NCBI GenBank assembly: GCA_045631405.1
Contig: JAZQUT010000090.1
Location: forward strand, 5,896-69,895
DNA length: 64,000 nucleotides
Source of the DNA: Acutalibacteraceae bacterium
GTDB lineage: Bacteria; Bacillota; Clostridia; Oscillospirales; Acutalibacteraceae
Reading direction: 5' to 3'
In this document: one piece after another, positions 1 through 64,000 of the stretch
How the letters are laid out: each line of letters opens with the position of its first letter
Position numbering within the stretch: the stretch's first letter is position 1
The notes under the pieces: generated by a model
Database searches by the model: none
What the model was told of the DNA's origin: nothing
The model's input: only the letters and a program-made list of their open reading frames with translations
Made by a program: the position numbers and the translations under genes

Positions 1-471
1 TAGATCGAATGGAATTTCAATAGTGTTTACTCCACTCAAAACGATAATGACCAACCCGTACAGCATAAGTGCAAGAGACAATATGCTATCAAAAACTATT
101 GCATTTGTTGTTTGCTTTAAAACTTTCTTTGCTATAGTTTTTTGGTTTGGGTCATTTACAGCTGAATAATCCTGAGCCGTCAGTATACTGAGTATAGCAA
201 AAAGCATAGATAATATAATCCCTAAAACAACACTCAACTCAGAATAAAAACGGTCTCCGGCTTCATAAATCATTGATAAGCCAAAAGAAAAAGCTAGTGG
301 AAACACATAAAAAATCAAATATTTAGATGGACAATGTTTAAATACCCTTAAATGTTCACATACAGTTTCTCTTATATTGAAAAACGCTTCTCTTTTCCTT
401 ATCAAACTGATGAAAAGCAAGAAGGCAGAGACTACAACAAGCACTAATCCAATTATAGTTTTCTTTTCCAT
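1..471 (-). CDS. Multi-pass membrane protein, N-terminal 157 aa only (C-terminus lies beyond the window edge)
   Basis: My own minus-strand translation from the ATG at 471-469 gives MEKKTIIGLVLVVSAFLLFISLIRKREAFF...LSVVLGIILSMLFAILSILTAQDY...LALMLYGLVIIVLSGV. There are four hydrophobic segments of about 20 aa, and the frame stays open to position 1. The start lies 1 nt after the stop (475-473) of the upstream ORF. It is absent from the ORF track because there is no stop codon inside the window. Confidence 0.6.
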   Translation of the reverse strand, partial: MEKKTIIGLVLVVVSAFLLFISLIRKREAFFNIRETVCEHLRVFKHCPSKYLIFYVFPLAFSFGLSMIYEAGDRFYSELSVVLGIILSMLFAILSILTAQDYSAVNDPNQKTIAKKVLKQTTNAIVFDSILSLALMLYGLVIIVLSGVNTIEIPFDL

Positions 472-472
472 T

Positions 473-1447
473 TTATACCTCAATATCTTCTGTAAAAATC
501 ATTTTTGTTTTATATGCATTAGCTGTTTCAATCATATGCTTTATCAATTCCTCTTTATTATAGTGTCCGTTGTTATAAACTGTTTCTGGAAAATCTTCAA
601 TAACACTAAACTTATCAATATTACTTAATGATGCTGTCCTTGCACGGCCACCTAAATCAAAATGAACTTTTATATCATCATATTCTTCTCCCTCTATTTC
701 ATACACACCAGATTTATCCATATTCTCAAAAAAAGCAAGGAGTTTTTGAAGCCATTTTGGTTGCAGTTTAGGTCTAATAAAAGACTTTTCTTCTCGTCCT
801 GAGCTAATAAGTATATTATCAGCATCATTCGGTGATATTGTATCTTTAATAAGAGTAATCTTATTTAGTCCGCCATCATCAATTAGTTTTTCTATTAACG
901 CACGAACAGATACACTTCTGGTGTCTATAGACAAACCAATATCCTTTATAAAACTCTTCAACCTATCAACCGTGATACTTTTCACACCATAAGTAGCAAT
1001 TGTCTGGAATATTAAAATGCCTTTTATTACCGAAACATCGCCAACGTCTTTGGGAACAAAAACCAAAACATTAAACTTTTTATTATCTGCTACATGTGTA
1101 TCTCTATGAAAAAGGACTTCATTTGTATTACTGTCTGTCAAATCTGATTCTATACCATAAGCACCCGATATTATTGTGAAACTCATTGTTCTATACACAT
1201 CAGTATTGATATATTTTACAGAATCCTTCTCTATAGAAAATGTTTTTAATTTTTTCTCATCATTTGCATTCACATAATTACTTTTACAAAACGCATCAAA
1301 GATTTCAAACACATCTGAAAAAGAAACAACAACATTATCTTTTGTAAAATCATATCTTGTGTTTAATTTGAATAGATCTTCGTTTTTTCCTCTTGAGTAA
1401 CGTTTTTTCAAGAAAAAGCTACATATCATCATACCGCTATTTATCAT
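473..1447 (-). CDS. Hypothetical soluble protein, 324 aa, no family recognised
   Basis: Long ORF in an AT-rich block. An RBS-like GGAGATAAAC precedes the ATG at 1447. I could not identify any catalytic motif. It is tightly coupled to the downstream 4-TM ORF. Confidence 0.65.
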   Translation of the reverse strand: MINSGMMICSFFLKKRYSRGKNEDLFKLNTRYDFTKDNVVVSFSDVFEIFDAFCKSNYVNANDEKKLKTFSIEKDSVKYINTDVYRTMSFTIISGAYGIESDLTDSNTNEVLFHRDTHVADNKKFNVLVFVPKDVGDVSVIKGILIFQTIATYGVKSITVDRLKSFIKDIGLSIDTRSVSVRALIEKLIDDGGLNKITLIKDTISPNDADNILISSGREEKSFIRPKLQPKWLQKLLAFFENMDKSGVYEIEGEEYDDIKVHFDLGGRARTASLSNIDKFSVIEDFPETVYNNGHYNKEELIKHMIETANAYKTKMIFTEDIEV

Positions 1448-1595
1448 AGTTTATCTCCTTTTGTTTGTATTGCAAAATTACCATTTCGCTCACTTATATA
1501 TGACAAAAAACGACAAATATTTCACATATATTTTCATTTTTTGAAAAAATCAGCAAATTGCACAAAACACACGCCGTTGATTCAACAAATACAAC

Positions 1596-1629
1596 AAAGC
1601 CCGTGATAAAGTTATTTATCACGGGCTTT
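1596..1629. terminator. Stem-loop terminator after the NUDIX gene
   Basis: AAAGCCCGTGATAA (1596-1609) pairs perfectly with TTATCACGGGCTTT (1616-1629). The flanks are T-rich on the minus strand. Confidence 0.6.
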
Positions 1630-1653
1630 GTTTCTAAAATCATTTAACTAGTG

Positions 1654-2037
1654 TTATTTTAAATTATTAATTTTCTTCAATATATCCTTATCTGCTGGGC
1701 AGAAATTGTAATCCGGGATTTCGGATGGGGTTATCCATTTCAAGTCGTTGTGTTCTAAAAGTTCAGGAACACCTTCGGATATTTCGGCATTGAACAGTGT
1801 CAAATGCACAGTGATATCGGGATATTCGTGAACAACCTCGGTGAAAACATCACCAACAGAAAGAGTAATATTCAACTCCTCACGGCACTCACGTATGAGT
1901 GCTTGTTCTTTTGTCTCCCCTGGTTCAACCTTACCACCAACGAACTCCCACAACAAAGCACACGACTTTGTCGCAGGTCGTTGGCATATCATAAACTTAT
2001 CCTTGTCCCATATCAAAGCTGCCACAACTTCGGTCAT
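1654..2037 (-). CDS. NUDIX hydrolase, MutT/NudG-like (d)NTP pyrophosphohydrolase
   Basis: Nudix box GGKVEPGETKEQALIRECREELNI (GX5EX7REUXEEXGU). The 127-aa size matches the MutT/NudG class. The start overlaps the upstream stop as TAATG. Confidence 0.85.
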   Translation of the reverse strand: MTEVVAALIWDKDKFMICQRPATKSCALLWEFVGGKVEPGETKEQALIRECREELNITLSVGDVFTEVVHEYPDITVHLTLFNAEISEGVPELLEHNDLKWITPSEIPDYNFCPADKDILKKINNLK

Positions 2038-2357
2038 TATTTATACACGACCTCTTTAAGTAATATTTTTTCAGCAAACCCGCCTCTTTCGTGTTGCTTT
2101 TCAATACGAACACTTTCAAGTTCGTTGAAACTGACACCTTTAGCCTTTGCAATCGCATATATTACCTCTAAGAGGTCTGCCAATTCTTCGATATTCTTAT
2201 CCTTATGAAACTCTGCGAGTTCTTCATCCAGTTTTAATTCAAGTTTTTCAAGATACTGAAAATCACTCAAAATCTCAACTGTACAGTCCTGACCATTTGA
2301 TTTTATGATTTCAGGAATCTTATCTCTAACCAACTTATTATATTTTATGGTTTTCAT
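2037..2357 (-). CDS. MazG-like all-alpha nucleoside triphosphate pyrophosphohydrolase (house-cleaning type)
   Basis: The N-terminal KLVRDKIPEII signature and the acidic helices EELAEF...EELADLLEV are typical of small MazG/PRA-PH-like NTP pyrophosphohydrolases. Confidence 0.7.
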   Translation of the reverse strand: MKTIKYNKLVRDKIPEIIKSNGQDCTVEILSDFQYLEKLELKLDEELAEFHKDKNIEELADLLEVIYAIAKAKGVSFNELESVRIEKQHERGGFAEKILLKEVVYK

Positions 2358-2369
2358 TGTTTTTCCTTC

Positions 2370-4175
2370 TTATTTAAATTTTCTGATAGTCTCCATAAAC
2401 GCCTCGCCGTAACGTTTGTATTTCACTTCACCCACACCAGATACATCTAAGAATTCATCCTTGGTTATGGGTTTTCTTCTGCTCATATCTATAAGAGTTG
2501 CATCACTAAACACCACAAATGCAGGTACACTTGCTTTTTGTGCAAGATCTTTTCTGACTAGTTTTAGTGCTGCTAAAAGTTTACTATCAACATCAGGAAG
2601 ATTTTTATCCTTGTGTCGTTTATTTTGCTCTTTTGCCATTTTAATGACGACCCTTTCATCACCATAAAGCACATTCTGACTTTTGGGTAAAACCTTAAGT
2701 ATAGAATATTGGTCAAGAGAGCTTTCCAGATAGCCTAATCTTACCAGACCATCCACTATATCATAAACTTCTTTCTTGGTATAATCGGGCATAATGCCAT
2801 AAGTGGATTGTGTCTCTAAGCCTGCCTCAAAAAGCTTTTGAGTACTTCTTCCTCTGAGCACATCAGCAATCATTCTCTTGCCATATTTCTGACCGGTTTT
2901 GATAACACAGGACATTATTTTTTGAGCATCCACAGTTACATCAACCGACTCAAAATATGTGAGACAATTCGCACATTTACCGCAATAGCTACTACTTGTA
3001 TCGCCGAAATAATCAAGAATAAAGCTACGAAGACAGTTTCTTGTATTGCAATATTGGACCATGCAATTTAAACGTTCATATTGACGGACCTTAAGAATTT
3101 CTCTTTCTTGGTCGGTAAGTTCTTCGTTCTCATTTGAATTCTCGATAAAATATTTTATTGTTCTTATATCTTTTGCACCATAAAGCAATATGCAGTCAGC
3201 ATCACTACCATCGCGACCTGCCCTACCCGCTTCCTGATAATAGCTTTCAAGGTCGCCGGGCATATTATAATGAATAACAAAAGAAACGTCAGACTTATCA
3301 ATACCCATACCAAAAGCATTAGTAGCAACTATTATCTGCTTACGGTCATAAACAAAGTCATCTTGATTCTGTCGTCTTTCGAAATCTTCTAAGCCAGCAT
3401 GATAGCGAGTAGCAGAGAAATTGTTATCGTTAAGAAGATCGCAAACCTCTTCAACCGCTTTTCTAGTGGAGCAATAAACAATACCAGACCTGTCCCTACG
3501 CTCATTTAAAAGCATCAGTAGTTGTCCATCTTTATCAGATGGTTCTATAACAGAAAAATACAAATTAGGTCTATCAAAGCCCGTTGTGACCTCTACAGGT
3601 TCTTTTAATTGGAGCAATTCCAATATATCTTTTTTCACCTCAGTTGTTGCTGTTGCAGTAAATGCACCAACAACAGGACGTTCATCAAAGCTTTCAATAA
3701 ATTCGGCAATTTTCAGATAACTTGGTCTGAAATCAGGTCCCCACTGAGAAACACAGTGAGCCTCATCAATAGCTACCAAAGAAATATCTGAGCAAAAACA
3801 AAACTTTTTAAACTCCCATGTTTGCAAACGTTCAGGGGCGACATATATAATTTTATATTTTCCTTTTCGTGCATACTCTAATGCCTTACTAACCTGGTGT
3901 GGCTCAAGAGAAGAATTGATATATGCCGCAGGTATCCCCATCTGTTTCAATGCAGCAACCTGATCCTTCATAAGCGAAATCAAAGGAGATATAACGAGAG
4001 TAATACCGGGAAGCATCAGTGCAGGAATCTGATAACAAACAGATTTACCCGCACCCGTAGGCATAACAGCTAAAACATCACGACCAATAGTAAGGCTGTC
4101 AATTATCTCTTCCTGTCCATTACGAAACGAGCTATGCCCAAAATATTTCTTTAATATTTCATATTTACCGCTCAT
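2370..4175 (-). CDS. recQ: ATP-dependent DNA helicase RecQ
   Basis: FRNGQEEII, MPTGAGKSVCYQIPAL (Walker A), DEAHCVSQWGPDFRP (DEAH box), RAGRDG, the Zn-finger CGKCANC, and a C-terminal HRDC-like region. I prefer the ATG at 4175, which has a GAGGA RBS, over the ORF-track start at 4187. Confidence 0.93.
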   Translation of the reverse strand: MSGKYEILKKYFGHSSFRNGQEEIIDSLTIGRDVLAVMPTGAGKSVCYQIPALMLPGITLVISPLISLMKDQVAALKQMGIPAAYINSSLEPHQVSKALEYARKGKYKIIYVAPERLQTWEFKKFCFCSDISLVAIDEAHCVSQWGPDFRPSYLKIAEFIESFDERPVVGAFTATATTEVKKDILELLQLKEPVEVTTGFDRPNLYFSVIEPSDKDGQLLMLLNERRDRSGIVYCSTRKAVEEVCDLLNDNNFSATRYHAGLEDFERRQNQDDFVYDRKQIIVATNAFGMGIDKSDVSFVIHYNMPGDLESYYQEAGRAGRDGSDADCILLYGAKDIRTIKYFIENSNENEELTDQEREILKVRQYERLNCMVQYCNTRNCLRSFILDYFGDTSSSYCGKCANCLTYFESVDVTVDAQKIMSCVIKTGQKYGKRMIADVLRGRSTQKLFEAGLETQSTYGIMPDYTKKEVYDIVDGLVRLGYLESSLDQYSILKVLPKSQNVLYGDERVVIKMAKEQNKRHKDKNLPDVDSKLLAALKLVRKDLAQKASVPAFVVFSDATLIDMSRRKPITKDEFLDVSGVGEVKYKRYGEAFMETIRKFK

Positions 4176-4194
4176 ATATATCCTCATTTCGATG

Positions 4195-4350
4195 TTATTT
4201 CACAATCTTTTTAATCTTCTCAAAAGTAACTCTAGGGCGCTTTTGGAAATTTTCTATCGGTACTTCATCAATAATCTGACCGGCAATATTCATAATTGTG
4301 AATTTGCCGTTGAGAGTTGTAATCGAGAATTGGTCGTTAACCTTAAACAC
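4195..4350 (-). CDS. Possible small protein (51 aa, GTG start), unknown function
   Basis: My own translation gives (M)FKVNDQFSITTLNGKFTIMNIAGQIIDEVPIENFQKRPRVTFEKIKKIVK. GGAG sits 5 nt upstream of the GTG. The ORF fills the gap between the methyltransferase stop and the recQ start on the same strand. Confidence 0.3.
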   Translation of the reverse strand: MFKVNDQFSITTLNGKFTIMNIAGQIIDEVPIENFQKRPRVTFEKIKKIVK

Positions 4351-4361
4351 TTTTTCTCCAC

Positions 4362-5306
4362 CTATAACACCTTCATAATTTCTTCCGCAATCCTTCTAAT
4401 AACCGGCACAACAACACTATTCCCACACTGCTTATAAGCACTTGCCATTGGGATTTTAGGAAATCTAAAATCCTTTGGAAAACCTTGTAATGCAAGGCAT
4501 TCATACGGTGTGATTTTCCTTATACCATAATCATCGAGGATGATAGGTACTCTATCGGGAAATGTACCCATATTAGCAAGAAGAGTAGGACAAACATAAT
4601 GTTTCTTTTTTGAAACACCACTATCATTAATTTTATATATCGCTTTTTTATCAATTACGATAGATTTTAAAGAGTCGTAATAAAAGCTATTATCGCTATA
4701 GTAGTAACAACTGCTGTGTTTTACGCTACGATCTATAATATCTTCGAGCTTGGTATCAAGTTTGATTTTATCAGGGAAAACAAACCTTTCACATTTCTCA
4801 TTGTTTAAAAATGCTACCAAAAAAATTCTTGGTCTATGTTGAGGTATATTTCCATACTCAAGTGAATCCATTACACGATACTTTATGGTATATCCGTGAG
4901 GAGCCAAAGCATTATATACTGTTAAAAATGTGTTCCCGTCGTCATGCTCAATTAAGTTTGCAACATTTTCAAGAAATACAACTTCAGGCTTTTTTTGAGA
5001 AACAATACGTGATATCTCAAAAAACAATCCCCCTCTTGGATCAGAAAAACCTTTTTGTCTTCCTGCCAACGAAAATGGTTGGCAAGGAAAACCTGCAACT
5101 AACACATCAAAATCAGGTATTTCGTCAACATCGACTTTGCGTATATCTTTTTCAACTAGGTGCTCTGAACCAAAATTATGACGATATGTAGCTGCTGCAT
5201 CTTTATCGAACTCATTAGCCCATACGATATCAAACCCAGCTTGTTGAAAACCGAGGTCAATACCACCTATGCCACTAAACAGACTACAAACTCTCATAAC
5301 GCACAT
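4362..5306 (-). CDS. DNA (cytosine-5)-methyltransferase (M1)
   Basis: C5-MTase motifs in order: I FSGIGG, IV GFPCQPFS, VI ENVANL, VIII QHRPRIFLVAF, IX RKITPYECLALQGFP, X QCGNSVVVPV. The start is ambiguous (GTG 5309, ATG 5306 or ATG 5297). Confidence 0.93.
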   Translation of the reverse strand: MCVMRVCSLFSGIGGIDLGFQQAGFDIVWANEFDKDAAATYRHNFGSEHLVEKDIRKVDVDEIPDFDVLVAGFPCQPFSLAGRQKGFSDPRGGLFFEISRIVSQKKPEVVFLENVANLIEHDDGNTFLTVYNALAPHGYTIKYRVMDSLEYGNIPQHRPRIFLVAFLNNEKCERFVFPDKIKLDTKLEDIIDRSVKHSSCYYYSDNSFYYDSLKSIVIDKKAIYKINDSGVSKKKHYVCPTLLANMGTFPDRVPIILDDYGIRKITPYECLALQGFPKDFRFPKIPMASAYKQCGNSVVVPVIRRIAEEIMKVL

Positions 5307-5462
5307 CACACAACTATAATTTCTACTGTATTTTTAGTATATCACTTCATATCAAAACTCGCAACCCTGTCACTAAAATTTTGCCCTACAACTTACCACA
5401 AGAGACTTCTTTTGAAGCTACAAAAAACTTATAAAAGCTATATTAAAATTACTATAAACACC

Positions 5463-5491
5463 TTGACTCAAGACTGAAATTAGATTAAAAT
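5463..5491 (+). promoter_or_regulatory. Sigma-A-type promoter for the abrB-like/M2/M3 operon
   Basis: TTGACT (5463-5468), a 17-nt spacer, then TAAAAT (5486-5491). It lies about 30 nt upstream of the ATG at 5523. Confidence 0.5.
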
Positions 5492-5509
5492 TAGTCTAGC
5501 GACAGTCTA
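5465..5509. promoter_or_regulatory. Candidate operator: GACT/AGACT ... AGTCT/AGTCT repeat set straddling the promoter
   Basis: GACT 5465-5468 and AGACT 5471-5475 face AGTCT(A) 5493-5498 and 5504-5509. The two right-hand copies are 11 bp apart. The set is roughly symmetric about the -10 box. Confidence 0.3.
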
Positions 5510-5522
5510 AAGGAGAATGGTC

Positions 5523-5732
5523 ATGTCTGATAATAAATTAATATATTTGGATACATATGTTTTACAACAGGATATGAGAATTAGAATGCCAAAAAGTATT
5601 TTAGAAAACCTCAATCTTGAAAAGGGCAAAAGCAAGTTCAAAATCTATTATGATAAAGTGAACACACAATTAGTTTTAAAAGTTGAAGATGATGAACAAG
5701 ATTCAGTAACCCCGAATGATGAGAGGAAATAA
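5523..5732 (+). CDS. AbrB/SpoVT-type (swapped-hairpin) small DNA-binding protein; putative R-M controller
   Basis: RIRMPKSILENLNLEKGKSKFKIYYDKVNTQLVLK fits the AbrB/MazE pattern '(R)v.iPk.i...l.l..Gd.v.i......i.l.p'. AAGGAG lies 7 nt upstream of the ATG at 5523. The gene sits immediately upstream of two MTase genes. Confidence 0.6.
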   Translation: MSDNKLIYLDTYVLQQDMRIRMPKSILENLNLEKGKSKFKIYYDKVNTQLVLKVEDDEQDSVTPNDERK

Positions 5733-5736
5733 ACAA

Positions 5737-6822
5737 ATGACAAATACAATAAAAGTTGTTTCATTGTTTTCTGGTATAGGTGGTTTTGAAGTTGGTTTAA
5801 AAAAATCAAAAATCAAATCTAAAGTGGTATTCGCTTCAGAAATTGATAACTTCGCTCAAAAATCATATACAGCTAATTTTTCTGCAAACTCATTGTTCGG
5901 TGATATCACTAAAATAGATGAAAAAACTATACCTGACCACGATTTATTGTTGGCTGGCTTTCCATGCCAATCATTTAGTATCGCAGGAAAACAAAAAGGA
6001 TTTGACGATATTAGAGGAACCTTGTTTTTCGATGTAGCAAGAATTCTTTCTGAGAAGAAGCCCAAATTCGTTTTGCTTGAAAATGTAAAAAATTTGATTA
6101 GCCACGATAAGACTGCGACAATCACAACCATTCTAAAGACGCTTAACAACATTGGTTATACCGTTGATTTTACAATCATTAATTCTGTCGAAGCTGGTGT
6201 CCCACAAAACAGAGATAGGACCTACATTTTGGGCGTATACAACGGCGAAAAAGAAAAGTTCCAAGACGATATTAGAAATTCAAAAATAACACAATTAAAG
6301 CAATTATTAAACAAAGAGAATTTCTGTGGATTTAATTTCTTTAACAAAGTACAATTTAATAACAAGCAAAAATTCATAAAAGATATTCTTGAAATAGAGG
6401 TTGATAAATCTTTCTTTTTTGACACACCCAAAATAAACGAATTCCTTTGCAGAAAAGAAAATTTAACACAAACAAAATGTGATGCTAAAATTATTAAGTT
6501 GTTCGATTTACCACGTGAAATACATAATGACTTAGAAAGACAACGAAGAGTTTATTCCATATTTGGTATCTCCCCTACTGTCTTAGCCAGAGCAGATTCA
6601 ACCAAAATTCTTGTTTCAACACCCGATGGGTTAAAAGTTCGAAAAATAACTGCAACTGAAAATTTTTATATACAGGGCTTTGATAAAAAGTTTGTTGACA
6701 ACATTAAAGAAACTGGTATGAGCGCTACACAAATGTATAAACAATCTGGTAATGCAGTTAGCCCACCTGTTATCACAGGAATATTGAATTGCTTATACGA
6801 GGAGCTTATAAATAATGATTAA
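5737..6822 (+). CDS. DNA (cytosine-5)-methyltransferase (M2)
   Basis: Motifs: I FSGIGG, IV GFPCQSFS, VI ENVKNL, VIII QNRDRTYILG, IX RKITATENFYIQGF, X QSGNAVSPPV. I prefer the ATG at 5737 (RBS GAGAGGAAA), just after the upstream stop. Confidence 0.93.
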   Translation: MTNTIKVVSLFSGIGGFEVGLKKSKIKSKVVFASEIDNFAQKSYTANFSANSLFGDITKIDEKTIPDHDLLLAGFPCQSFSIAGKQKGFDDIRGTLFFDVARILSEKKPKFVLLENVKNLISHDKTATITTILKTLNNIGYTVDFTIINSVEAGVPQNRDRTYILGVYNGEKEKFQDDIRNSKITQLKQLLNKENFCGFNFFNKVQFNNKQKFIKDILEIEVDKSFFFDTPKINEFLCRKENLTQTKCDAKIIKLFDLPREIHNDLERQRRVYSIFGISPTVLARADSTKILVSTPDGLKVRKITATENFYIQGFDKKFVDNIKETGMSATQMYKQSGNAVSPPVITGILNCLYEELINND

Positions 6823-7783
6823 GTTTATTGATTTATTCTGTGGTCTTGGGGGATTCAGAATTGCTTTAGAAAGTTTCGGATGCAAATGTGTTTTTTCAAG
6901 TGATATTGATAAATATGCACGAGAAACGTATAAAGACAACTTTTCAGAATATCCCACAGGTGATATCACAAAAATAGATGAAAAAGATATTCCAGACCAT
7001 GATATTCTGTGTGCTGGTTTTCCTTGTCAACCATTTAGCATAGGTGGAAAAAGGCTCGGATTTGAAGACACGAGAGGAACCCTGTTTTTTGATGTTTTAC
7101 GCATTCTTAAAGAAAAAAGGCCGAAAGTCTTCTTTTTGGAAAATGTTGCTGGATTAAGCAACCATGATGGTGGCAGAACTATTGAAACCATCATAAATTC
7201 TTTAAAGGAAATCAACTATATCCCATTTTTCAAGGTGATTAATGCGAAAGATGTTGGTTACCCACAAAACAGAGCAAGATGGTATTGTGTTGGCTTCGAT
7301 AAAGAAGTTTTCCCAAACATTAAAGAAGATTTTGTTTTTCCTTTCCCAACAAAACAAAAACTAAAATATACTGTAGATTCTTTATTGGAAGATGATTCTT
7401 CTATTGAATATACTATTTCCGATATTTGTTCCGAAAATATCCAACGACATATCGAATCATTCCAATCATCGCCTAGATATAATAATCAATTTATTCTGAT
7501 TGCAAACGAAGTTCGCAAATCAAGATGTAATTTTAGATGTGATGGCATATCTCCCTGTCTAACAGCTAAAATGGGTACAGGTGGAAACAATGTACCTATT
7601 ATCGTTGACAAAAGCAGAAAACTAACAGAACGAGAATGTCTAAGAATAATGGGTTATCCAGATTCATATAAAATAAAAGAAAACTTTTATCAAAGTTATA
7701 AACAAATCGGCAACAGCGTTATTGTACCGATAATAAAAGACATATCTAGCGAACTAGTAAAAATTCTCAAAAACAACATATAA
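6815..7783 (+). CDS. DNA (cytosine-5)-methyltransferase (M3), M.HhaI-like core
   Basis: Motifs: I FCGLGG, IV GFPCQPFS, VI ENVAGL, VIII QNRARWYCVGF, IX RKLTERECLRIMGYPDSY, X QIGNSVIVPI. From my memory of M.HhaI, the core is very similar (FIDLFAGLGGFRLALES, GDIT..NEKTIPDHDILCAGFPCQ). It overlaps M2 by 8 nt. Confidence 0.93.
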   Translation: MIKFIDLFCGLGGFRIALESFGCKCVFSSDIDKYARETYKDNFSEYPTGDITKIDEKDIPDHDILCAGFPCQPFSIGGKRLGFEDTRGTLFFDVLRILKEKRPKVFFLENVAGLSNHDGGRTIETIINSLKEINYIPFFKVINAKDVGYPQNRARWYCVGFDKEVFPNIKEDFVFPFPTKQKLKYTVDSLLEDDSSIEYTISDICSENIQRHIESFQSSPRYNNQFILIANEVRKSRCNFRCDGISPCLTAKMGTGGNNVPIIVDKSRKLTERECLRIMGYPDSYKIKENFYQSYKQIGNSVIVPIIKDISSELVKILKNNI

Positions 7784-7789
7784 AATAAA

Positions 7790-7820
7790 GGAATCAGAGT
7801 CGAAAACAACATCTGATTCC
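7790..7820. terminator. Bidirectional stem-loop between convergent M3 and the endonuclease gene
   Basis: GGAATCAGA (7790-7798) pairs with TCTGATTCC (7812-7820). The hairpin is flanked by A-runs and T-runs. Confidence 0.6.
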
Positions 7821-7827
7821 TTTTCTT

Positions 7828-9387
7828 TTATGGTTTAATTTCAATTGTATACTTACCTTTACTTCTTCCCGAACCAGTAGTAATTGTAAACTCAGGAATT
7901 TCATTTCTCCTCATATTGCCACTTTCATAAATAAAGTCTGCATGATATGGAGCTAAAAACCAGTGTTTACCAAGGAAGATACTTTCAGCTAACGCCTTAT
8001 TATCTTTGATTATATTTTTGATTTTAATTTGGGCATTTCTTCTAACATCGTCCCAAAAAGTAATAGTATCAAAATTTGAAATAGGTATCCCCATTTTATT
8101 CTTTACCTTAGTATAGAATTCTTCTTCAGTATTACCTAAATCATTAATAATCTTTTTATTTTTGTGTCTTTCTGAATCGGTACTATATATCAACAAAGCT
8201 GTTAACCAAAAGTCGACATCATCAACCATAGAAAAAGCTTGTACAAAAGAATTTCTAGTTAATTTTAAATATGTAAAATTCTTCGAAGCCTTCATTTTAA
8301 TAGAAATACCAGTTCCTGCCTGTATACTATAATCAAAATCTATAATATCTTTTTCTTCCAAAATATACTCTTTTGTTAACAAGAAGTTTTTTTCTAATTT
8401 AGCTTTAATTACATATGCGTCACTTTTGGTTTTCACTTTCTTTTGGCTCAATGTGGAATACTGATTTGATGAAACCTTTACTATATAATAATCAGAAAAA
8501 TCTTTTACATCTGGCAAAAGAACTTTCCACATAGGATTATCTTTATTTTTATTCATTATTTGACTTAACTCAAACTCTTGCAAATCTCCAAAAAACGTTG
8601 TTGTTATTTCAGCATGAGTTTTCATTAATTTGTCAAAATCCTCCACCATTGCTCCATATTTAAACTGGATTTCACCACGTTTATACTCTGTATTTCCCAT
8701 AGACGAAATATTCCAGGCTTGAATTGTAAGATTACCACAACTAAGACATGCTCTCCCCGAATATGGTAACCCTAATTGGTATGAAATAATCTCCTCCTTT
8801 GAAATCCATCTACCTTGTCTATAGGTACCATGATAAACAAAATCTACAACACTGTTATATTTCCCCATAAACAACGCTCTGTTAAGTAACGCTTCCTTAT
8901 TATCGTTTATAAAACGCTGTAATATTGTTCGTTCTTCAGGATATTTAGCTTTGAATTCTGCTGACGAGAATCTACACGCAATTTTTCCGTCTTTATCTTT
9001 TATAATCGGGGCTGTACCATCTGTAGTTCCGTCAGCCCATATAAACAAACGCCACAGATTACACACTTCCTCAGAGGCACCACAGTGTTTTTTTATAAAT
9101 TCAACAAACTCCTCTATTTTTTCTTGATGACACGAGTTACCTGTCCCCATTTTGAGGCTAACACCAAATCGCACTCCGTGTATGAAAATATATAGATCTT
9201 GTTTAAGTTTATTGTTAGTTTCATATTTCGCAATTACTATTGTATCATCATCCAGCTTTATTTTCTTAGTAGCGCAAATATATTTTACAAACTCTTTCAT
9301 AGTTAAGTTTAGTTCTTTATATTTTTTACCATTAAGATACTCAACCATTTCTAATTCATTACTATTACCGTGCGCATTACTTGCCAT
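7828..9387 (-). CDS. Putative Type II restriction endonuclease: two tandem MspI/HinP1I-like PD-(D/E)XK modules in one 519-aa chain
   Basis: Convergent with the MTase genes. N module: D64-X12-S77-L-K79 and ...GEIQFKYG. C module: D350/D352...S362-I-K364 and ...YTIEIKP. From memory, MspI has TD..NIK and a C-terminal MQFKG, and HinP1I has SD..QVK and LQFK. I prefer the ATG at 9387 (MASNAHG...) over the ORF-track start at 9438. Confidence 0.6.
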   Translation of the reverse strand: MASNAHGNSNELEMVEYLNGKKYKELNLTMKEFVKYICATKKIKLDDDTIVIAKYETNNKLKQDLYIFIHGVRFGVSLKMGTGNSCHQEKIEEFVEFIKKHCGASEEVCNLWRLFIWADGTTDGTAPIIKDKDGKIACRFSSAEFKAKYPEERTILQRFINDNKEALLNRALFMGKYNSVVDFVYHGTYRQGRWISKEEIISYQLGLPYSGRACLSCGNLTIQAWNISSMGNTEYKRGEIQFKYGAMVEDFDKLMKTHAEITTTFFGDLQEFELSQIMNKNKDNPMWKVLLPDVKDFSDYYIVKVSSNQYSTLSQKKVKTKSDAYVIKAKLEKNFLLTKEYILEEKDIIDFDYSIQAGTGISIKMKASKNFTYLKLTRNSFVQAFSMVDDVDFWLTALLIYSTDSERHKNKKIINDLGNTEEEFYTKVKNKMGIPISNFDTITFWDDVRRNAQIKIKNIIKDNKALAESIFLGKHWFLAPYHADFIYESGNMRRNEIPEFTITTGSGRSKGKYTIEIKP

Positions 9388-9422
9388 AAAACTCACCCTT
9401 TTTATAATGTTTCTATGGTAAA

Positions 9423-9451
9423 AGTTTAACAGCAGCAATATTTTTTGTCAA
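9423..9451 (-). promoter_or_regulatory. Candidate promoter of the endonuclease gene
   Basis: On the minus strand: TTGACA (9451-9446), a 17-nt spacer, then TAAACT (9428-9423). It lies about 35 nt upstream of the ATG at 9387. Confidence 0.4.
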
Positions 9452-9505
9452 CAGATAATAAAGCTAACGCACTAAGCTACAAAAACCACTGGACACGATT
9501 TTTAT

Positions 9506-9646
9506 TTAGAAATCGTCGCTATCTGAATCATCAGATTCTTCTTTCGTTAATTGGTCGAGAAACATGAATTCGAGGCCTTGTTCGAGGGCGTCGAGATTGC
9601 CGTCGTTATTGAAATCGAACATAGCGCCGAAGATACCATTTGCCAT
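9506..9646 (-). CDS. Small acidic protein (46 aa) with one canonical EF-hand loop
   Basis: My own translation gives MANGIFGAMFDFNNDGNLDALEQGLEFMFLDQLTKEESDDSDSDDF. DFNNDGNLDALE fits the 12-residue EF-hand loop D-x-N-x-D-G-x-L-D-x-x-E. AAGGAG lies 7 nt upstream of the ATG. An extended -10 (TGaTATAAT) sits on the minus strand at 9693-9685. Confidence 0.45.
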   Translation of the reverse strand: MANGIFGAMFDFNNDGNLDALEQGLEFMFLDQLTKEESDDSDSDDF

Positions 9647-9980
9647 AGTTATTCTCCTTAACTGTATTTTCATTTTACACCTTTATTATATCATATGTTT
9701 TAGACCATTAATGGTACTTTATGATGCAAAAAGACCTGTTGAGGAAAAATTTTCTCATCAGGTCGGTTCGGCTTATCTTTGAATATTGCGTATTGATTTT
9801 TGGGTTGGATTAATGTGTCTTTTTTTATTTTTTTCTTATCAAAAACCATCCATCTGACATCTTAAATCTGCATTTTTGGAAGCTTGTCTGAGGATTTTTT
9901 GCTAGAATTTTACAAAAATTTTATGGAAACCTCTGTAAGGGGTCTCTTTTGGCTGAATAATTTCCCAAACCAACATTTTC

Positions 9981-10478
9981 TTGTTATTTTGTTGTATAAA
10001 TCGCGATTTTTGCGTCCACAGGGACCATTTAGTTTCCGAGGTAGGTACGGAAGAGCTGGGCCATCTTGAAATGATAGGTGCGATTGTTTATCAGCTTACG
10101 CGCAATCTTAGTCTTGAAGAGATTAAGAAGAGTGGTTTTGACACATATTTTGTTGACCACACAACAGGCATTTATCCCACAGCGGCAAGTGGTTTCCCTT
10201 GGACGGCTGCAAGTATGCAGTCTAAGGGCGATGTAATCACAGATTTACACGAAGACCTTGCTGCAGAGCAAAAGGCACGCACCACCTACGACAACATTCT
10301 CCGTCTTGTTGATGACCCCGATGTCCGTGACCCCATCAAATTCCTCCGTGAACGCGAAATCGTACACTATCAGCGTTTTGGCGAAGGCTTGCGCCTTGCT
10401 ACTGATAAGATGGATTCCAAAAACTTCTATGCAATTAACCCGGCCTTTGACATGAAGAAAAGTAACAAGAGAAGATAA
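9981..10478 (+). pseudogene. 5'-truncated manganese catalase / spore-coat CotJC family gene
   Basis: From ...SEVGTEELGHLEMIGAIVYQLT onward the ORF matches the CotJC pattern I remember (DIGTEEFAHLEMIATMVYKLT ... DLYEDIAAEEKAR ... FLREREIVH). The roughly 70 N-terminal residues, including the first metal-ligand helix, are missing. The upstream frames show no similarity. Confidence 0.6.
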
Positions 10479-10486
10479 ATTTAAAA

Positions 10487-10525
10487 GACCTATGAAGCCG
10501 TTTTTTGCTTCATAGGTCCTGTTTT
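10487..10525 (+). terminator. Rho-independent terminator
   Basis: GACCTATGAAGC (10487-10498) pairs with GCTTCATAGGTC (10507-10518), followed by a T-rich tract. Confidence 0.7.
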
Positions 10526-10716
10526 ATTCATTTATTTGCACTCAGTCACCACTCATAACAGCCGCCAAAATTTGAAAACACTGCTTTACACACAAATCAA
10601 AACTCCATTCATAAATAAAATATACGCTTACAGGCACATTATTTTTCATTCAACTTTAAACATCATTATATCTGTAATCTTATCCATTTAACTTGCACCT
10701 TTAAATCATATCAGAA

Positions 10717-11082
10717 TTATAAAGTTTCAATCTCAGTATCGTAATACTGCTCCTGAAAATGGATTGCTGCTGCAATTTCTTCTTTTGTGAATCGCGTTCC
10801 CACAGGTGCACCCACAAGCTTATCCTCAACATCATTATGTCTATGAGCTATTGCAATAATCTCACAGTCATATTTTTTCACCGGCCCATTGACGCCTAGG
10901 AGATAAACATCAAGCTCCTCACCGTCGCCACCAATAACATCAGGTATATAGCCATAGTTTATAGGATATGTAATAGCATAGGTTTCCTTTCTGTGAATAT
11001 ATCCCATAGGTCTGTCAATGCCTATAGCTACCCTTTTACCAAGATACGATTTAACTTGTGCTTTTCTTTCTTCAAACGTCAT
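10717..11082 (-). CDS. Short inorganic pyrophosphatase-like protein (family I PPase fold)
   Basis: GGDGEELDVYLLG resembles the DGDPLDVLVL motif of family I PPases. I prefer the start at the ATG at 11082 (MTFEERK..., RBS GGGTGG). Confidence 0.5.
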   Translation of the reverse strand: MTFEERKAQVKSYLGKRVAIGIDRPMGYIHRKETYAITYPINYGYIPDVIGGDGEELDVYLLGVNGPVKKYDCEIIAIAHRHNDVEDKLVGAPVGTRFTKEEIAAAIHFQEQYYDTEIETL

Positions 11083-11102
11083 AAAAACCACCCGTTCAGA
11101 AT

Positions 11103-11453
11103 TTATAAAACCGAACTCCATTCCTTTTCTTTAAATCCAACAAGCACAAAATCATCGCCGATTAGCAATGGTCTTTTAACAAGCATTCCGTCCGTGGCAA
11201 GAAGCTTTAACATTTCCTCCTCGGTCATTGTAGGAAGCTTGTCTTTAAGCTCCATTGACTTATACAGAAGTCCACTTGTGTTAAAGAATTTCTTTAATGG
11301 TAAGCCACTTTTCTTATACCATTGTTCAAGCTCCTTAAATGTTGGATTATCAAGCTTGATATCTCTTAACTCATATTCAATATTGTTATCATCAAGCCAC
11401 TTTTTTGCTTTCTGACAAGTGGTGCATTTTGGGTAACAAATAAAATTCAACAT
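11103..11453 (-). CDS. ArsC/Spx/YffB-family thioredoxin-fold protein
   Basis: N-terminal YPKCTTCQKAKKWL and C-terminal LVKRPLLI are typical of the ArsC family. The protein is 116 aa. Confidence 0.8.
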   Translation of the reverse strand: MLNFICYPKCTTCQKAKKWLDDNNIEYELRDIKLDNPTFKELEQWYKKSGLPLKKFFNTSGLLYKSMELKDKLPTMTEEEMLKLLATDGMLVKRPLLIGDDFVLVGFKEKEWSSVL

Positions 11454-11503
11454 AATAATTCTCCAAGAAAATATTTTTAGTCCTTTGTCGTTCTAATTAT
11501 ACA

Positions 11504-12763
11504 TCAAATATTAATTAGCTCTCTGATTTCTTCTGCTTTAACATCATTAAGGCTACATTTCTTTAAAATAGCAATATATGCCGCAGCACCTGCTGCCTCG
11601 CCTATTCCCACGCAAATTGGCATTACTCTGAAATTTGAATGTGCAATATGTGTACCCGAAATATTTCTTCCGCAAAGCAGAAGGTTTTCTTTAATTTCAG
11701 GAATAAGACAGCCATAAGGAATTGTATACCCTTTTTCCTGTTTAAAATGCTTTTGCACCCCTGTTTTGTCAAGACCTGCACCCGTAATATTATGCACATC
11801 AAAATTGAAGTAAGCATCTTTTACAACATAATCCTCAAAGACTTTCGCTTCGAGAATATCCTGCTCATTCAAGGTGTATTTACCCTTGAAATGTCTTGTT
11901 TCACGAATGCCCATAAGAGATGCGGAGCTGATAACAAAACATTTTTCGTAACCGGAAACAAATTTACGCAGATATTTAACTATGTCATCCATCTGTCTGC
12001 GACATGTAAGAGTTGCTTTTGTTAAATCCTCTGCATTTGTTCCGTCGATGTCAATAGCATTTGTCATATTGCATGTCACAACACCGGGAAGCGTTGATTT
12101 ATAGGTAAGAATATGCCCTGCAGGATATGGAATATGTTCTTTTGCAAGAGCCTGAAGTTCACCGTTTGGTGTTTCATAGGTTGATTCAAACGATCCTAAA
12201 AATATTGCCCTGTCATAGTCAACGCCACCAACCTTGAACATAAGAGTTGCAGGCTGCATTTTGTTATCGCTTTCTCTGCCAAGAACAAATTCTGCACCTG
12301 CTCTTGCAGCAATATCGCCGTCACCGGTGGCATCAATTGTAATTTTGGCATATATATATGCTCTACCTGATTTGTTAACGACAGATGCACCGAGGACTTT
12401 ATCTCCATCGCATATTGCATCCTCGGCGAAGGTATAAAGCATAACCTTGCACCCAACCTCACAAAGCATTTCAAGATAAAGTGTTTTAAGCTTTTCGGGA
12501 TCAATAAAGCTGGTGATTTCATTTTTAAATTCGCCCTCATTATTCTCTGAGCTTCTTTTTAAAATTTCGTAGTATAACGGACTACCACAGCTTCCGGTCC
12601 AATGGCTCATAAGACCCGATGTAGAAATTCCACCAATATCGCCACTCTGCTCAACAAGAATAACCTTAGCGCCATTTTTGGCAGCTGTATATGCCGCTGC
12701 GAATCCCGATGGTCCGCTTCCGAGAACAAGAACATCAGTAAGCAATTCAAACTTTTCTATCAT
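11504..12763 (-). CDS. FAD-dependent oxidoreductase
   Basis: Dinucleotide-binding motif DVLVLGSGPSGFAAAYTAAKNGAKVILVEQSGDIGG at the N-terminus. Confidence 0.8.
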   Translation of the reverse strand: MIEKFELLTDVLVLGSGPSGFAAAYTAAKNGAKVILVEQSGDIGGISTSGLMSHWTGSCGSPLYYEILKRSSENNEGEFKNEITSFIDPEKLKTLYLEMLCEVGCKVMLYTFAEDAICDGDKVLGASVVNKSGRAYIYAKITIDATGDGDIAARAGAEFVLGRESDNKMQPATLMFKVGGVDYDRAIFLGSFESTYETPNGELQALAKEHIPYPAGHILTYKSTLPGVVTCNMTNAIDIDGTNAEDLTKATLTCRRQMDDIVKYLRKFVSGYEKCFVISSASLMGIRETRHFKGKYTLNEQDILEAKVFEDYVVKDAYFNFDVHNITGAGLDKTGVQKHFKQEKGYTIPYGCLIPEIKENLLLCGRNISGTHIAHSNFRVMPICVGIGEAAGAAAYIAILKKCSLNDVKAEEIRELINI

Positions 12764-12794
12764 ATCTACTACCTAAACTGTAAATTGGAATTTA

Positions 12795-15449
12795 TCAGTT
12801 TATTCTTCCTATTTCATCAAGTGCAATATTCAGAAAATCGGGAATAGATTTTCTGAGGTTTGCAATATCTTTGATATCGTAGTTTCCTGAATTGATATCA
12901 ACAAAAATTTCTTCTGTTTTATTAAGAGAATATACTTCATTATTGGATATATCACTGAATCTTCGTGCAGAAGTGTATATATCTCCGATTTCACTGTATT
13001 TATTGAAAATCAGATTGCCTTTTATTGTGCACGCAGGGTTGGGGATGTATGCAGCAGAATCGGATTCAGAAATATCATCTGTCATAGTCTTGTATTCAGG
13101 GAATGCATTCTGCCAGATTTTGCTCTGCCACGGTGAAGCGTAGAGGGCATCCCACATATCACCACTTCCGATATAGGCATGAGTAAACCAGCCGTTGTTG
13201 AGCGCTCCGTCTCTTGCTCTTTCATCGAAGTAAATTGCGTTTTCGCCTGAATTTACAATTATATTGTTTTCGACAACATTATCTCTACCACCACCGATAT
13301 GAATTGAATTTCTCGGAATGTTGATAAGAAGATTGCCGTAAATCTGCTGACCTGAAAGAGCGTCGTCAAGATAGATACCGTCAGGCTTATGCTCGCCTGA
13401 GCCCACATTATAAATGCAGTTATATCTTATGATATTGCCGTACCATACCCAGCTTCTGCCCGAGTAAATGGCGCCTGCATCATCTGAAAGTAAGCATACA
13501 TCGTGAATGTTATTGTACTCAATAATATGGTTATTTCCTTTATAAGTGATTGCTTCGTGGGGAGCATTTACCATTTCGTTGTGGGAACAAATATTACCCA
13601 CGCCCAAGAGAGTTACGGCAGGCTGATATGTCTGATAAATCTCTGACCAATCATGGATATAGTTATTATCCGCTTTGCTGTTACCGGGTGTAAGTGTTTT
13701 TGTATCACCGCCATCAAGGATAATCCCGCCCTTGCCTGTATGGGTGATTTCGTTGTTATATGCAAGGTTGTTACTGCCGTTCATAACAAGTGCATTACCT
13801 GCTACATTTTTGATAAGGCAATTCTGCATAGTGTTATTATTGCCCGTAATAACAACGGCATCTGACCTTGTACCCTTTACAGTTATTCCGTCAATGGTGA
13901 GATAATCCGCATTTGCATTGATTACCGGATTCAACGACAATGAAAGGTCAATTTGCGCATTTTCCATATTTTCGGGTTTCCAAAGGCAAAGCAAGCCGTT
14001 TTCACGGTCAAGGTACCATTCGCCATTCGTTGTAAGCTCCTCAAGAACATTGAAGAAATAGTAAGGTGCATCAGTCTTTGTACCGTAAAGGCTAACGAAT
14101 TTGGGAGAAATCTCCCCTGTTTCTTTATCAAAGCTTCCTATGGGTGAAGAAGCATCTGCCCAGTCATATTTCCAAAAGCCGAACATCCACACATCGTCAA
14201 GTGATTTCCAGCCTGCAATTCTTCCTGCAAGTTCGGAATTAACTCTGTAAACATCGGATTCGGGGTTGCGGATTTTATCCCAATCCTTAACCTCGGTAAG
14301 TGAACCGTCGGATTCTCTGCCGAGACCCGTTGAAACAACTTCTTCTGTGAGAAGGTAATCTTCGTCGGGGTATCTTGCCAGAGCTTGTCTTTTGTCATTC
14401 ACAAAAAGTTCGCAGTAAAGCTCGCCCGTATAATCTCCGTCATAGCTTTTAGCAGTATGATAAGAACCGATTGCATATATTTTACCCCAATCATCTTTGG
14501 TGAGAGAATAAGGATCTTTTGTCAAATCTGCAACTACAACACTTTCCTGTGCTTCATGTGAAAGTCTTTCTGATATTTGAGGGTATTCCTGTGCGGATTT
14601 AAAATCGTTGTGTGAAAGAGTTACTCCGCCATTTATTATAACTTCGCCATTATATGAGCAATATGTTATAGGGCAATCCTTAGTGCCTGAATCCTCTTTT
14701 GTAAATTTGAGAGAAGAAACACGGTATTCCCCTGCTTCAATGCAAACGGTTATACCTTTTTTCCCCGTTTTATCGGTATTTCTTACCGCTTCAACAGCTT
14801 TTTCGATTGTAAGAAAAGGTGAAGCCTTTGTTCCGGGGTTACTGTCGCTCCCCTTTGTGCTTACATAAAAATCGCCTTGAATCATTTTATCATCATCTTT
14901 CGTATTTGTATATGTTGAAAGAGTGGGTGTAGGTGCTTTGTATCCGCTATAAATTTCATCCATTGCAAAAGGTACTATGTATGAATAACTGCCGATTACA
15001 AATCCCGCAAGAACAAGAAGTGAAAGAATTGCTTTCAAAAGCTTTTTATTAAACATTTTGAAAACGCAAAGAAAAACAAGAACTGTTGTGATAATAAATG
15101 ATAAGTAAACAGGAAAAATCAATGCTATCTGGTTCAGCTCGCCATTACCGATAATGCCGTTTATCAAAAGCATAGCTCCTACAAGAACAACCGCAAAAGT
15201 AACCGCAGTAATAACAGCATTCATAACTGTTTTCTTTTTGCCTGCGTTTCGGCTGAGGGGTATCGAAAGTAATGCCCCGCCCAAACAAACTACCACTGCA
15301 AGAATAAACTGAAGCGCAGTATATTCATAACAGAGATATTGCATATGGAAATAATACAAACCAACAATTGTTAATGCAATGCCTGAAAAAAAACATATAA
15401 TATCGGAAACTATTTTCTTTTGAAATAACTTCTTCATAAATTTAATCAT
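12795..15449 (-). CDS. Membrane-anchored right-handed parallel beta-helix protein (pectate-lyase-fold carbohydrate-active enzyme candidate)
   Basis: About 5 N-terminal TM segments are followed by SDSNPGTKASPFLTIEKAVEAV. Repeated beta-helix coils follow, for example NNNTMQNCLIKNVAGNALVMNGSNNLAYNNEITHTGKGGIILDGG. Confidence 0.65.
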   Translation of the reverse strand: MIKFMKKLFQKKIVSDIICFFSGIALTIVGLYYFHMQYLCYEYTALQFILAVVVCLGGALLSIPLSRNAGKKKTVMNAVITAVTFAVVLVGAMLLINGIIGNGELNQIALIFPVYLSFIITTVLVFLCVFKMFNKKLLKAILSLLVLAGFVIGSYSYIVPFAMDEIYSGYKAPTPTLSTYTNTKDDDKMIQGDFYVSTKGSDSNPGTKASPFLTIEKAVEAVRNTDKTGKKGITVCIEAGEYRVSSLKFTKEDSGTKDCPITYCSYNGEVIINGGVTLSHNDFKSAQEYPQISERLSHEAQESVVVADLTKDPYSLTKDDWGKIYAIGSYHTAKSYDGDYTGELYCELFVNDKRQALARYPDEDYLLTEEVVSTGLGRESDGSLTEVKDWDKIRNPESDVYRVNSELAGRIAGWKSLDDVWMFGFWKYDWADASSPIGSFDKETGEISPKFVSLYGTKTDAPYYFFNVLEELTTNGEWYLDRENGLLCLWKPENMENAQIDLSLSLNPVINANADYLTIDGITVKGTRSDAVVITGNNNTMQNCLIKNVAGNALVMNGSNNLAYNNEITHTGKGGIILDGGDTKTLTPGNSKADNNYIHDWSEIYQTYQPAVTLLGVGNICSHNEMVNAPHEAITYKGNNHIIEYNNIHDVCLLSDDAGAIYSGRSWVWYGNIIRYNCIYNVGSGEHKPDGIYLDDALSGQQIYGNLLINIPRNSIHIGGGRDNVVENNIIVNSGENAIYFDERARDGALNNGWFTHAYIGSGDMWDALYASPWQSKIWQNAFPEYKTMTDDISESDSAAYIPNPACTIKGNLIFNKYSEIGDIYTSARRFSDISNNEVYSLNKTEEIFVDINSGNYDIKDIANLRKSIPDFLNIALDEIGRIN

Positions 15450-15550
15450 CTCCGCAAATTCTTATTTACTTAGCTCATCATATCACAAAAAAGACAATAA
15501 AACAATAAATAACTATGGTGATTTTCGTTGTTGTTTTTCATTTTTGTAAG

Positions 15551-15559
15551 TGATATAAT
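15551..15559 (+). promoter_or_regulatory. Extended -10 promoter element upstream of the GRE operon
   Basis: TGaTATAAT at 15551-15559, about 25 nt upstream of the ATG at 15584. Confidence 0.4.
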
Positions 15560-15583
15560 CAAACAAGAAAGTTGGTGAGCATT

Positions 15584-16483
15584 ATGGAAACGGGAATTGT
15601 ATTCAATATACAAAAATTTTGCATACACGATGGGGATGGTATTCGTACTTGTGTTTTCCTGAAAGGTTGTCCTCTCAGGTGTGTATGGTGCCATAATCCT
15701 GAAAGTCTTGATAAAAAGCCAATGCTTTCCTTCAACAAGCAAAAATGCTCATCTTGTGGCAGGTGTCTTGCAGAATGCTCTGCACGAACAATTAAAAACG
15801 GTACTCTTGAAGTCAACCGAAGTAATTGCATAAATTGTGGCAAATGTTTAAACACTTGTCTCAACGACGCTAACGAAATAATCGGCAAGGAAATGACCAC
15901 CGATGAGGTCCTCGAAGAAATATTAAAGGATAAAATGTTCTATGACACCTCAGGTGGTGGTCTTACCATTTCAGGTGGCGAACCATCATATCAGTCTGAT
16001 TTCACATTGGAGCTTCTCGCTCTTGCAAAAGGAAACGGAATTTCTATTGCCATTGAAACCTGTGGCATTGGTTCTCGCGATTTCTACGAAAAGGCTGCAG
16101 ACCTCGGCACAACTTTCCTTTATGATATAAAATGCCTTGACCCTGTTCGTCATAAAGAGCTTACGGGCGCAGACAATGCTCATATTCTCGCAAATCTTAA
16201 GCATCTTATGGACAGAGGTGCAGATGTTATTATAAGACTGCCCCTTATCCCCAAATGCAACGATAGTGACGAGGATATAGCGAAGCTTTCTGCATTTCTT
16301 AAGGACTACAAGGACAGATACAGATATGCAGAGATTATGCCTTATCACTCACTTGGTACAGCCAAGGCTGAAAAGCTTGGAACAGCCAACAGCTACATTC
16401 ACGATAATGCAACAGATAAGGAAATATCGCATTGGATTTCAATTTTCAATTCACACGACATAGATATTAAAATATCTGAATAA
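15584..16483 (+). CDS. Glycyl-radical enzyme activating protein (radical SAM)
   Basis: CPLRCVWCHN (CX3CX2C) plus two ferredoxin-like clusters, CSSCGRCLAEC and CINCGKCLNTC. It lies directly upstream of a GRE. I prefer the ATG at 15584 (RBS GGTGAG). Confidence 0.9.
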   Translation: METGIVFNIQKFCIHDGDGIRTCVFLKGCPLRCVWCHNPESLDKKPMLSFNKQKCSSCGRCLAECSARTIKNGTLEVNRSNCINCGKCLNTCLNDANEIIGKEMTTDEVLEEILKDKMFYDTSGGGLTISGGEPSYQSDFTLELLALAKGNGISIAIETCGIGSRDFYEKAADLGTTFLYDIKCLDPVRHKELTGADNAHILANLKHLMDRGADVIIRLPLIPKCNDSDEDIAKLSAFLKDYKDRYRYAEIMPYHSLGTAKAEKLGTANSYIHDNATDKEISHWISIFNSHDIDIKISE

Positions 16484-16504
16484 AACATTTATATAGGTGT
16501 ATTT

Positions 16505-18670
16505 ATGATAAATTTAGCTCAGATCGACCCCTTCCTTTATGGATATTTTTCAGATGAAAGCCTTGAAATTGGCGAAAGAGTGGGACTTGCTCTTCTCCAT
16601 GCTTCAAAAAATCTTGAAATTAAATTTTCTCGTCAGTTGCTTCCTGAAACTGCCTTTGTAACAGCAAGTGGCAGCTCAGGCTACTCCCCCTCTGACGGAC
16701 TTTGGTTTAACGAGGAAAACATTTTAAAGCTTGCAGAGGAATATCCCGAGCACGAGGAAGAGCTTTGCAGATATATTCAAGAAATAAAGATTTTCAGAAG
16801 CAAATCACAAATGCTTAATTGTGAACTCACCGATGCACTCGACAACGCAGGTGCTGAGTGGGGTGGTGGCTGGGGTGGACATTCAAACCCTGATTACGGA
16901 CGAATAATCAATTTGGGTACAGACCACCTAAGAGCAATTATTGCAAAAAATCGTGACAACCATCCTGACGAGGACTGGTTTTATCGCTCATGTAGCCATG
17001 CTCTTGACGCAATAGATATTTTCGGTGAAAGATATCGCGAGACAGCGCTTCAAAATGCAGAAAAATGCGAAAACGAGAATGACAAAGCATTTTATCTTCG
17101 TATTGCGGAAGCATTTAAAACTATTCCTAAAAAGCCTGCATATGACTTCATGTCTGCAATGTGCTCATTTATGCTTGTTTTTGCTCTTGATGGTAGTGAT
17201 TCTCCCGGTCGCTTTGATCAATATATGTATTCGGCATATCAGAAAACCGAAAACAAGGAAGAGGTTACAGAGCTGCTTGACAGACTGTGGGATTATTTCC
17301 GTGACCATCGCTCGTGGAATCTCTGCATTTCTGGTAGTGACGAAAACTGGAACGACGAATCCAACGAGCTTACATATGAAATTCTTCAAATGGTGAGAAA
17401 AAAAGGCTATAACACCCCCAACCTCACCTGCCGAATCCACAAAAATACACCTGATAAATTATGGAATGCTATTGCAGATACTCTTGCAATCGGAACAGGT
17501 CTTCCTGCGCTTTATAACGACGATGTAGTTTGCGTTGCTCTTGAAAAGCTTGGTATTCCACCTCAGGACAGCCACGATTACTGTATGAACGGATGTAATC
17601 AGATTGATATTCTCGGTAAAAGCCATATGGGACTTGAGGATGGCGAGGTTGTCTTTGCAAAATGCCTTGAGCTTGCTCTTCATAATGGCGTGGATGCCAT
17701 GAGTGGCGAAAAGATTTCTATTGAAACAGGTGATCCCAATTTCTTCACCACCTACGAAAGATTTGAAAGAGCGTTTATGGATCAGCTGGAGTTTGTAACA
17801 TACAACTCCTGTAGTAGTGCAAACAGATGGCAGCATATGCGTGGCGTTTTCCAGCCCCATCCCCTGCGATCCTGTCTTATCGAGGGTTGCCTTGAAAAAG
17901 GCCGTGACTACAGAAACGGTGGTCCACTCTACAACCACGGACAGATTTTAGCCGAGGGTATTGCAGATGCAGGCGACAGTCTTTATGCAATCAAAAAGCT
18001 TGTTTATGACGAAAAGAAATATACAATGTCAGAGCTTATTGGTGCTCTCAATTCAAACTTTGAAGGATACGAGCGCCTCCACCACGATTTCAAGAATTGC
18101 GAAAAATTCGGCAACGATATTGAAGAGGTTGATAACATAACTGCAAGGGCTCTCAACCGTTTCTTTACAGTTCTCAAGCGCAACAGAACCTACAGAGGTG
18201 GCGTGTTCACAGGTGGCTGCAGTACATTCAACCGTGCTGCAGGGTATGGAAGCAAAACTGCTGCACTCCCCAACGGAAAGCTTAAGGGCGAGCCCCTTCT
18301 TGCAGACAGTATTGCTGCTACTCCAGGTCGCGACACAAACGGCCCCACTGCGCAAATAAAATCCGTTCTTAAATATAGCCACACAGATGCTTGCAGTGGC
18401 TTCGTTTTCCAGAACAAGTTTGAAAAGAAGCTGTTTAATACCGAAAAAGGGAAAGCCTCTTTCATTGCACTTGCAAAAGCATTTTTCGCAGGTGGAGGTC
18501 AGCAATATACAATTACTGTTGTCTCCCCCGAAGACCTTATAGATGCTAAAAAGCATCCTGAAAATCACAGAAATCTCATCGTCCGTGTTGGTGGCTACAG
18601 CGACTATTTCACAAACCTCCCCGAAGAGCTTCAGGATAATGTAATTGAAAGAACATTTATAGAAACATAA
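16505..18670 (+). CDS. Glycyl radical enzyme (PFL-like superfamily), unknown substrate
   Basis: C-terminal glycyl-radical motif NLIVRVGGYSDYF (RVGG at 18584-18595). Cys-loop region LPALYNDDVV...DSHDYCMNGCNQIDILGK (GCNQ at 17591-17602). GGHSNPDYGRIINLG and PNLTCRIHKNTP are also family-typical. Confidence 0.9.
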   Translation: MINLAQIDPFLYGYFSDESLEIGERVGLALLHASKNLEIKFSRQLLPETAFVTASGSSGYSPSDGLWFNEENILKLAEEYPEHEEELCRYIQEIKIFRSKSQMLNCELTDALDNAGAEWGGGWGGHSNPDYGRIINLGTDHLRAIIAKNRDNHPDEDWFYRSCSHALDAIDIFGERYRETALQNAEKCENENDKAFYLRIAEAFKTIPKKPAYDFMSAMCSFMLVFALDGSDSPGRFDQYMYSAYQKTENKEEVTELLDRLWDYFRDHRSWNLCISGSDENWNDESNELTYEILQMVRKKGYNTPNLTCRIHKNTPDKLWNAIADTLAIGTGLPALYNDDVVCVALEKLGIPPQDSHDYCMNGCNQIDILGKSHMGLEDGEVVFAKCLELALHNGVDAMSGEKISIETGDPNFFTTYERFERAFMDQLEFVTYNSCSSANRWQHMRGVFQPHPLRSCLIEGCLEKGRDYRNGGPLYNHGQILAEGIADAGDSLYAIKKLVYDEKKYTMSELIGALNSNFEGYERLHHDFKNCEKFGNDIEEVDNITARALNRFFTVLKRNRTYRGGVFTGGCSTFNRAAGYGSKTAALPNGKLKGEPLLADSIAATPGRDTNGPTAQIKSVLKYSHTDACSGFVFQNKFEKKLFNTEKGKASFIALAKAFFAGGGQQYTITVVSPEDLIDAKKHPENHRNLIVRVGGYSDYFTNLPEELQDNVIERTFIET

Positions 18671-18673
18671 AAA

Positions 18674-18708
18674 GCACCCACTCGTTTCTGAAGCGAGTGG
18701 GTGTATTT
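18674..18708. terminator. Bidirectional stem-loop terminator between convergent genes
   Basis: CACCCACTCG (18675-18684) pairs with CGAGTGGGTG (18694-18703), followed by a T-run. Confidence 0.7.
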
Positions 18709-19872
18709 TTATTTAAACTCTGTATGTCTGTAATTTTTGAATTTCAAAGAACCGTCTTTGGCAATATCGGTAGTGTTAACACCATAATGCCAGGTGCTTT
18801 CGTCTGCATCCATAATTTTACTGTCATATAATCTGTAGCAATTATAACCACCGGTTTGATTATAAACAAGGTAAATGCCCTCGTATTCTGCGCAAAAATC
18901 GTTACAATGGTCGTGACCACAGAACATAGCCTCTGCGCCGTTTCTTTTCATTGACTGAAAAAGCCCTGAGTTAAACCATGAGCCACCCATAGGCTCGCGC
19001 ATCTCACCATAGAGCACCTTAACATTTTCGTTAGGTGTAAATGTACCGTCATCATTCTGTGTAAATAAACCTCTGTATTCCGGCACGGGAATATGCAAAT
19101 AAATCAAGGATTTTACATTCTCGCCGTATTCCTTTTTGAGTGAAGAAATTTCATTTTCGTACCATTTAATCTGAGAGGGCTTAACATAGTCTGCGCCCTC
19201 TAAATCTGCAGGAACGCCGTCATTGGTTCTGTGAGGCTCCTGCAAATATCTGCCTGAATCCAGGAAAACAAGAGTTTTTCTTATTGTGCTTTCGTCACTC
19301 ATAATGTTTATGGTGAAATTGCCGTAGCCGTAAAGTGACTCGTCACCGAATTTACAAAGGCAATAGGGCGAATCAATAAAGCTTTTATAAAGCTGATATT
19401 TAAAGGAGCCCTTCTCCTCTCTCGCCTCGTGATTTCCGAAAACATAAGTCCAATAAACACCGATGTCTTCCATCATTTTTGCAAACTGAATTGCATCAAT
19501 CTGCTGATACTTTGAAAGAATACAGTCACCTGTAAGCACAACCAAATCAGGCTTTAAATCAGCAATTCTGTCTGCAAGCTGCTGAAGAGTTCTGTTATTC
19601 AGTTCATAATCATCGTCTATATGTAAATCGGTAGAGCAAAGGATTCTGAAATCCTCGTCAGAAAAGCTGCCATCAGGATTCATTTTTGCAATATATGTTG
19701 AATTTTCTGTTGATTTAAGAATTTTAACTCTTGTACCAACATTTTTGGTTTTTATAGCCGATAAAAACCTGTTTTTACAAAGTTTTCCATTTGTTAAATT
19801 ATAAATAGGCTTTTCCAAGGCAATAATCGCCTTCATTGAATTTTGTAAAATAAAGCATCTGAGTCCGTACAT
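18709..19872 (-). CDS. Calcineurin-like metallophosphoesterase
   Basis: Motifs DLHIDDD, LTGDCIL, GNHE and GHDH occur in the canonical order. The true start may be the internal MKAII... (19836). Confidence 0.8.
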   Translation of the reverse strand: MYGLRCFILQNSMKAIIALEKPIYNLTNGKLCKNRFLSAIKTKNVGTRVKILKSTENSTYIAKMNPDGSFSDEDFRILCSTDLHIDDDYELNNRTLQQLADRIADLKPDLVVLTGDCILSKYQQIDAIQFAKMMEDIGVYWTYVFGNHEAREEKGSFKYQLYKSFIDSPYCLCKFGDESLYGYGNFTINIMSDESTIRKTLVFLDSGRYLQEPHRTNDGVPADLEGADYVKPSQIKWYENEISSLKKEYGENVKSLIYLHIPVPEYRGLFTQNDDGTFTPNENVKVLYGEMREPMGGSWFNSGLFQSMKRNGAEAMFCGHDHCNDFCAEYEGIYLVYNQTGGYNCYRLYDSKIMDADESTWHYGVNTTDIAKDGSLKFKNYRHTEFK

Positions 19873-19886
19873 AACCTATCCCCTTA

Positions 19887-20192
19887 TCAAAAAATCCCCT
19901 TGTTATATTTCATCATTGCATAAACAATCAAAATAATACCGGATGTAAATCCGACAATCAGTATTATGTTAGCAATATTCAGAGAAAGCAAGTCTGATAT
20001 TCCTGCAGCAATTATTGTTAAACCGATAATAATTGAGCCTGCGCCAATCTTTTTTCCAAATGGCAGAACATCCTCTTCCTTTACTCTTTTTCTGTGATAT
20101 GAATGGAGCATTGATATATGACCTTTTGTATTGAGTATTCCTACAACGATTAAAAATACACCTATAGCTATCTGTACAATTGCCTCTGTCAT
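19887..20192 (-). CDS. Small membrane protein (DUF3784-like)
   Basis: 101 aa, with three hydrophobic segments and a central SMLHSYHRKRVKEED loop. Confidence 0.5.
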   Translation of the reverse strand: MTEAIVQIAIGVFLIVVGILNTKGHISMLHSYHRKRVKEEDVLPFGKKIGAGSIIIGLTIIAAGISDLLSLNIANIILIVGFTSGIILIVYAMMKYNKGIF

Positions 20193-20362
20193 ATTTAAAC
20201 CTCCATCTTTGAAATCACTAATAACACTTTCAGTATATCACAAATATTCAACTGAAACAACAAAAAAGCAAGCATTAATAATATAGACAAAAAATACACT
20301 TTATGATATAATTCGACTTTCGAAGAATAACTTACACATTAACAGGTGGAATACAAAGCAAA

Positions 20363-21709
20363 ATGAAAAACAACGATTTTACAAGTGGCGCAATATTACC
20401 GAAGCTCCTTAAATTTATGCTTCCTGTTCTGTTTTCAATGTTTCTGCAAGCGCTTTATGGTGCCGTGGACTTGCTGATTGTGGGACAGTTCAGCACAACT
20501 GCAGATGTTTCAGCAGTTTCAACAGGCTCACAAATTATAACAACTCTGACAAATCTCATTGTCAGCTTTTCAATGGGTATAACCGTTGCCGTGGGTCAGC
20601 GAATTGGTCAGAAGCAACTTAAGGATGCAGCACATACCATAGGCACGGGTATTATAATTTTCTCAATAGCAGGTCTTGTTTTAGCAGTAGTAAGCCTTTT
20701 AGGCGCACCTGCTTTAGCAAAGCTTATGCAAGCACCATCTGAAGCCTTTGAGCTTACAACAAGCTACATAAGAATTTGTGGTGCAGGCTTTGTTGTAATT
20801 TCAGCATATAATCTTCTTGGAAGTGTTTTCAGAGGCTTGGGTGATTCCAAAACACCTCTCATAGCAGTTGGTATTGCCTGTGTATTTAATATCATTGGCG
20901 ACCTTGCATTTGTTGCAGGCTTTAATATGGGAGCATCAGGCGCTGCTCTCGCAACTGTTTTAGCTCAGCTTATCAGCGTTGTTATTTCATTCTTGATGAT
21001 ACGAAGAGCAAATCTTCCCTTTGAGTTTAACAAATCATATGTAAGGCTGAAGAAACGCTTTGCTTCTGTAATAGTAAAAATCGGCACACCAGTTGCATTA
21101 CAGGAATTTCTTGTTGGTAGCTCATTCCTTGTTTTACTTGCAATTGTAAATCAGCTTGGCGTTACTGCATCTGCAGGTGTCGGGGTTGCTCAGAAGGTTT
21201 GCACATTTATTATGCTTGTGCCCATTTCCTTTATGCAGTCAATGACTGCCTTTGTTGCTCAGAATCATGGTGCAGGCTTAATGCACAGAGCTCAGAAAAC
21301 CTTGAAATTAGGAGTTGGAGTTTCCTTTGCATTCGGTGTTATAATGTTTCTTGTAACCTTCTTCCGTGGTGACCTTTTAGCATCAATCTTCTCTCAGGAT
21401 GCTGATACTATTACAGCTGCATGGGAATACCTTAAGGCGTATGCAATAGACTGTCTGAACACCTGCTTCCTTTTCTGCTTTATAGGCTATTTCAATGGTA
21501 TCGGAAAAACAAAGTTTGTTATGCTTCAGGGTCTTTGTGGCGCCTTTATTGTGAGAATTCCCTTCGCACTTCTTATGCAGCAAATAGGAGACAATTCTCT
21601 TTTCCTTATAGGACTTTCAATCCCCTGTTCAACAGTATTGCAGATAGCAATGTGCTTCATAGCATATTTCTATATAAAATCCAAATCCCCAAAAACAACT
21701 GATATATAA
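20363..21709 (+). CDS. MATE family efflux transporter
   Basis: 448 aa with about 12 TM segments. The N-terminus ILPKLLKFMLPVLFSMFLQALYGAVDLLIVGQ is typical of MATE/NorM proteins. Confidence 0.88.
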   Translation: MKNNDFTSGAILPKLLKFMLPVLFSMFLQALYGAVDLLIVGQFSTTADVSAVSTGSQIITTLTNLIVSFSMGITVAVGQRIGQKQLKDAAHTIGTGIIIFSIAGLVLAVVSLLGAPALAKLMQAPSEAFELTTSYIRICGAGFVVISAYNLLGSVFRGLGDSKTPLIAVGIACVFNIIGDLAFVAGFNMGASGAALATVLAQLISVVISFLMIRRANLPFEFNKSYVRLKKRFASVIVKIGTPVALQEFLVGSSFLVLLAIVNQLGVTASAGVGVAQKVCTFIMLVPISFMQSMTAFVAQNHGAGLMHRAQKTLKLGVGVSFAFGVIMFLVTFFRGDLLASIFSQDADTITAAWEYLKAYAIDCLNTCFLFCFIGYFNGIGKTKFVMLQGLCGAFIVRIPFALLMQQIGDNSLFLIGLSIPCSTVLQIAMCFIAYFYIKSKSPKTTDI

Positions 21710-21712
21710 CAC

Positions 21713-21744
21713 AAAAAGGAACTGACAAAGTCAGTTCCTTTTTA
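21713..21744. terminator. Stem-loop terminator between convergent genes
   Basis: GGAACTGAC (21718-21726) pairs with GTCAGTTCC (21730-21738), followed by TTTTT. Confidence 0.7.
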
Positions 21745-21746
21745 CT

Positions 21747-23183
21747 TTATGCAAGTGCATTTTCCAAGCAACGCATACAGTACATAGCATCCTCATCTAT
21801 ATAGCATTTACAGTTTCCACATTTGTTCGAATGAGTTTTGCAGCAATTGGTATCACCACTTTTAGCGATAAATGCAGAACAACCTGAATGGGCACAAATC
21901 GTTGTTGCTGTACCATAGTGGTTTGTGAATTTTTCTGAGTCAGCTGTACCCTCTGCATTTTTCTCAGCTTCTATATCAACCTTGATTTCATAATCAAAAT
22001 CATAGAACCCCAAAACCTCAGGCTGGCGAATATTTTTCCAAGACTTTAAGATACTGCAACGAATTATATATCCGTGAAAATCCCTGTATGTTGACTCAAA
22101 TGCGATTGTACCATCTTTTTTCAGAGCAAAAGCCGAACCTAAAAATTTACCTTTTGATACAGAAACATTTTTCCATTTTGAACAGATACTATAGCTATCA
22201 TGACCAGCATAAACGACCTTGCCATTTGCCTTCATACCAAAAGTACCATCTGAACATGTGGTTATTGAAACGATGTCGCTCCAATCCTCAACATCGCACA
22301 CATCCTCTCTGTCATCACCGGCGAAAACTACCGTACCGTCTGACTTCAGTCCCATAGTGCGATTTCCTGAAACTGAAATTGCAACAATATCTGTCCAATC
22401 CTCAACATCACATTGTCCATAACCATTGTAGCCTGTAGCAATTACCGTTCCGTCTGAGCGCAGACCAACAGTATAATTAGAACCACATTCAACGGCAACA
22501 ATGTTACGCCATCCGCTTACATTATCCTGACCATAATCCTTTGCATCGTAGTATTTGTAATGAACAACCGTACCATCCGATTTTAAAGCTGCAAAATTAT
22601 TATATCCACCATCTATGGAAACAATATCTGTCCATTTCACATCACCATACCAATCAACTACAGTACCATCACTTTTCAGCACATGAGAGGTTTCGCAGTC
22701 AATATCAATAACATCATTCCAATAGTCAGGTGCCTCTACTAATTCAAACTCACGCTCCTTGGAAACATATTTAGCTATATATATTGACCCATCCTCTTTT
22801 ATTGCATATATTGAATTATCAACATCAAAAGTCTCTCTGACTGCAATTTTATCCCATAAAGCGAAAGAGCGTGTTCGTGCATCCGAGTAATCGCCTAAGG
22901 CACCGAAAGCCATAGCTGCAGCAGCCTTTCTTCCAACAGACTCCAATCTTTCAGCTTCTTTGTAATTACAAAGAAGCACCTGTTCAGTAGCATCTTTATA
23001 TTCACCTAAAGCCACAAAAGCCTCAGCCGCATTCACAAAATCTCCATTATTCAACATTTCTGTTGCTTTTTTGTAATCGCTAGCAGGAATAGCAACCTTA
23101 AGTATTAACACTATTGATAAGGCAACAAGAGCAATTGCTATAACAACTGAAATTATAATTTTAAATATTTTGTTTTTTTTCAT
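21747..23183 (-). CDS. Membrane-anchored RCC1-like seven-bladed beta-propeller protein with Cys-rich C-terminus
   Basis: N-terminal TM anchor. Seven repeats of the type LKSDGTVV / LRSDGTVI / IKEDGSIY. The last ~45 aa contain 10 Cys (CAHSGC...CCKTHSNKCGNCKC...CMRC). I prefer the ATG at 23183 (RBS GAGGTG). Confidence 0.65.
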   Translation of the reverse strand: MKKNKIFKIIISVVIAIALVALSIVLILKVAIPASDYKKATEMLNNGDFVNAAEAFVALGEYKDATEQVLLCNYKEAERLESVGRKAAAAMAFGALGDYSDARTRSFALWDKIAVRETFDVDNSIYAIKEDGSIYIAKYVSKEREFELVEAPDYWNDVIDIDCETSHVLKSDGTVVDWYGDVKWTDIVSIDGGYNNFAALKSDGTVVHYKYYDAKDYGQDNVSGWRNIVAVECGSNYTVGLRSDGTVIATGYNGYGQCDVEDWTDIVAISVSGNRTMGLKSDGTVVFAGDDREDVCDVEDWSDIVSITTCSDGTFGMKANGKVVYAGHDSYSICSKWKNVSVSKGKFLGSAFALKKDGTIAFESTYRDFHGYIIRCSILKSWKNIRQPEVLGFYDFDYEIKVDIEAEKNAEGTADSEKFTNHYGTATTICAHSGCSAFIAKSGDTNCCKTHSNKCGNCKCYIDEDAMYCMRCLENALA

Positions 23184-23246
23184 AAAAAGCACCTCAAACA
23201 ATAATTTCCTTTCATTATTATATTAAGTATTTATAATTGACTTCAA

Positions 23247-25571
23247 TTACTTTTCCACGATTTCAACCTTGCCGATTTCACCATTGACATATTCACCATT
23301 CTGATAATATGCCTTTAAATTGATTTTTACTGTCGCTCCGACAGGTACATACAAAACAGCATCGGTATCCTGAGGAATTGTAAGGTCTATATTAAAGCTC
23401 TCTCCAGCCTTTTTATAATCAAGAGTGATTAAGCCCTTTACGCTGGGAACAGTACAATTCATACTGTCAGACAGAGTGTATTGTGGGTCAATTTTAACCT
23501 TTTCATAGCCTGCTTCAAGAGGTGCGATACCTGCAAAATGCTTACTCATTATAACAAGAGGACCACCACTCCATGCGTGATTCATAGTGCCCTGCCAAGA
23601 TTCCCAGAACTCCCATAGGGTTGAGTAATCCTCGCACATCATATCGTTATATCTTTCCTTGATTCTGTCTCTTGCAGCTTCATATTCGCCTATTTTGCAG
23701 AGAGCCTCAAGAACATAGTATTCCATATAAGGGCTTGAATTCTGGGTTGTTTTAAGCACATTTGTTATAGTAGCATACTGCTTTTTATCTGCAAGCCCTG
23801 CCAGAACTGCAAGAGCATTGGCTCTGTCATCAGGCTCTTTCACATCATCACTTTTAAAGCCATCGTCTGTCCAGAGAGACTTATAGCCCTTTGCAATAGC
23901 TTCTTTTCTTTCGGTAATAAACTTAATATCCTTGTCTTCACCTAAAACCTCAGCCATATCCTCTATGGAAGAAAGCGCATAATAAACCCATGCATTTTCG
24001 ATGGCAGTCATATCTGCTTTTTTGCCCCAATCAGGCCAATCCCAAGAGCCCTCACGGTGAACAACAAGATTATTTTCCCCCATTTCCCAAAGCTTCAAAT
24101 AATCAATGGAGGCAGCATAAACCTTTTTCACAAAAGCCTTATCGCCTGTGTATTCATAATATGTTCTGAATCCTACAATACCTGCAAGCTGCTGAACAGG
24201 AAGCTCAAAATAGTCGCCACTTATAGGCACAACTGTCTGAAGCACCTTAGTTTCGTCAACATGGGAAAGCATTGCCTCTACACCCTTCTGATACAGTAAA
24301 TATGAATTACTGTCCAGGGAGTACATCGTCATAATCATTTCGCTTGTAACATCGCCCCACCATTGTGCTCGTTCTCTGTCGGGACAATCCATAAAATTAT
24401 CTCGCATTGTCACATAAAGTGTACGCAAGGATTTCTGCCACAAGGAATTCAAAAACTCATCATCGCACTTGAAATCACCACTGAATGAGCTATCATAGCC
24501 TGTTTCACGGTATTGAAGCGAAACAATTGTAACATCCTTGGGAATTTTGTATGTGATGTGTTCACCGTTAAACCATCCCAATGCCTCAAACTCCTGCTCG
24601 CCCTCTTTGGTTATGTAGGTATTTGAAACTGCACCTATCACGGTATTCTCCGTTGTTATGCGAATTTTTTTACCTGCAGGTGCTATAACCTTGAGATATG
24701 GTGTAAGCTGAGCGTTATAAGGGATATCTACGGTTATTTTTTCGCCTAAATTCTTGGTTACGGTATAGTTCTCGTAATCCTTTGAATTCTCGTAATCCTT
24801 AAGACCATAGTCCTTAAGGAATGGTATTCCTCTCGGGTAAAGCTTGCCATATGCACCCTTACCACCAACGCCATATTCAGTTGCGTTTTCCCAGGTCGAA
24901 AAATCATAATCATCATTTAACCAATCAGCCATATCCTCCCTTGCATCAAAATAAATGCTGTATTCAGGGAGTCTGTAATTAGGTGGATAAAGAGGACTAT
25001 CAACAAACGCGCTATTTCTTTTTACCTTCCATGTCTTATCAGAAATAATCGATATATCATCACCAATAGCTTCAAAAATGAAACCACCTTGTCCACTACT
25101 GCTATAGGAATAGCTTGTTTCATCATCCCAATACCAAGCCAATGCACAAATTGAGTTTTTGCCCTTTTTAAGATATGGCGCAATATCAATACCGTCATAA
25201 TATCCGCTGTTTTTAGCAGGGCCTCGTTTCACGCTTCCCTCAAAAACAACACTTTCTCCGTTTATGTAAAGCCAGTATTTTGAGTCGGCTGAGATGTGAG
25301 CAATAAGTTCTTCTGGAACTTTATCAATATTTACGTTTTTATTTAAGCACATCCATACATTTTTCTCTGTAAGGTTATCTTTGTCCCATATCCATTTCGC
25401 TTTCCAATCTTCTTTTTCCTCTGTGGAAATTACGCTGTATTCAGGAATCGTATCAGGAATTTTGTAATTGTTTGTATATGGTATCATTGACGAATCCCCC
25501 CACGAAAAAATTGAAGAAACAAACGCTGCAGCTATTGCAAGATACGAAACAATAGTCTGTAAAATTTGCAT
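23247..25571 (-). CDS. Alpha-L-rhamnosidase (GH78)
   Basis: AKWIW near the N-terminus and MDCPDRERAQWWGD (compare the GH78 DCPQRDERLGWTGD). The protein is 774 aa. Confidence 0.8.
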   Translation of the reverse strand: MQILQTIVSYLAIAAAFVSSIFSWGDSSMIPYTNNYKIPDTIPEYSVISTEEKEDWKAKWIWDKDNLTEKNVWMCLNKNVNIDKVPEELIAHISADSKYWLYINGESVVFEGSVKRGPAKNSGYYDGIDIAPYLKKGKNSICALAWYWDDETSYSYSSSGQGGFIFEAIGDDISIISDKTWKVKRNSAFVDSPLYPPNYRLPEYSIYFDAREDMADWLNDDYDFSTWENATEYGVGGKGAYGKLYPRGIPFLKDYGLKDYENSKDYENYTVTKNLGEKITVDIPYNAQLTPYLKVIAPAGKKIRITTENTVIGAVSNTYITKEGEQEFEALGWFNGEHITYKIPKDVTIVSLQYRETGYDSSFSGDFKCDDEFLNSLWQKSLRTLYVTMRDNFMDCPDRERAQWWGDVTSEMIMTMYSLDSNSYLLYQKGVEAMLSHVDETKVLQTVVPISGDYFELPVQQLAGIVGFRTYYEYTGDKAFVKKVYAASIDYLKLWEMGENNLVVHREGSWDWPDWGKKADMTAIENAWVYYALSSIEDMAEVLGEDKDIKFITERKEAIAKGYKSLWTDDGFKSDDVKEPDDRANALAVLAGLADKKQYATITNVLKTTQNSSPYMEYYVLEALCKIGEYEAARDRIKERYNDMMCEDYSTLWEFWESWQGTMNHAWSGGPLVIMSKHFAGIAPLEAGYEKVKIDPQYTLSDSMNCTVPSVKGLITLDYKKAGESFNIDLTIPQDTDAVLYVPVGATVKINLKAYYQNGEYVNGEIGKVEIVEK

Positions 25572-25663
25572 AAAAACCTCCCTAATGTTGTCTGCGATGA
25601 TAAAACATTTCTTTTAAAATAAATTTTTTCAATAAATTGAAATTTGTAAAAATAATTATACCA

Positions 25664-26251
25664 TTAAAGCAAAAAAACCAACCCAATCAGCAAACCGCCT
25701 GCAAAGCCTGAAATGTGTTCAAATGCGGTAGCTTTCCCTACAAGCATTCCGCCGATTGTGTAGATAGCTAAAACTATCAACGCTATTGCAGGTACGGGAG
25801 AAAAGAAAACCGTTCCGTTTTTAACTGCCAGCATAACAAATACTGCTATAAGTCCGTAAATTCCTGGTGATGCACCCTCGCCCTCGTGGATCTTATATAC
25901 AAAAGCCATATATAAACCCGAAATGAAAGTTGCACCAATATAGCAAATTGCGGTTTTTGCCATACCAAGCTGTGACTCTACTGCCCAACCTACTATAAGA
26001 GTTGCAATTATATTTGAAACGATATGCCATGTTCCAACATGGAGAAGTGCGGATGAAACAAGTCGCCACACCTGACCACTTTTAATTTTCTTTTCTGAAA
26101 GATGCAAAGCGTGGTTTATATAGCCTTTATTATGACCTGACCACAGTTTTTCTTTGGTTGTTACTGTTTCGGTTTTGGGGATTAAAAGGAAATTATCAAG
26201 TATGTAGATTATAAAAATAACAGCACAAAATGCTATGGTGAAAATCGGCAT
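25664..26251 (-). CDS. Rhomboid family intramembrane serine protease
   Basis: LLHVGTWHIVSN (HxxxN) and GASPGIYGL (GxSxG) in a 6-TM protein. Confidence 0.85.
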   Translation of the reverse strand: MPIFTIAFCAVIFIIYILDNFLLIPKTETVTTKEKLWSGHNKGYINHALHLSEKKIKSGQVWRLVSSALLHVGTWHIVSNIIATLIVGWAVESQLGMAKTAICYIGATFISGLYMAFVYKIHEGEGASPGIYGLIAVFVMLAVKNGTVFFSPVPAIALIVLAIYTIGGMLVGKATAFEHISGFAGGLLIGLVFLL

Positions 26252-26262
26252 AAGACCCTCCT

Positions 26263-28080
26263 TTACATCAACTCAAACAAAACTGTATCGTGTTTATTCA
26301 TATAAAGCGAAACAACATCGGTGTCTTGCTCCTCAAGACTTGTGCCGAGAAGAGACTTAGCCTTATATTTTTTAGGTAACTTTATTTCAACTTCACCCTC
26401 TTGAGATGTATGAATACCGATATATCCGCCACCACAATAAACCACATTGTTATCTGAATTATAGCAATGAACACCCTTTGAAACAAGATATTCACGAAGT
26501 TCTGGTGTGGAAATATATATTTTATCACCCTCAGGGAAAAGATAGGGTATATTATAGCTTGCGCAAAGTGACATTGCCTTTTTACCGTTTTCCGAGGGTA
26601 AAGGTGTTGTAAAAATTGCAACCTTATATTTATCAATAACCTTTTCGGCATCCTCAGTCATACATAAATCAAAAGGAATACCGGTATTGCCCATTGCAAC
26701 TCTGATATTATTAACACTACAAGCGACATCAGTGCATCTTGGATTATTAAAATATGCCCTTTCATCTATAAAAACTACTGTTTCAGCAGATGGATATGAA
26801 GTAGCTTTCTCTTTGGAGCTTTCGGCAATATTTCTCATTCTGCTCATTTCAAGCATAATTTCTTCATGGTGGTACCAACCGCCCCACATATCAAACCACC
26901 AAATGCCCGAAAACCTTGAAAGCTGATGGGCGAAGGCTTTTCTTACAGCAGCAAGAGAATTCTCAAGAGTATCAGGACCACACCAAACGGTTTTATTACC
27001 CTTATCATTTCTAAGATTGAAATAATTTCCTGAAAATGTTCCCGGTCGGGAATCCTGCATACGCCTTGTAAGGTGAGTTCGTATATCACACTCAACAAAA
27101 TAAAGCTTATTATGAAGCCTGAGTGATTTTTCAGCTATCATATCGCCCCAATCGACTCCAAGCTCACGGGTACAGTCATAGCAGCAGGGCGAAGAGAAAA
27201 AGTCGATATACGGTGAATCAATAATATGCCTTAAGCCTGCAAGACCAAGAAGTGGGTCATTAACAAAAGCATTGTAGCCGTAGAAAGCTCCTACCACCTG
27301 TTCATTATCAATAAGATTTTTTGTTACCTTGCAGAAATGCTCAACAGCATTGGCTGAAGCTTCGCAACAGAACTCGCCATAACGACTGACTGTTTCATTA
27401 TAGCCAGCCTTGAACAAATCTTCTTTTGTTATTTCAGGAACAGTATCTTCATTATATTTCTCTTTCATCCATAAACGGAATTTTTCGAGTCCTTTTTCAG
27501 AAAAAGAGCCTGCCATATCGTGATGCATCCATTCCTGAGTTGTACCACCACAAATCTGATACCCGGCAATTCTATGGCTGTATTCTGCAGAACAGATGTG
27601 TGAAATCAGAATAGAAAGAAGCTCTGAGCCATCGTTAAAATATTTTTCAGACCAAAGAGCCTCCCTCATACCCGAAGGAGTTGAAACACATTCGTCAGAA
27701 TTATTCTGAATCCATTTTTCAGGCATTGCAACATTTATACGAGGGAAAATGAGTGCGTCTGGACATTCAGTTAAAACACCTGCGACCACCTCGTCAAACT
27801 CGCTATAATCAGGCTCGTCGCCATCAAAAACGCCTGTTCTGAATGGCGAAAAGCCACTGACATTGTTTATTGGAAGCTTGGTAAAGGAGACATTGATAAA
27901 GAACATTTTGTAGCCTGCCTTTATAAAGTCCGAAAACTCCCCACATTCCTCAAAATAAGTGGTATATGCAAGAGGATAATGCAAGGCTCCGTCTATAGCT
28001 ATATACGGCTTTTCATTTTTAAACTCAACTGAAGACCTCACATTATCACTCCTGTTAATTTTATAGAATGATTTTACCAT
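26263..28080 (-). CDS. Hypothetical protein, possibly a GH42-like three-domain glycoside hydrolase
   Basis: Clear 605-aa ORF inside the glycosidase cluster. The function call rests only on weak barrel-plus-Rossmann-like impressions; no catalytic motif was confirmed. Confidence 0.35.
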   Translation of the reverse strand: MVKSFYKINRSDNVRSSVEFKNEKPYIAIDGALHYPLAYTTYFEECGEFSDFIKAGYKMFFINVSFTKLPINNVSGFSPFRTGVFDGDEPDYSEFDEVVAGVLTECPDALIFPRINVAMPEKWIQNNSDECVSTPSGMREALWSEKYFNDGSELLSILISHICSAEYSHRIAGYQICGGTTQEWMHHDMAGSFSEKGLEKFRLWMKEKYNEDTVPEITKEDLFKAGYNETVSRYGEFCCEASANAVEHFCKVTKNLIDNEQVVGAFYGYNAFVNDPLLGLAGLRHIIDSPYIDFFSSPCCYDCTRELGVDWGDMIAEKSLRLHNKLYFVECDIRTHLTRRMQDSRPGTFSGNYFNLRNDKGNKTVWCGPDTLENSLAAVRKAFAHQLSRFSGIWWFDMWGGWYHHEEIMLEMSRMRNIAESSKEKATSYPSAETVVFIDERAYFNNPRCTDVACSVNNIRVAMGNTGIPFDLCMTEDAEKVIDKYKVAIFTTPLPSENGKKAMSLCASYNIPYLFPEGDKIYISTPELREYLVSKGVHCYNSDNNVVYCGGGYIGIHTSQEGEVEIKLPKKYKAKSLLGTSLEEQDTDVVSLYMNKHDTVLFELM

Positions 28081-28147
28081 TGAACCAAAAGAATTGCAAC
28101 AAACAAAATAAACACCTCCGAGAAATATTTCTCGAAGGTGTAATATA

Positions 28148-29377
28148 TCATTCGCCTTTTTTCAATTCGTCAAACATTGCCTTTAATGTGGGGCTGTTTT
28201 TTGTCAGCTTTTTAATGCTTAAATCCTGTGCCTTGTCATTTGCAAGTCTGAGATTTCTTTCAGAGGATGTAAGGGCATCCTTAACCTTCTGAAGCTGTGC
28301 AATTGATTTATCAATTTCTGCTATAGCATCATTGAACTTTCGGCTTGCCAGATCATAGTTTTTAGCAAAGCCTTCTTTAAACACATTCATATTGTTCTCA
28401 AAATTGATAATATCAAGCTGCTGATTTCTTACGATCTGCAGCTCCTGCTGATATTTCAAGGAGTTGAGGGCTGCATTACGAAGCAAGGAAATAATAGGAA
28501 TGAAGAACTGAGGTCTTACCACATACATTTTAGGATATTTGTAGGAAACATCAACGATTCCATTGTTATATAACTCATTGTCCATTTCAAGCATTGAAAC
28601 CAAAACGGCATATTCACAGCCCTTTTCGTTTCTGTCCTTATCAAGCTCTTTAAAGAAATGCTCGTTTTTATGCTTGGTTGCAGTAGTTTCGTTTTCGTTT
28701 TTCATTTCAAACATAATTGAAATAAATTCGGTTCCATCCTCTGCAAATTCCTTGTAGATAAAGTCACCCTTACTGCCTGTTTTAGCATCATTATCCTTTT
28801 CAAAATAGGCATTAGGAAAAGCTGTCATTCTTATTGAATTAAACTGAGTAAGACAATGCTGCTCAAGGCTTTCACCAACCATTTTGGTTGACTGACGAGC
28901 TTTAAAATCCTTATAGTATGCTATCTGCTCATCCTTATCCTTCAGCTGACCCTCATATTTTTCCTTAAGGCTATTTTCCATAAGCTTGCTTTCAGATTCC
29001 TTGCTTTCAAGCTTACCCTTAAGCTCAATTATTTCAGTAGTTTTTTGAGAAAGCTCTTTTTCTTTTCTCTGCTCTGCCTCTGAAACTGCTAATTTTTTCT
29101 CTGTTTCGTTAGCACTGATTTTAGCCTTTAATTCTGCAATTTCTTTATCCTTATCAGCAAGCTCGCGCTCTTTTTTGTTCAATATATCAGCTTGCTCTCT
29201 GTCCTTTTCCATACGAATAATTCGCATATCGCTTTCCTGCTTCTGTTCAAGCTCCTTTGAACGACGACTAAGCTCCTTATCAAACTCGCTATCTCGCACC
29301 TGCTGAACAATTGCAGCATAGCCTGATTCATCAACCTGAAAAACCTCTCCACAATTAGGACATTTGATTTCTTTCAT
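28148..29377 (-). CDS. DUF2130-like protein: Zn-ribbon, long coiled coil, C-terminal PD-(D/E)XK-like module
   Basis: [29 protein letters not shown] start, followed by a charged heptad region of about 130 aa. Then [25 protein letters not shown], which reads as D...E-x-K. Confidence 0.65.
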
Positions 29378-29491
29378 AAATTTAAACTCCTTAAAAGCAC
29401 ACCGGAAAAAGCAATCTTCTTATCTGCTTGAATTCTTTTGTATTTACTCCAATTATACAACATTTTAAAGCAGATAGCAATCTTTTGATTA

Positions 29492-29520
29492 TTGAAACAT
29501 TTACAAAAATATGGTATTAT
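29492..29520 (+). promoter_or_regulatory. Promoter of the GH92-GH27-GH29 operon
   Basis: TTGAAA (29492-29497), a 17-nt spacer, then TATTAT (29515-29520). It lies upstream of the preferred ATG at 29552. Confidence 0.5.
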
Positions 29521-29551
29521 AATTTCATATTTAGCGAAAGTAGGATGCTTT

Positions 29552-31621
29552 ATGAATTATATCAAATATGTAAACATCAAGCAGGGCTCACAATCTCTGC
29601 ATCGTTTCTCTCAGGGCAACACCTTACCCCTTGTTCAGAAGCCCTTCGGCTTTGCAGCATTCAGCCTGCAGACCGAAACCTCAAGAGGTAGCTGGTACTA
29701 TCATCCCGGTGACCGATCTGTTGAGGGTATTCGTCTTACCCGTCAGCCAAGTCCTTGGATCAGCGACCACAGTGCATTTACAATGATGCCTCAGATTGAG
29801 AAGCCGTATGTTGATTTTGAGGATTGCTGGTCAGGCTATGACCCCGAAAAAGCAATCTTAGAGCCTCACTACCTTAAATGTTATCTTAAAAGACCCTTCT
29901 GCGATTTTGAGCTTACTCCCACAGAATATGGCGCTTGTGTAAGACTCAGCTTCAAAACAGATTTTAACCGTTATATTTCAGTTTTGCCTGTTAAATATAA
30001 CTGCGAATACGAATACGACAAGGAGAACAATCGCCTTTTCTGTTGGACAGACTGCAACCAAAGCAAAAACACTCACGATAAAGGCAAGCTTAAGGGCTAT
30101 TATGTTTTCCAGTTTGATGCAGATTCTGTTGATGCAGATAAAATTCTTGTTGGCAGCAGAGACACATCTGATACAGAGCACAGCCTTCATACTGCAGGCG
30201 AAGGCACAGGTATTCATATAGCATTAAAGAAAAAGGATGTTACATTCACTGTTGCAACCTCATTCATAAGCTACGAGCAGGCTTTAAGAAACCTTCAGCA
30301 CGATTCTGTTTATGGTAGCTTTGACGAGTTAAAGGCTGAAAACGAAGGTATATGGAATAACTATCTCAGCAAAATCGAGATAGACGCAGACGAGGATACA
30401 ATGAAAACCTTCTACAGCTGTATGTATCGTACATTCCTTTATCCTCACAAGGCTTACGAGCCTGATGAAAACGGAAAGCCCATCCACTATTCACCAAGTG
30501 CAGACAAGGTTCTCCCCGGTGTAAGATATACCGATAACGGCTTCTGGGACACTTATCGTACAAACTATCCCTTCTATGCAATTGTTGCAAAGGATGTTCT
30601 CCCTGAGATTATTGAAGGCTACATTCAGGACTATATTGACGGTGGCTGGCTCCCCCGTTGGACTGCAGGCGATGCTAAGAACTGTATGCCCAGCACTGCC
30701 TTTGATGCAGTAATTGCAGATATTGCTACAAGAAGCCTCATTTCTAAGGATTTACTTGAAATTGCATTCAAGGGTATGGAGCATCATGCAAATAAATCCT
30801 CAACAGTACCTGCATACGGCAGAGAGGGCTGCGAGGACTACCTTGAGCTTGGGTATGTACCCTGCGATAAGTACAGAGAAAGCGTCAACCTTACTCTTGA
30901 CGCTGCATATTTTGATGACTGTATCGCAACTGTTGCTGAAATTCTCGGCTACGAGGAAAAGAAGACACAGTATAAAAAACGCGCTAAAAATTACGCTAAT
31001 ATTTTTGATAAAGAAACAGGCTTTATGCGTCCTAAGGATTCAAAGGGAAATTTCAAGCCCGATTTCGACCCCATAAGATGGGGTGGCGATTATACAGAAG
31101 CAGCTGCATGGCAGACAAGCTTTGCTGTTCAGCACGATATTGACGGTCTTGCAGAGCTTTATGGTGGTAAGGATGCTCTTATCAAAAAGCTTGACGAATT
31201 CTTTGCTACTCCTGCAGATTACAGAGTTGGTGGCTACAACTACGAAATTCACGAAATGACCGAAATGGCAGCTTGTGACTGGGGTCAATGCGCAATTTCA
31301 AATCAGCCCAGCTTCCATATTCCATTTATTTATACATATCTCGGTCAGCCCGAAAAGGCTGAATATTGGCTTAAGAGAATTTGTGCAGAAGGCTTCTCCT
31401 GGAAGGATGACGGCTTCCCCGGTGACGAGGACAACGGTTCAACTGCTGCCTGGTATATTTTCAGTTGTCTTGGTATTTACCCCATCACACCTGGTAAACC
31501 CATTTACACAAACAACAAGCCATTAGTTGACAACATCCGTATTCTTGGTAAAAAGGTTGACTTCTCTAAATACGGAAACATTGTTACATACGACGAAATT
31601 ATGAAACAAATTGAAGAATAA
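29552..31621 (+). CDS. GH92 alpha-mannosidase
   Basis: GNTLPLVQKPFGF, NQPSFHIPFIYTYLGQP and GDEDNGSTAAWYIFSCLGIYPITPG match GH92 signatures. The ATG at 29552 has an AGGA RBS. Confidence 0.82.
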   Translation: MNYIKYVNIKQGSQSLHRFSQGNTLPLVQKPFGFAAFSLQTETSRGSWYYHPGDRSVEGIRLTRQPSPWISDHSAFTMMPQIEKPYVDFEDCWSGYDPEKAILEPHYLKCYLKRPFCDFELTPTEYGACVRLSFKTDFNRYISVLPVKYNCEYEYDKENNRLFCWTDCNQSKNTHDKGKLKGYYVFQFDADSVDADKILVGSRDTSDTEHSLHTAGEGTGIHIALKKKDVTFTVATSFISYEQALRNLQHDSVYGSFDELKAENEGIWNNYLSKIEIDADEDTMKTFYSCMYRTFLYPHKAYEPDENGKPIHYSPSADKVLPGVRYTDNGFWDTYRTNYPFYAIVAKDVLPEIIEGYIQDYIDGGWLPRWTAGDAKNCMPSTAFDAVIADIATRSLISKDLLEIAFKGMEHHANKSSTVPAYGREGCEDYLELGYVPCDKYRESVNLTLDAAYFDDCIATVAEILGYEEKKTQYKKRAKNYANIFDKETGFMRPKDSKGNFKPDFDPIRWGGDYTEAAAWQTSFAVQHDIDGLAELYGGKDALIKKLDEFFATPADYRVGGYNYEIHEMTEMAACDWGQCAISNQPSFHIPFIYTYLGQPEKAEYWLKRICAEGFSWKDDGFPGDEDNGSTAAWYIFSCLGIYPITPGKPIYTNNKPLVDNIRILGKKVDFSKYGNIVTYDEIMKQIEE

Positions 31622-31634
31622 GAGGTAGATAGAA

Positions 31635-32942
31635 ATGCATAAAAAATTAGCACTCACTCCCCCTATGGGATGGAATAGCTGGGACTGCTACGGTGCAGCA
31701 GTCAATGAAGAACAGCTTCTTGCCAATGCAGATTATATGGCACAGCATCTTAAGGACTACGGCTGGGAATATGTTGTTTGTGACATTCAATGGTCCGAGC
31801 CTACTGCAAACAGTTTTTATTACAACTATTTCGCTCCACTTTGTATGGATGAATATTCAAGACTCATTCCATCAGTTGAGCGCTTCCCCTCTTCTGCAGA
31901 CGGAAAGGGATTCAAGCCTATTGCAGATTACATACATTCTCTCGGACTTAAATTCGGTATTCATATTATGAGAGGTATTCCAAGACAAGCAGCACATCAG
32001 AATACCAAAATCAAATGCGAAGGTGTTACTGCAAAGGATATCGCAAACCCTACTTCAATTTGTAAATGGAACCCTGATATGTATGGTCTTTACCCCGATA
32101 ATAAAGGTGCTCAGGAATATTACGATTCAATTTTTGAGCTTTATGCATCATGGGATGTGGACTACATCAAATGCGACGATATTGCAAACACAGAAATGTT
32201 CCCCGACAACCCATACTCTGCAAGAAAAGAAATTGAAATGCTCAGAAAAGCCATTGACAAATGCGGTAGAGATATGGTTCTCAGCCTTTCTCCCGGTCCT
32301 GCTCCTGTTTGGGAACATGAGCATCTTGCAGCACATGCAAATATGTGGCGTATGACAGGAGATTTCTGGGACGAATGGAGCAAGCTCCACGCTATGTTTG
32401 AGCGCTGCTATGCATGGCAGGAACATGTTCAGCCCGGTGCATGGCCCGATTGCGATATGCTCCCCCTCGGCAGAATTCAGCTTACTGAAGAGCTCCCCCA
32501 ATACAGAGCCCGTTACACCCGATTCACTCACGATGAGCAGATTACAATGATGACTCTTTGGAGCATCTTCCGTTCCCCTCTTATGATGGGTGGAGAAATG
32601 CGCGAGAATGATGAATTCACCCTCTCTCTTCTTCAGAACAGAGAGCTTATTGATATGCTTAAGAACTCAAACGGCGCAAGGCAGTTCAAGCGTGAAGAAA
32701 CTGATGGCAAAGGCGAAATCATCTGGACATCGAATGGTGAAAACTGCAAATATGTTGCACTCTTCAACACAGATGACGAAGAAAGAGAAATCAGCTTTGA
32801 TATTACCGATATTTCAATCGGTGGTGTTAAATACAGCGTTTGGGATATGTGGGCACATGAAGAACACACAGTAACCGACAGTAAATTTTCTGCAATGGTT
32901 AATTCCCACGGCGCAAGACTTTTCAAGATTACACTCAAATAA
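31635..32942 (+). CDS. GH27 alpha-galactosidase family enzyme
   Basis: LTPPMGWNSWDCYG and WDVDYIKCDD signatures. Confidence 0.82.
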   Translation: MHKKLALTPPMGWNSWDCYGAAVNEEQLLANADYMAQHLKDYGWEYVVCDIQWSEPTANSFYYNYFAPLCMDEYSRLIPSVERFPSSADGKGFKPIADYIHSLGLKFGIHIMRGIPRQAAHQNTKIKCEGVTAKDIANPTSICKWNPDMYGLYPDNKGAQEYYDSIFELYASWDVDYIKCDDIANTEMFPDNPYSARKEIEMLRKAIDKCGRDMVLSLSPGPAPVWEHEHLAAHANMWRMTGDFWDEWSKLHAMFERCYAWQEHVQPGAWPDCDMLPLGRIQLTEELPQYRARYTRFTHDEQITMMTLWSIFRSPLMMGGEMRENDEFTLSLLQNRELIDMLKNSNGARQFKREETDGKGEIIWTSNGENCKYVALFNTDDEEREISFDITDISIGGVKYSVWDMWAHEEHTVTDSKFSAMVNSHGARLFKITLK

Positions 32943-32973
32943 ATTAAACCTTCTTAATGGGGGGGGTAGAATT

Positions 32974-34449
32974 GTGACAACAAAGGAATATTTAAAGCTT
33001 ATTGACGAGGTTAACACCAACGGAAAATACAAGCCTGACTGGGCAAATCTTTCCCACCATAAAACCCCTGAATGGTACATGCGCGACAAAATTGGTATCT
33101 TTATTCATTGGGGGATTTACTCCGTTCCTGCTTATGGAAACGAATGGTATTCAAGAGCGATGTATGACCCTGCCTGTGGTGAATTTGAGCACCATATAAA
33201 AACATACGGCAACCAAAAGGATTTTGGTTATAAGGACTTTATTCCTATGTTCAAGGCAGAAAATTTTGATGCTGAAAAATGGGTATGCCTTTTCAAAAAA
33301 GCAGGTATGAAATATGTTATGCCCGTTGCAGAGCATCACGACGGCTTTGCTATGTATGACACCCGATTCAATCCTTGGAACAGTAAGGAAATGGGACCTT
33401 GCAGAGATGTTGTTGGTGAGCTCAAGGCTGAATGTGAAAGGCAAGGTCTGACACTTTGCACATCAACCCACAGAGCAGAGCATTATTTCTTTATGAATAT
33501 GGGCAGAACCTTTGAAAGCGATGTCAATGACCCCGAATACGAAAGCTTTTATGGTCCTGCTGTTTATTGTGAGGAATTTCATTCTCACGATTTACACAGG
33601 TTTACCGCAGACACCTATTCCAAGGGTGCGAGCGAAGAATGGCTTCAGGATTGGCTTGTGCGCACCTGCGAGCTTGTTGATAAATATCAACCCTCTGTGC
33701 TTTATTTTGATTGGTGGATTCACAACCACTCATTCAAGCCTTATCTCAAAAAGCTTGCTGCATATTACTATAACCGAGCTGAAGAATGGGGCAAGGAGGT
33801 TACCATTAACTACAAGCACGAGGCATTCCCACCAAATGTTGCAACCTTTGATGTTGAAAGAGGTGCACTTTCAGGTATTTCTCCTCTGTATTGGCAAACC
33901 GATACAGCCATAGGTAAATGCTCCTGGGGCTACACAACCAATAACTCCTTCAAAAGTGCCCGTCAGGTTATCTGTGACCTTGTTGACATTGTTTCAAAAA
34001 ACGGAAATCTTCTTATAAACATTGGCCCCAAGCCTGATGGAACAATAACAGCTGAGGAAACCGAGGTTCTTCTCACAATGGGTGAATGGCTTGAAGTTAA
34101 CGGCGATGGTATTTACGGCACAAGCTTCTGGAAAACCTTCGGAGAGGGCGAAACAAATACATCGGGTGGTTATTTTTCTGATTACGATGAACAGCAATTT
34201 ACAGAAAAAGACTTCCGATTCACTTATAAAAACGGATATCTCTATGCTTTTCAGATGCGTCCATCAAAGGTTGTTGAAATCAAGACCTTAAAGAAACACG
34301 AAAAGCACAACTATCTTATTGAAAGCATTGAATTACTTGGCAGTAATGAAAAAATTGATTTCACAAGAGATGAAGAAGCACTTAAAATAAAGCTTAATAG
34401 TGAATTTAAAAACGATTTACCGATTTGCTTTAAAATTGAAATTGGATAA
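32974..34449 (+). CDS. GH29 alpha-L-fucosidase
   Basis: KIGIFIHWGIYSVPAYGNEWY and the surrounding GH29 N-terminal pattern. Confidence 0.88.
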   Translation: MTTKEYLKLIDEVNTNGKYKPDWANLSHHKTPEWYMRDKIGIFIHWGIYSVPAYGNEWYSRAMYDPACGEFEHHIKTYGNQKDFGYKDFIPMFKAENFDAEKWVCLFKKAGMKYVMPVAEHHDGFAMYDTRFNPWNSKEMGPCRDVVGELKAECERQGLTLCTSTHRAEHYFFMNMGRTFESDVNDPEYESFYGPAVYCEEFHSHDLHRFTADTYSKGASEEWLQDWLVRTCELVDKYQPSVLYFDWWIHNHSFKPYLKKLAAYYYNRAEEWGKEVTINYKHEAFPPNVATFDVERGALSGISPLYWQTDTAIGKCSWGYTTNNSFKSARQVICDLVDIVSKNGNLLINIGPKPDGTITAEETEVLLTMGEWLEVNGDGIYGTSFWKTFGEGETNTSGGYFSDYDEQQFTEKDFRFTYKNGYLYAFQMRPSKVVEIKTLKKHEKHNYLIESIELLGSNEKIDFTRDEEALKIKLNSEFKNDLPICFKIEIG

Positions 34450-34498
34450 CATAAAAGAGGATGTGAAAAAACTTATTGCTTTTTCACATCCTCTTGTT

Positions 34499-36007
34499 TC
34501 ATATCAAATCCCAGTCATATTCAACTATTTCACCATCAATTTCCCATTTTGTTGGTACGGGGTTTTCAAAAACATCAATGGGGGTTATTGTGTGAATTTC
34601 CTGATTTGCCTTGTAAGCATTTGCAAGGTCCTTTTTCTGTTCCTCTGTGAGATTTTTATTACAGGAAACAAAAAGTGGTGTGTTACTATAAGCGAGCACA
34701 TGGAGCCATTGCTTGTTTTTCTCCCACGGAATCTTATCCTCAAGAATACCTACACAGTCTGCATCGCACATATAAAACGCTTCATTCTGTGCTAATCTGA
34801 AGGCAAGAGTATTAACACCATTTTTTCTGGTTGCCTCCCACTCTCTACCACTTGTGTCATTACCTGTTCTGTTAAGCTCAACAAGACCTGCGCAAAGGTG
34901 AGAAATTGTATTGCATCCGATTACATACATATCCCCTGCAGTTTCTTTTATGAGTCTGTAAAGATCAAGAACTACCTCTGCATTGGTTTTTGTTCTGTCA
35001 TAAAAATGCCAATCGTCAATTTTAGTTATTGTTTCATTAAGGTCGGGACCCCAATCGCCAAACAAATCAGCAGTTGTAAAATCGTGCTTTAAAAGCTCAT
35101 AGCCCCACTCTTTAATTCTCTCAATATCTTTTTTGATATATTCCTTTACAAATGGATGAGTAGGGTCAAGATACTTTTTCTTACCCTTCATAAAGAGTCT
35201 CATATCCTCTGTAAGCACTTCATCTCTGTTATGAAGCAAGCGCACCCAGATACCAGGTCTCGCACCACATTCTCTGATTTCGTCGGCAAGCTTTTTAATA
35301 TCACCGAATTTTTCGTTAGGAAGCCAAGGCCCCTCACAGGAATTTATCTGCCAACAGTCATCAATAACCTCAAAGGGTCTGTTATCTATACCCTCTGCAA
35401 GCGCTGCCTGAACTCTTGCATCAGAAACAATTTCCTCATAGCTGCTTTTGCCGTAGGCATAATACCAGTTGTTACCACCATAAACTCTTTCCTTTGGAAG
35501 AATGGTATTATCACAAAGATCTTTGCAGTAATCGTGAAGGTTTGAAAAAATATCAGCAGAAGCATATTCTTTATATACAAATGTAGCAAGGTGAACCCTT
35601 CTGCCATTAAGCTCAACGCCACAGCCACCGTTTCTGCAATCAACAAGAGCCTTGATACCCTTGGTGGTATATTCAAAGCTTACGAATGAATTACAGCCTG
35701 TTTTAACACCAAAGCAGAAAGAGCTCTTTTTATCAGTTGCAATAAAATACCAGGGCATATATCTGTCTATATTACAAAGCCTTTTAAATTCAAGCTCGCC
35801 GTAGCTTCTCTCCCATGCATCACCTAAAACATAGAGATTTTCGTCACTTTCAAAAGTCCAATAAAGCTCAACAAATTTAGGCTTATCATTATTCGCTGTT
35901 ATATATAAATCAAGTGTGTTGCCATTAACAACAGCCTCAACAATTGTATCTTTAACTTGATTTTCACAAACTATTTTTTTACTGAAATTATTTAAATTTA
36001 AGCCCAT
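34499..36007 (-). CDS. Clan GH-D (GH36/GH27-like) alpha-galactosidase-like enzyme
   Basis: FEVIDDCWQ and YELLKHDFT resemble the DDGW and KxD motifs of clan D. I prefer the ATG at 36007 (MGLNLNN..., RBS AGGTGA) over the ORF-track start at 36097. Confidence 0.55.
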   Translation of the reverse strand: MGLNLNNFSKKIVCENQVKDTIVEAVVNGNTLDLYITANNDKPKFVELYWTFESDENLYVLGDAWERSYGELEFKRLCNIDRYMPWYFIATDKKSSFCFGVKTGCNSFVSFEYTTKGIKALVDCRNGGCGVELNGRRVHLATFVYKEYASADIFSNLHDYCKDLCDNTILPKERVYGGNNWYYAYGKSSYEEIVSDARVQAALAEGIDNRPFEVIDDCWQINSCEGPWLPNEKFGDIKKLADEIRECGARPGIWVRLLHNRDEVLTEDMRLFMKGKKKYLDPTHPFVKEYIKKDIERIKEWGYELLKHDFTTADLFGDWGPDLNETITKIDDWHFYDRTKTNAEVVLDLYRLIKETAGDMYVIGCNTISHLCAGLVELNRTGNDTSGREWEATRKNGVNTLAFRLAQNEAFYMCDADCVGILEDKIPWEKNKQWLHVLAYSNTPLFVSCNKNLTEEQKKDLANAYKANQEIHTITPIDVFENPVPTKWEIDGEIVEYDWDLI

Positions 36008-36142
36008 ATTTTCACCTGCAACTTTAAATTTCTTTAAATAATTATAACACCTGATAAAAGTAAAAACAACATCATAAATTTTATTGACACAACACACACA
36101 ATTTTATAAAATAAGTCTATAAAATTTCAGAGGTGATTTTCC

Positions 36143-37207
36143 TTGAATATTAAGCTTATCGGTTCACCAAAGGTTGTCATGACCAATACAGAAACTCATC
36201 ACGCATATTTTGCCTGGCCCACTATTGCAAGGCTTCAGAATGGAAAAATCTGCGTAGGTGCATCAGGCTACCGTGTGGAGCATATCTGTCCATTCGGCAA
36301 GGGTGTTTTAGCATTCAGCGATGACAACGGCGAAAGCTATAGCAAGCCTGTACCTGTTTTTGATACAGTTCTTGACGACAGAGATGTTGGTCTTTGTGTT
36401 TTCGGTGAAAGTGGACTTATTGCAACATCCTTTAATAACACCATTGAATTCCAAAGAGAAAACATGCCTCAGACTCAAGAATGCTTTGACTACATCAACT
36501 CTGTTTCTGCAGAGGATGAAGCAAGGGATTTAGGTATAAATTACAGAATAAGCCATGATTACGGAGAAACCTTCGGACCGATTTTTAAATCACCCATCTC
36601 CTCTCCTCACAGACCAACCGTTCTCAACGATGGTACTGTTTTATGGGTTGGCAGAAAGCTTGGCATTCATAACCATATGTATGCATACACCATTAACACA
36701 GACACAGGTGAAATGACCTTGCGTGGAGATTTGGGCATATATAAATACGACGAATTCAAAGAACTTTATTTTTATGAGCCACATGCAATTCAACTTGCAG
36801 ATGGTAAAATAATTTGTCACTTACGCGTAGAAAATGCAGAGGAAACCATATTCACTCTTTATCAAACAGTTTCTCTTGATAACGGTGTAACTTGGAGTAA
36901 GCCCGAGCAGATAACAAGAGACGATAGTGGTGCTCCTGGTCACCTTTTTATGCATTCATCAGGCACTCTGATTTCAACCTTTTCTCACCGAAAAAGACCA
37001 TATGGAATATGGGCTGTTTTCAGCAAGGACAATGGTGAAACATGGAGCGACGAGGTCATTTTGCACCATGGATACGATACCGATGATTTAGGCTATCCTT
37101 CAACAATAGAGCTCCCAAATGGAGAATTGATTACTGCCTTCTACACACGAAAAAGCGATGACGATTGTGACCCTGCCTTTATAATGCAGCAAAAATGGTC
37201 ATTTTAA
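36143..37207 (+). CDS. BNR/Asp-box repeat beta-propeller glycosidase (sialidase-like fold)
   Basis: Asp-boxes SDDNGESYS, SLDNGVTWS, SKDNGETWS and SHDYGETF. TTG start. Confidence 0.65.
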   Translation: MNIKLIGSPKVVMTNTETHHAYFAWPTIARLQNGKICVGASGYRVEHICPFGKGVLAFSDDNGESYSKPVPVFDTVLDDRDVGLCVFGESGLIATSFNNTIEFQRENMPQTQECFDYINSVSAEDEARDLGINYRISHDYGETFGPIFKSPISSPHRPTVLNDGTVLWVGRKLGIHNHMYAYTINTDTGEMTLRGDLGIYKYDEFKELYFYEPHAIQLADGKIICHLRVENAEETIFTLYQTVSLDNGVTWSKPEQITRDDSGAPGHLFMHSSGTLISTFSHRKRPYGIWAVFSKDNGETWSDEVILHHGYDTDDLGYPSTIELPNGELITAFYTRKSDDDCDPAFIMQQKWSF

Positions 37208-37220
37208 AAATAAAAAACAT

Positions 37221-37252
37221 AAGCCACTTAACAATGTTAAGTGGCTTTTTTT
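37221..37252 (+). terminator. Rho-independent terminator
   Basis: AAGCCACTTAAC (37221-37232) pairs with TTAAGTGGCTT (37237-37247), followed by a T-run. Confidence 0.75.
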
Positions 37253-37265
37253 AATTTATGGTTCA

Positions 37266-37294
37266 TTGACAAGAACGCTCTCAAGTGGTATTAT
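37266..37294 (+). promoter_or_regulatory. Promoter of the mrp operon
   Basis: TTGACA (37266-37271), a 17-nt spacer, then TATTAT (37289-37294). Confidence 0.55.
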
Positions 37295-37363
37295 GAGCGC
37301 GGCTATTTATTATAATAATATAAATATTTATAGTTTTTATTACATCTTGAAAGAGGGACAAAT

Positions 37364-37834
37364 ATGATAATTCTTCTTTTTCTCCTATGGATTATTTTAA
37401 ATGGCAGGTTTACTGCAGATTGGGGTATGCTCCAGATTTGCATAACCGGCATTATTCTTGTTGGTGGAATAAGTGTTTTTGCAAATAAGGTTTTCGGGTA
37501 TAAAATTTCTACCGAAATTCGTTTATGGAAAAAAGCTCCTTTACTTATACGCTATGCTACCTTACTTTTAAAGGAAATTGTATGCTCAAGCTTTAATATG
37601 ATTCTCATTGTGCTCAAAAAGAAGCCCTATGACCCTGTAATCATAAAAATGAACCCACCCTTAAAAACCAGGCTTGCAAGAGTTATTCTTGCAAACTCAA
37701 TAACTCTCACTCCCGGAACTATAACAGCAGATTTGACTGATGACTGCTTTACAGTTCACTGCATTCACCCATCTTTGGCAGAAAATCTTGAATCCTGCGA
37801 CTTTGTTAAGCTTTTGGAAAGGATTGAAAAATAA
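37364..37834 (+). CDS. mrpE: Mrp/Mnh antiporter subunit E
   Basis: 156-aa membrane protein starting LLFLLWIILNG. It is the first gene of a tightly packed mrp-type operon. Confidence 0.75.
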   Translation: MIILLFLLWIILNGRFTADWGMLQICITGIILVGGISVFANKVFGYKISTEIRLWKKAPLLIRYATLLLKEIVCSSFNMILIVLKKKPYDPVIIKMNPPLKTRLARVILANSITLTPGTITADLTDDCFTVHCIHPSLAENLESCDFVKLLERIEK

Positions 37835-37835
37835 A

Positions 37836-38132
37836 ATGATAGAGCAAGCATATTCAATTTTGTTTACAGTTGTTCTTGTCTGCCTTGGAATTGCAGCATT
37901 TATTGCTTTAATCCGTTCCATTACAGGTAAAACAATGATTAACCGTTTTATCGGTACAAATATTCTTTCAACAATAACTCTTATTGCAATCTGCGTTTTG
38001 GCAATTCTTTTCAAGGAAGCATATCTTCCTGATGTTGCAATTGTTTTTGCACTTCTCAGCTGTATTGCAGTTATGCTCTTATGCAAGATTTACATCAACC
38101 TCTTTGAGAAAAAGCAAGGAGGTAAAAAATGA
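37836..38132 (+). CDS. mrpF: Mrp/Mnh antiporter subunit F
   Basis: LIRSITGKTMINRFIGTNIL matches the MnhF pattern (R.i.GPt..DR). The ATG at 37836 follows the mrpE stop by 1 nt. Confidence 0.75.
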   Translation: MIEQAYSILFTVVLVCLGIAAFIALIRSITGKTMINRFIGTNILSTITLIAICVLAILFKEAYLPDVAIVFALLSCIAVMLLCKIYINLFEKKQGGKK

Positions 38133-38494
38133 TGCTTGAATGGATAAGATTCGGAATAGTCGCTTTGCTTTTCGGAGCAGGACTTATTACCCTCTTTATT
38201 TCTCTTTTCGGAACATTCCGTCTTGACTATGCACTTAACAGACTTCATTCCTCTGCAATAACTGATACACTTGTTCTGCTTCTGTTTGTAGTTGGATGTG
38301 TTATTGCATCAGGTGCAGATATCATCTCTGCTAAAATTATTATAGTTTTATTTATTCAATGGTGCACAAGCCCACTGGTTTCTCATATGTTTGTTAAAGC
38401 AAAGCTTAGAACAGATAAAAAGCTCAAGCTCCATTGCAGACTACCTGAATGCGAAGAGCCTGCAGACAATCTTACAGAGAAGGAGGATGAATAA
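38129..38494 (+). CDS. mrpG: Mrp/Mnh antiporter subunit G
   Basis: FGTFRLDYALNRLHSSAITDTL matches the MnhG pattern (R.pD...R.Ha). It overlaps the upstream gene by 4 nt. Confidence 0.75.
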   Translation: MMLEWIRFGIVALLFGAGLITLFISLFGTFRLDYALNRLHSSAITDTLVLLLFVVGCVIASGADIISAKIIIVLFIQWCTSPLVSHMFVKAKLRTDKKLKLHCRLPECEEPADNLTEKEDE

Positions 38495-38796
38495 TGCCTG
38501 ACCTTATTACAATTTTCAGAATATTCCTTCTTTTCTCTCTTGTGGTTTGTGCTATATGTACTGCCCTTTCAAAAAGAGTTATGACTGCTCTTATTATTTT
38601 CACATCCTACAGTATAATTATGTCTATTGTCTGGCTTCTTTTGCGCTCTCCTGACCTTGCGATTACCGAGGCTGCAGTTGGCGCAGGTGTTGATGGTGTT
38701 TTATTCTTTCTTACATTGAGAAAGCTTCATCTGATTGACAAGGACAAGGAAGAAAAGGACAAAAAGAAAAACGAGGTGAGCGACAATGAAAAATAA
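38494..38796 (+). CDS. MbhD/DUF4040-like subunit (the N-terminal MrpB-like piece that is fused to MrpA in canonical Mrp)
   Basis: LLLRSPDLAITEAAVGAGVDGVLF is the characteristic APDVALTEAAVGAG motif. Confidence 0.7.
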   Translation: MPDLITIFRIFLLFSLVVCAICTALSKRVMTALIIFTSYSIIMSIVWLLLRSPDLAITEAAVGAGVDGVLFFLTLRKLHLIDKDKEEKDKKKNEVSDNEK

Positions 38797-39700
38797 TTTT
38801 CGTGACACCTTCCGTCAATGGTATGACGGTGCAATAAGCCTTGATGAAAAAATATCTCAAGGTAAAGAAGAGGCTCATATCACAAAGGAAGAGCCTAAAA
38901 AGAAAATTCCTACAATCAATTCAATTGAAAACAAGGAAATGCAGATTTCCTCAAGACTTTATAAAATCCTTTGTGTTGTATTCTGTCTTATCTTATGTGG
39001 AATTCTTATCGGTATGGTTAATTTCCTCCCTCTTTTTGCAAGAGAGAACACTCCTACTGTCAACGAGGTTTCTGACCACTATGTTGAAAATGGCAGAGAT
39101 GAAACCGGTGCTGTAAATACTGTTGCAGGTATGATTCTCGACTATCGTGCCTTTGACACCTTGGGCGAGTCCTTTGTGCTTTTCACTGCAACCTGTGCAG
39201 TTTTACTTCTTCTTGAGCAATCTGAAAAAGAAGATGGTAAAAAGAAGAATGTAAAAAAGGAAGCATTTTTATACAAACATGACCCTATTGTCTGCACAAT
39301 AGTTAAAATTCTTATTCCCATTATTTTTGTTTTCGGAGTTTACATTTTATTCAATGGTCACCTCTCCCCCGGTGGTGGATTTTCAGGTGGTGCTATTCTC
39401 GGCGCAGGCTTCATTCTTTTCGCTATGGCATTCGGTGAAGAAAAGGCAGCAAAGGTATTCACTCCAAAGCTCATTCGCATCGTTACCATTTGTTCACTCT
39501 CCTTCTACTGCCTTGCAAAGAGCTATTCGTTTTTTACAGGCAACGAATTCAACGGTGTTCATTCAATCATATCAAGTGGTACACCCGGCAATTTCCTCTC
39601 AGGTGGTCTGATTCTCCCCTTGAACATTGCTGTTGGTTGCGTTGTTTGCTGTACTATGTATAGCTTCTATATGTTATTTAAAAGGGGGCGTCTGGATTGA
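38786..39700 (+). CDS. mrpB: Mrp/Mnh antiporter subunit B (MnhB domain with a hydrophilic N-terminal extension)
   Basis: ETGAVNTVAGMILDYRAFDTLGESFVLFTA is the MnhB signature. RBS GAGGTG. Confidence 0.75.
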   Translation: MKNNFRDTFRQWYDGAISLDEKISQGKEEAHITKEEPKKKIPTINSIENKEMQISSRLYKILCVVFCLILCGILIGMVNFLPLFARENTPTVNEVSDHYVENGRDETGAVNTVAGMILDYRAFDTLGESFVLFTATCAVLLLLEQSEKEDGKKKNVKKEAFLYKHDPIVCTIVKILIPIIFVFGVYILFNGHLSPGGGFSGGAILGAGFILFAMAFGEEKAAKVFTPKLIRIVTICSLSFYCLAKSYSFFTGNEFNGVHSIISSGTPGNFLSGGLILPLNIAVGCVVCCTMYSFYMLFKRGRLD

Positions 39701-40074
39701 ATCTTCTTATAAACTATGAAGAAGCTACCTCTATGATATTATTTGCCATAGGCTTCACTATGTTGGTTTTCTCAAAAAATCTGTTAAAGAAAATTATGGG
39801 GCTCAATATTATGGACACAGGCATTTATCTTTTCCTCGCCTCTATGGGCTACATTGAAAACAAGCTCTCTCCCATAGTTCCCTCAACAGGTAATGTCAAT
39901 GCTTCAGATTATATTAACCCTATACCTACAGGACTTGTTCTTACAGGTATCGTTGTTTCAGTCAGCGTTTCGGCACTTATGCTTGCGCTCACAGTAAGGC
40001 TATATAAAAAATTCCATACTCTTAACCTTGACGAAATTTACGAAAAATGCAATAAAGAGGAGGAAGATGAATAA
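39697..40074 (+). CDS. mrpC: Mrp/Mnh antiporter subunit C (NuoK-like)
   Basis: 125 aa with 3 TM segments. IMGLNIMDTGIYLFL resembles NuoK/MnhC. Confidence 0.75.
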   Translation: MNLLINYEEATSMILFAIGFTMLVFSKNLLKKIMGLNIMDTGIYLFLASMGYIENKLSPIVPSTGNVNASDYINPIPTGLVLTGIVVSVSVSALMLALTVRLYKKFHTLNLDEIYEKCNKEEEDE

Positions 40075-41582
40075 TGGATTTCATTCAGAATTTCCCCTTT
40101 ATAACAATTGTTCTTTCTCTTTTTTGCTCCATTATTGCTTTTGGCTTCAAGGGGAAAAATGCTCGTTTTGTAACCTATTTCCTCTTAATCAGCTCGGCGA
40201 TAATGTCCTTAAGCGTAATCATTTACAACAGCACTGTTGGTGACGGCTATTTTGTTTACAGAATGGGTCATTATGATGCTCCTATAGGTAACGAAATTTC
40301 TGCAGGCTTTTTAGAGCCATTCTTCGCCTTATTATTCGAAGCAGTTATTTTCCTTGCTATCACAGGTGGGTCAAAGAAGATTTTTGAAGATATAAAAGAA
40401 GCCAAGCAAAAATTCTTTTATATAATGGTAAATCTTACTCATGCAGCTTTAGTTGCATTGTGCTACACCAATGATATTTTCACAGCTTATGTTTTCATTG
40501 AAATCTGTACAATTGCATCCTGCTCGCTGCTGATGCTTCGCTCATCAGGAAGATCCCTTGTTGCAGCAACAAGATATATGATCTTCAGTCTTATAGGCTC
40601 AGCCTTCACACTTATCGGTATAATCCTTCTGTATTCTATAACCGGACATTTGCTTTTCCCTCAGCTTTATTCTACATTACACGCTCTTTGGGAAACCGGC
40701 AGCTACACAATGCCCCTGACAATATCCTTAGGTCTTTTAATTTGTGGTCTTGCAATAAAAAGTGGTCTTTTCCCCTTCCACTTCTGGATGCCCGACACCT
40801 ACGGAACTGCAACACCTGCTGCATCGGGTATTTTATCGGGTGTTGTTTCAAAGGGCTATATATTCCTTCTTTTCAAAATTATTTACAGAGTTATAAGCGT
40901 AGAGATTTTCCTTGATTCAGGTATTCATTATCTTATTTTCGCATTAGGTATTCTTGGAATGATATTTGGTTCTGTGGCAGCAATAAATGCAAAAAACATA
41001 AACTTTATGATAGCTTTCTCCTCTGCTGCTCAGATTGGCTATATCTATATGGGCTTAGGCCTTGGTACAAAAGCTGCTTTAGTGGCTTCTCTTTTCCAGA
41101 TTACTGCCCACGCTCTTACAAAGCCCCTGCTTTTCCTTTCTGCTTCAGGGCTTTCTCAGACAGTTTCAGGAAAACAGAGTTTCTCTGCCATCGCATCCTC
41201 AGGCCATAGCAACAAAATCGCAGGCATGACCTTTGGCGCAGGTGCACTTTCAATGATTGGTATTCCCATATTTGCTGGCTTCGTGCCAAAGCTACTTTTC
41301 GGTATGTCGGCATTCGGACACGGAATTGAAACCTATCTGGTTTTGATTGCTCTTGCAATAAGTACAATTCTTAATGTGGTTTACTTCCTGAGAACAACAG
41401 TCAACATTTTCGGTCCTAAGAAGAAGGAGATTAAAAGAAGGTCTATAACCTTTAAGGATTCAAAGGCTTTCTCTGTTGTTACTCTTACTATGGCAGTAAT
41501 GAATATCGCTGTTGGTCTTAATTCTCAACCCTTTATTACCTTTTTCGAAAAAGGTATTGAAATCTTTTCAACTATGAGGTAA
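40074..41582 (+). CDS. mrpD: Antiporter-like subunit, MrpD/NuoN type (copy 1)
   Basis: LFPFHFWMPDTYGTATPAASGILSG is the proton-conducting membrane transporter motif. Confidence 0.8.
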   Translation: MDFIQNFPFITIVLSLFCSIIAFGFKGKNARFVTYFLLISSAIMSLSVIIYNSTVGDGYFVYRMGHYDAPIGNEISAGFLEPFFALLFEAVIFLAITGGSKKIFEDIKEAKQKFFYIMVNLTHAALVALCYTNDIFTAYVFIEICTIASCSLLMLRSSGRSLVAATRYMIFSLIGSAFTLIGIILLYSITGHLLFPQLYSTLHALWETGSYTMPLTISLGLLICGLAIKSGLFPFHFWMPDTYGTATPAASGILSGVVSKGYIFLLFKIIYRVISVEIFLDSGIHYLIFALGILGMIFGSVAAINAKNINFMIAFSSAAQIGYIYMGLGLGTKAALVASLFQITAHALTKPLLFLSASGLSQTVSGKQSFSAIASSGHSNKIAGMTFGAGALSMIGIPIFAGFVPKLLFGMSAFGHGIETYLVLIALAISTILNVVYFLRTTVNIFGPKKKEIKRRSITFKDSKAFSVVTLTMAVMNIAVGLNSQPFITFFEKGIEIFSTMR

Positions 41583-41587
41583 TTTTA

Positions 41588-43033
41588 ATGGCTATAATTA
41601 TTTCAATTTTATTCCCTTTTATCTGTGGAATAAGTATGTTATTAATCAAAAAAATAAATAAACGCTCCTTAAAATCAGTGCTTACTGTAGCTTTACAGGT
41701 TGTTCAGACAATTTTAGCCCTAGGCGTTGTAATAGGAGATGAGGTATCTTCGGGTAGCTTCAGCTTCGTCGATGGTCTTTCTTTAGGCTTTACCTCCGAT
41801 ATTACTGCTAAGGTTTTCTGTGCAATTGTTTCAGTCGCATGGCTTCTTGTTACAATTTATGCCTGTGTTTATATGAAGCACGAAGAAAAGGAAGAACGAT
41901 TTTTCCTTTTCTCCTTCCTTACTCAAGGCGCTATGATGGGTGCAATTCTCTCAAATACTCTTATTTCTATGTATGTGTTCTTTGAGCTTGTTACTCTTTT
42001 CTCTGCACCCTTAGTGCTTCATTCTCTTTCCAAGGAATCTATTGCTGCTGCAAAGAAATATCTTTACTATTCTGTTGCAGGTGCATTTATGGCACTTTTC
42101 GGGATTTTCGTTCTGGCAACAAATGCATCAACTCTTACATTCTCTTCAGCAGGCGTTATTACTGAGGCTACTCCTCTCGTTTTGGCAGGTGCATTCTCAA
42201 TGTGCATCGGCTTTGGTGCAAAGGCTGGTCTCTTCCCCTTGCACGGATGGTTGCCTACTGCGCATCCCGTTGCTCCTGCTCCTGCAAGCGCACTCCTTTC
42301 AGGTATTATCGCAAAAATCGGTGTTCTCGCAATTATAAGAACTGTTTTCTTCACTGTTGGCGCTGAAAACATCTCAGGCACTTGGGTTCAGACTGCACTT
42401 TTGGCTTTATCTCTTCTCACCGTGCTTATGGGCTCAATGATGGCTTATAAAGAAAAGATTTTCAAGAAAAGACTTGCATATTCAACTGTCAGCCAGATTT
42501 CTTATGTTTTAACAGGTCTTTTCCTTTTCACCGAAGCCGGCTTTGAGGGTGCCTTATGGCAGATTCTCTTCCACGCCATTGTTAAGGTTGGCTTGTTCCT
42601 TTGTGCAGGTGCTGTTATTTTCCTTTATGGTAAAACACAGGTCAGCGAGCTTTCAGGCATCGGCAAAAAAATGCCTGTCACATTCGCTTGCTTCACAGTT
42701 TTATCATTATCTCTTATCGGTATTCCTCCTACAGGTGGATTCTTCAGCAAATGGCATCTTGCAACAGCTTCATTAGCTAATGCTGATATTGGTGCTTTCT
42801 CTTGGCTTGCGCCTGTAATTCTTCTTATTTCAGCGCTTTTAACTGCAGGCTATCTCCTCTATATTGTTATAAAAGCATTCTGGGGAAAAGACGACTCAGA
42901 GGCGGATGCAAAAAAAGAGCCTTTGCCTATGACTATTCCTTTGATAATTCTTTCAGCTCTTGCACTTTTTGGTGGCATCTTCTCTCAGGAAATAGGTGCA
43001 GCTCTTTCTGCAGTTTCTCAAGCAATTTTTTAA
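41588..43033 (+). CDS. mrpD: Antiporter-like subunit, MrpD/NuoM type (copy 2)
   Basis: LFPLHGWLPTAHPVAPAPASALLSGIIAKIG. Confidence 0.8.
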   Translation: MAIIISILFPFICGISMLLIKKINKRSLKSVLTVALQVVQTILALGVVIGDEVSSGSFSFVDGLSLGFTSDITAKVFCAIVSVAWLLVTIYACVYMKHEEKEERFFLFSFLTQGAMMGAILSNTLISMYVFFELVTLFSAPLVLHSLSKESIAAAKKYLYYSVAGAFMALFGIFVLATNASTLTFSSAGVITEATPLVLAGAFSMCIGFGAKAGLFPLHGWLPTAHPVAPAPASALLSGIIAKIGVLAIIRTVFFTVGAENISGTWVQTALLALSLLTVLMGSMMAYKEKIFKKRLAYSTVSQISYVLTGLFLFTEAGFEGALWQILFHAIVKVGLFLCAGAVIFLYGKTQVSELSGIGKKMPVTFACFTVLSLSLIGIPPTGGFFSKWHLATASLANADIGAFSWLAPVILLISALLTAGYLLYIVIKAFWGKDDSEADAKKEPLPMTIPLIILSALALFGGIFSQEIGAALSAVSQAIF

Positions 43034-43045
43034 GAGGTAATTTTA

Positions 43046-44497
43046 ATGAACAATACAATTCTTCTTATTCCGATTTTCTTTCCGATAATCATGGGAATAA
43101 TTTCATTTTTAATTCCTTTTAAAAATCAAAAGGCTCATAATTTATTTATAGGTCTTTCAATTGTTATTTCCTCCCTTTCGGTATGGCTTTCGGTATTCAA
43201 TTCTTCAGAAGGCTCGTTGGTTATTCTCACCTTTACCAACAACCTTGATTTTGCTTTGAATTTTGATGGTGCAGGTAAAATATTTGCTTGCCTTTCTGCA
43301 ACTCTTTGGCCCCTGACTGCTTTGTATGCCTTTGATTATATGAAGCACGAAAAGCATCTTAAAATGTTCTACTGCTTTTTCACAATGTCATTTGGTGCCA
43401 CAATGGGTATTGCTATGGCAGGTAATTTGCTTACAATGTACCTCTTTTATGAGCTTCTCACGCTTTTCACAATTCCACTTGTTATGCACGGAATGAAGCA
43501 TATTCATAAAAAAGCTGCAAGAAAATATATGGTATTTTCTATTGGTGGAGCAGCATTTGCCTTCACAGGCGTTGTTTACCTTATTATAAACAATGCAAAC
43601 ACCTTCGTTTTCGGTGGACACATTATTAATCCTGAAGATCCTACTATTGCAGCTATACTCTTTATTTTCACATTTATGGGCTTGGGCGTTAAGGCTGCCA
43701 TATTCCCCTTGCACAGTTGGCTCCCCTCAGCATCAGTTGCGCCAACACCTGTTACAGCCTTACTTCACGCAGTTGCAGTTGTTAAAGCAGGTGCCTTCGC
43801 TCTTATAAGATTGGTTTATTATTCCTACGGAACTGAATTCCTTAAAGGAAGCTTGGCTCAGGATATTACAATGGCAATCTGCATTTTCACCATTCTTTAC
43901 GGCTCTATAAGTGCATTAAAGCAGCCTCATTTCAAGCGCAGATTGGCTTATTCAACAATTTCCAATCTTTCTTATATCACCTTCGCAGTCACTCTTATGT
44001 CAAAAGCAGGGCTTATAGCTGCCTTCTGTCATCTGATTTTCCATTCAGTTATTAAAATCGGTGCATTCTTCTGCGCAGGCTCTGTTCTTCATAATTCAAA
44101 AGAGGAATATATTAACAGGCTTGAGGGTCTTGGAAGAAAAATGCCATTAACCTTTGGCTTCTTCGCTGTTTTCGCCTTAGGTCTTACGGGTATTCCTCCT
44201 CTCTGTGGATTTTTCAGCAAATGGTATATTGCCCTTGCTTCTGTTGACAATGGCTCATCCTTTGCAATCGCAGGCGTTATTGTTCTTTTAATTTCAGCCT
44301 TCCTTACAGCCATTTATATGCTTTCGCCTGTAATCAAGGCATTCTTCCCATCAAAAGATGCTACGAGCAATTCCAAGGCAAAGGAAGCAAATTGGAGAAT
44401 GCTTGTTCCTATAGGTATTTGTGCAGTTTTATGTATCCTTTTAGGAATCTTTGCACAAGCACCCATAAATTTAATTGAAGGGGTGTTAGGAATATGA
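43046..44497 (+). CDS. mrpD: Antiporter-like subunit, MrpD/NuoM type (copy 3)
   Basis: IFPLHSWLPSASVAPTPVTALLHAVAVVKAG. Confidence 0.8.
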   Translation: MNNTILLIPIFFPIIMGIISFLIPFKNQKAHNLFIGLSIVISSLSVWLSVFNSSEGSLVILTFTNNLDFALNFDGAGKIFACLSATLWPLTALYAFDYMKHEKHLKMFYCFFTMSFGATMGIAMAGNLLTMYLFYELLTLFTIPLVMHGMKHIHKKAARKYMVFSIGGAAFAFTGVVYLIINNANTFVFGGHIINPEDPTIAAILFIFTFMGLGVKAAIFPLHSWLPSASVAPTPVTALLHAVAVVKAGAFALIRLVYYSYGTEFLKGSLAQDITMAICIFTILYGSISALKQPHFKRRLAYSTISNLSYITFAVTLMSKAGLIAAFCHLIFHSVIKIGAFFCAGSVLHNSKEEYINRLEGLGRKMPLTFGFFAVFALGLTGIPPLCGFFSKWYIALASVDNGSSFAIAGVIVLLISAFLTAIYMLSPVIKAFFPSKDATSNSKAKEANWRMLVPIGICAVLCILLGIFAQAPINLIEGVLGI

Positions 44498-46557
44498 ATC
44501 TGATTACAATTATCTGTGTTTTCTTCCCCTTTATTGCAGCAATAGCGACCTATTTTATAGGCAAACAGAATGATTTAATCCGTAATGCTCTCACTATTGT
44601 CTCTTGCCTTGCCGTTTTAGGCGTTATGGCATACGGAGTATTTGGTGGAATTGAAAACGAAGCTACCTACGCTCTTCTTTCAATGAAATTCTCTTTCAGT
44701 GGATTTCAGGGCACCTATGGCTTAATAACTGCATTCATGTGGTTCTGCGCAGCCTTACTTTCTCCACAATACTTCAAGGGTCATCATAATTTACCGAGAT
44801 ATTATTTGTTCTTCCTGTTTACTCTTGGTGCTACAATGGGTGTCTTCCTTTCAGCAGACCTTATTACTACCTTTATTTTCTTTGAAATAATGTCCTTTAC
44901 CTCTTACACATGGGTTGTGCAGGATAAAAACAAGGATGCCATTGCTGCAGGTAAAACCTATCTTACAGTTGCAGTTATCGGCGGTATGGTTTGCCTGATG
45001 GGCCTTTTCCTTCTTCATAGTATTACAGGTACCCTTGTTATAAACGAACTTTATTCAGCCCTTAAAGGCGCACAAAAGACCACAGAGCTTTATATAGCTG
45101 CCTTCTGTATGCTTGTTGGCTTTGGCGCAAAGGCAGGTCTTTTCCCTCTTCACATCTGGTTACCAAAGGCTCATCCTGTTGCGCCTGCACCTGCAAGTGC
45201 TTTGCTTTCAGGTGTGCTTACAAAAACAGGCGTTTTCGGAATGTTGATTATAACAAGCCGTATTATGATTGAGGATGAAATATGGGGCTATACCCTTCTT
45301 ATTCTCGGAACAATAACAATGGTTCTTGGGGCAGTATTAGGTGTTCTTTCAACTAATTTAAAAAGAACTCTCGCCTGCTCATCGCTTTCCCAGATTGGCT
45401 TTATAACTGTTGGTGTTTCTATGATTTGCCTTTTAGGTGAACACAACGCCCTTGCAGCAAACGGAACAGTTCTTTATATGCTTAATCACTCAATTGTCAA
45501 GCTTGTTCTTTTCCTTGGTGCAGGTGCAATTTACTTAGGAGCACATACACTTGATATAAACAAGCTCAGAGGCTACGGCAGAAACAAGCCTTTGCTTGCA
45601 ACAACCTTTTTAATTGGTGGATGCAGTCTTGCAGGTATTCCAGGCTTTTGTGGCTATCTTTCAAAAACTCTTGTTCACGAAAGTATTGTTGAATACATTC
45701 CCCACGGCTTATTTTTAATTAATGTAGTTGAATGGTTATTCCTTTTCTCAGGTGGTCTTACTGTTGCTTATGTTTTAAAGCTTTTCGTAACCATCTTTAT
45801 AGAAAAGCCTACAGAAGATACACCAAAAGGAAATAAGCTTACAAAGCTTTCTTCTCTGGCACTTGTTCTCTCTGCAGTAGCACTTCCCATAATCGGCGTG
45901 CTTCCCCATAAGCTTGCAGAAAAAATCAGTCTTAATATGGTGCATTTCATATTCGGACATGATTTCGCACACCAGGTTCATTACTTTGCCTTTGTCAATC
46001 TTAAGGGCGTTATCATCTCATTAGCAATCGGTATTTCAGTTTATTTACTGGTAATACGCAAACTGCTTATGAAAACCGAAAATGGAAGAAAAGTTCATTA
46101 CAATCCCCTTGCAGATAAATTCTCTGTTGAGGAAAACATTTACAAACCTGCTTTCAGGCTCATTATAAGGCTTGTAGGGCTCGTTTGCTCAGGCTTTGAT
46201 AAAATCCCTGACTTGTTAATAAAAGGTGGTTTATTCGCTCTGGTGGTCATTTGTCGCGCATTCTGCGACATTACGGATATTATCATCCTCCTTCTCAGCA
46301 AAACAGTTTTCCGATTTGCGAAGGATCCCGTAGAGCCTATCAGACATCGTTACTCCTATGCACTCGGTAATTTCCTTGACAAGCATAGCAAAGACCCCGA
46401 AAATGCCCATCTTTCAGACACACTTGTTAGAGCTGCTGAAACTCTTCAAAAGACAACGGACAGAATCTCAAAGGGCTTCGACTTTGCTTTGTTTATGACC
46501 TGTCTTGGTGTATGTCTGATACTTTTATTCCTTTTCTTGTATAAATACTTTAATTAA
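44494..46557 (+). CDS. mrpA: Antiporter-like subunit, MrpA/NuoL type with a long C-terminal extension and terminal TM anchor, lacking the fused MrpB-like domain
   Basis: LFPLHIWLPKAHPVAPAPASALLSGVLTKTG. After ~480 aa comes a ~200-aa extension with amphipathic stretches, ending in a TM segment (LGVCLILLFLFLY). This is compatible with a NuoL-type lateral helix. Confidence 0.75.
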   Translation: MNLITIICVFFPFIAAIATYFIGKQNDLIRNALTIVSCLAVLGVMAYGVFGGIENEATYALLSMKFSFSGFQGTYGLITAFMWFCAALLSPQYFKGHHNLPRYYLFFLFTLGATMGVFLSADLITTFIFFEIMSFTSYTWVVQDKNKDAIAAGKTYLTVAVIGGMVCLMGLFLLHSITGTLVINELYSALKGAQKTTELYIAAFCMLVGFGAKAGLFPLHIWLPKAHPVAPAPASALLSGVLTKTGVFGMLIITSRIMIEDEIWGYTLLILGTITMVLGAVLGVLSTNLKRTLACSSLSQIGFITVGVSMICLLGEHNALAANGTVLYMLNHSIVKLVLFLGAGAIYLGAHTLDINKLRGYGRNKPLLATTFLIGGCSLAGIPGFCGYLSKTLVHESIVEYIPHGLFLINVVEWLFLFSGGLTVAYVLKLFVTIFIEKPTEDTPKGNKLTKLSSLALVLSAVALPIIGVLPHKLAEKISLNMVHFIFGHDFAHQVHYFAFVNLKGVIISLAIGISVYLLVIRKLLMKTENGRKVHYNPLADKFSVEENIYKPAFRLIIRLVGLVCSGFDKIPDLLIKGGLFALVVICRAFCDITDIIILLLSKTVFRFAKDPVEPIRHRYSYALGNFLDKHSKDPENAHLSDTLVRAAETLQKTTDRISKGFDFALFMTCLGVCLILLFLFLYKYFN

Positions 46558-46560
46558 TAC

Positions 46561-46598
46561 AAAAAAACACCGACTTACTAATCGTAAGTCGGTGTTTT
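46561..46598. terminator. Bidirectional stem-loop terminator
   Basis: ACACCGACTTAC (46567-46578) pairs with GTAAGTCGGTGT (46584-46595). An A-run lies before the hairpin and a T-run after it. Confidence 0.75.
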
Positions 46599-46601
46599 AA
46601 A

Positions 46602-47069
46602 TTATTTACTAAAATCCTGAAGAGCTTTTCCTGACATACGGTAAATTGTCCAATCCTCCAAGGGCTCTGCTCCGAGAGAAAGATATAAATCAATGCTTGG
46701 CTTATTCCAATCAAGGCATACCCACTCAAATCTTCCACAATCTCTTTCCACTGCAATTCGTGCAAGCTTCTTAAGCAAGCCCTTTCCATAGCCTCTGCCT
46801 CTATATTCGGGCTTAACAAAAAGGTCCTCAAGATAAAGGCCTGATTTCCCAAGGAAGGTTGAAAAATTATGGAAAAAAAGAGCAAAGCCTACCTCTTTTT
46901 CATCCTCTAAAGCAAAAATTACCTCGGCTTTTTTCTCTTCGAAAATCCATTTACGAAGAAGGTCAGCATCTGCCACAACCTCATCTGACATTTTCTCGTA
47001 TTCGGCAAGCTCCTTGATAAATTCTAATATTTTATCGACATCATTTACCGTTGCAAATCTGAAATTCAT
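46602..47069 (-). CDS. GNAT family N-acetyltransferase
   Basis: VKPEYRGRGYGKGLLKKLARIA (the Q/RxxGxG/A acetyl-CoA motif). The protein is 155 aa. Confidence 0.8.
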   Translation of the reverse strand: MNFRFATVNDVDKILEFIKELAEYEKMSDEVVADADLLRKWIFEEKKAEVIFALEDEKEVGFALFFHNFSTFLGKSGLYLEDLFVKPEYRGRGYGKGLLKKLARIAVERDCGRFEWVCLDWNKPSIDLYLSLGAEPLEDWTIYRMSGKALQDFSK

Positions 47070-47084
47070 AATATTATCTACCTT

Positions 47085-48164
47085 TTATTTTTTCTCAGTC
47101 TCATAGTCAAAGGTATAGTCCCCGAAGCCTGATGAATAAAGCTGCTCACCATCGGGCATTACCCACATAGCCTCAATATTTTCTGTTTTATCAACGAGAG
47201 CCTTGCCCTCCTCATAGCTCATAAGGAAAAGTGCAGTTGAGAATGCATCGCCTAAGCCTGAATCATTGGTTATAACAGAAACTGATTTAAAATTAACTCC
47301 GGGCATTAATGTTTTGGGGTCAATTATATGGTGATAGTTTTCGCCATTAACAACATAATATCGCTGATAAGAGCCACTTGTTACAATAGACTCTCCTGCA
47401 ATTTTGATATATTCGATATAGGGCTTCTCTTCATTTTCCGTATCAGGATTTTCAATACCTGCCTTCCAAGGCTCGCCATCACCTGAAGAGCCTACTGTAC
47501 GAATATTTCCACCTACATTAAGAAGAAATCCTTCAATACCCTTTTCCTCTAAATAGTCACCGATTTTTTCAACTGCATAGCCCTTTGCAATAGCACCCAC
47601 ATCAAGCTTCATAAGAGGGTCTGCAAGATAAACTGTGTTTTTCTCTTCGTCGATTATCAAATCATTTATATCTGTATGCTTGTTGGCTTCCTCCAATTTA
47701 TCCATAGGTGGTAGCTGAGCAATTGATGGATCGCTGATGCCCTCATTTCTGTAAATATGCCAGATAGACAAAACGCTACCCATGGCAATATTTACCATAC
47801 CATCTGTTTTCTCATACATTTCCTTTGCAAAAAGAAGCATATCGATGATTTTCTCATCAACCTCAACCACCTGATGCTTTCCATCTGTCACATCATTTAT
47901 GGTCACAAGATTGGTGAAATTTTCAAAACGGTTATAAATAGTGAAAAGTCTGTGGTATTCATTTAAAAGCGCTGTTATTTCTTCGCATATTGCATCAAAC
48001 TCTTCTTTTGTTTCTGTATAACCAATTATTGTTGTAGCTGTATCAAAGTAATCAAAGTAATATGCAGAATATTTTGTCTTTTCAGAAGCTTTGCAAGAGG
48101 CAAAGGAAAGCGCTTGCAAAACCACCAAAGCTATTACTAAAATCAGAGAAACTGTCTTTTTCAT
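47085..48164 (-). CDS. apbE: FAD:protein FMN transferase (ApbE family lipoprotein)
   Basis: Signal/lipobox ...LSFASC, and LDVGAIAKGYAVEKI is typical of ApbE. I prefer the ATG at 48164 (MKKTVSL...). Confidence 0.85.
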   Translation of the reverse strand: MKKTVSLILVIALVVLQALSFASCKASEKTKYSAYYFDYFDTATTIIGYTETKEEFDAICEEITALLNEYHRLFTIYNRFENFTNLVTINDVTDGKHQVVEVDEKIIDMLLFAKEMYEKTDGMVNIAMGSVLSIWHIYRNEGISDPSIAQLPPMDKLEEANKHTDINDLIIDEEKNTVYLADPLMKLDVGAIAKGYAVEKIGDYLEEKGIEGFLLNVGGNIRTVGSSGDGEPWKAGIENPDTENEEKPYIEYIKIAGESIVTSGSYQRYYVVNGENYHHIIDPKTLMPGVNFKSVSVITNDSGLGDAFSTALFLMSYEEGKALVDKTENIEAMWVMPDGEQLYSSGFGDYTFDYETEKK

Positions 48165-48244
48165 TTTTTCACCACCATTTACCACTCAATATTAGTAAAA
48201 AAGGGATGTTGCGAGAGCAACATCCCCCTGTAATCACTTAATGA

Positions 48245-49312
48245 TTAAGCAACCTTAGCAGCAGCTGAAGCAGCTTTGATCATATCACCGATAGCCATTG
48301 TGCAGCCTGCAGTTGCAAGGTCGCCTGTAGCGTAACCATCTTCACCTGCAAGAGCAGCGAAATCAGCAGCAGTTTTGCCTACAAGAGCTGCATCGAAAGC
48401 AGCTGCCTGAGCATCCCACTCTTTAACTTCGCCTTCAGAGCCATCGTGCTTTGTGCCGTATGCAGCCATACCATAGTCTGCACCGAGCTCAAGCTTTGTC
48501 TTGATAGCAGCTGTTGTATCAGCTGTTACAGCGCCCTTAGCGTCAAATGTCAACTTACCCTGTGTGCAGTCTGTCTTAGCAACAACAACCTTGCCTTCAG
48601 CGTCAACAACAGTAGCTACTACTGTAGAGTCGATCTGATCAAGACCTTCTGCATCTTCAGAAGCATCCTTGTTTGAGTAAGATGCTGAAGAAACGATAGC
48701 GATGCTGAGCTTGTCGTCAGCTGTTGCTTCAGATTCAGCTGCATTAGCAACTGCTTTTTCAAGAGCGTTGATGAATTCAGCAACGTTGATTGTGCAGCCT
48801 GCTGTTGCAAGATCACCTATTGCATACATATCTTCGCCTGCAAGAGCCTTTACTTCTTCGAATGTTTTGCCGATTGCTTTTTCCATGAATACGTCAGCCT
48901 GTTTGTCCCATTCAAGAACTTCACCTTCTGAACCATCATGCTTTGTACCATATGCTGCCATACCGTAGTCGGTACCTTTTTCATACTTTGTTCTGAAGTC
49001 CTCAGTAGCAACGATTTTGCCTTCTGAAGTCCAAGCAGTTTTGATCTGTGCTGTGTCAAGGTCGATAGCAACGATCTTGTTGTCAGCGTCAAGAAGAACA
49101 GCAACACCAGTTGTGTTGAATTCGCCTGCGCCGTTTGTGTCGCCGTCTGCATCCTTTGCATTAGCGAGATTTGCAACTACACCCATACCAAACTTTAATG
49201 TGGTAGCTGTATCCTTGCCTGCGTCTGCATCTGTATTATTGCCACAGCCAACCATAGCGATAACTGAGAAAGCTAAAACAATAACAAGTGCAATACTAAT
49301 AAATTTTTTCAT
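48245..49312 (-). CDS. Lipoprotein made of two tandem FMN_bind-like modules with a non-canonical GDLATAGCT motif
   Basis: Lipobox AMVGC (C23). Residues ~39-190 and ~200-355 are paralogous. An identical 18-mer DYGMAAYGTKHDGSEGEV occurs at 115-132 and 279-296. GDLATAGCT occurs at 166-174 (nt 48791-48817) and 330-338 (nt 48299-48325). Confidence 0.6.
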   Translation of the reverse strand: MKKFISIALVIVLAFSVIAMVGCGNNTDADAGKDTATTLKFGMGVVANLANAKDADGDTNGAGEFNTTGVAVLLDADNKIVAIDLDTAQIKTAWTSEGKIVATEDFRTKYEKGTDYGMAAYGTKHDGSEGEVLEWDKQADVFMEKAIGKTFEEVKALAGEDMYAIGDLATAGCTINVAEFINALEKAVANAAESEATADDKLSIAIVSSASYSNKDASEDAEGLDQIDSTVVATVVDAEGKVVVAKTDCTQGKLTFDAKGAVTADTTAAIKTKLELGADYGMAAYGTKHDGSEGEVKEWDAQAAAFDAALVGKTAADFAALAGEDGYATGDLATAGCTMAIGDMIKAASAAAKVA

Positions 49313-49415
49313 GTCTAATTTCTCCTTTTAGAGTTTTAGGCATATTGCCGTGAACATTATGTCAAATTTTTCACATTTTGTCAATGCTTTTATAGAATTA
49401 ACAAAAAAATTTAAA

Positions 49416-49919
49416 TTATATCTTATATTTTTCTAATCTTTTTAAAAGCAACGCCCCTGCAAGACCGATAAACACTCCTGCTATTGTACCCGTAACAGCA
49501 AGAACTGCCATATAATAGCCAATCTGGACCGTATCAAAAAGCACTATTGCCACGAGAATCTGTCCCAGATTATGAGCAACGCCACCAACAATGCTTGTTC
49601 CTACCACAGAAAGCTTATCACTCTTTTTGCAAAGAGCCATCAGCAAAAGGCTTAATGCCGCACCTGCAAAGCTATATGCAAGAGTCATAACATTACCGAA
49701 AAGAAGAGCAACAATAAACAATCTGATTACAGAAACTATTGCAGCCTCTTTAACACCAAAGCGATATAGCAGGAAAATTATAACCATATTGGGGAATCCC
49801 ATTTTTATACCGGGAATGGCAGCCCATATAGGAGGTAAAATCGCCTCTATATACGAAAGCACCAATGCAACCGAGGTCAGAACCCCGAGAAATGCAACTC
49901 TCTTCGTTTTATTCTTCAT
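49416..49919 (-). CDS. Gx transporter family membrane protein (Hpre_diP_synt_I-like)
   Basis: RVAFLGVLTSVALVLSYIEAILPP start, 5 TM segments. Its position next to a NusG-II protein and ApbE is, to my recollection, typical of this family. I prefer the ATG at 49919 (RBS GGAGAG). Confidence 0.65.
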   Translation of the reverse strand: MKNKTKRVAFLGVLTSVALVLSYIEAILPPIWAAIPGIKMGFPNMVIIFLLYRFGVKEAAIVSVIRLFIVALLFGNVMTLAYSFAGAALSLLLMALCKKSDKLSVVGTSIVGGVAHNLGQILVAIVLFDTVQIGYYMAVLAVTGTIAGVFIGLAGALLLKRLEKYKI

Positions 49920-49940
49920 ATTGCTCTCCAACAAATAAAA

Positions 49941-50354
49941 TTAAATTGCCACGTCCAAGTCCATATCAGTATTATCACCGACAATTTCAATCACAACCTT
50001 ATGAGGCAGACAGACAATTGTTCTGCCTACATGAGAAATAGGTCTGTAATCCTCACAGATACCATCAGGGCAATTTGCATCAGCTACACTGACCTTACCG
50101 TCTTCAATAACAACTATATTATAGTCTTCGTCATTTTCGCCGGTTTTAATTTCGAATTCAATATTTTCCTCAAGAGAATATCTCTGAGTTTCAACGCCAT
50201 CAATTTTAACAACGACGCTATTCCCCTCCACCTTTGTTAAATTCATTAACAAAAGTACTGCCACCGCTATTATTAAAATAACGGCGGCAAGAATACCATC
50301 ATTGCGAAATTTTCTTTTCTTCTGAGAAGAAACTTCATTTTCGCGTATTTTCAT
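49941..50354 (-). CDS. NusG domain II-containing membrane-anchored protein
   Basis: TM anchor followed by VVVKIDGVETQRYSLEE...VIEDGKVSVADANCPDGICEDYRPISHVGRTIVCLPHKVVIEI, the pattern of this family. Confidence 0.65.
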   Translation of the reverse strand: MKIRENEVSSQKKRKFRNDGILAAVILIIAVAVLLLMNLTKVEGNSVVVKIDGVETQRYSLEENIEFEIKTGENDEDYNIVVIEDGKVSVADANCPDGICEDYRPISHVGRTIVCLPHKVVIEIVGDNTDMDLDVAI

Positions 50355-50357
50355 AAA

Positions 50358-51173
50358 TTACTCAATCGTTCCTTCGTAAAAATCTACTGCTTTTATACAA
50401 TTAGTTACGCAAGTATTGAAGCATTCTCTACAACCAGAGCATTTATCATAATCAATTCTTGCAAGGTTATTCTCAACCTTAATTGCATTATATTCACAAG
50501 CTCTTTCGCACTTTTTGCAGCCGAAGCAAACGTGTTTACATTTCTTTCTTGCAACTGCGCCTTTTTCAGGGTTGTTACACATAACAACAACCTTTGACTT
50601 TTTAGGAATAATGTCAATAACATTATTGGGACAAGCCTTAGCACACTTACCGCAAGCGATACATTTGTCGGGATTGATGTGAGCAAGAGAATCGTGGATG
50701 CAAATTGCATCTACGGGACAAGCTGCTGCACAGTCGCCACAACCGATACAACCAAATTTACATGATGAAGGACCACCGTAAACATATTTAGCTGCCTTAC
50801 AGCTGTCAATACCATCATAAATTACATCATAATCAACAGCGTTGCAATCACCATTACAGAATACGAATGCAACCTTTTCCTCTGTTGCAGAAACCTCAAC
50901 GCCCAAGATATCAGCGAGCTGAGAAACAACATCTGCACCACCGGGAATACAAAGATTTGCTTCTGCTTTGCCTTTCGCAACTGCCTCTGCATAGCTGTCA
51001 CAGCCTGCATAACCGCAAGCGCCACAGTTTGCACCAGGAAGACAAGCACGGATATTTACAACCTTTTCGTCCTCTTCAACCTTAAAAAAGTGAGAAGCTA
51101 AAACAAGAAGAATACCTGCTACTATACCAACAACTGCCACTACAAGAAGGGCTGTTAAAATAGCTGTTACCAT
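50358..51173 (-). CDS. rnfB: Rnf complex subunit B (polyferredoxin)
   Basis: N-terminal TM segment, CGACGYAGC, then several CxxCxxCxxxCP ferredoxin motifs. Confidence 0.9.
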   Translation of the reverse strand: MVTAILTALLVVAVVGIVAGILLVLASHFFKVEEDEKVVNIRACLPGANCGACGYAGCDSYAEAVAKGKAEANLCIPGGADVVSQLADILGVEVSATEEKVAFVFCNGDCNAVDYDVIYDGIDSCKAAKYVYGGPSSCKFGCIGCGDCAAACPVDAICIHDSLAHINPDKCIACGKCAKACPNNVIDIIPKKSKVVVMCNNPEKGAVARKKCKHVCFGCKKCERACEYNAIKVENNLARIDYDKCSGCRECFNTCVTNCIKAVDFYEGTIE

Positions 51174-51188
51174 TTTTTAAAATCCTCC

Positions 51189-51803
51189 TTAAGCAAACAA
51201 ATTGTCTACAACTCCGGCAAAGCCGAAGAATGCCAATGAAATGAATGATGCTGCAATAAGTGTTACGGGAAGACCCTTAAAGCTTTCAGGAATATTGCTT
51301 TCATCAATACGAGAACGCATACCTGAGAAGAGAACCATAGCCAACAAGAAGCCAAGTCCACATCCCAATGAGCTTACCATTGATGTAAGGAAGCCGTTAG
51401 ATTCCAATGCACCGTAATCAATAATATTATTGATTGTAACACCTAATACTGCACAGTTTGTTGTGATAAGAGGAAGATAAACGCCCAAACTCTTATGAAG
51501 AGAGGGAATGAATTTCTTCAACACAATTTCAATAAACTGAACCAATGCAGCAATAACAAGAATAAATACGATTGTCTGAGTGTATTCAAGTCCGAGAGCC
51601 TCGAGAACATATTTCTGAATAGGCCATGTTACTGCAGAAGCAACAAGCATAACGAAGATAACGGAAATACCCATACCAACTGCCTGATTAAGCTTCTTTG
51701 AAACACCGAGGAAGGGACAAATACCAAGGAACTTGTTAAGAACATAGTTGTTAACAAGAACTGAGGACATCAAAATAACTACTAAACCTTTAAAAGTATC
51801 CAT
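51189..51803 (-). CDS. rnfA: Rnf complex subunit A
   Basis: VNNYVLNKFLGICPFLGVS signature. 204 aa, 6 TM segments. Confidence 0.9.
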   Translation of the reverse strand: MDTFKGLVVILMSSVLVNNYVLNKFLGICPFLGVSKKLNQAVGMGISVIFVMLVASAVTWPIQKYVLEALGLEYTQTIVFILVIAALVQFIEIVLKKFIPSLHKSLGVYLPLITTNCAVLGVTINNIIDYGALESNGFLTSMVSSLGCGLGFLLAMVLFSGMRSRIDESNIPESFKGLPVTLIAASFISLAFFGFAGVVDNLFA

Positions 51804-52496
51804 TTATTTGTCCTCCTTTTCTTCTTTTTCTGCACAGCCACCGTTGCAAACACCTGCTGAGGGACAGCCTGCACAAGAAAATTCTTTTTTCTTAATTACT
51901 TTACCCTTTGTGATTTTATTTACAAGAGCAATCATTACACCGTAAACCACCAAACCACCGGGAGCCTTTGCGAAGAACTCAATTGTATGAGTGCTGATAA
52001 AGGGAATTTCAATTCCTGCAAATGTACCTGCACCTAAAACCTCTCTGATTGTTGCAATAGCAACGATAGCGAGTGTAAAGCCAATACCCATACCGATACC
52101 GTCAAGAGCAGATTTTCCTACACTGTTTTTGCTTGCAAACATTTCTGCTCTGCCAAGAATGATACAGTTAACAGTAATAAGAGCAAGGTAAACACCGAGA
52201 AGCTCATACATTTCGGGAAGGAATGCGTGCATAAACATCTGAACCATTGTAACAAAGCCTGCAATAACAACGATATAGCAAGGAATTCTTACAGTATCAG
52301 GAATGAATTTACGAAGTAAGGAAATTACTATATTAGAGCATATAAGAACTGCCATTGTAGCAAGACCCATACCAATCGCACCAACCACAGTTGTGGTTGT
52401 TGCGAGGGTAGGACAAGTACCGAGAATAAGAACGAATACAGGGTTCTCACGGAGCAAGCCCTTTAATAAAACTGACATATTACTATCTTTTTTCAT
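51804..52496 (-). CDS. rnfE: Rnf complex subunit E (with extra Cys-rich C-terminal tail)
   Basis: ENPVFVLILGTCPTLATT signature. The tail is KKKEFSCAGCPSAGVCNGGCAEKEEKEDK. Confidence 0.88.
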   Translation of the reverse strand: MKKDSNMSVLLKGLLRENPVFVLILGTCPTLATTTTVVGAIGMGLATMAVLICSNIVISLLRKFIPDTVRIPCYIVVIAGFVTMVQMFMHAFLPEMYELLGVYLALITVNCIILGRAEMFASKNSVGKSALDGIGMGIGFTLAIVAIATIREVLGAGTFAGIEIPFISTHTIEFFAKAPGGLVVYGVMIALVNKITKGKVIKKKEFSCAGCPSAGVCNGGCAEKEEKEDK

Positions 52497-52498
52497 AA

Positions 52499-53671
52499 TC
52501 AGGCCACCCCTTCCAAGATTTTCACAGCTTCAAAGACCTTTGAAACACCTGTCTTATAGCCGTTTGTCGTAATTGTTGCACCGCTGATTGCATCAATTTC
52601 GCTGTAGTTTGTTTCATCCTTACCATTAAACTGTGAATAGAAGGATGCGTCAGCACAAGTAGAACCGATACCATCAGTTTCCTTCTGTGAAATAGTCTGA
52701 CAAGCAAGAATCTTACCATCAGCAGTAACAGAAACCTTAATATTGATATATTCACCTGAGGGATTGTAATAATGGTCACCATTAATACCGAAGCCTGAAG
52801 CGTGAAGCTCAAATACATAGTTACCACTTGTTGTCTTATACGCCTTATCAATTGCAGTGGGCATATTTTCATAGCCGGTAATATCAATTTCAGTAGATTC
52901 TGATGAAGCAACCAACTGGGCATTTGCGCTCATAACTGTCTTAACATCATCGGAAACTGAGCTTAATACATTACCCTCGCTGTCAACTGCGATAAATTCC
53001 TCACCTGAAACGAATACATAACCGACACCATTATCTGCAGCATATACAGCAGATACATCAGTAAGAGCCTCAGTTACAAACCACTGAGTGAACGCGCCCT
53101 CGCCTGCTGGTAATGCTTCCTTAAGGTTATCTGCAAGAATTTCCTCTTCGCTTCTGATATCAACAGAGCCACCGCCGAGGATAATAGCAGTATTAAGAGC
53201 ATCCTTAAGAGCATCCTTATAAGCCTGAGTTGTCATTGTTGCACCTGATAAGGTTGCAAGACCCTCAATTGTGTCAGCAGTAAAGCCTGCTACTGTGTCG
53301 CCATAGGTTTTCTCAACACCCAAGGTTTCGTTGCTTGAAAGGCATGTAGCACCAGTAATTTCACCTGCGGCACTAACGCCACACATAATTACCATATCTG
53401 TACCATAGCCTGCTGTTGTAAGCTTTACAACATATCCGCCGCCTGCTTCAGAGTGAACCTCTGTTACAGTTGTGGGAAGCTCATAGGTTGAAATATCAAC
53501 GGGAGCAAAATCTGTTCCCTCCGGCATAACAATAACCAAAGCTTCGTTTGCTGCAGAGGATGCATTTTTTTCTATAATAGGAGCAGTTACATAATTTGTC
53601 ACAGCTAAAAGAGTAGCAACTACTGCACAAATAACTGTTAACGAAATAACGCTTTTAATGTACTTTTTCAT
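52499..53671 (-). CDS. rnfG: Rnf complex subunit G with two FMN-binding domains (390 aa)
   Basis: N-terminal TM segment and two flavinylation-type motifs, TLSGATMTTQAY and AISGATITTNGY. From memory, typical RnfG is roughly 200 aa with a single such motif. Confidence 0.85.
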   Translation of the reverse strand: MKKYIKSVISLTVICAVVATLLAVTNYVTAPIIEKNASSAANEALVIVMPEGTDFAPVDISTYELPTTVTEVHSEAGGGYVVKLTTAGYGTDMVIMCGVSAAGEITGATCLSSNETLGVEKTYGDTVAGFTADTIEGLATLSGATMTTQAYKDALKDALNTAIILGGGSVDIRSEEEILADNLKEALPAGEGAFTQWFVTEALTDVSAVYAADNGVGYVFVSGEEFIAVDSEGNVLSSVSDDVKTVMSANAQLVASSESTEIDITGYENMPTAIDKAYKTTSGNYVFELHASGFGINGDHYYNPSGEYINIKVSVTADGKILACQTISQKETDGIGSTCADASFYSQFNGKDETNYSEIDAISGATITTNGYKTGVSKVFEAVKILEGVA

Positions 53672-54597
53672 TTCTTTCCTCCTCCAAACAATTTACGCGC
53701 GGTAAGAGAGCTGATGAAAGGATTGAGAATGTTCATAAGAAGGATACCAAAGGATACACCCTCGGGATATACACCCCAGAAACGAATCAAAACCGTAATA
53801 ACGCCTGCGCCGATACCGAAAACAATTTTTCCGAGAGGAGTTGCAGGTGATGTTACATAATCAGTTGCCATAAAGATAGCACCTAAGATAAGACCACCGG
53901 AAAGAACACATGCAAGTGCTGCAACTGCATCAAAATCTTTAACAATAAAGCTTAAAAGGAAGGTTGTACCGATAAATGCTACGGGAATATGCCATGTGAT
54001 TACCTTACGGATAAGAAGGTAAACGCCACCGATAAGAAGAGCAACCTTGCAGGTTTCACCGATTGCGCCACCTGTATTACCTAAGAAGAGGTCCATAAGC
54101 TCCGGAACTGTACCCTCAGCAAGCTCTGCAAGAGGAGTTGCAGATGAAACTGCATCCACATTTACGGGCATTGCACTCTGAGCCAATGATCCGAAGGCAA
54201 TAAGCATAAACACACGAGCTGTTGCTGCAGGGTTAACAAGATTTTTACCTAATCCACCGAAGAGGCATTTTACAACTACAATTGCAAATATTGAGCTAAT
54301 AGCAGCCTGCCATAACGGAACATTTGCAGGAAGATTCAATGCGATAATCAAGCCTGTTACAATGCTGCTTAAATCACCGATTGTCTGCTGCTTTTTAACT
54401 GCAAGATTAAAAAGAACCTCAGAAAGAACTGCAGACGCAACACAAACACCGATAACCGCTAAGGAACTCAAGCCGAAGATTACAACACCTGCAATAGTTG
54501 CGGGTAAAAGCGCGATTATAACATCGAGCATTATGCCTCGGGTTGTTCTTTTAGCGCGTATATGAGGTGATACGGAAATATGAAGTTTGTTTTCCAT
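53668..54597 (-). CDS. rnfD: Rnf complex subunit D
   Basis: ISVSPHIR start and the VDAVSSATPLAE flavinylation motif. I prefer the ATG at 54597 (a TAATG overlap with the rnfC stop). Confidence 0.9.
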   Translation of the reverse strand: MENKLHISVSPHIRAKRTTRGIMLDVIIALLPATIAGVVIFGLSSLAVIGVCVASAVLSEVLFNLAVKKQQTIGDLSSIVTGLIIALNLPANVPLWQAAISSIFAIVVVKCLFGGLGKNLVNPAATARVFMLIAFGSLAQSAMPVNVDAVSSATPLAELAEGTVPELMDLFLGNTGGAIGETCKVALLIGGVYLLIRKVITWHIPVAFIGTTFLLSFIVKDFDAVAALACVLSGGLILGAIFMATDYVTSPATPLGKIVFGIGAGVITVLIRFWGVYPEGVSFGILLMNILNPFISSLTARKLFGGGKK

Positions 54598-55904
54598 TAT
54601 GCATTCGCCTCCTTTTCTTTCCATTCACGAAGAGCTGCTTTAGCTAATTTATTAACCTGTACAAGAGGACGCTTTGCAGGACAGTTGTATGCGCAGCAAC
54701 CACATTCCATACATAAATCTGAGCCTAATTTACCAAGGCGCTCATATTCGCCCTTATCGTATGCTCTTGCAATTTCTGTTACATTAAGACCCATGGGGCA
54801 ATTGTTTGTACAAGTACCACACTGAATACATGCAGTTTCCTTTGCACCCTTTGCATCCTTTTCAGTAAATGCCAGAAGAGCATTTGTCTGCTTGAGAACG
54901 GGCTCGTCCAAGGAAGGAATTGAAACACCCATCATAGGACCACCATAGAGCACCTTGCCGGGCTCACTTGAAAAGCCACCTGCAAATTCAAAAACATCCT
55001 CAACTCGAATACCGATAGGTACGATTACATTTTTAGGACTCTTTACTGCGCTTCCGTCAACAGTTATGCATTTTTCAACAAGAGGCATACCTGTTTTGAA
55101 GTAGTTACCCAATGTAGCCATTGTAGTACAGTTGCAAACAACGCAACCAACATCAATAGGAAGCTTGCCTGCACCAATCATTCTGCCTACTGCACGGTAA
55201 ACCAAAACCTTTTCTCCACCTACGGGATACTTAGCAGGAAGAACCTTAACGCTTACATTCGCCATTTTATCAGCAATCTCATTCATTTTCTTAATTGCCT
55301 CAGGCTTATTTTTTTCAACAGCGATTACAACCTTTTCAGCCTCTGCATATTTTGCAATCACTTCAATTGCATATGCAATATCGTCTGCTTTTTCAAGCAT
55401 TGTGTAGGTATCGCTTGTGATATAAGGCTCACACTCTGCACCGTTAATAATAAGATACTCGATTTTCTTATCAGTTGTAAATTTAGCATAAGTCGGGAAG
55501 CCTGCACCACCAAGGCCAACAACACCACTTGCTTTAATTGCATCAATAAGAGAAGCCTTATCATTAATAACAGGTGCTGTGATATTTTCGTCAGGTGTCA
55601 TTTCACCGTCAGAGTCTATCAATATAGCAGGCACCTTTGTACCATTGGAAATAAATACATCTGAAACGCCAACTACATTACCGGAAACACTGGCATAAAT
55701 CGGAGAAGAAAGACCCTCACCTGCACTGGCAACCAAAGCACCGAGATGAACATGGTCACCTGCTTTAACAACAGGAATCGCCGGCTTGCCGATATGCATA
55801 ACAGTAGGAAGAGTTACTGTATTATCAATAACCATTCGCTCTGCAGGAGCACCGGCTGTGTTTTTTCTGTGAGGCAACTTTATGCCTTTAAGAGAAAAAG
55901 CCAT
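54597..55904 (-). CDS. rnfC: Rnf complex subunit C
   Basis: GLGGAGFPT (NADH/FMN site) and two 4Fe-4S motifs, CIQCGTCTNNCP and CMECGCCAYNCP. Confidence 0.9.
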   Translation of the reverse strand: MAFSLKGIKLPHRKNTAGAPAERMVIDNTVTLPTVMHIGKPAIPVVKAGDHVHLGALVASAGEGLSSPIYASVSGNVVGVSDVFISNGTKVPAILIDSDGEMTPDENITAPVINDKASLIDAIKASGVVGLGGAGFPTYAKFTTDKKIEYLIINGAECEPYITSDTYTMLEKADDIAYAIEVIAKYAEAEKVVIAVEKNKPEAIKKMNEIADKMANVSVKVLPAKYPVGGEKVLVYRAVGRMIGAGKLPIDVGCVVCNCTTMATLGNYFKTGMPLVEKCITVDGSAVKSPKNVIVPIGIRVEDVFEFAGGFSSEPGKVLYGGPMMGVSIPSLDEPVLKQTNALLAFTEKDAKGAKETACIQCGTCTNNCPMGLNVTEIARAYDKGEYERLGKLGSDLCMECGCCAYNCPAKRPLVQVNKLAKAALREWKEKEANA

Positions 55905-56047
55905 CTTTTGAAAACCTACCTTTCAAGCTAATAAAAAATCAAACAAATCTGTTTGAAAATTAGTCGGATTTTAAACACGGTCTATACAGCCTTTTGTCAC
56001 AATTGAAGACTTTATGGCAAAGGCAGTCACACTAAAGACCACCATAC

Positions 56048-56077
56048 ATTATATAATAAATAACCTCTATCTGTCAA
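56048..56077 (-). promoter_or_regulatory. Consensus sigma-A promoter of the rnf operon
   Basis: On the minus strand: TTGACA (56077-56072), an 18-nt spacer, then TATAAT (56053-56048). This implies a leader of about 135 nt before the rnfC ATG. Confidence 0.6.
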
Positions 56078-56150
56078 TAAACTAAAATGCACAAACTATT
56101 GCCAAAAAACTTACACAAAACAACAAAAAATACGCCCCCAAAACAATCAA

Positions 56151-56184
56151 TCACCCGCTTATCCTTCAACAGATAAACGGGTGA
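56151..56184 (-). terminator. Stem-loop terminator after the transporter gene
   Basis: TCACCCGCTTAT (56151-56162) pairs with ATAAACGGGTGA (56173-56184) with one mismatch. The minus strand is T-rich downstream. Confidence 0.5.
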
Positions 56185-56190
56185 GTTATT

Positions 56191-58377
56191 TTACACGAAT
56201 AAATTCACATATTTTTTATAGCTTTCGTATCTTGCCAAGCATTTTTCAGCATCGATACAAGGCTTGTTTGCACGGTGGTAAAGAATATTTTTCTTCTTAG
56301 CTTCTTTGATTTTATTTTCATTGAGCTTCTGCTCCCTACGAAGAGCTGAAATCTGCATTTTCAAATCATCAAAGCTCTCTTTATTCTCTTTTGCAAGCTT
56401 GATTTTCTTCTGAATTTCACCAATTTCAAAAGCAAGCCTGTCTGATGTGTTGAAAAGTTCTGTAAACACACCTGCATCAAAGTCCTCTACAGCTTTAAAG
56501 CTATCGCCTGCAATGGTTTTTTCTGCAATTTTAAAATCCTTTACAGAGGAAATCATTTTACTTCTGAACTCTTTTTCCTCTGGAGTTGATTTAGGTAACA
56601 TCTTCATTTTCTTCAGATATTCATTTGCGTTTGTCTTGCCATTTGAGGAAAGAATCTCCTGAGAATACTGAAGCTCAAATTTACCCTCTGCAGTATTGAA
56701 ATAATCAAGCTCATTCAATATAACCTTTGCTATTTCAATCTGCTCATTATCCTGGCGAAGCTGCTTCTTTTCTGCCTTACTCATATTTCTCGCAATATTT
56801 ACTTTCGCCTTACCTTCATAGAGCTTTGCAGTATTAATAATTTCAGCAACCTCAGATTTCTGCTCATCAGTTGCAATACCATTCATTGCATCCTCGAAAA
56901 ATGCTCTTATTCTCAAAACATTAACCATAGCCTTTTGTTTTGTTTCTGTTAAATCATAGAAGAAGAACGGTATTACATTAAGAGTTGCACCAACAACTGA
57001 TGCCATTATAAGAACTGTGCATATAGACTGGAACAGCTCGGGATTATAAAGCACATCATAAACATTGTCTGCGCTATAGCCTAAGGCAACAGCTGTTTCT
57101 GCATTAAGACCTGCTTTTTCGTATATGGCAGGTAACACAGAGGATGTCCCGAGAGTTATTATAGCACCGATTAAACCAATCGCTGAAAACATACCATCAA
57201 TTCTCTCGCCACTTATGTATTGCTGATAATCTCTGATATCTGCATTAAGGCTCGGGTTCATAAAATGACCACAGGATGTGAGAAGCTGATTTATAAATAT
57301 AAACACAAGCAGAATCCATATTACCCCTGCTCCATTCATTCTGACAACAGGAAGCATAAGCATAATGAAGATAATGTTAAGAATATTACTCAGAATAAGA
57401 ACCTTTTTCTTACCATAGCGTCTTATGAGGAATGGCGCGAAAAGATTTGGCCACAAGGAAGCATTACCTGAAATAGCAGTCATAATTGCGTATTGGTTTG
57501 CTGAGCAAGCCTCCTGATAGTTATACATCCAACCCATAATTGTGCCAAAAGAGCCTTCAAGAAAACCAATCCAACCAGCAAGAGAAATTACCCAGAAATA
57601 TTTATTTCTCGCAACTGCACGGAATGAATCAAGGAAGCTCATACTTACAGTATGATTTTTAGGCTGAACAATTCTTTCCTCGGTATTAACATAAATAATT
57701 ATAGAAATAAGGAAGCCGACTATGAGCATAGGAGGATAAAGCACTCTGTAAACTCTCATATCATAAAGAGTGTTATCACCTGTAATCATTTTTGCAACTA
57801 TAGGCAGAAAAATGCTTGCAATTGACGGCGACAAATTCTCGATAACGGACTTCACTGCATAAACATCGGTTCTCTCAATTGTATTTGGAGAAAGGACATT
57901 GATAATACTATCATTTGCATCCAAAAGGAAATTATAGAAAAACTGAAAACCTATATTGAAGAGCAACACAGTTACGCATTTGATAGGCATACTCATCATT
58001 TCATAGGGTGCCCAGATAAATCCGATACCAAGAAGCACCGTAGGAAGACCCATTGTTAAAATATAGGGTCTGTATTTACCCTTCATACTCTTGGAATTAT
58101 CTATCATTTTTGCTCTCAACGCTGTTAGGGGAAAGCTTGCTACAACGCTGAGTATGTAAATAAAATAAATTGATGTTGGCGGAATACCGATTGTATTACC
58201 TATAAGAGTATTTCCTACGCTTAAAATCATAGTGCTTACACAATAAACTATGAATTTAACGCCGATTCCACCAACTGCCAATGATACAATTTCTTTAAAT
58301 GGAATGAATCTGCCGTCGGGTGCAGTTTTCCAATATTTTTTTATTGATAAAAGAAGATTTAATATTTTATTTTTCAT
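56191..58377 (-). CDS. GPH/MFS-type glycoside-cation symporter with a 252-aa C-terminal coiled-coil extension
   Basis: The first ~475 aa show a 12-TM MFS/GPH pattern. The last 252 aa (nt 56191-56949) are hydrophilic, K/E-rich and heptad-like. The start overlaps the GH30 stop (ATGA). Confidence 0.7.
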   Translation of the reverse strand: MKNKILNLLLSIKKYWKTAPDGRFIPFKEIVSLAVGGIGVKFIVYCVSTMILSVGNTLIGNTIGIPPTSIYFIYILSVVASFPLTALRAKMIDNSKSMKGKYRPYILTMGLPTVLLGIGFIWAPYEMMSMPIKCVTVLLFNIGFQFFYNFLLDANDSIINVLSPNTIERTDVYAVKSVIENLSPSIASIFLPIVAKMITGDNTLYDMRVYRVLYPPMLIVGFLISIIIYVNTEERIVQPKNHTVSMSFLDSFRAVARNKYFWVISLAGWIGFLEGSFGTIMGWMYNYQEACSANQYAIMTAISGNASLWPNLFAPFLIRRYGKKKVLILSNILNIIFIMLMLPVVRMNGAGVIWILLVFIFINQLLTSCGHFMNPSLNADIRDYQQYISGERIDGMFSAIGLIGAIITLGTSSVLPAIYEKAGLNAETAVALGYSADNVYDVLYNPELFQSICTVLIMASVVGATLNVIPFFFYDLTETKQKAMVNVLRIRAFFEDAMNGIATDEQKSEVAEIINTAKLYEGKAKVNIARNMSKAEKKQLRQDNEQIEIAKVILNELDYFNTAEGKFELQYSQEILSSNGKTNANEYLKKMKMLPKSTPEEKEFRSKMISSVKDFKIAEKTIAGDSFKAVEDFDAGVFTELFNTSDRLAFEIGEIQKKIKLAKENKESFDDLKMQISALRREQKLNENKIKEAKKKNILYHRANKPCIDAEKCLARYESYKKYVNLFV

Positions 58378-59768
58378 TTTATCACCACTGTTGTAACAGA
58401 TTTCGGAGTTAACTTAAGCTTAGAAGCTTCTGATACACTTTCTTCAAGATTACTATTCTCATCAGTGACCGAAACTAACACCTCTTTCCCAGAGGGTAAC
58501 GAAAGCAGTTTTTCTTCATCGGAGCAATTTATAAAAACAAGAACCTTTTCGTTTTCATTTTTGAAAGCAACAGCCAAAACATCTTCATCATCCGTTTTTA
58601 TTTCAAACCTCTTGGCGCCCGATTTGATATATTTAGAGAAATTGCCTGTTACATAATATCTCTTTGTCGTTTCAAAGCTCTCGTCTTCAAGGTTTATGTA
58701 AATAAGACCATCGCAATAATCCACCTCGGAAACTGCAATCCAATGCTGCCACGAAACTGCATTAAGAAGTGTAAAATCCTCATATATGGTTTTCGCAGTA
58801 ACAAGAGCAGACTCCATACCATAATCCCTGCCCCCCTGCATATGAGTCCACTCGCTCATAACAACCGGTACATCGGGGTAATTTTTGTCCATCCATTTCC
58901 TGAAACGGTTTACAAAGCCAATTCTATCATTAAGAAATGGTATTGTTATAGGCAAAGGCAAAGGAAGACAATAGGAATGAACATCTACAGCATCAAGGTG
59001 ATTTCTTACATTTTTATCTTTAAGAAGCTGACGGGTGTAAGATTTATTAAACCATCTCAGATCCCCTGACTCTGCTCCTGATAATTTAACATTAAAAAGT
59101 GCTTCGCGCTTATCAAGCTCTTTTGCAAAAACCTTAAAAACATTTTTTACGCTTCGAGGGCGATAAAAACAACCCTCTTGTCCCCCGTTCCACACCCAAA
59201 TAGGCTCATTGACGGGAGAAAGATATTTAATCGGTATTCCCTCGTTAACAAAATGCTCCGTTACATCAAGGCAATATTTTGCAAACTCGTTATAATTTTT
59301 TTTGCTGATATTTTCGTGAAAAAGCTGGTGCTTTTTATTATGAGCAAGTCCGTTTTTAGTAAGCCTTTCAATTGGCGAATTAACAAAGAAAATCACTTCA
59401 TCAGCGCCGTTTTCCACGCATTTTCTCATCATATAAACTGCGTTAGAATCGCGACTCCAATCATATTCACCCTTAGAAACCTCAAAGCACTCTGTCGCTC
59501 TTGCAGGCTGACTGTATTCTCCCTTGCCTGAATGCTTCGAGCCCGCACCGATATTGTAACGATAGATGCCCATTCCTATACCAGTTTCCTTGTTGTATAA
59601 AAGCTCAGCTATTCTATCGCGAACGGGCTTTCCTGATTTTTCGTCAATATGATCCCAGCCACCGACAATCTGTGCCCACCATGCGCCACTTGCACCAATG
59701 CCTTTAAAGGTTTGGAACTCTTTTTCGGGGTTGATTTTCAAATCCACAAGTCTACCAACTTTCAACAT
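58374..59768 (-). CDS. GH30-like (clan GH-A) glycoside hydrolase
   Basis: FKGIGASGAWWAQ N-terminal signature. LSPVNEPIW is the candidate acid/base NEP motif and VMSEWT the candidate nucleophile. Confidence 0.7.
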   Translation of the reverse strand: MLKVGRLVDLKINPEKEFQTFKGIGASGAWWAQIVGGWDHIDEKSGKPVRDRIAELLYNKETGIGMGIYRYNIGAGSKHSGKGEYSQPARATECFEVSKGEYDWSRDSNAVYMMRKCVENGADEVIFFVNSPIERLTKNGLAHNKKHQLFHENISKKNYNEFAKYCLDVTEHFVNEGIPIKYLSPVNEPIWVWNGGQEGCFYRPRSVKNVFKVFAKELDKREALFNVKLSGAESGDLRWFNKSYTRQLLKDKNVRNHLDAVDVHSYCLPLPLPITIPFLNDRIGFVNRFRKWMDKNYPDVPVVMSEWTHMQGGRDYGMESALVTAKTIYEDFTLLNAVSWQHWIAVSEVDYCDGLIYINLEDESFETTKRYYVTGNFSKYIKSGAKRFEIKTDDEDVLAVAFKNENEKVLVFINCSDEEKLLSLPSGKEVLVSVTDENSNLEESVSEASKLKLTPKSVTTVVIK

Positions 59769-60577
59769 TATATTTTTTTAAACATTTTTTCGTAAACGTA
59801 CGGACCGTCTAATTGCATATGCATTTTCTTTTTAAATCTTAAATCATCTGAAATGAGAGCAATAAACTCAGAATTACAAGGCTTTTCAGGGGCTTTTATG
59901 GCATAGCCGAAATAGGTTTTGAAAAACACCACATTTCCCTTTTCCCAAGCCTTTCCTATTGCGTATCTCATAGCTCTTTCTACAGCTGCAGGATCACTAT
60001 TAAAGTTTCTTGCTATGATAGGATATAGTGATGTTGTAACCTGATTTATTAATTCAGGATATTCTATAACTAACAGAATAGCTTCTCTGAGATAACGAAA
60101 GCCCTTATGCTTAGCAGGAATACCAACCTTATGAAGTATGTCACTGACTGCAATAGCTACATCCTGAGGGCTCTGTCGATTTGCAAAAACGCCAACGCTC
60201 TTCCAGCTCAGCATCTGTTTTATTCGCTCTACAATCAGTTGAGCATTGATAGGCTTCAAGAAGCAATAGTCTGCTCCTGCTGCCAAAAAGCTTTTTTGAA
60301 AGCTTTTGTTATCAATTGATGACATAACTATAAAAAGAGGTCTCTTATCAAGACTTACACTCTCCATTCTCGATAACACCCCGAGAGCGTCGATATGATC
60401 TAAAAAATCATCCATAATTACAACATCAGGATTCATTTCATTTATACCTTTCAGAAGCTCCATACCATTTTTGCTGCAAACGCAAACACTCATATCGTTG
60501 GAGCGAAAAGCTGTAACAAGCGCTGTTGTATCCAAATTATTCCTGGCTGTTAACAAAACCTTTGTATAGCCGACCAT
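59768..60577 (-). CDS. Spo0A-type response regulator paralogue (receiver + Spo0A_C DNA-binding domain) with a degenerate acidic pocket
   Basis: The C-terminus GIPAKHKGFRYLREAI...LYPIIARNFNSDPAAVERAMRYAIGKAW...KPCNSEFIALISDDLR closely parallels B. subtilis Spo0A as I remember it (GVPAHIKGYLYLREAI...[28 protein letters not shown]...KPTNSEFIAMVADKLR). The receiver has TARNN where Spo0A has VADDN. Strong GGAGGTG RBS. Confidence 0.8.
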   Translation of the reverse strand: MVGYTKVLLTARNNLDTTALVTAFRSNDMSVCVCSKNGMELLKGINEMNPDVVIMDDFLDHIDALGVLSRMESVSLDKRPLFIVMSSIDNKSFQKSFLAAGADYCFLKPINAQLIVERIKQMLSWKSVGVFANRQSPQDVAIAVSDILHKVGIPAKHKGFRYLREAILLVIEYPELINQVTTSLYPIIARNFNSDPAAVERAMRYAIGKAWEKGNVVFFKTYFGYAIKAPEKPCNSEFIALISDDLRFKKKMHMQLDGPYVYEKMFKKI

Positions 60578-60747
60578 TTCAACACCTCCGAAACAATTAA
60601 AATAATTATACTATACTAATGGTCATTGTTTCAAGCATATCGACTAAATTTATTTTAATCAGCACCATTTTCAAATTTACTTTTTTTATGGCTTGTGTTA
60701 AAATAAAATCTACAATAAACATTCATTCTACTTTCAGAGGTTTTAAT

Positions 60748-61419
60748 ATGACACCAAAGCTATTTCTAAGAGCACTTTTTAAATTCATTTTAGGCGTTGC
60801 GCTTGTTGGCCTATTGATATTTTTACCTGCTGGCTCTCTTTCATTTGTAAATGGTTGGCTTTTAATGGGTGTTTTATTTATTCCCATTTTTCTTTCAGGC
60901 ATTGTTATGATGCTGAAAAAGCCTGAGCTTCTCGAAAAAAGGCTAGAAGCAAAAGAAAAGCAAAAGGATCAGGAGCTTGTTGTTAAATTGAGTGGTCTTA
61001 TGTTTCTTGCAGGCTTTATTGTTGCAGGACTTGGTTTTCGATTTAATTGGTACACCCTGCCCCCAAGCGTCTCAATTGGTGGTGCAATAGCTTTCCTTTT
61101 GGCTTACCTTTTCTATGCAGAGGTTTTACGAGAAAACTCCTATCTATCCCGAACTATTGAAGTACAGGAAAACCAAAGGGTTATCGACAAAGGTCTTTAT
61201 GGAATAGTACGACATCCTATGTATAGCGCTACCCTGCTTTTATTCTTATCAATCCCTCTTGTTTTAGGCTCGGTCTTTTCATTTATAATTTTCCTTTCCT
61301 ACCCCTTTATAATTGCTGAAAGAATCAAAGGCGAAGAAAAATTTCTTGAAGAAAATCTTGATGGGTATAAGGAATACAAAAAGAAGATAAAATATCGTCT
61401 TGTTCCATTTATCTGGTAA
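60748..61419 (+). CDS. Isoprenylcysteine carboxyl methyltransferase (ICMT)/phospholipid methyltransferase family membrane protein
   Basis: GLYGIVRHPMYSATLLLFLSIPLVLGS signature. I prefer the ATG at 60748 (RBS GAGG). Confidence 0.75.
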   Translation: MTPKLFLRALFKFILGVALVGLLIFLPAGSLSFVNGWLLMGVLFIPIFLSGIVMMLKKPELLEKRLEAKEKQKDQELVVKLSGLMFLAGFIVAGLGFRFNWYTLPPSVSIGGAIAFLLAYLFYAEVLRENSYLSRTIEVQENQRVIDKGLYGIVRHPMYSATLLLFLSIPLVLGSVFSFIIFLSYPFIIAERIKGEEKFLEENLDGYKEYKKKIKYRLVPFIW

Positions 61420-61428
61420 AGCATACTT

Positions 61429-61457
61429 ACTCCCGACTGATGTGTCGGGAGTTTTTT
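61429..61457 (+). terminator. Rho-independent terminator
   Basis: ACTCCCGAC (61429-61437) pairs with GTCGGGAGT (61444-61452), followed by a T-run. Confidence 0.75.
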
Positions 61458-61516
61458 ATAAATTAAACAGGCTTTTATGGGAATAAATAATAAAAACTTA
61501 ACTCACGAGGTTGTTT

Positions 61517-62191
61517 ATGGAATTTATTAAATTAATTCTCACATCATTCTTTTCTGCACTGACTTTATTTATTATTGCAAAAATCATCGGTCACAAGCAG
61601 ATGTCTCAGCTTGATTTTTTTGATTATATAACAGGCATCACAATCGGCTCTATTGCTGCTGAAATGGCAACAGAGCTCGAAGAGCCGTGGAAGCCTTTTG
61701 TGGCAATGGTTGTTTATGGATTAATTACATTCTTCCTTGCTCTTATAACAACTAAATTGCCTAAAGCTAGGAAATTCATCAACGGCACTCCCACAATAAT
61801 AATGAACAACGGAAAAATCTATCGCAAAAATTTGAAAAAAGCAAAAATTGATTTAACTGAATTTATGGTTCTTTGCAGACAAGATGGCTATTTCAATCTC
61901 AATGATATTCACACCGCGATTTTTGAATACAACGGCAGACTCACAGTGCTTCCCAAGAGCTTAAAAAGACCTGTATGTCCCAGCGATATGGAACTAGAAC
62001 CACGTGAGGATTATATTTTCACCGAGGTTATTATGGACGGCAGAATTCTCGAAGAGAACCTAAAAAGAATGGGCTTGAACAGAATATGGCTGGAAAAGCA
62101 AATCAAGGCTCAGGGCTATAAAAGGGCTGAGGAGATTTTTCTTGCAGTATGCGATGAAAACAACACTCTTTCAATTTTCAAGGGAGAATAA
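61517..62191 (+). CDS. DUF421 (YetF-like) membrane protein
   Basis: GHKQMSQLDFFDYITGITIGSIAA is typical of DUF421. The ATG at 61517 has a GAGG RBS. Confidence 0.7.
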   Translation: MEFIKLILTSFFSALTLFIIAKIIGHKQMSQLDFFDYITGITIGSIAAEMATELEEPWKPFVAMVVYGLITFFLALITTKLPKARKFINGTPTIIMNNGKIYRKNLKKAKIDLTEFMVLCRQDGYFNLNDIHTAIFEYNGRLTVLPKSLKRPVCPSDMELEPREDYIFTEVIMDGRILEENLKRMGLNRIWLEKQIKAQGYKRAEEIFLAVCDENNTLSIFKGE

Positions 62192-62263
62192 TAACTTTCA
62201 TTGACACTTAAAATTCAATATGATAAAATCATTTAAACTATTTATTCACAGAGGTTTTTATTA

Positions 62264-62932
62264 ATGAAAAAATATTTATCAGCATCCTTAATGTGTGCCG
62301 ACCTTACAAACCTTATAAACTCTATAAAGGACCTTGAAAAAGCAGGTATTGATTACCTGCACATTGATATTATGGATGGCTCCTTTGTGCCTAACATCAC
62401 CTTAGGCTTTGATTTAATCAATGCAATTAAAAAGGTTACTGATATCCCACTTGATATTCATATGATGGTTAATGAGCCCTCTAAATTCATTGACAGAATG
62501 AATCTTTCTGAAAATGATATATTATGTGTTCATTATGAATCAGAAATACATATTCACAGAGTTCTTGAAATGATTAAAAACAAGGGTTGCAAGGCAGGTC
62601 TTGCACTTAATCCACAAACTCCCGTTGAAAGCATCAAGCATCTTACTGAATACATCGATATGCTTCTTGTTATGACAGTTTCTCCCGGCTTTGCAGGTCA
62701 GAAAATGTTCCTCGGCGCTGAAAAGAAGGTCGCTGAAGCTAAGGCTCTCTTAAAGGAATGGAATTGCGAGGATATGCTTATTGAGGTTGACGGAAATGTT
62801 AATCTCCCCAACGGAAGAAAGCTCTGCAGAAGCGGTGCTGACATCTTCGTTCTCGGTACAAGCGCCTTGTTCTTAAAGGACAAGACTATTACCGAGGCTG
62901 CAGAAGATTTTATTGAATATATTTCGGAGTAA
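62264..62932 (+). CDS. Ribulose-phosphate 3-epimerase family protein (AlsE/Rpe-like)
   Basis: SLMCADLTNL...LHIDIMDGSFVPNITLG...VSPGFAGQ signature. Confidence 0.85.
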   Translation: MKKYLSASLMCADLTNLINSIKDLEKAGIDYLHIDIMDGSFVPNITLGFDLINAIKKVTDIPLDIHMMVNEPSKFIDRMNLSENDILCVHYESEIHIHRVLEMIKNKGCKAGLALNPQTPVESIKHLTEYIDMLLVMTVSPGFAGQKMFLGAEKKVAEAKALLKEWNCEDMLIEVDGNVNLPNGRKLCRSGADIFVLGTSALFLKDKTITEAAEDFIEYISE

Positions 62933-62936
62933 AGCT

Positions 62937-63842
62937 ATGTATAATGATATCCGTGCTGCCGTTGTCGGCAGTATAAATATGGATTTAATCCTCAATATGA
63001 AAAGAGTTCCCGAGGTTGGCGAAAATGTTCTCGGCACAGATTACGGCTACGCTAACGGCGGCAAGGGCGCAAATCAGGCAACTGCATTAGCGCGACTTGG
63101 TGCAGAGGTCAAAATGATCGGCAAGGTTGCTGAGGACTCCAACGGAGCAAAGCTTCTCGAGAACTTAAAGAAAAACAATATTGACATTTCAGGCGTTGCA
63201 ACAGACGGCTCTCAGACAGGTCTTGCGGCAATCATTCTTGATGGCGACGGCAAAAACAGAATTGTTGTTTACGAGGGTGCAAACGCAGAAATCGGAAGTG
63301 ATAAAGCTATCAAGGAAATCGACAATGTTGACCTTTTGCTTCTGCAGTTTGAAACAAATGAAGAGGTTGTCATAAGCTGCGTTAACCACGCTGTAAAAAA
63401 CGGTATAACAACTGTTATTGACTGTGGTCCTGCAAAGAATTTCAGTCTTGAGAAAATGCAGGGCGCAACAATTCTTTCCCCTAATGAAAGTGAAACAAAA
63501 GCATTAACAGGCATTTACCCCAACAATGAAGAGAATATTCTTAAAGCTTCAAAAATTTTAGAAGAAAGAAGCAAGGCCAAATACATTGTATTAAAGCTTG
63601 GTGACAGAGGCTCAGCTCTTTGGGACGGAAAGGAATTAAAGACATTCCCTCCATACAAGAGTAATGTTGTTGACACAACTGCCGCAGGCGACTGCTTCAC
63701 CGCCACTCTCGCTCTTGAATATATCAAAAGCGGTGACATTGAAAAGGCCTGCGACCTTGGGAACAAGGCAGGCTCAATCGCAGTAAGCAGAATGGGTGCT
63801 CAGGACTCAATGCCAACCCTGGAAGAGATAATGAATATATAA
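62937..63842 (+). CDS. rbsK: Ribokinase (PfkB family)
   Basis: GGKGANQA and DTTAAGDCF motifs. The ATG at 62937 has a GGAG RBS. Confidence 0.85.
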   Translation: MYNDIRAAVVGSINMDLILNMKRVPEVGENVLGTDYGYANGGKGANQATALARLGAEVKMIGKVAEDSNGAKLLENLKKNNIDISGVATDGSQTGLAAIILDGDGKNRIVVYEGANAEIGSDKAIKEIDNVDLLLLQFETNEEVVISCVNHAVKNGITTVIDCGPAKNFSLEKMQGATILSPNESETKALTGIYPNNEENILKASKILEERSKAKYIVLKLGDRGSALWDGKELKTFPPYKSNVVDTTAAGDCFTATLALEYIKSGDIEKACDLGNKAGSIAVSRMGAQDSMPTLEEIMNI

Positions 63843-63878
63843 AAAAACTGACTGTTGAAAAATCAACAGTCAGTTTTT
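63843..63878. terminator. Bidirectional stem-loop terminator
   Basis: CTGACTGTTGA (63848-63858) pairs with TCAACAGTCAG (63863-63873). An A-run lies before the hairpin and a T-run after it. Confidence 0.75.
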
Positions 63879-63881
63879 ATT

Positions 63882-64000
63882 TTACTTAAACCATTCTAAA
63901 TCAACATTATCAGCAACTATTTTGCCACCTAATTTATTAGGATGAACATAGTCCTTGCCAAGATACTCTTTCTTTGAACATGTTGGCTTTTCGGGATTCA
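63882..64000 (-). CDS. C-terminal fragment of an unidentified protein (possibly SGNH/GDSL-type hydrolase); N-terminus outside the window
   Basis: My own translation gives ...NPEKPTCSKKEYLGKDYVHPNKLGGKIVADNVDLEWFK*. 'HPN..G' near the C-terminus is reminiscent of block V of SGNH hydrolases. The evidence is weak. Confidence 0.35.
   Translation of the reverse strand, partial: NPEKPTCSKKEYLGKDYVHPNKLGGKIVADNVDLEWFK

Follow-up and report, generated by a model that had tools for sequence, protein, structure and literature searches.

An AciI-like restriction-modification cassette in an Acutalibacteraceae bacterium and the two-module build of its endonuclease

How can a single protein chain cut both strands of a DNA site whose two strands do not read alike? 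The question is raised by a 519-amino-acid (aa) protein, here called R, encoded on the reverse strand (7828..9387) of a 64,000-nucleotide stretch of DNA from an Acutalibacteraceae bacterium, referred to below as the window. An original prediction, made from the letters of the window, placed the start of this reading frame at the ATG at 9387, which translation bears out, and took its product to be a covalent tandem of two diverged MspI/HinP1I-like nuclease modules that cut an asymmetric site guarded by two neighboring C5 cytosine methylases. With a probability of roughly 85%, the locus holds an AciI-type Type II restriction-modification cassette, in which R is a single-chain, two-module Type IIT endonuclease and the site is most likely CCGC/GCGG. 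The structural idea was thus essentially right, though its conclusion had already been stated for AciI: the architecture is known, and R is one more member of the AciI family. Homology to R.AciI and M.AciI, a two-module layout, the fold of the first module, and conserved catalytic sets are demonstrated here, and it is from these that the answer is built.

The identity of R comes from one relative. R aligns over its entire length (100% coverage, 41% identity, E 1e-116) with P0084, a protein that carries the name AciI in UniRef and is encoded on an Arthrobacter citreus plasmid (CP053690). On this plasmid, of 9.9 kb, an HTH gene is followed by the gene for a fused, double C5 methylase of 703 aa, then by that for C.AciI, an HTH_3 protein of 75 aa, and finally by that for the endonuclease of 527 aa; the published AciI system consists of R.AciI, M1~M2.AciI, and C.AciI (PMC4081073). 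A 2014 review places AciI among the Type IIT enzymes whose single chain holds two distinct catalytic domains (PMC4081073), and AciI sites carry m5C on both strands of CCGC/GCGG (PMC8112702). A search of a large protein collection returned 99 full-length relatives of 494 to 545 aa. Elsewhere the databases are silent about R. The whole protein matches no family in Pfam or NCBIfam, and sequence searches of the PDB gave chance matches only, whether the query was R itself, the full-family, N-type, or C-type profile, or the protein P0165. Database entries for the relatives of R read “hypothetical protein,” and the family lies outside every Pfam and NCBIfam model.

The methylases next door point the same way. 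M1 (5716..6822, forward strand; Pfam DNA_methylase, E 2e-81) corresponds to the N-terminal half of M1~M2.AciI, aligning with residues 21-374 of M.AciI without gaps at 62% identity over 354 aa. M2 (6815..7783, forward strand; DNA_methylase, E 2e-95) corresponds to the C-terminal half, with 61% identity to residues 387-702. Both alignments cover the variable region. The two genes overlap by 8 nt, and M2 is convergent with R. A third C5 methylase gene (4362..5309, reverse strand; Pfam E 3e-88), divergent from M1, is not AciI-like, its identity to each half of M.AciI being only 37%. It nevertheless accompanies the cassette in close relatives and holds the same position in two of them (L004 and L005).

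Two further features complete the locus. Just upstream of M1, and overlapping it, is a 69-aa open reading frame (5523..5732, forward strand) that has no match in Pfam and is kept in related cassettes; three of these (L004 to L006) have a 100% identical copy, annotated as a gene, in the corresponding place. Its product may be a small regulator of the cassette. R has no HTH C-protein gene in front of it. What does lie there is a promoter-like site (9423..9451, reverse strand), a pattern match found by consensus scan that reads TTGACA-17 nt-TAAACT with a TG element, and between this and the ATG a GGGTGAG ribosome-binding site can be read. The R gene ends at a stop codon at 7828-7830. The cassette is chromosomal and lies amid the housekeeping genes of a low-GC anaerobe.

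Which site does the cassette act upon? An asymmetric one with two C5 methylases had been predicted, and the homology agrees: R is a homologue of an enzyme for CCGC/GCGG, and M1 and M2 match the two halves of its methylase. AciI cuts C^CGC / G^CGG and leaves a 5'-CG overhang. By sequence homology, the site of R is likely to be CCGC as well, cut before the central CG on both strands. The window itself is poor in this tetramer. CCGC/GCGG occurs at an observed-to-expected ratio of 0.43, the 6th lowest of 136 tetramers and the lowest of the non-palindromic ones; the whole window holds 70 sites, and the 3.6 kb of R, M1, and M2 hold none. The best surviving alternative is that the architecture is AciI-like but that the site is a related, different asymmetric one. 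In its favor, R is only 41% identical to R.AciI and the methylases about 61% identical to theirs, and methylases have been swapped among relatives (L008 pairs an M2.AciI-like methylase with one from a different subfamily). Yet both window methylases match the M.AciI halves at 61 to 62% without gaps through the variable region, and no other non-palindromic tetramer is avoided as strongly in the window as CCGC. A different site is therefore unlikely, perhaps a minority chance worth keeping in mind, and CCGC is retained as the probable target.

What kind of nuclease is R? A full-length AlphaFold2 model, built on a 64-sequence alignment (mean pLDDT 90.6, pTM 0.75), has two alpha/beta halves joined near residue 258-262. 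When the model was compared by Foldseek with a PDB library of 350,542 chains, three matches stood out: HinP1I 2fkc_A (E 2e-9), HinP1I 1ynm (E 5e-7), and MspI 1sa3_A (E 5e-5), all with a probability of 1.0 and TM scores of 0.58-0.60 normalised to the target, the next match falling to E 0.2. The C-terminal half modeled alone (pLDDT 89.5) behaved differently. Its top match was MspI 1sa3_A, at a weak E 0.095, probability 0.69, and TM 0.40, followed by a match at E 2.7. Since the full-length search gave other values, the strong HinP1I/MspI matches belong to the N-terminal half, an assignment by elimination from models of the full length and of the C-half. The N-module (residues 1-258; 8614..9387, reverse strand) is accordingly modeled, with support from these matches, as a PD-(D/E)XK nuclease of the HinP1I/MspI fold, while the C-module (residues 259-519; 7831..8613, reverse strand) appears to be a distant MspI-like nuclease module. 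The predicted fold is thus firmly matched by the first half (probability 1.0) and weakly matched by the second (E 0.095). Weak as it is, the match of the C-half concerns the only notable PDB family that it finds, and this is one that the N-half matches also.

Family models see the same two lineages dimly. At the gathering threshold, neither the window protein nor its halves match R-HINP1I (PF11463) or Endonuc-MspI (PF09208). Below threshold, PF09208 appears in 3 of 49 stand-alone C modules (best E 0.0024, at 17.9 bits versus a cut-off of 25.6) and is the sole family matched by more than one stand-alone C-type module; PF11463 appears in 1 of 39 stand-alone N modules (E 0.0039). Out of 24,736 families, the sub-threshold Pfam matches of the relatives land on these two. 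Bridging proteins that carry the MspI Pfam domain were sought with the C-type profile in a set of 5.8 billion proteins, and no Pfam annotation was found among the best 120 matches listed.

Are the two halves related to each other? The original prediction had listed ten motif strings in five collinear pairs. The strings are present at the residues given for them, except that NKALAESIFLGK lies at 463-474 rather than 462-473, and four of the five pairs coincide with positions that the family conserves and occupy matching secondary-structure elements in the AlphaFold model. G7/E11/N19 and G267/E271/N279 sit in the first helix of each half, F173-G175 and F471-G473 at a helix end, DFVY and DFIY in a beta-strand, and IQFK and IEIK in the last strand. 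The remaining pair stands in part: S77-x-K79 and S362-x-K364 are conserved family positions, but the proposed acid of the second module, D350/D352, is not conserved. The invariant residues there are K321-x-D323, which parallels K62-x-D64 of the first module, and E345. Beyond the motifs, the order of secondary structure is collinear in both halves, running from the Glu helix through the strand after K-x-D, the SxK strand, a helical block, and the FxY hairpin to the final strand. The C-half differs in carrying an insertion after D323 and before S362 and in the greater length of its helical block.

From sequence by itself, the self-alignment that had been expected is marginal: some similarity is found, at a P of about 0.007. 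Comparison of residues 1-259 with 260-519 by BLASTP yields a single alignment, some 113 residues long (27% identity, E 0.004), the register of which is partly different, pairing two GTG tripeptides and not the two SxK motifs. HHalign of the halves with profiles of close homologues is non-collinear and insignificant (probability 5.5%). Diverse profiles, of about 190 modules per side, give a best alignment that stays collinear through 189 columns and pairs G7 with G267, E11 with E271, LN-x-K, K62-x-D64 with K321-x-D323, F-x-G, and the FxY strand, at a P of 0.007 and an HHalign probability of 5.6%; a separate hhalign run on diverse modules was weak and found the first helix only. The relatedness of the two modules has stronger support from structure and from the relatives than from the motif list.

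The relatives are informative because the modules do not always travel together. A search by profile through 1.84 billion representative proteins returned 742 relatives, and domain parsing took in 247 sequences. The fused NC form found in the window is the most frequent architecture (126), followed by C only (54), N only (47), NNC (13), and a truncated NN (1). The two modules are separable: many genomes encode one or the other by itself, in a protein of about 250 aa. In three loci, on a metagenome contig (L008), in Methanobrevibacter curvatus (L009), and in a Verrucomicrobiaceae MAG (L010), the first 8-11 nt of a C-type gene are shared with an N-type gene, and two C5 methylase genes lie convergent with this pair. 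The gene order is the domain order of the fusion. These split loci mean that two-subunit versions of the AciI-family enzyme exist. A literature search found no description of the HinP1I/MspI fold assignment, the split forms, or the NNC forms of the AciI family.

Conservation across these forms singles out two candidate catalytic sets, since both modules keep the series E...D...SxK. In the N-module (reverse-strand coordinates throughout), the candidates are E11 (9355-9357), D64 (9196-9198), and S77 with K79 (9151-9159); 158 of the 167 non-duplicated N modules have all four intact. In the C-module, they are E271 (8575-8577), D323 (8419-8421), E345 (8353-8355), and S362 with K364 (8296-8304). Together with R508, which belongs to a conserved loop, TTGSGRS (G505-R508), these residues are intact in 186 of 192 C modules, a conservation that spans bacteria, archaea, and stand-alone subunits.

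Fourteen proteins have two N modules. In all 14, the first copy keeps E-K-D-S-K, and in all 14 two or more of E, D, S, and K are gone from the middle copy, where Q88, Q241, and K243 are still present. A loss this selective is good comparative evidence on the roles of the two groups, by which E11/D64/S77/K79 are the candidate active site and Q88/Q241/K243 the candidate DNA-binding, or recognition, residues of the N-module. HinP1I recognizes its bases through Q93, K96, and K223 (PMC7026639). The HinP1I residues and Q88/Q241/K243 are similarly spaced from the catalytic Lys.

Does the C-module cut DNA, or does it only hold it? One could suppose that only the N-module is catalytic, that the C-half is a degenerate, nuclease-like DNA-binding domain, and that a double-strand cut needs two molecules. 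The weak match of the C-half to MspI would suit such an enzyme; inactive copies of a module do occur in the family, in the middle of the NNC proteins; and Sau3AI has two similar domains, according to the paper on HhaI (PMC7026639). Against this, 186 of 192 C modules, stand-alone subunits included, retain E271, D323, E345, S362, and K364, whereas the truly redundant middle N copies shed their catalytic residues quickly. The review mentioned above counts AciI among the enzymes with two distinct catalytic domains (PMC4081073), and one active site cannot serve both strands of an asymmetric site by simple rebinding. An inert C-half is hence improbable, and we infer that the C-module is catalytically active, as the two-module reading of R proposes.

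How, then, would the cassette work? M1 and M2 would each protect one strand of CCGC/GCGG by methylation. Where the site is unmethylated, the endonuclease would bind it as a single chain, and each module would supply one active site and nick one strand, E11, D64, and S77-x-K79 serving in the N-module and E271, D323, S362-x-K364, and possibly E345 in the C-module. With one nick from each module, both strands would be cut at one bound site. Which module takes which strand? MspI (C^CGG) and HinP1I (G^CGC) cut in the same manner as AciI (PMC7026639), and from these cut patterns the HinP1I-like N-module may be assigned G^CGG and the MspI-like C-module C^CGC, by analogy with their namesakes. A tentative generalization, which we hold somewhat short of even odds, is that the AciI-family enzymes are chimeras of a HinP1I-like module for G^CGG and an MspI-like module for C^CGC, each of which reads and cuts its own strand. 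The literature search turned up no account of such a division between the modules.

Did such an enzyme arise by duplication or by fusion? The collinear motif pairs, and the fact that both halves belong to the same structural family, might suggest a recent internal tandem duplication within the gene lineage, but this is the least probable of the alternatives, with only a very slim chance of being right, given that the N and C profiles can barely be aligned (P 0.007, probability 5.6%), that the N HMM never matches C modules, that N is nearer to HinP1I and C to MspI, that split N/C gene pairs occur in archaea and distant bacteria, and that split and fused forms are interleaved in rough neighbor-joining trees, with 22-25 parsimony changes. 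Crude as those trees are, they suggest that fusion or fission probably happened more than once. Because the modules are so diverged, the one nearer to HinP1I and the other to MspI, the fusion of two old subunit genes would fit better than a recent internal duplication.

What is gained by recognizing this cassette? At the level of the window, it is one more AciI-like system, and the value lies mainly in correct annotation. At the level of the family, two HinP1I/MspI-type modules offer a structural rationale for the action of AciI on an asymmetric 4-bp site, and D64/K79 and D323/K364 are candidate residues for making top- and bottom-strand nickases of the AciI type. To these is added the existence of split and three-module relatives. 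All of this is of practical, and moderate specialist, interest to restriction-enzyme engineers, but it holds no conceptual surprise, since it is well established that a single-chain Type IIT enzyme can have two catalytic sites. Should the chimera reading be true, the split relatives and those with an active-dead-active arrangement would amount to a toolkit for strand-specific nickases, and the modules could be recombined into new asymmetric specificities.

How does R compare with the systems already known? To HinP1I (G^CGC; PDB 2FKC and 1YNM) and MspI (C^CGG; 1SA3), it is linked by the fold match of the N-module and the weak MspI match of the C-module, by a motif of the D-Xn-(polar)-x-K type with an acid in the first helix, and by target sites that share a central CG. 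Both of its modules carry Ser at the polar position of that motif, which we take to be Gln in HinP1I and Asn in MspI. The differences are plain. HinP1I and MspI are monomers that rebind in the opposite orientation, so that one active site cuts the two strands of a palindrome in turn, whereas R has two modules in one chain and the target of the AciI prototype is asymmetric; nor does R belong to either family at the level of sequence, having no Pfam match.

The heterodimeric and fused Type IIT enzymes offer a second comparison. BbvCI and Bpu10I, along with Mva1269I, BsmI, BsrI, and BtsCI, follow the same logic of two sites, one per strand, and two methylase activities. None of them was matched by structure or sequence in the PDB searches, the modules of R being of the HinP1I/MspI lineage instead. 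Separate subunit genes of the BbvCI/Bpu10I type are absent from the window, where a single 519-aa open reading frame encodes both modules, and are found in the three split relatives, L008, L009, and L010. The likeness to heterodimeric enzymes that had been drawn at the outset was therefore apt, unfused two-gene versions of the same family being in existence.

The closest comparison is with AciI itself, from which the window locus departs in organization. Its methylases are two overlapping genes convergent with R, while those of AciI are fused in one 703-aa protein encoded upstream of R; its R gene lacks the HTH C-protein gene in front, a 69-aa open reading frame preceding M1 instead; it is chromosomal, in a low-GC anaerobe, where AciI is on a 9.9-kb plasmid; and it has a third C5 methylase attached. 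In what the proteins are, the two systems agree. C5 methylases matching both halves of M.AciI are present in the window locus, and R and R.AciI are homologous and collinear over their full lengths (519 versus 527 aa), with the same two-module layout and the same conserved residues.

Relatives of the window enzyme are not always encoded as a single chain. In some of them, the single-chain enzyme is replaced by an overlapping gene pair that encodes an N-type subunit of ~250 aa and then a C-type subunit of ~260 aa, the two genes sharing 8 to 11 nt. Such pairs are found on a metagenome contig (L008:96-1650), in the archaeon Methanobrevibacter curvatus (L009:3256-4783), and in a Verrucomicrobiaceae MAG (L010:3268-4777), and every one of them is adjoined by two C5 methylases. 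They appear to be AciI-type enzymes in a naturally heterodimeric form. On the metagenome contig, one of the neighboring methylases (both within L008:1667-3745) shares 59% identity with the M2 half of M.AciI, and the second comes from another C5 methylase subfamily. This second methylase raises the possibility that the site of some family members may depart from CCGC on one strand.

Another group of relatives, ~780 aa long, carries three modules in the order N-N-C. The three-module set consists of P0104, P0108 to P0110, P0112, P0113, P0115, P0117, P0119 to P0123, and P0138. In every case listed, two or more of the four catalytic residues have disappeared from the middle N module, which still retains Q88, Q241, and K243, the putative DNA-contact residues. 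The predicted pattern of the modules is active, dead, active. At a further locus, ORFs of ~1,800 aa (L007:531-6011) were reported on both strands upstream of a Sulfurovum-type homologue, which belongs to a distant branch; these are almost certainly not real genes but the product of masking or of filling with Ns.

The third C5 methylase (4362-5309, minus strand) is the first gene of a same-strand run spanning 1654-5309, in which it is followed by RecQ (2370-4187), a small MazG-like ORF (2037-2357), and a NUDIX hydrolase (1654-2037). The hydrolase is matched best by PRK08999, a Nudix family hydrolase (E 7e-33), and by PRK10546, the model for pyrimidine (d)NTP diphosphatase (E 3e-30). In the related cassettes L004 and L005, the methylase and NUDIX pair likewise accompanies the AciI-like genes. 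Over the whole window, several palindromic tetramers are strongly depleted, with observed/expected ratios of 0.22 for ACGT, 0.24 for GATC, 0.27 for GGCC, 0.29 for CTAG, and 0.35 for CATG, which suggests that further restriction systems are active in the host. One possible target for the third methylase is GGCC.

An ORF with a TTG start (9981-10478, plus strand) matches the Mn-catalase profile over only positions 57 to 198 of 284 and seems to be a catalase gene in truncated form. This ORF sits ~600 bp upstream of the endonuclease gene start, and the AciI-like cassette may therefore have inserted near this place. Directly 5' of the methylase gene M1, and overlapping it, lies a 69-aa ORF (5523-5732, plus strand) that is 100% identical in L004, while the endonuclease of that cassette is only 92% identical. 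No Pfam match was found for this ORF; by eye, it contains an AbrB/SpoVT-like stretch, RIRMPKSILENLNLEKG. It may be the controller of the cassette, taking the place of the helix-turn-helix C protein of AciI.

Follow-up and report, generated by a model that had tools for sequence, protein, structure and literature searches.

Within the window, by which we mean the whole 64-kb stretch of DNA that was analysed, two forward-strand genes form a compact cassette. The first (15584–16483) encodes a glycyl radical enzyme (GRE)-activating enzyme of the radical SAM type with three [4Fe-4S] motifs, and the second (16505–18670) is an intact ORF for a 721-aa GRE, a radical enzyme of the oxygen-sensitive kind. 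The ORF list begins the activase at TTG 15572; ATG 15584, with GGTGAG before it, is the likely start. The activase carries the Pfam domains Radical_SAM and Fer4 and scores 333.7 bits against NCBIfam model TIGR02494 (cut-off 174.35), and none of the substrate-specific activase models of NCBIfam reaches its cut-off with this ORF. The motifs C33x3C37x2C40, C59..C69 and C86..C96 in the translation, i.e., CX3CX2C and two CX2CX2CX3C, assign the activase to the three-cluster type. A putative extended -10-like promoter element, TGATATAAT (15551–15559, forward strand), was read off the sequence 5' of the activase gene; it is only inferred, because a consensus scan did not single it out. Between the GRE gene and a convergent metallophosphoesterase gene lies a bidirectional intrinsic terminator (18674–18704), whose 14-bp stem leads into a run of T on each strand. 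Putative promoter, activase, GRE and terminator make up a functional bicistronic unit, and the earlier note was right to describe an operon of a three-cluster activase and a GRE only. Weak evidence comes from gut metatranscriptome contigs (one RNA run, about one third of the stretch), which contain parts of both genes at at least 95% identity.

The GRE contains a PFL-like domain (PF02901, E 2e-112) and a Gly_radical domain (PF01228, E 4e-23). The glycyl radical motif R694-V-G-G697-Y698 is encoded at 18584–18598 (forward strand), and the pre-loop context GLPALYNDD...DSHDY is present in the translation, both as described before. The glycyl radical residue, Gly697, is invariant in the family defined below, in contrast to AAREs, which carry Ala, Ser or Thr at this position. 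In a phmmer search against the PDB, the query segment DYCMNGCNQ aligns gap-free on the DYCLMGCVE loop of choline TMA-lyase (CutC), with C364 on Cys489 of CutC, and no second G-C-x-E loop is found elsewhere in the 721 residues. By this alignment, N362-G363-C364-N365-Q366 (17588–17602, forward strand) is the true Cys loop of the GRE and C364 the predicted thiyl radical site, which agrees with the earlier reading of G-C-N-Q at residues 363–366. The loop holds a single Cys rather than the adjacent Cys pair of the formate-lyases PFL and TdcE (TIGR01255, 76.9 against a cut-off of 994.2). The protein had been called short for a GRE, and it is: residues 119–717 align with 158–783 of the glycerol dehydratase chain 1r8w, so that ~39 residues are missing N-terminally and ~27 internally, ~66 in total and all ahead of the Cys loop.

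An AlphaFold model, which the earlier note had suggested together with an inspection of the active site, has a pLDDT of 94.8, and the active-site residues were assigned by alignment. Foldseek returns 1,2-propanediol dehydratase (PD; Roseburia inulinivorans, 5I2G/5I2A) and glycerol dehydratase (GD; Clostridium butyricum, 1R8W) as the best structural matches, with a TM score of 0.90 (5i2g) and 27–28% identity; the best solved relative is ~28% identical, and there is no close PDB entry. The fold is complete, with Gly loop and Cys364 loop in the same ten-stranded barrel as in PD and GD, which also share the three-cluster activase. The agreement of Pfam, NCBIfam, PDB and fold, the invariant Gly697 and Cys364, the adjacent activase and a dN/dS of 0.06–0.07 all point to a real, active GRE. 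A decayed or non-catalytic homologue might be supposed from the missing canonical Glu and from a clade of its own that has no conserved pathway genes. This is exceedingly improbable, as 102 members share Gly, Cys and the entire remodelled loop unchanged, dN/dS is ~0.07, a dedicated activase is retained and the fold is predicted with high confidence.

In a tree calculated without the phenylacetate decarboxylase PhdB, the GRE falls into a monophyletic clade (support 96) of proteins ~720 aa long, which share 42–56% identity among themselves and no more than 37% with any other sequence. N-G-C-N-Q is unchanged across all 102 members, and the loop is therefore not a product of chance. The strand that follows it, H374-M-G-L377-E378-D379-G-E381 (17624–17647, forward strand), reaches at least 97% conservation within the family against less than 25% in the outgroup. 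The family is well delimited and abundant: it is carried by 438 species genomes, mostly of ruminant and gut Clostridia, and represented by thousands of metagenomic proteins; its sequence-cluster members bear generic names only, with no cultured organism among them.

None of the NCBIfam equivalog or subfamily models reaches its cut-off with the 721-aa GRE. The scores are 380.6 for the PFL2/glycerol dehydratase subfamily TIGR01774 (cut-off 678.2), 340.7 for the CutC equivalog (1050), 317.2 for HypD (1100), and 287.2 and 273.8 for HpsG/HpfG (1000). Its neighbours in the tree are uncharacterised short GREs of the same supergroup (700–770 aa, RVGG[YF] motif) with A-G-C-S-Q, G-C-G-Q, N-G-C-A-Q and G-G-C-T-E loops, one G-G-C-T-E member being encoded in the window's own genome. 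Several of these share Gln at Cys+2, which is found in 21 of 128 outgroup clusters. They differ from the present GRE in being at most 37% identical and in having no N-G-C-N-Q...H-M-G-L-E-D-G-E signature. A scan of these neighbouring clades against NCBIfam likewise gave no score at any curated cut-off and no named relative. No enzyme of the N-G-C-N-Q type is among those described in a June 2026 review of GREs, and nothing on the family was found in the GRE literature, including that of 2022–2026 and work on the rumen and on Acutalibacteraceae. The phylogenetic placement proposed in the earlier note leads to a monophyletic clade that falls short of all NCBIfam cut-offs and has no close PDB entry, and all known eliminases and isomerases have C-x-E; the GRE belongs to a distinct, strongly conserved and uncharacterised GRE family.

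According to the June 2026 review, the C-x-E motif is retained in all known eliminases and isomerases, and in the 1,2-eliminases (GD, PD, HypD, CutC, IslA, HpsG and others) its Glu hydrogen-bonds or deprotonates the substrate. Changing Glu to Gln abolishes activity in CutC and HypD. In the present GRE, Gln stands in place of the Cys-loop Glu of PD and GD (E440/E435) and Asn in place of the Val or Ile before it, and the glycyl radical motif is RVGGY rather than RVAGY. CutC (5FAU and mutants), the best PDB match by sequence (E 7e-87) and alignable without gaps through the Cys loop, likewise has G-C-V-E where the GRE has G-C-N-Q. Since Gln cannot deprotonate a hydroxyl group, the classical eliminase mechanism would need a relocated base, whose candidate positions come here from alignment. 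With a catalytic loop that has no counterpart of its relatives' acid-base Glu, the GRE probably performs none of their reactions in the same way.

The remaining pocket assignments also rest on alignment to solved GREs. His126 (codon at 16880–16882, forward strand) corresponds to His166 of PD and His164 of GD in the alignments to 5i2a and 1r8w, and the June 2026 review cites a proposal that His164 of GD protonates the leaving hydroxyl. Of the 102 family members, 101 have it, and 113 of the 128 outgroup clusters have His here as well. Positions that are both invariant and specific to the family gather on the Cys loop and the next strand, and align with substrate-contacting residues of CutC. From CutC to the GRE, Asp216 becomes His126, Thr502 becomes Leu377, Tyr506 becomes Glu381 and Phe395 becomes Ser270, the pairs of Leu377 and Glu381 being taken from the phmmer alignment (chain index +31). 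Small or polar replacements are found at position 270 (Ser, Thr or Ala at CutC Phe395) and at position 573, which is Ser here and Tyr, Val, Leu or Ile in other GREs. Position 270, Ser573 and Trp271 together suggest a larger, polar pocket of the sugar type. The earlier note had expected a different chemistry or substrate; the remodelled pocket gives good support for a different substrate, and a different reaction class stays a plausible inference.

The same note had regarded the loop as unlike those of known GREs, which holds against the G-C-V/I-E eliminases and fails for Cys-x-Gln as such, given the 21 outgroup clusters mentioned above and the precedent of PhdB. This 95.6 kDa enzyme, compared here by its published description only, has Cys482-x-Gln484 where the GRE has C364-N-Q366; its Q484E/A/L variants are inactive, His327, Trp495 and Tyr691 are essential pocket residues, and Trp495, Tyr691 and Val693 form a hydrophobic pocket. 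The GRE could accordingly be a decarboxylase like PhdB, with Gln lying beside the substrate carboxylate, which Glu would repel; the enzyme would split CO2 off an organic acid that is polar or comes from plants, and the product, volatile or toxic, would be exported or reduced. In its favour, PhdB is the sole characterised Cys-x-Gln GRE, and it needs this Gln and is inactive as Q484E; in 8 of 60 groups the gene has MATE or ABC-type exporters beside it, a MATE gene lies 1.7 kb downstream inside the window, and nearby glycosidases could free aglycones. The best matches in structure and sequence, however, are diol dehydratases, CutC and HypD; HPAD comes far lower by sequence (E 2.5e-23) and is absent among the Foldseek matches listed. 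The family proteins are of ~81 kDa, keep the dehydratase His126 and have polar or acidic rather than aromatic family-specific residues, and the essential Trp495 of PhdB, at Cys+13, corresponds by offset only to the invariant Leu377. We consider decarboxylation unlikely.

The activase is the only constant partner in the window's own clade, where 76 of 80 close loci have an orthologue immediately upstream in the same orientation. Among 60 dereplicated loci, with about four neighbours examined in each, an NAD(P) oxidoreductase (aldo-keto reductase, SDR, Fe-ADH or GFO/IDH/MocA) lies at most three genes away in 14, mostly adjacent and co-directional. If, as estimated, ~1% of genes belong to these families, ~2–3 such loci would be expected, although the figures overstate independence because neighbouring loci are phylogenetically related. 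The MATE or ABC-type efflux pumps (8/60) are often adjacent and co-directional; a lactonase-like beta-propeller occurs in 6 of the 60, GH78, GH3 or GH36 neighbours in 5 and metallophosphoesterases in 3. In one genus, rhamnose mutarotase (RhaM), an AraC regulator and a lactonase-like beta-propeller adjoin the GRE gene; queries from these distant relatives found neither propeller nor RhaM in the window's own genome. The divergent beta-helix gene, which had been pointed out as a neighbour, proved incidental, being near the cassette in one of 80 close loci. We also note that the recurrent neighbours ThiI, CCA-adding enzyme and IspE are housekeeping genes and were set aside, and that an adjacent GHMP kinase in one locus is IspE.

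Some of these neighbourhoods are of a sugar type, as are those of YbiW and PflD (8ID7, 8ID0; 'anhydroglycolysis'), GREs that act on sugar phosphates and match the model with TM scores of 0.85–0.88. An isomerase resembling YbiW, PflD or HplG would act on a cyclic sugar derivative, such as an anhydro- or deoxy-sugar and perhaps phosphorylated, and open or rearrange it into a keto-isomer with no net elimination. GFO/IDH/MocA dehydrogenases, a xylose-isomerase-like TIM barrel, aldo-keto reductases and metallophosphoesterases recur beside family members, and the pocket residues are polar, all of which would suit such a reaction. All three known isomerases nevertheless keep C-x-E, with Glu deprotonating a hydroxyl group, whereas the GRE has C-N-Q. 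The partner aldolases and sugar-phosphate context of YbiW and PflD are not seen around N-G-C-N-Q GREs; in the loci examined, a kinase or aldolase is not consistently adjacent, and both enzymes rank below CutC, PD and GD by sequence. Isomerisation, too, is improbable in our judgement.

As had been observed, rhamnosidase and fucosidase genes lie nearby, a GH78 at 23247–25571 and a GH29 at 32974–34449 in the window. In 15 of 80 close loci an orthologue of this GH78 gene lies near the cassette, at positions and in orientations that differ from locus to locus. RhaA is present in the window's genome, and a count by genome in one taxonomic family gave RhaA in 12 of 12 carriers versus 59 of 139 non-carriers; this was not counted as a test, because the difference is lost at genus level (4 of 4 carrier versus 7 of 11 non-carrier genera). 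The absence of microcompartment genes from the operon had been pointed out, and it extends to the 97%-complete genome, in which no BMC shell gene (PF00936) was found while control genomes gave matches; GRE-associated microcompartment (GRM) loci, and PD and GD, differ in this respect.

A known reaction might then be at work, with the GRE acting as a microcompartment-free 1,2-propanediol (or glycerol) dehydratase on propanediol from rhamnose and fucose. PD and GD are the top structural matches, the leaving-group His is retained, the glycosidase genes are found in the window and in relatives, and some loci contain RhaM and an Fe-ADH that scores best against the lactaldehyde reductase model. RhaA is encoded in the genome, where the other GREs found apart from PFL have G-C-T-E and G-C-Q-E loops and not the G-C-V-E type of known dehydratases. 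Against this stand the invariant Gln at the site where GD and PD have the Glu to which the C1-OH proton passes, the small and polar residues at pocket positions that are aromatic or bulky in other GREs, the score of 380.6 against a PFL2/glycerol dehydratase cut-off of 678.2, and the score of 222.6 for the Fe-ADH against a lactaldehyde reductase cut-off of 523. This assignment is very unlikely.

The reading we favour, at somewhat short of an even chance, is that of a radical C-O-cleaving enzyme with relocated acid-base residues, acting on a sugar- or polyol-derived substrate. In its favour are the eliminase-like scaffold with His126, the remodelled polar pocket, the oxidoreductase neighbours, which would fit a carbonyl or alcohol, and the rhamnose-related and glycosidase neighbours, which would fit a sugar. 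The activase installs the radical on Gly697; from there it would pass to Cys364, and the resulting thiyl radical would take a hydrogen atom from a small molecule with hydroxyl groups, in all likelihood derived from a sugar, deoxy-sugar or polyol. The adjacent C-O bond would then be cleaved, in a dehydration or a ring-opening/lyase step, to a carbonyl product, which in many relatives may be handled by the NAD(P) oxidoreductase encoded nearby, of the families listed above. His126, kept from the diol dehydratases, would give a proton to the leaving group. Neither Asn365 nor Gln366 can be a base, and we propose for them no more than hydrogen bonds to the substrate. The usual Cys-loop Glu would not be needed as a proton acceptor, or this task would have moved to the family-specific invariant Glu378, Asp379 and Glu381 on the next strand. 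Against C-O cleavage with relocated residues, no pathway gene is universally linked, the propeller and RhaM did not turn up in the window's own genome, the sole characterised C-x-Q enzyme is a decarboxylase, and the recurring efflux pumps (8/60) and metallophosphoesterases (3/60) are left unexplained. A broader formulation, which we put forward tentatively and hold somewhat doubtful, is an undescribed GRE reaction in which a C-O or C-C bond is cleaved on a C4–C6 sugar, deoxy-sugar, polyol or sugar acid that may stem from rhamnose, with Asn and Gln only positioning the substrate and His126 and Glu378/Asp379/Glu381 doing the acid-base work.

GREs carry out chemically hard anaerobic reactions and shape gut metabolism through trimethylamine (TMA), H2S, p-cresol, skatole and propionate precursors. 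Whole GRE clades are still unassigned (June 2026 review). The N-G-C-N-Q clade presents a diol-dehydratase-like scaffold without the Glu needed by every characterised eliminase and isomerase, and the signature M-N-G-C-N-Q-I-D...G-K-S-H-M-G-L-E-D-G-E provides a simple annotation marker for it. Assignment of the substrate would add a GRE reaction, or at least a new catalytic solution, and would pin down a fermentative step in the breakdown of rumen carbohydrates or plant glycosides. If the broader formulation, with its relocated acid-base residues, is true, the family would bring a new catalytic arrangement to the superfamily and an unrecognised anaerobic sugar step to rumen and gut Clostridia.

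The activase ORF (15572-16483, +; 303 aa from TTG in the ORF listing) is followed in the same direction by that of the glycyl radical enzyme (GRE; 16505-18670, +; 721 aa). The true start of the activase is probably ATG 15584, with GGTGAG six bases before it. A candidate extended -10-like element, TGATATAAT, is read from the sequence at 15551-15559, and a bidirectional terminator with a 14-bp stem lies 3' of the GRE at 18674-18704; this layout of element, ORFs and terminator suggests a compact promoter-activase-GRE-terminator unit. The activase scores 333.7 bits with the NCBIfam model TIGR02494 (cut-off 174.35) and is of the three-cluster type, since it carries C33x3C37x2C40 plus two ferredoxin-type CX2CX2CX3C motifs, as the earlier note had proposed for this operon. 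In the GRE, G-C-N-Q occupies residues 363-366 and R-V-G-G-Y residues 694-698, the pre-loop GLPALYNDD...DSHDY is present, and Pfam recognizes PFL-like (124-582, E 2e-112) and Gly_radical (600-703, E 4e-23) domains. An intact GRE, its activase and every radical-relay element are thus shown to be present. The dN/dS is 0.06-0.07 between the GRE and seven close homologues, and a decayed protein is highly improbable.

The G-C-N-Q loop, singled out earlier as a departure from G-C-V-E, is real. In a phmmer search against the PDB, residues 271-373 align without gaps with choline TMA-lyase (CutC), DYCMNGCNQ lying over DYCLMGCVE, and by this alignment G-C-N-Q is the true thiyl loop. The PDB matches include 5fav, an E491Q mutant whose loop reads GCVQ. 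Residues 119-717 pair with 158-783 of glycerol dehydratase 1r8w, so that the noted shortness is, by alignment, also real and located N-terminal to the Cys loop. CutC numbering was taken as chain index + 31, a calibration that gives back Cys489 and Asp216. The phmmer alignment places His126 at CutC Asp216, Ser270 at Phe395, Leu377 at Thr502, Glu381 at Tyr506, and Phe575 at Ile700; in a sub-region search, the same histidine falls on His164 in glycerol dehydratase and on His166 in 1,2-propanediol dehydratase. The next comparison covers the whole family. Comparison of 102 family sequences with 128 outgroup clusters reveals that invariant family-specific positions concentrate on the Cys loop and the following strand (M361, N362, N365, Q366, D368, H374, M375, L377, E378, D379, E381), with further ones at W271, Q443, P474, Q480, L482, T562, S573, R577, S631 and Q666.

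A word-index search found more than 120 clusters that share 82-92% identity with the query; almost all are 721 aa long, and they are labelled "hypothetical protein" and derived from ruminant and gut metagenomes. An exhaustive HMMER search over 50%-identity representatives revealed a sharp gap: about a dozen clusters lie at 42-54% identity (716-734 aa if complete), and all others at 37% or below. M/L-N-G-C-N-Q and RVGG[YF] occur in all complete members of the 42-54% group. Among representative matches in the HMMER search, P0256, P0244 and P0199 read RVSTY, RVATY or RVAAY where RVxGY is usual, so that Thr or Ala stands in for the radical Gly, a substitution that also marks the aminoacyl radical enzymes described recently; the P0256 loop also reads C-M-Q. 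A tree built from 161 GREs gathers the N-G-C-N-Q sequences in a single clade (support 96) whose sisters are one N-G-C-A-Q and one G-G-C-N-N cluster. This clade belongs to a wider set of RVGG-type GREs that are short (700-770 aa) and have A-G-C-S-Q, G-C-G-Q, G-C-A-Q, G-C-T-Q and G-G-C-T-E loops. Ten representatives of the neighbouring short-GRE clades reach no NCBIfam cut-off, and the query GRE lies under every curated one, scoring 380.6 with the PFL2/glycerol dehydratase subfamily model (cut-off 678.2), 340.7 with that of CutC (cut-off 1050) and 317.2 with that of HypD (cut-off 1100).

The AlphaFold2 model, built from an alignment of 68 sequences, has pLDDT 94.8 and pTM 0.93. Its top Foldseek match is propanediol dehydratase 5i2g (TM 0.90, 28% identity), followed by glycerol dehydratase 1r8w, a second propanediol dehydratase (9rco), and then CutC and HypD. 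A propanediol or glycerol dehydratase working without a microcompartment is nonetheless a distinctly unlikely reading. No BMC shell gene was found in the 97%-complete host genome; the earlier note had seen no microcompartment genes in the operon.

Gln at Cys+2 is not new among GREs, as it occurs in 21 of the 128 outgroup clusters. All characterised GREs were catalogued in the June 2026 review by Imrich et al. (PMC13450708), according to which C-x-E is kept in every 1,2-eliminase and in each of the three isomerases; a YbiW/PflD-like isomerase is considered unlikely. Phenylacetate decarboxylase (PhdB) has the loop Cys482-x-Gln484, with Q484E/A/L inactive; Ser occupies the position of the Cys-loop Gln/Glu in PFL and BssA (PMC7079210). 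The loop list of the earlier note therefore holds for dehydratases and lyases, and is incomplete for the superfamily. A PhdB-like decarboxylase, which would also account for the exporters encoded near distant members, is a minor possibility.

The reading we favour, tentatively and at somewhat less than even confidence, is eliminase-type chemistry on a sugar-derived hydroxylated substrate, in which either the product is a carbonyl or the substrate an alcohol, and the acid-base role is relocated. The diol-dehydratase-like scaffold and His126 would support such chemistry on a hydroxylated substrate. Gln366 and Asn365 are unable to be bases, and therefore Glu378, Asp379 and Glu381, which align on the strand bearing Thr502 and Tyr506 in CutC, are the base candidates. 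A sugar-derived molecule is suggested by the predicted pocket, which would be larger and polar, and by the glycosidases, RhaM and AraC regulators encoded near some members, and a carbonyl product or alcohol substrate by the frequently co-directional carbonyl reductases and dehydrogenases. GRE dehydratase/lyase pathways pair such enzymes, as glycerol dehydratase with Fe-ADH, and the arrangement here is similar. Overall, the earlier interpretation of a different chemistry or substrate finds partial support.

The activase lies directly upstream of the GRE in 76 of 80 close loci, and other neighbours vary. The beta-helix gene, previously put forward as a partner, is near the cassette in just one of the 80 and falls away; the orthologue of the window's GH78 (23247-25571) is nearby in 15, in differing positions and orientations. 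Seventeen loci have a PF12831 FAD oxidoreductase no more than four genes away; in 13 of them (L027-L037, L042) a 33%-identical paralogue of the window copy (11504-12763) is the next gene upstream of the activase, co-directional with it and ~2.2 kb before the GRE start, possibly as a third member of the operon in that sub-lineage. Flanks of the pair differ almost wholly among genomes with GREs 76-88% identical (L016-L095 against window 11000-26000); the cassette, or its surroundings, is often rearranged.

Recurrent neighbours of distant members include aldo-keto reductases, SDRs, one Fe-ADH, GFO/IDH/MocA dehydrogenases, a YncE/lactonase-like beta-propeller, AraC and IclR regulators, MATE or ABC exporters, GH3, GH36 and GH78 genes, and calcineurin-like metallophosphoesterases, a convergent one of which lies in the window at 18709-19872 (-). 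Metallophosphoesterases are also found at L167:5028-5933, L178:4385-5272 and L185:5231-6118, and some metagenome loci show the order AKR-GRE-activase-phosphoesterase. Rhamnose mutarotase stands beside family members in one genus. After dereplication at 80% identity into 60 groups, with about four neighbours inspected per group, an activase was found within three genes in 26 groups, any NAD(P) oxidoreductase in 14, an efflux pump in eight, a beta-propeller in six and a glycoside hydrolase in five. One genus has three GRE genes in 10 kb (L014:9076-19445, L141:756-11125), the companions of the N-G-C-N-Q enzyme having an A-G-C-W-G loop with RVCGF and a V-G-C-N-E loop with RVTGF; the three are interspersed with genes for an IclR regulator, a beta-propeller and an SDR.

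The host genome is a 2.33-Mb MAG of 113 contigs. It encodes RhaA and five GH78 enzymes, and searches of it found neither RhaM nor the beta-propeller. Three more GREs, at C44:2429-3892 (-), C31:36963-38846 (+) and C84:1219-2959 (-), comprise a short G-G-C-T-E/RVGGY enzyme and an A-G-C-Q-E enzyme, both under the PFL2 subfamily cut-off, and a PFL with the Cys-Cys pair. The window holds genes for a GH92 alpha-mannosidase, a GH27-type alpha-galactosidase, a GH29 alpha-L-fucosidase, an unassigned 532-aa ORF and a BNR/sialidase-like protein (29492-37207), and four successive Proton_antipo_M (Mrp/complex I antiporter-like) subunits (40074-46557); the glycosidase run together with GH78 points to foraging on N-glycans or plant glycans.

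The close relatives are MAGs of Acutalibacteraceae, Oscillospiraceae and Clostridia recovered from the guts of goats, sheep, yaks, cattle and buffaloes; among the metagenome loci, samples from human gut and camel are also represented. Family patterns matched in 438 GTDB species genomes; the distribution is patchy inside the order (5 of the 201 genomes sampled, the window's own among them), with carriers in 9/35 of one taxonomic family and 12/151 of another. In one gut metatranscriptome, contigs cover part of the activase gene and the GRE 3' end with at least 95% identity, weak evidence of expression.

No sign of any characterisation of the N-G-C-N-Q clade was found in the literature, and many GRE clades are still without assignment (PMC13450708). 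Orphan GRE clades are expected, and the interest of this one is hence moderate: it is an orphan, sharply bounded family, inside a known kind of enzyme, whose catalytic loop has been rewritten. The N-G-C-N-Q enzyme is a good experimental target, since it comes in a self-contained cassette of two genes and its model is of high confidence.

Follow-up and report, generated by a model that had tools for sequence, protein, structure and literature searches.

The 355-amino-acid lipoprotein encoded next to apbE in the analyzed window (a stretch of 64,000 nucleotides from an Acutalibacteraceae genome; gene at 48245-49312, minus strand) is probably a PplA-like extracytoplasmic carrier built of two FMN-bind2-type domains, that is, long-stranded relatives of FMN_bind of about 155 amino acids each, and is expected to be loaded with FMN by ApbE on Thr174 and Thr338. 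This assignment combines the open reading frame, the internal duplication, homologs, AlphaFold2 models, and a profile match to the FMN_bind protein in PDB entry 2KZX. After export, the protein would be lipid-anchored at Cys23, while an EetB-like Gx subunit and its NusG_II partner would make FAD available on the outside of the membrane. There ApbE, another lipoprotein, would attach the FMN part of FAD to Thr174 and Thr338 through phosphoester bonds with their hydroxyls. The extended β-sheets could pack the two modules into one pseudo-symmetric two-flavin unit that would carry out extracytoplasmic electron transfer in the manner of Listeria PplA, with the Rnf complex as the presumed electron donor.

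Downstream of rnfB on the minus strand are genes encoding, in this order, a NusG_II membrane protein, a Gx protein, the lipoprotein, and ApbE. This order had been proposed in the earlier note and is confirmed by the open reading frames and Pfam matches. The rnfD, rnfG, rnfE, rnfA, and rnfB genes, assigned by Pfam, are located directly upstream (50358..54624), with rnfB at 50358-51173 (open reading frame and Pfam). RnfG (52499-53671) contains two FMN_bind domains, detected by Pfam and by a whole-genome FMN_bind search, and RnfD has a D-A-V-S-S-A-T motif. The membrane-anchored NusG_II-domain protein (49941-50354; PF07009, E = 2e-30) may be the equivalent of EetA; the pairing of its gene with Gx/EetB is conserved, the two being adjacent in 14 of 26 loci. 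ECF-S proteins are the substrate-binding subunits of ECF transporters. The Gx/Hpre_diP_synt_I membrane protein (49416-49934; PF07456, E = 2e-36) belongs to the family of Listeria EetB, an ECF-S-like FAD-export subunit (PMC9973259). The FAD:protein FMN transferase ApbE (47085-48185; PF02424, E = 2e-68) is a lipoprotein itself, with the lipobox SFAS-C, and is the single match in a whole-genome search of the assembly. Since RnfG and RnfD require ApbE in this genome anyway, its adjacency in this one locus proves little.

At its N-terminus the lipoprotein has a signal peptide and the lipobox AMVG-C23. The lipid-attachment residue Cys23 (codon 49244..49246, minus strand) does not vary among 115 close homologs and keeps at least 90% conservation across the wide alignment A3. 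Two modules follow, at approximately residues 37-195 and 199-355, which share 48% identity (E = 3e-37), and the 18-mer DYGMAAYGTKHDGSEGEV is identical at residues 115-132 and 279-296, in agreement with the paralogous modules and shared 18-mer noticed previously. The DNA copies of the 18-mer differ in 8 of 54 bases, which speaks against recent gene conversion as its source and for selection acting on the protein. The string GDLATAGCT also occurs twice, so that both modules contain D-L-A-T-A-G-C-T, with the cysteines at positions 173 and 337, exactly where they had been placed before. The Cys173-Thr174 codons are at 48791..48796 and the Cys337-Thr338 codons at 48299..48304 (both minus strand). 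Thr174 is a predicted FMN phosphoester site by conservation and profile alignments, Cys173 being its -1 neighbor, and Thr338 is the predicted second site by conservation.

More than 1,000 homologs of the lipoprotein were identified (over 900 representatives at the 50% identity level), and no fewer than 30 of the 300 genomes sampled from the class have a member of the family. In the relatives, the match extends along about 145-157 residues of each module. Among the best 150 representatives most have two modules, several have four, one has six, and a few have one or five. The Pfam scan of the lipoprotein gave no match even at E-values up to 1, and the NCBIfam scan gave none below 0.1, far under the NCBIfam cut-offs; surveys based on PF04205 therefore miss these predicted ApbE substrates.

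Homology to FMN_bind, which the earlier note had suspected from the layout of the modules, was established at the level of profiles, and the modules are its remote relatives. The family profile A3 matches 2KZX with an E-value of 4.6e-8. In this alignment A-g-C-T-I-k-V is superimposed on S-G-A-T-I-K-V, the acceptor threonine falling on the threonine of D-A-I-S-G-A-T, and the Y-x-M and E-W-x-E-Q-A motifs are aligned likewise. The matched segment of 2KZX scores 26 bits with the Pfam FMN_bind model PF04205 (cut-off 22), a model that only 3 of the 105 family members reach on their own, and weakly. The protein P0218 is a fusion of a canonical FMN_bind domain with two modules of the lipoprotein type. 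When the module profile was compared by hhalign with 32 RnfG-type FMN_bind domains, threonine again fell on threonine (P = 1.3e-3, with a probability of only 18%). Thus homology to the classical domains (PF04205; NqrC, RnfG, and 2KZX) covers the C-terminal half, including Y-x-M, E-W-x-E-Q-A, the G-K turn, and the acceptor threonine before the last helix, and the modifying enzyme is predicted to be the same. The lipoprotein modules differ in their roughly doubled length and long strands, in falling below the Pfam threshold, and in the acceptor motif at positions -1, -3, and -6.

The AlphaFold2 models have pLDDT values of 89 and 91, the value of 89 being that of the two-domain model, which has a pTM of 0.86. 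Each module is modeled as three long strands of 14-15 residues followed by helices, with G-K-T between two helices and A-G-C-T just ahead of the last helix, which reproduces the β-rich part, G-K-T, and motif-then-helix order sketched earlier from the sequence. Comparison with FMN_bind by HHpred or Foldseek had been suggested as a check. The profile alignments with 2KZX and the RnfG-type domains support the relationship, but when the models, two-domain and single-module, were searched against PDB with Foldseek, no hit was significant and the 50 matches listed included no FMN_bind structure.

The lipoprotein fits the FMN-bind2 domain type described in 2024 (Huang, Meheust, Barquera and Light, mSystems, PMC11334425), and hence is new as a member only. 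According to that paper, which relies on models and BLAST searches, FMN-bind2 is about 160 amino acids long, compared with the FMN-bind1 core of about 120, usually occurs in pairs, and has an extended β-sheet face that pairs neighboring domains into a pseudo-symmetric unit; the exemplars are the two-domain NTW96865.1 and the six-domain WP_312031774.1. The family considered here has in common with this description a domain of about 160 amino acids, present mostly in two or four copies with one six-copy member, long strands in the models, the lack of InterPro/Pfam annotation, and the predicted role of an extracytoplasmic ApbE substrate. An extended β-sheet and paired packing would also fit the two-domain model of the lipoprotein (pTM 0.86) and its three long strands per module. 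The match is to the description of the domain rather than to the exemplar sequences, neither of which was among the accessions returned by a cluster look-up of ten relatives. Within the family, the lineage of the lipoprotein has A-G-C-T and its gene is attached here to the rnf operon, whereas members from extracellular electron transfer (EET) loci have S-S-V-T.

The genomic context of the homologs supports the parallel with PplA drawn in the earlier note. A locus search with alignment A2 gave six loci. Of 26 loci, 23 have an apbE gene directly adjoining the homolog. Among 20 loci drawn from across the class, 12 share the gene order Ndh2, in some cases polyprenyl synthase and UbiA, NusG_II, Gx, lipoprotein homolog, and ApbE; here the homolog, located between the EetB-like gene and apbE, occupies the position of PplA in the Listeria-type EET locus. 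In Listeria, ApbE is known as FmnB. Like PplA of Listeria monocytogenes, the protein studied here is a lipoprotein with two flavin domains (predicted in our case) encoded together with an EetB-family FAD-export subunit and ApbE, and other clostridial homologs are found in full loci with Ndh2, polyprenyl synthase, UbiA, NusG_II, Gx, and ApbE. The likeness is one of layout and locus: S(T)GAT sites were reported for the PplA-related cAD1 precursor lipoprotein (PMC7074142), whereas the lipoprotein has A-G-C-T and no Pfam FMN_bind match. In addition, the PplA locus contains Ndh2 and the demethylmenaquinone genes (DmkA/DmkB), none of which is present in the window; here the locus is instead joined to rnf. 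The closed genome G125 has one apbE gene, located beside a lipoprotein homolog. No matches to PF04205, PF03116, or PF10029 were found in G125, leaving the homolog as the sole candidate substrate found for its only ApbE when these three other substrate families were searched.

Judging from the sequences, the neighboring ApbE most likely loads FMN onto the conserved threonine of each domain. ApbE transfers FMN to a hydroxyl group, and its canonical motif is D-x-x-[ST]-G-A-[ST]. With threonine at position 0, the lipoprotein has Cys at -1, Gly at -2, Ala at -3, Leu at -6, and Asp at -7, so that only Gly at -2 and Thr at 0 agree with the canonical seven-residue motif. Two alignments had been offered in the earlier note: an ungapped one from the aspartate, placing Cys173 and Cys337 at the acceptor position, and one equating A-G-C-T with S-G-A-T. 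The second holds, with Thr174 and Thr338 as acceptors, as the profile alignments put threonine, not cysteine, on the flavinylated threonine of S-G-A-T. The cysteines could still serve as a thiol attachment point for a cofactor (S-cysteinyl flavin or thiophosphate ester) or as a redox or metal ligand, and they are invariant in the 115 closest homologs, while about two-thirds of the modules of the wider family have cysteine here, more than any other residue. We consider such a role highly improbable, since about a third of the modules have Val, Ala, Thr, or Ile, including almost all members from the Ndh2-type EET loci, which have S-S-V-T, and the conserved residue is the Thr or Ser that follows. 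Of 319 aligned modules, 185 have AGCT at the four motif positions, 22 SSVT, 19 ASVT, and 12 SGCT; AGAT, SGAT, AGVT, and others also occur, and the last position is Thr or, rarely, Ser. Similarly, in the 105-protein alignment the conservation of Thr174 and Thr338 reaches at least 90%, whereas that of Cys173 and Cys337 is below this level. In published mutagenesis, replacement of Ala by Val at -1 retained about 50% of flavinylation, and loss of the aspartate or its change to Ala had a minor effect (review PMC12052999). Hence the suggestion that the cysteine marks a different linkage, another cofactor, or a non-flavinylated protein is not borne out. On this evidence A-G-C-T is the family's version of S-G-A-T, and the odd cysteine is simply the neighbor of the acceptor, with no apparent role of its own. 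The relaxed working motif for this domain type would be roughly [DE]-L-x-[SA]-[SGK]-[VCA]-[TS].

The divergence of the motif from the canonical form at four of seven positions, together with the adjacent FAD-export subunit, could also be explained if the protein bound its ligand non-covalently, either as a flavin/FAD carrier handing the substrate to ApbE or as a solute-binding lipoprotein, and were not an ApbE substrate at all; further, the literature consulted, including the accessible part of PMC11334425, yielded no published flavinylation experiment or other test of an FMN-bind2 protein. This explanation seems unlikely to us. A near-invariant Thr or Ser exactly at the acceptor position of hundreds of divergent modules would be hard to account for without modification, the family occupies the PplA slot in EET loci, and the only ApbE of G125 would be left with no substrate among the families searched. 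An IscU/NifU-like iron-sulfur scaffold or carrier domain was brought up by Foldseek, since the best of the 50 matches listed, and the only full-length ones, were IscU chains (probability up to 0.99, TM-scores 0.37-0.49), and both proteins contain a helix with G-K-T...E and a Cys-Ser/Thr pair where the last helix begins. These matches are weak (E-values from 0.006 to 0.3, rmsd 5-7 Å) and were rejected as a functional lead. A scaffold would be expected to have three ligand cysteines, but module 1 has Cys173 only and module 2 has Cys337 and one further cysteine in the β-strand region; moreover, the motif cysteine is not conserved in the family, and the lipoprotein is exported and linked to ApbE rather than to Fe-S assembly genes, so we give this possibility practically no credence. 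Finally, the lipoprotein might be a dedicated accessory subunit of Rnf with no role beyond it. In this window and five close relatives (L002-L005 and L007) the gene forms one block with rnfCDGEAB; furthermore, the genome has no detected Ndh2 or UbiA. Such a restricted role is very unlikely, because none of the 20 loci sampled outside this lineage has the gene next to rnf, and it is present in G025, G125, G179, and G284, all of which have no RnfD. Of the linkage to ApbE and Rnf anticipated for other genomes, the part concerning ApbE stands and that concerning rnf does not extend to these 20 loci.

Even so, for the predicted flavin lipoprotein of this particular genome Rnf is the likely electron donor. 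Neither Ndh2 nor a UbiA/MenA-type prenyltransferase was found by tblastn in this metagenome-assembled genome, which is 97% complete, and these absence calls point to the Rnf complex encoded directly upstream. By the same reasoning we tentatively propose, as a possibility only, that in this lineage the lipoprotein provides an off-ramp from Rnf, with electrons from ferredoxin or NADH passing through the unusual two-FMN RnfG to the two lipoprotein FMNs and on to extracellular acceptors or extracytoplasmic reductases. If true, this would be a gut anaerobe in which Rnf-driven extracellular electron transfer replaces the Ndh2/demethylmenaquinone route. Novelty, of a mild kind, is limited to the Rnf linkage in a genome where neither Ndh2 nor a UbiA/MenA-type prenyltransferase was detected. 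This linkage might be a lead on extracellular electron export in some gut Clostridia. The lipoprotein reveals no new chemistry, and the relaxed motif is useful for annotation and flavin-tag engineering.

Two minor observations concern transcription of the locus. A consensus scan located a putative promoter at 49356..49384 (minus strand; TTGACA, 17-nt spacer, TG-CATAAT, 11 of 12 matches), within the 103 bp that separate the lipoprotein gene from its upstream neighbor. At the other end, apbE is followed by a GNAT gene (46602-47069) and, according to a sequence scan, by a bidirectional terminator-like hairpin (46564..46598) with a 15-bp stem and T-runs on both strands, which would close the transcription unit after the GNAT gene.

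The rnf genes of the window (rnfD, G, E, A, and B, ending at 50358, minus strand) are followed on the same strand by genes encoding a membrane-anchored NusG_II-domain protein (49941-50354, PF07009), a Gx/Hpre_diP_synt_I protein (49416-49934, PF07456), a 355-aa lipoprotein (48245-49312), and ApbE (47085-48185, PF02424). ORF and Pfam analysis thus upholds the gene order of the earlier note, whose sequence observations on the lipoprotein were also right in every detail. The protein has a signal peptide with the lipobox cysteine C23 and two related modules, the halves being 48% identical (E 3e-37, internal alignment). Both contain the 18-mer DYGMAAYGTKHDGSEGEV and the motif G-D-L-A-T-A-G-C-T, ending in C173/T174 and C337/T338, respectively. 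The DNA copies of the 18-mer differ at 8 of 54 bases, and therefore a recent gene conversion was rejected as its source and the identity is ascribed to selection on the protein. Between Y-x-M and E-W, the loop Y-G-T-K-H-D-G-S-E-G-E-V (residues 121-133 and 285-297) is strongly conserved in both modules within this lineage; in the wider family it varies or is missing.

The lipoprotein had no match in a Pfam scan and none below E 0.1 in NCBIfam, yet its family is large. A word-indexed search yielded 1,093 proteins, and HMMER, run exhaustively with a single module as query, yielded 931 representatives (50% clustering level), of which 65 reached E <=1e-30. Most members have two modules and some have four, five, or six. 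Four motif positions were tabulated in 319 modules from the best 150 of the 931 representatives: AGCT (185 modules) is followed by SSVT (22), ASVT (19), SGCT (12), ASCT (6), and rarer variants, including AGAT, SGAT, AGVT, and AGTT. The last position is almost always Thr, with Ser in a few modules; the penultimate one is Cys, Val, Ala, Thr, or Ile. Within an alignment of 105 proteins with a mean column identity of 31%, T174 and T338 belong to the small number of columns with conservation of at least 90%, and C173 and C337 fall below that level; the same pattern of fixed Thr and variable Cys recurs in homologues from whole genomes. Judging from this conservation, the Cys is the residue just before the acceptor (position -1, which is Ala in canonical ApbE substrates), and the Thr is the candidate acceptor.

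The 105-protein profile matches one solved structure, the FMN_bind protein 2KZX (E 4.6e-8), pairing Y-x-M with G-Y-K-M, E-W-x-E-Q-A with E-W-H-E-Q-A, and A-g-C-T-I-k-V with S-G-A-T-I-K-V. The matched segment of 2KZX scores above the Pfam gathering threshold for FMN_bind (26 vs 22 bits), and 3 of the 105 proteins match the FMN_bind model by themselves (best E 1.6e-4). One relative, P0218, named "FMN-binding protein" in its source, has a canonical FMN_bind domain (D-G-V-S-G-A-T) fused to two family modules. Comparison by hhalign with 32 RnfG-type FMN_bind domains from genomes of the class is weak (P 1.3e-3, probability 18%) and aligns Thr with Thr and G-K-T with G-K. At the sequence level, the C-terminal half is established as homologous to FMN_bind, and homology over the whole domain is only plausible. 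The resemblance proposed in the earlier note thus stands in sequence, but the fold comparison lent it no support: the structure models (pLDDT 89 and pTM 0.86 for two domains, pLDDT 91 for a single module) gave no PDB chain at E <=0.001 in Foldseek. Among the matches listed, the only full-length ones are weak hits to IscU chains (TM 0.37-0.49, probability up to 0.99). The single-module model (48728-49204, minus strand) and IscU both have a G-K-T..E helix and a Cys-Ser/Thr pair starting the last helix. This likeness could reflect a deep fold relation between IscU/NifU scaffolds and FMN_bind-like domains, or chance.

The family fits the FMN-bind2 subtype (Huang, Meheust, Barquera and Light, mSystems 2024, PMC11334425), an identity that rests on the published description rather than on alignment with its exemplars. 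As far as that description goes, FMN-bind2 domains were discovered by BLAST, are about 160 aa long, often occur in two or four copies, and have exemplars without an InterPro identifier; the lipoprotein agrees in module length, copy number, and absence of annotation. In FMN-bind2, insertions are described as lengthening the beta-strands, and two adjacent domains thereby associate as a pseudo-symmetric unit that has two flavin sites. Our predicted two-domain model, with its high pTM and three strands of 14-15 residues in each module, is consistent with such a paired sheet. Single-module versions of about 180 aa with the motif S-K-V-T occur, mostly inside Ndh2-type extracellular electron transfer (EET) loci, at L058-L061 and L008 (genomes G022, G151, G004, G102, and others); they depart from the even number of domains described for FMN-bind2, and may pair as homodimers.

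The family is present in at least 30 of 300 sampled genomes of the class. Of 26 loci examined (6 in close relatives and 20 in this sample), ApbE directly adjoins the homologue in 23 and lies within 3.5 kb in 25. The linkage expected from the earlier note therefore holds for ApbE, but homologues linked to rnf occur only in close relatives (Acutalibacteraceae or Oscillospiraceae MAGs). Its parallel with PplA, the two-flavin lipoprotein of Listeria, is borne out by 12 of the 20 sampled loci, which are of the Listeria EET type, with the gene order 660-aa Pyr_redox_2 NADH dehydrogenase, polyprenyl synthase, UbiA prenyltransferase, NusG_II, Gx, the lipoprotein homologue, and ApbE (makeup confirmed with Pfam for one locus). 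Homologues in these loci have [D/E]-L-x-S-S-V-T, whose acidic residue occupies the canonical -6 position. The Gx gene is explained by PF07456 being the family of Listeria EetB, an FAD-binding ECF-S-like subunit required for the FAD export that serves PplA flavinylation; co-localisation of eetB is reported with apbE for 2,169 genomes, and with rnf for 572 genomes of Clostridia (Rivera-Lugo et al., mBio 2023, PMC9973259). At L051, L052, and L053 (genomes G068, G211, and G237), two tandem ApbE paralogs beside the homologue are followed by Gx, with a divergently transcribed Ndh2-like gene; each of the tandem enzymes may be adapted to a different motif.

In the closed 4.8-Mb genome G125, a single ApbE adjoins the lipoprotein homologue, and there is no match to FMN_bind (PF04205), RnfD/NqrB (PF03116), or DUF2271 (PF10029), so that this ApbE would have no substrate among the three families searched, unless the lipoprotein is one. 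Its locus (L046, G125:C1:3485000-3502000) is a full EET-type operon of Ndh2, polyprenyl synthase, UbiA, NusG_II, Gx, lipoprotein, and ApbE, adjoining a [FeFe]-hydrogenase-like gene and an arginine decarboxylase.

The source assembly of the window (2.33 Mb, 97% complete) holds one ApbE and one copy of the lipoprotein, as found by whole-genome search. Canonical FMN_bind domains occur only in its RnfG, which unusually has two. Since ApbE is needed here for RnfG and RnfD (motif D-A-V-S-S-A-T) anyway, its adjacency to the lipoprotein in this genome alone is weak evidence, and the case rests on the comparative data. The tblastn search with the L046 proteins found no match for Ndh2 or UbiA and one weak match for the polyprenyl synthase. 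As neither Ndh2 nor a UbiA/MenA-type prenyltransferase was found, Rnf could be the electron donor in this organism, a speculative assignment that we make with low confidence. The 390-aa RnfG (52499-53671, minus strand) has the sites L-A-T-L-S-G-A-T, without Asp, in domain 1 and D-A-I-S-G-A-T in domain 2; elsewhere in the class, RnfG-type ORFs have about 190-215 aa and one domain. The doubled form is kept in close relatives (394 aa in L002) and is also present in G022, whose lipoprotein homologue does not adjoin rnf.

From homology and genomic context, we consider it likely that the lipoprotein is a flavinylated electron carrier. It would be exported and lipid-anchored at C23, FAD would leave the cell via the EetB-like subunit, the extracytoplasmic lipoprotein ApbE would transfer FMN to T174 and T338, and the resulting two-flavin unit would then carry electrons outside the cytoplasm. 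Having Cys or Val at -1 and the Asp displaced still leaves the motif compatible with ApbE, since mutagenesis cited in a review (PMC12052999) shows that -1 Ala to Val leaves about 50% flavinylation and Asp to Ala has only minor effects. Non-covalent binding, or a carrier role, is improbable, as it is hard to square with the near-invariant acceptor Thr and with the lone ApbE of G125. That the protein serves solely as an accessory subunit of Rnf seems still more doubtful, most homologues being away from rnf and some family-bearing genomes having no RnfD. The Cys had been taken in the earlier note as a hint of a different linkage or cofactor, or of a non-flavinylated protein; the family conserves the next residue, Thr, and not the Cys, which makes a Cys-based linkage or cofactor very unlikely. 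An IscU-like Fe-S scaffold is hardly credible for an exported lipoprotein in which the three conserved ligand cysteines are missing.

The domain type, the FAD exporter, and a PplA-like role have all been described in publications from 2018-2024. Added here are the family-wide motif, with Thr/Ser fixed and C, V, or A at -1, the orphan ApbE of G125, and the finding that the same lipoprotein fits into Ndh2-type or Rnf-type loci.

Upstream of the lipoprotein gene, a 103-bp gap contains a promoter-like site (TTGACA, 17-nt spacer, TG-CATAAT), and a bidirectional terminator-like hairpin (46564-46598) follows a GNAT acetyltransferase gene (46602-47069, minus strand) located 15 bp 3' of apbE; both signals are consensus matches only. 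The GNAT gene is not kept at this position in L002. Convergent with the rnf-apbE block is an Mrp/Mnh-like antiporter cluster (39697-46557, plus strand) of an Oxidored_q2 subunit and four Proton_antipo_M paralogs, the last having 687 aa with a long C-terminal extension. Since Mrp E/F/G genes lie immediately upstream of rnfC in L002, this arrangement suggests a conserved Rnf-Mrp ion-coupling neighbourhood.
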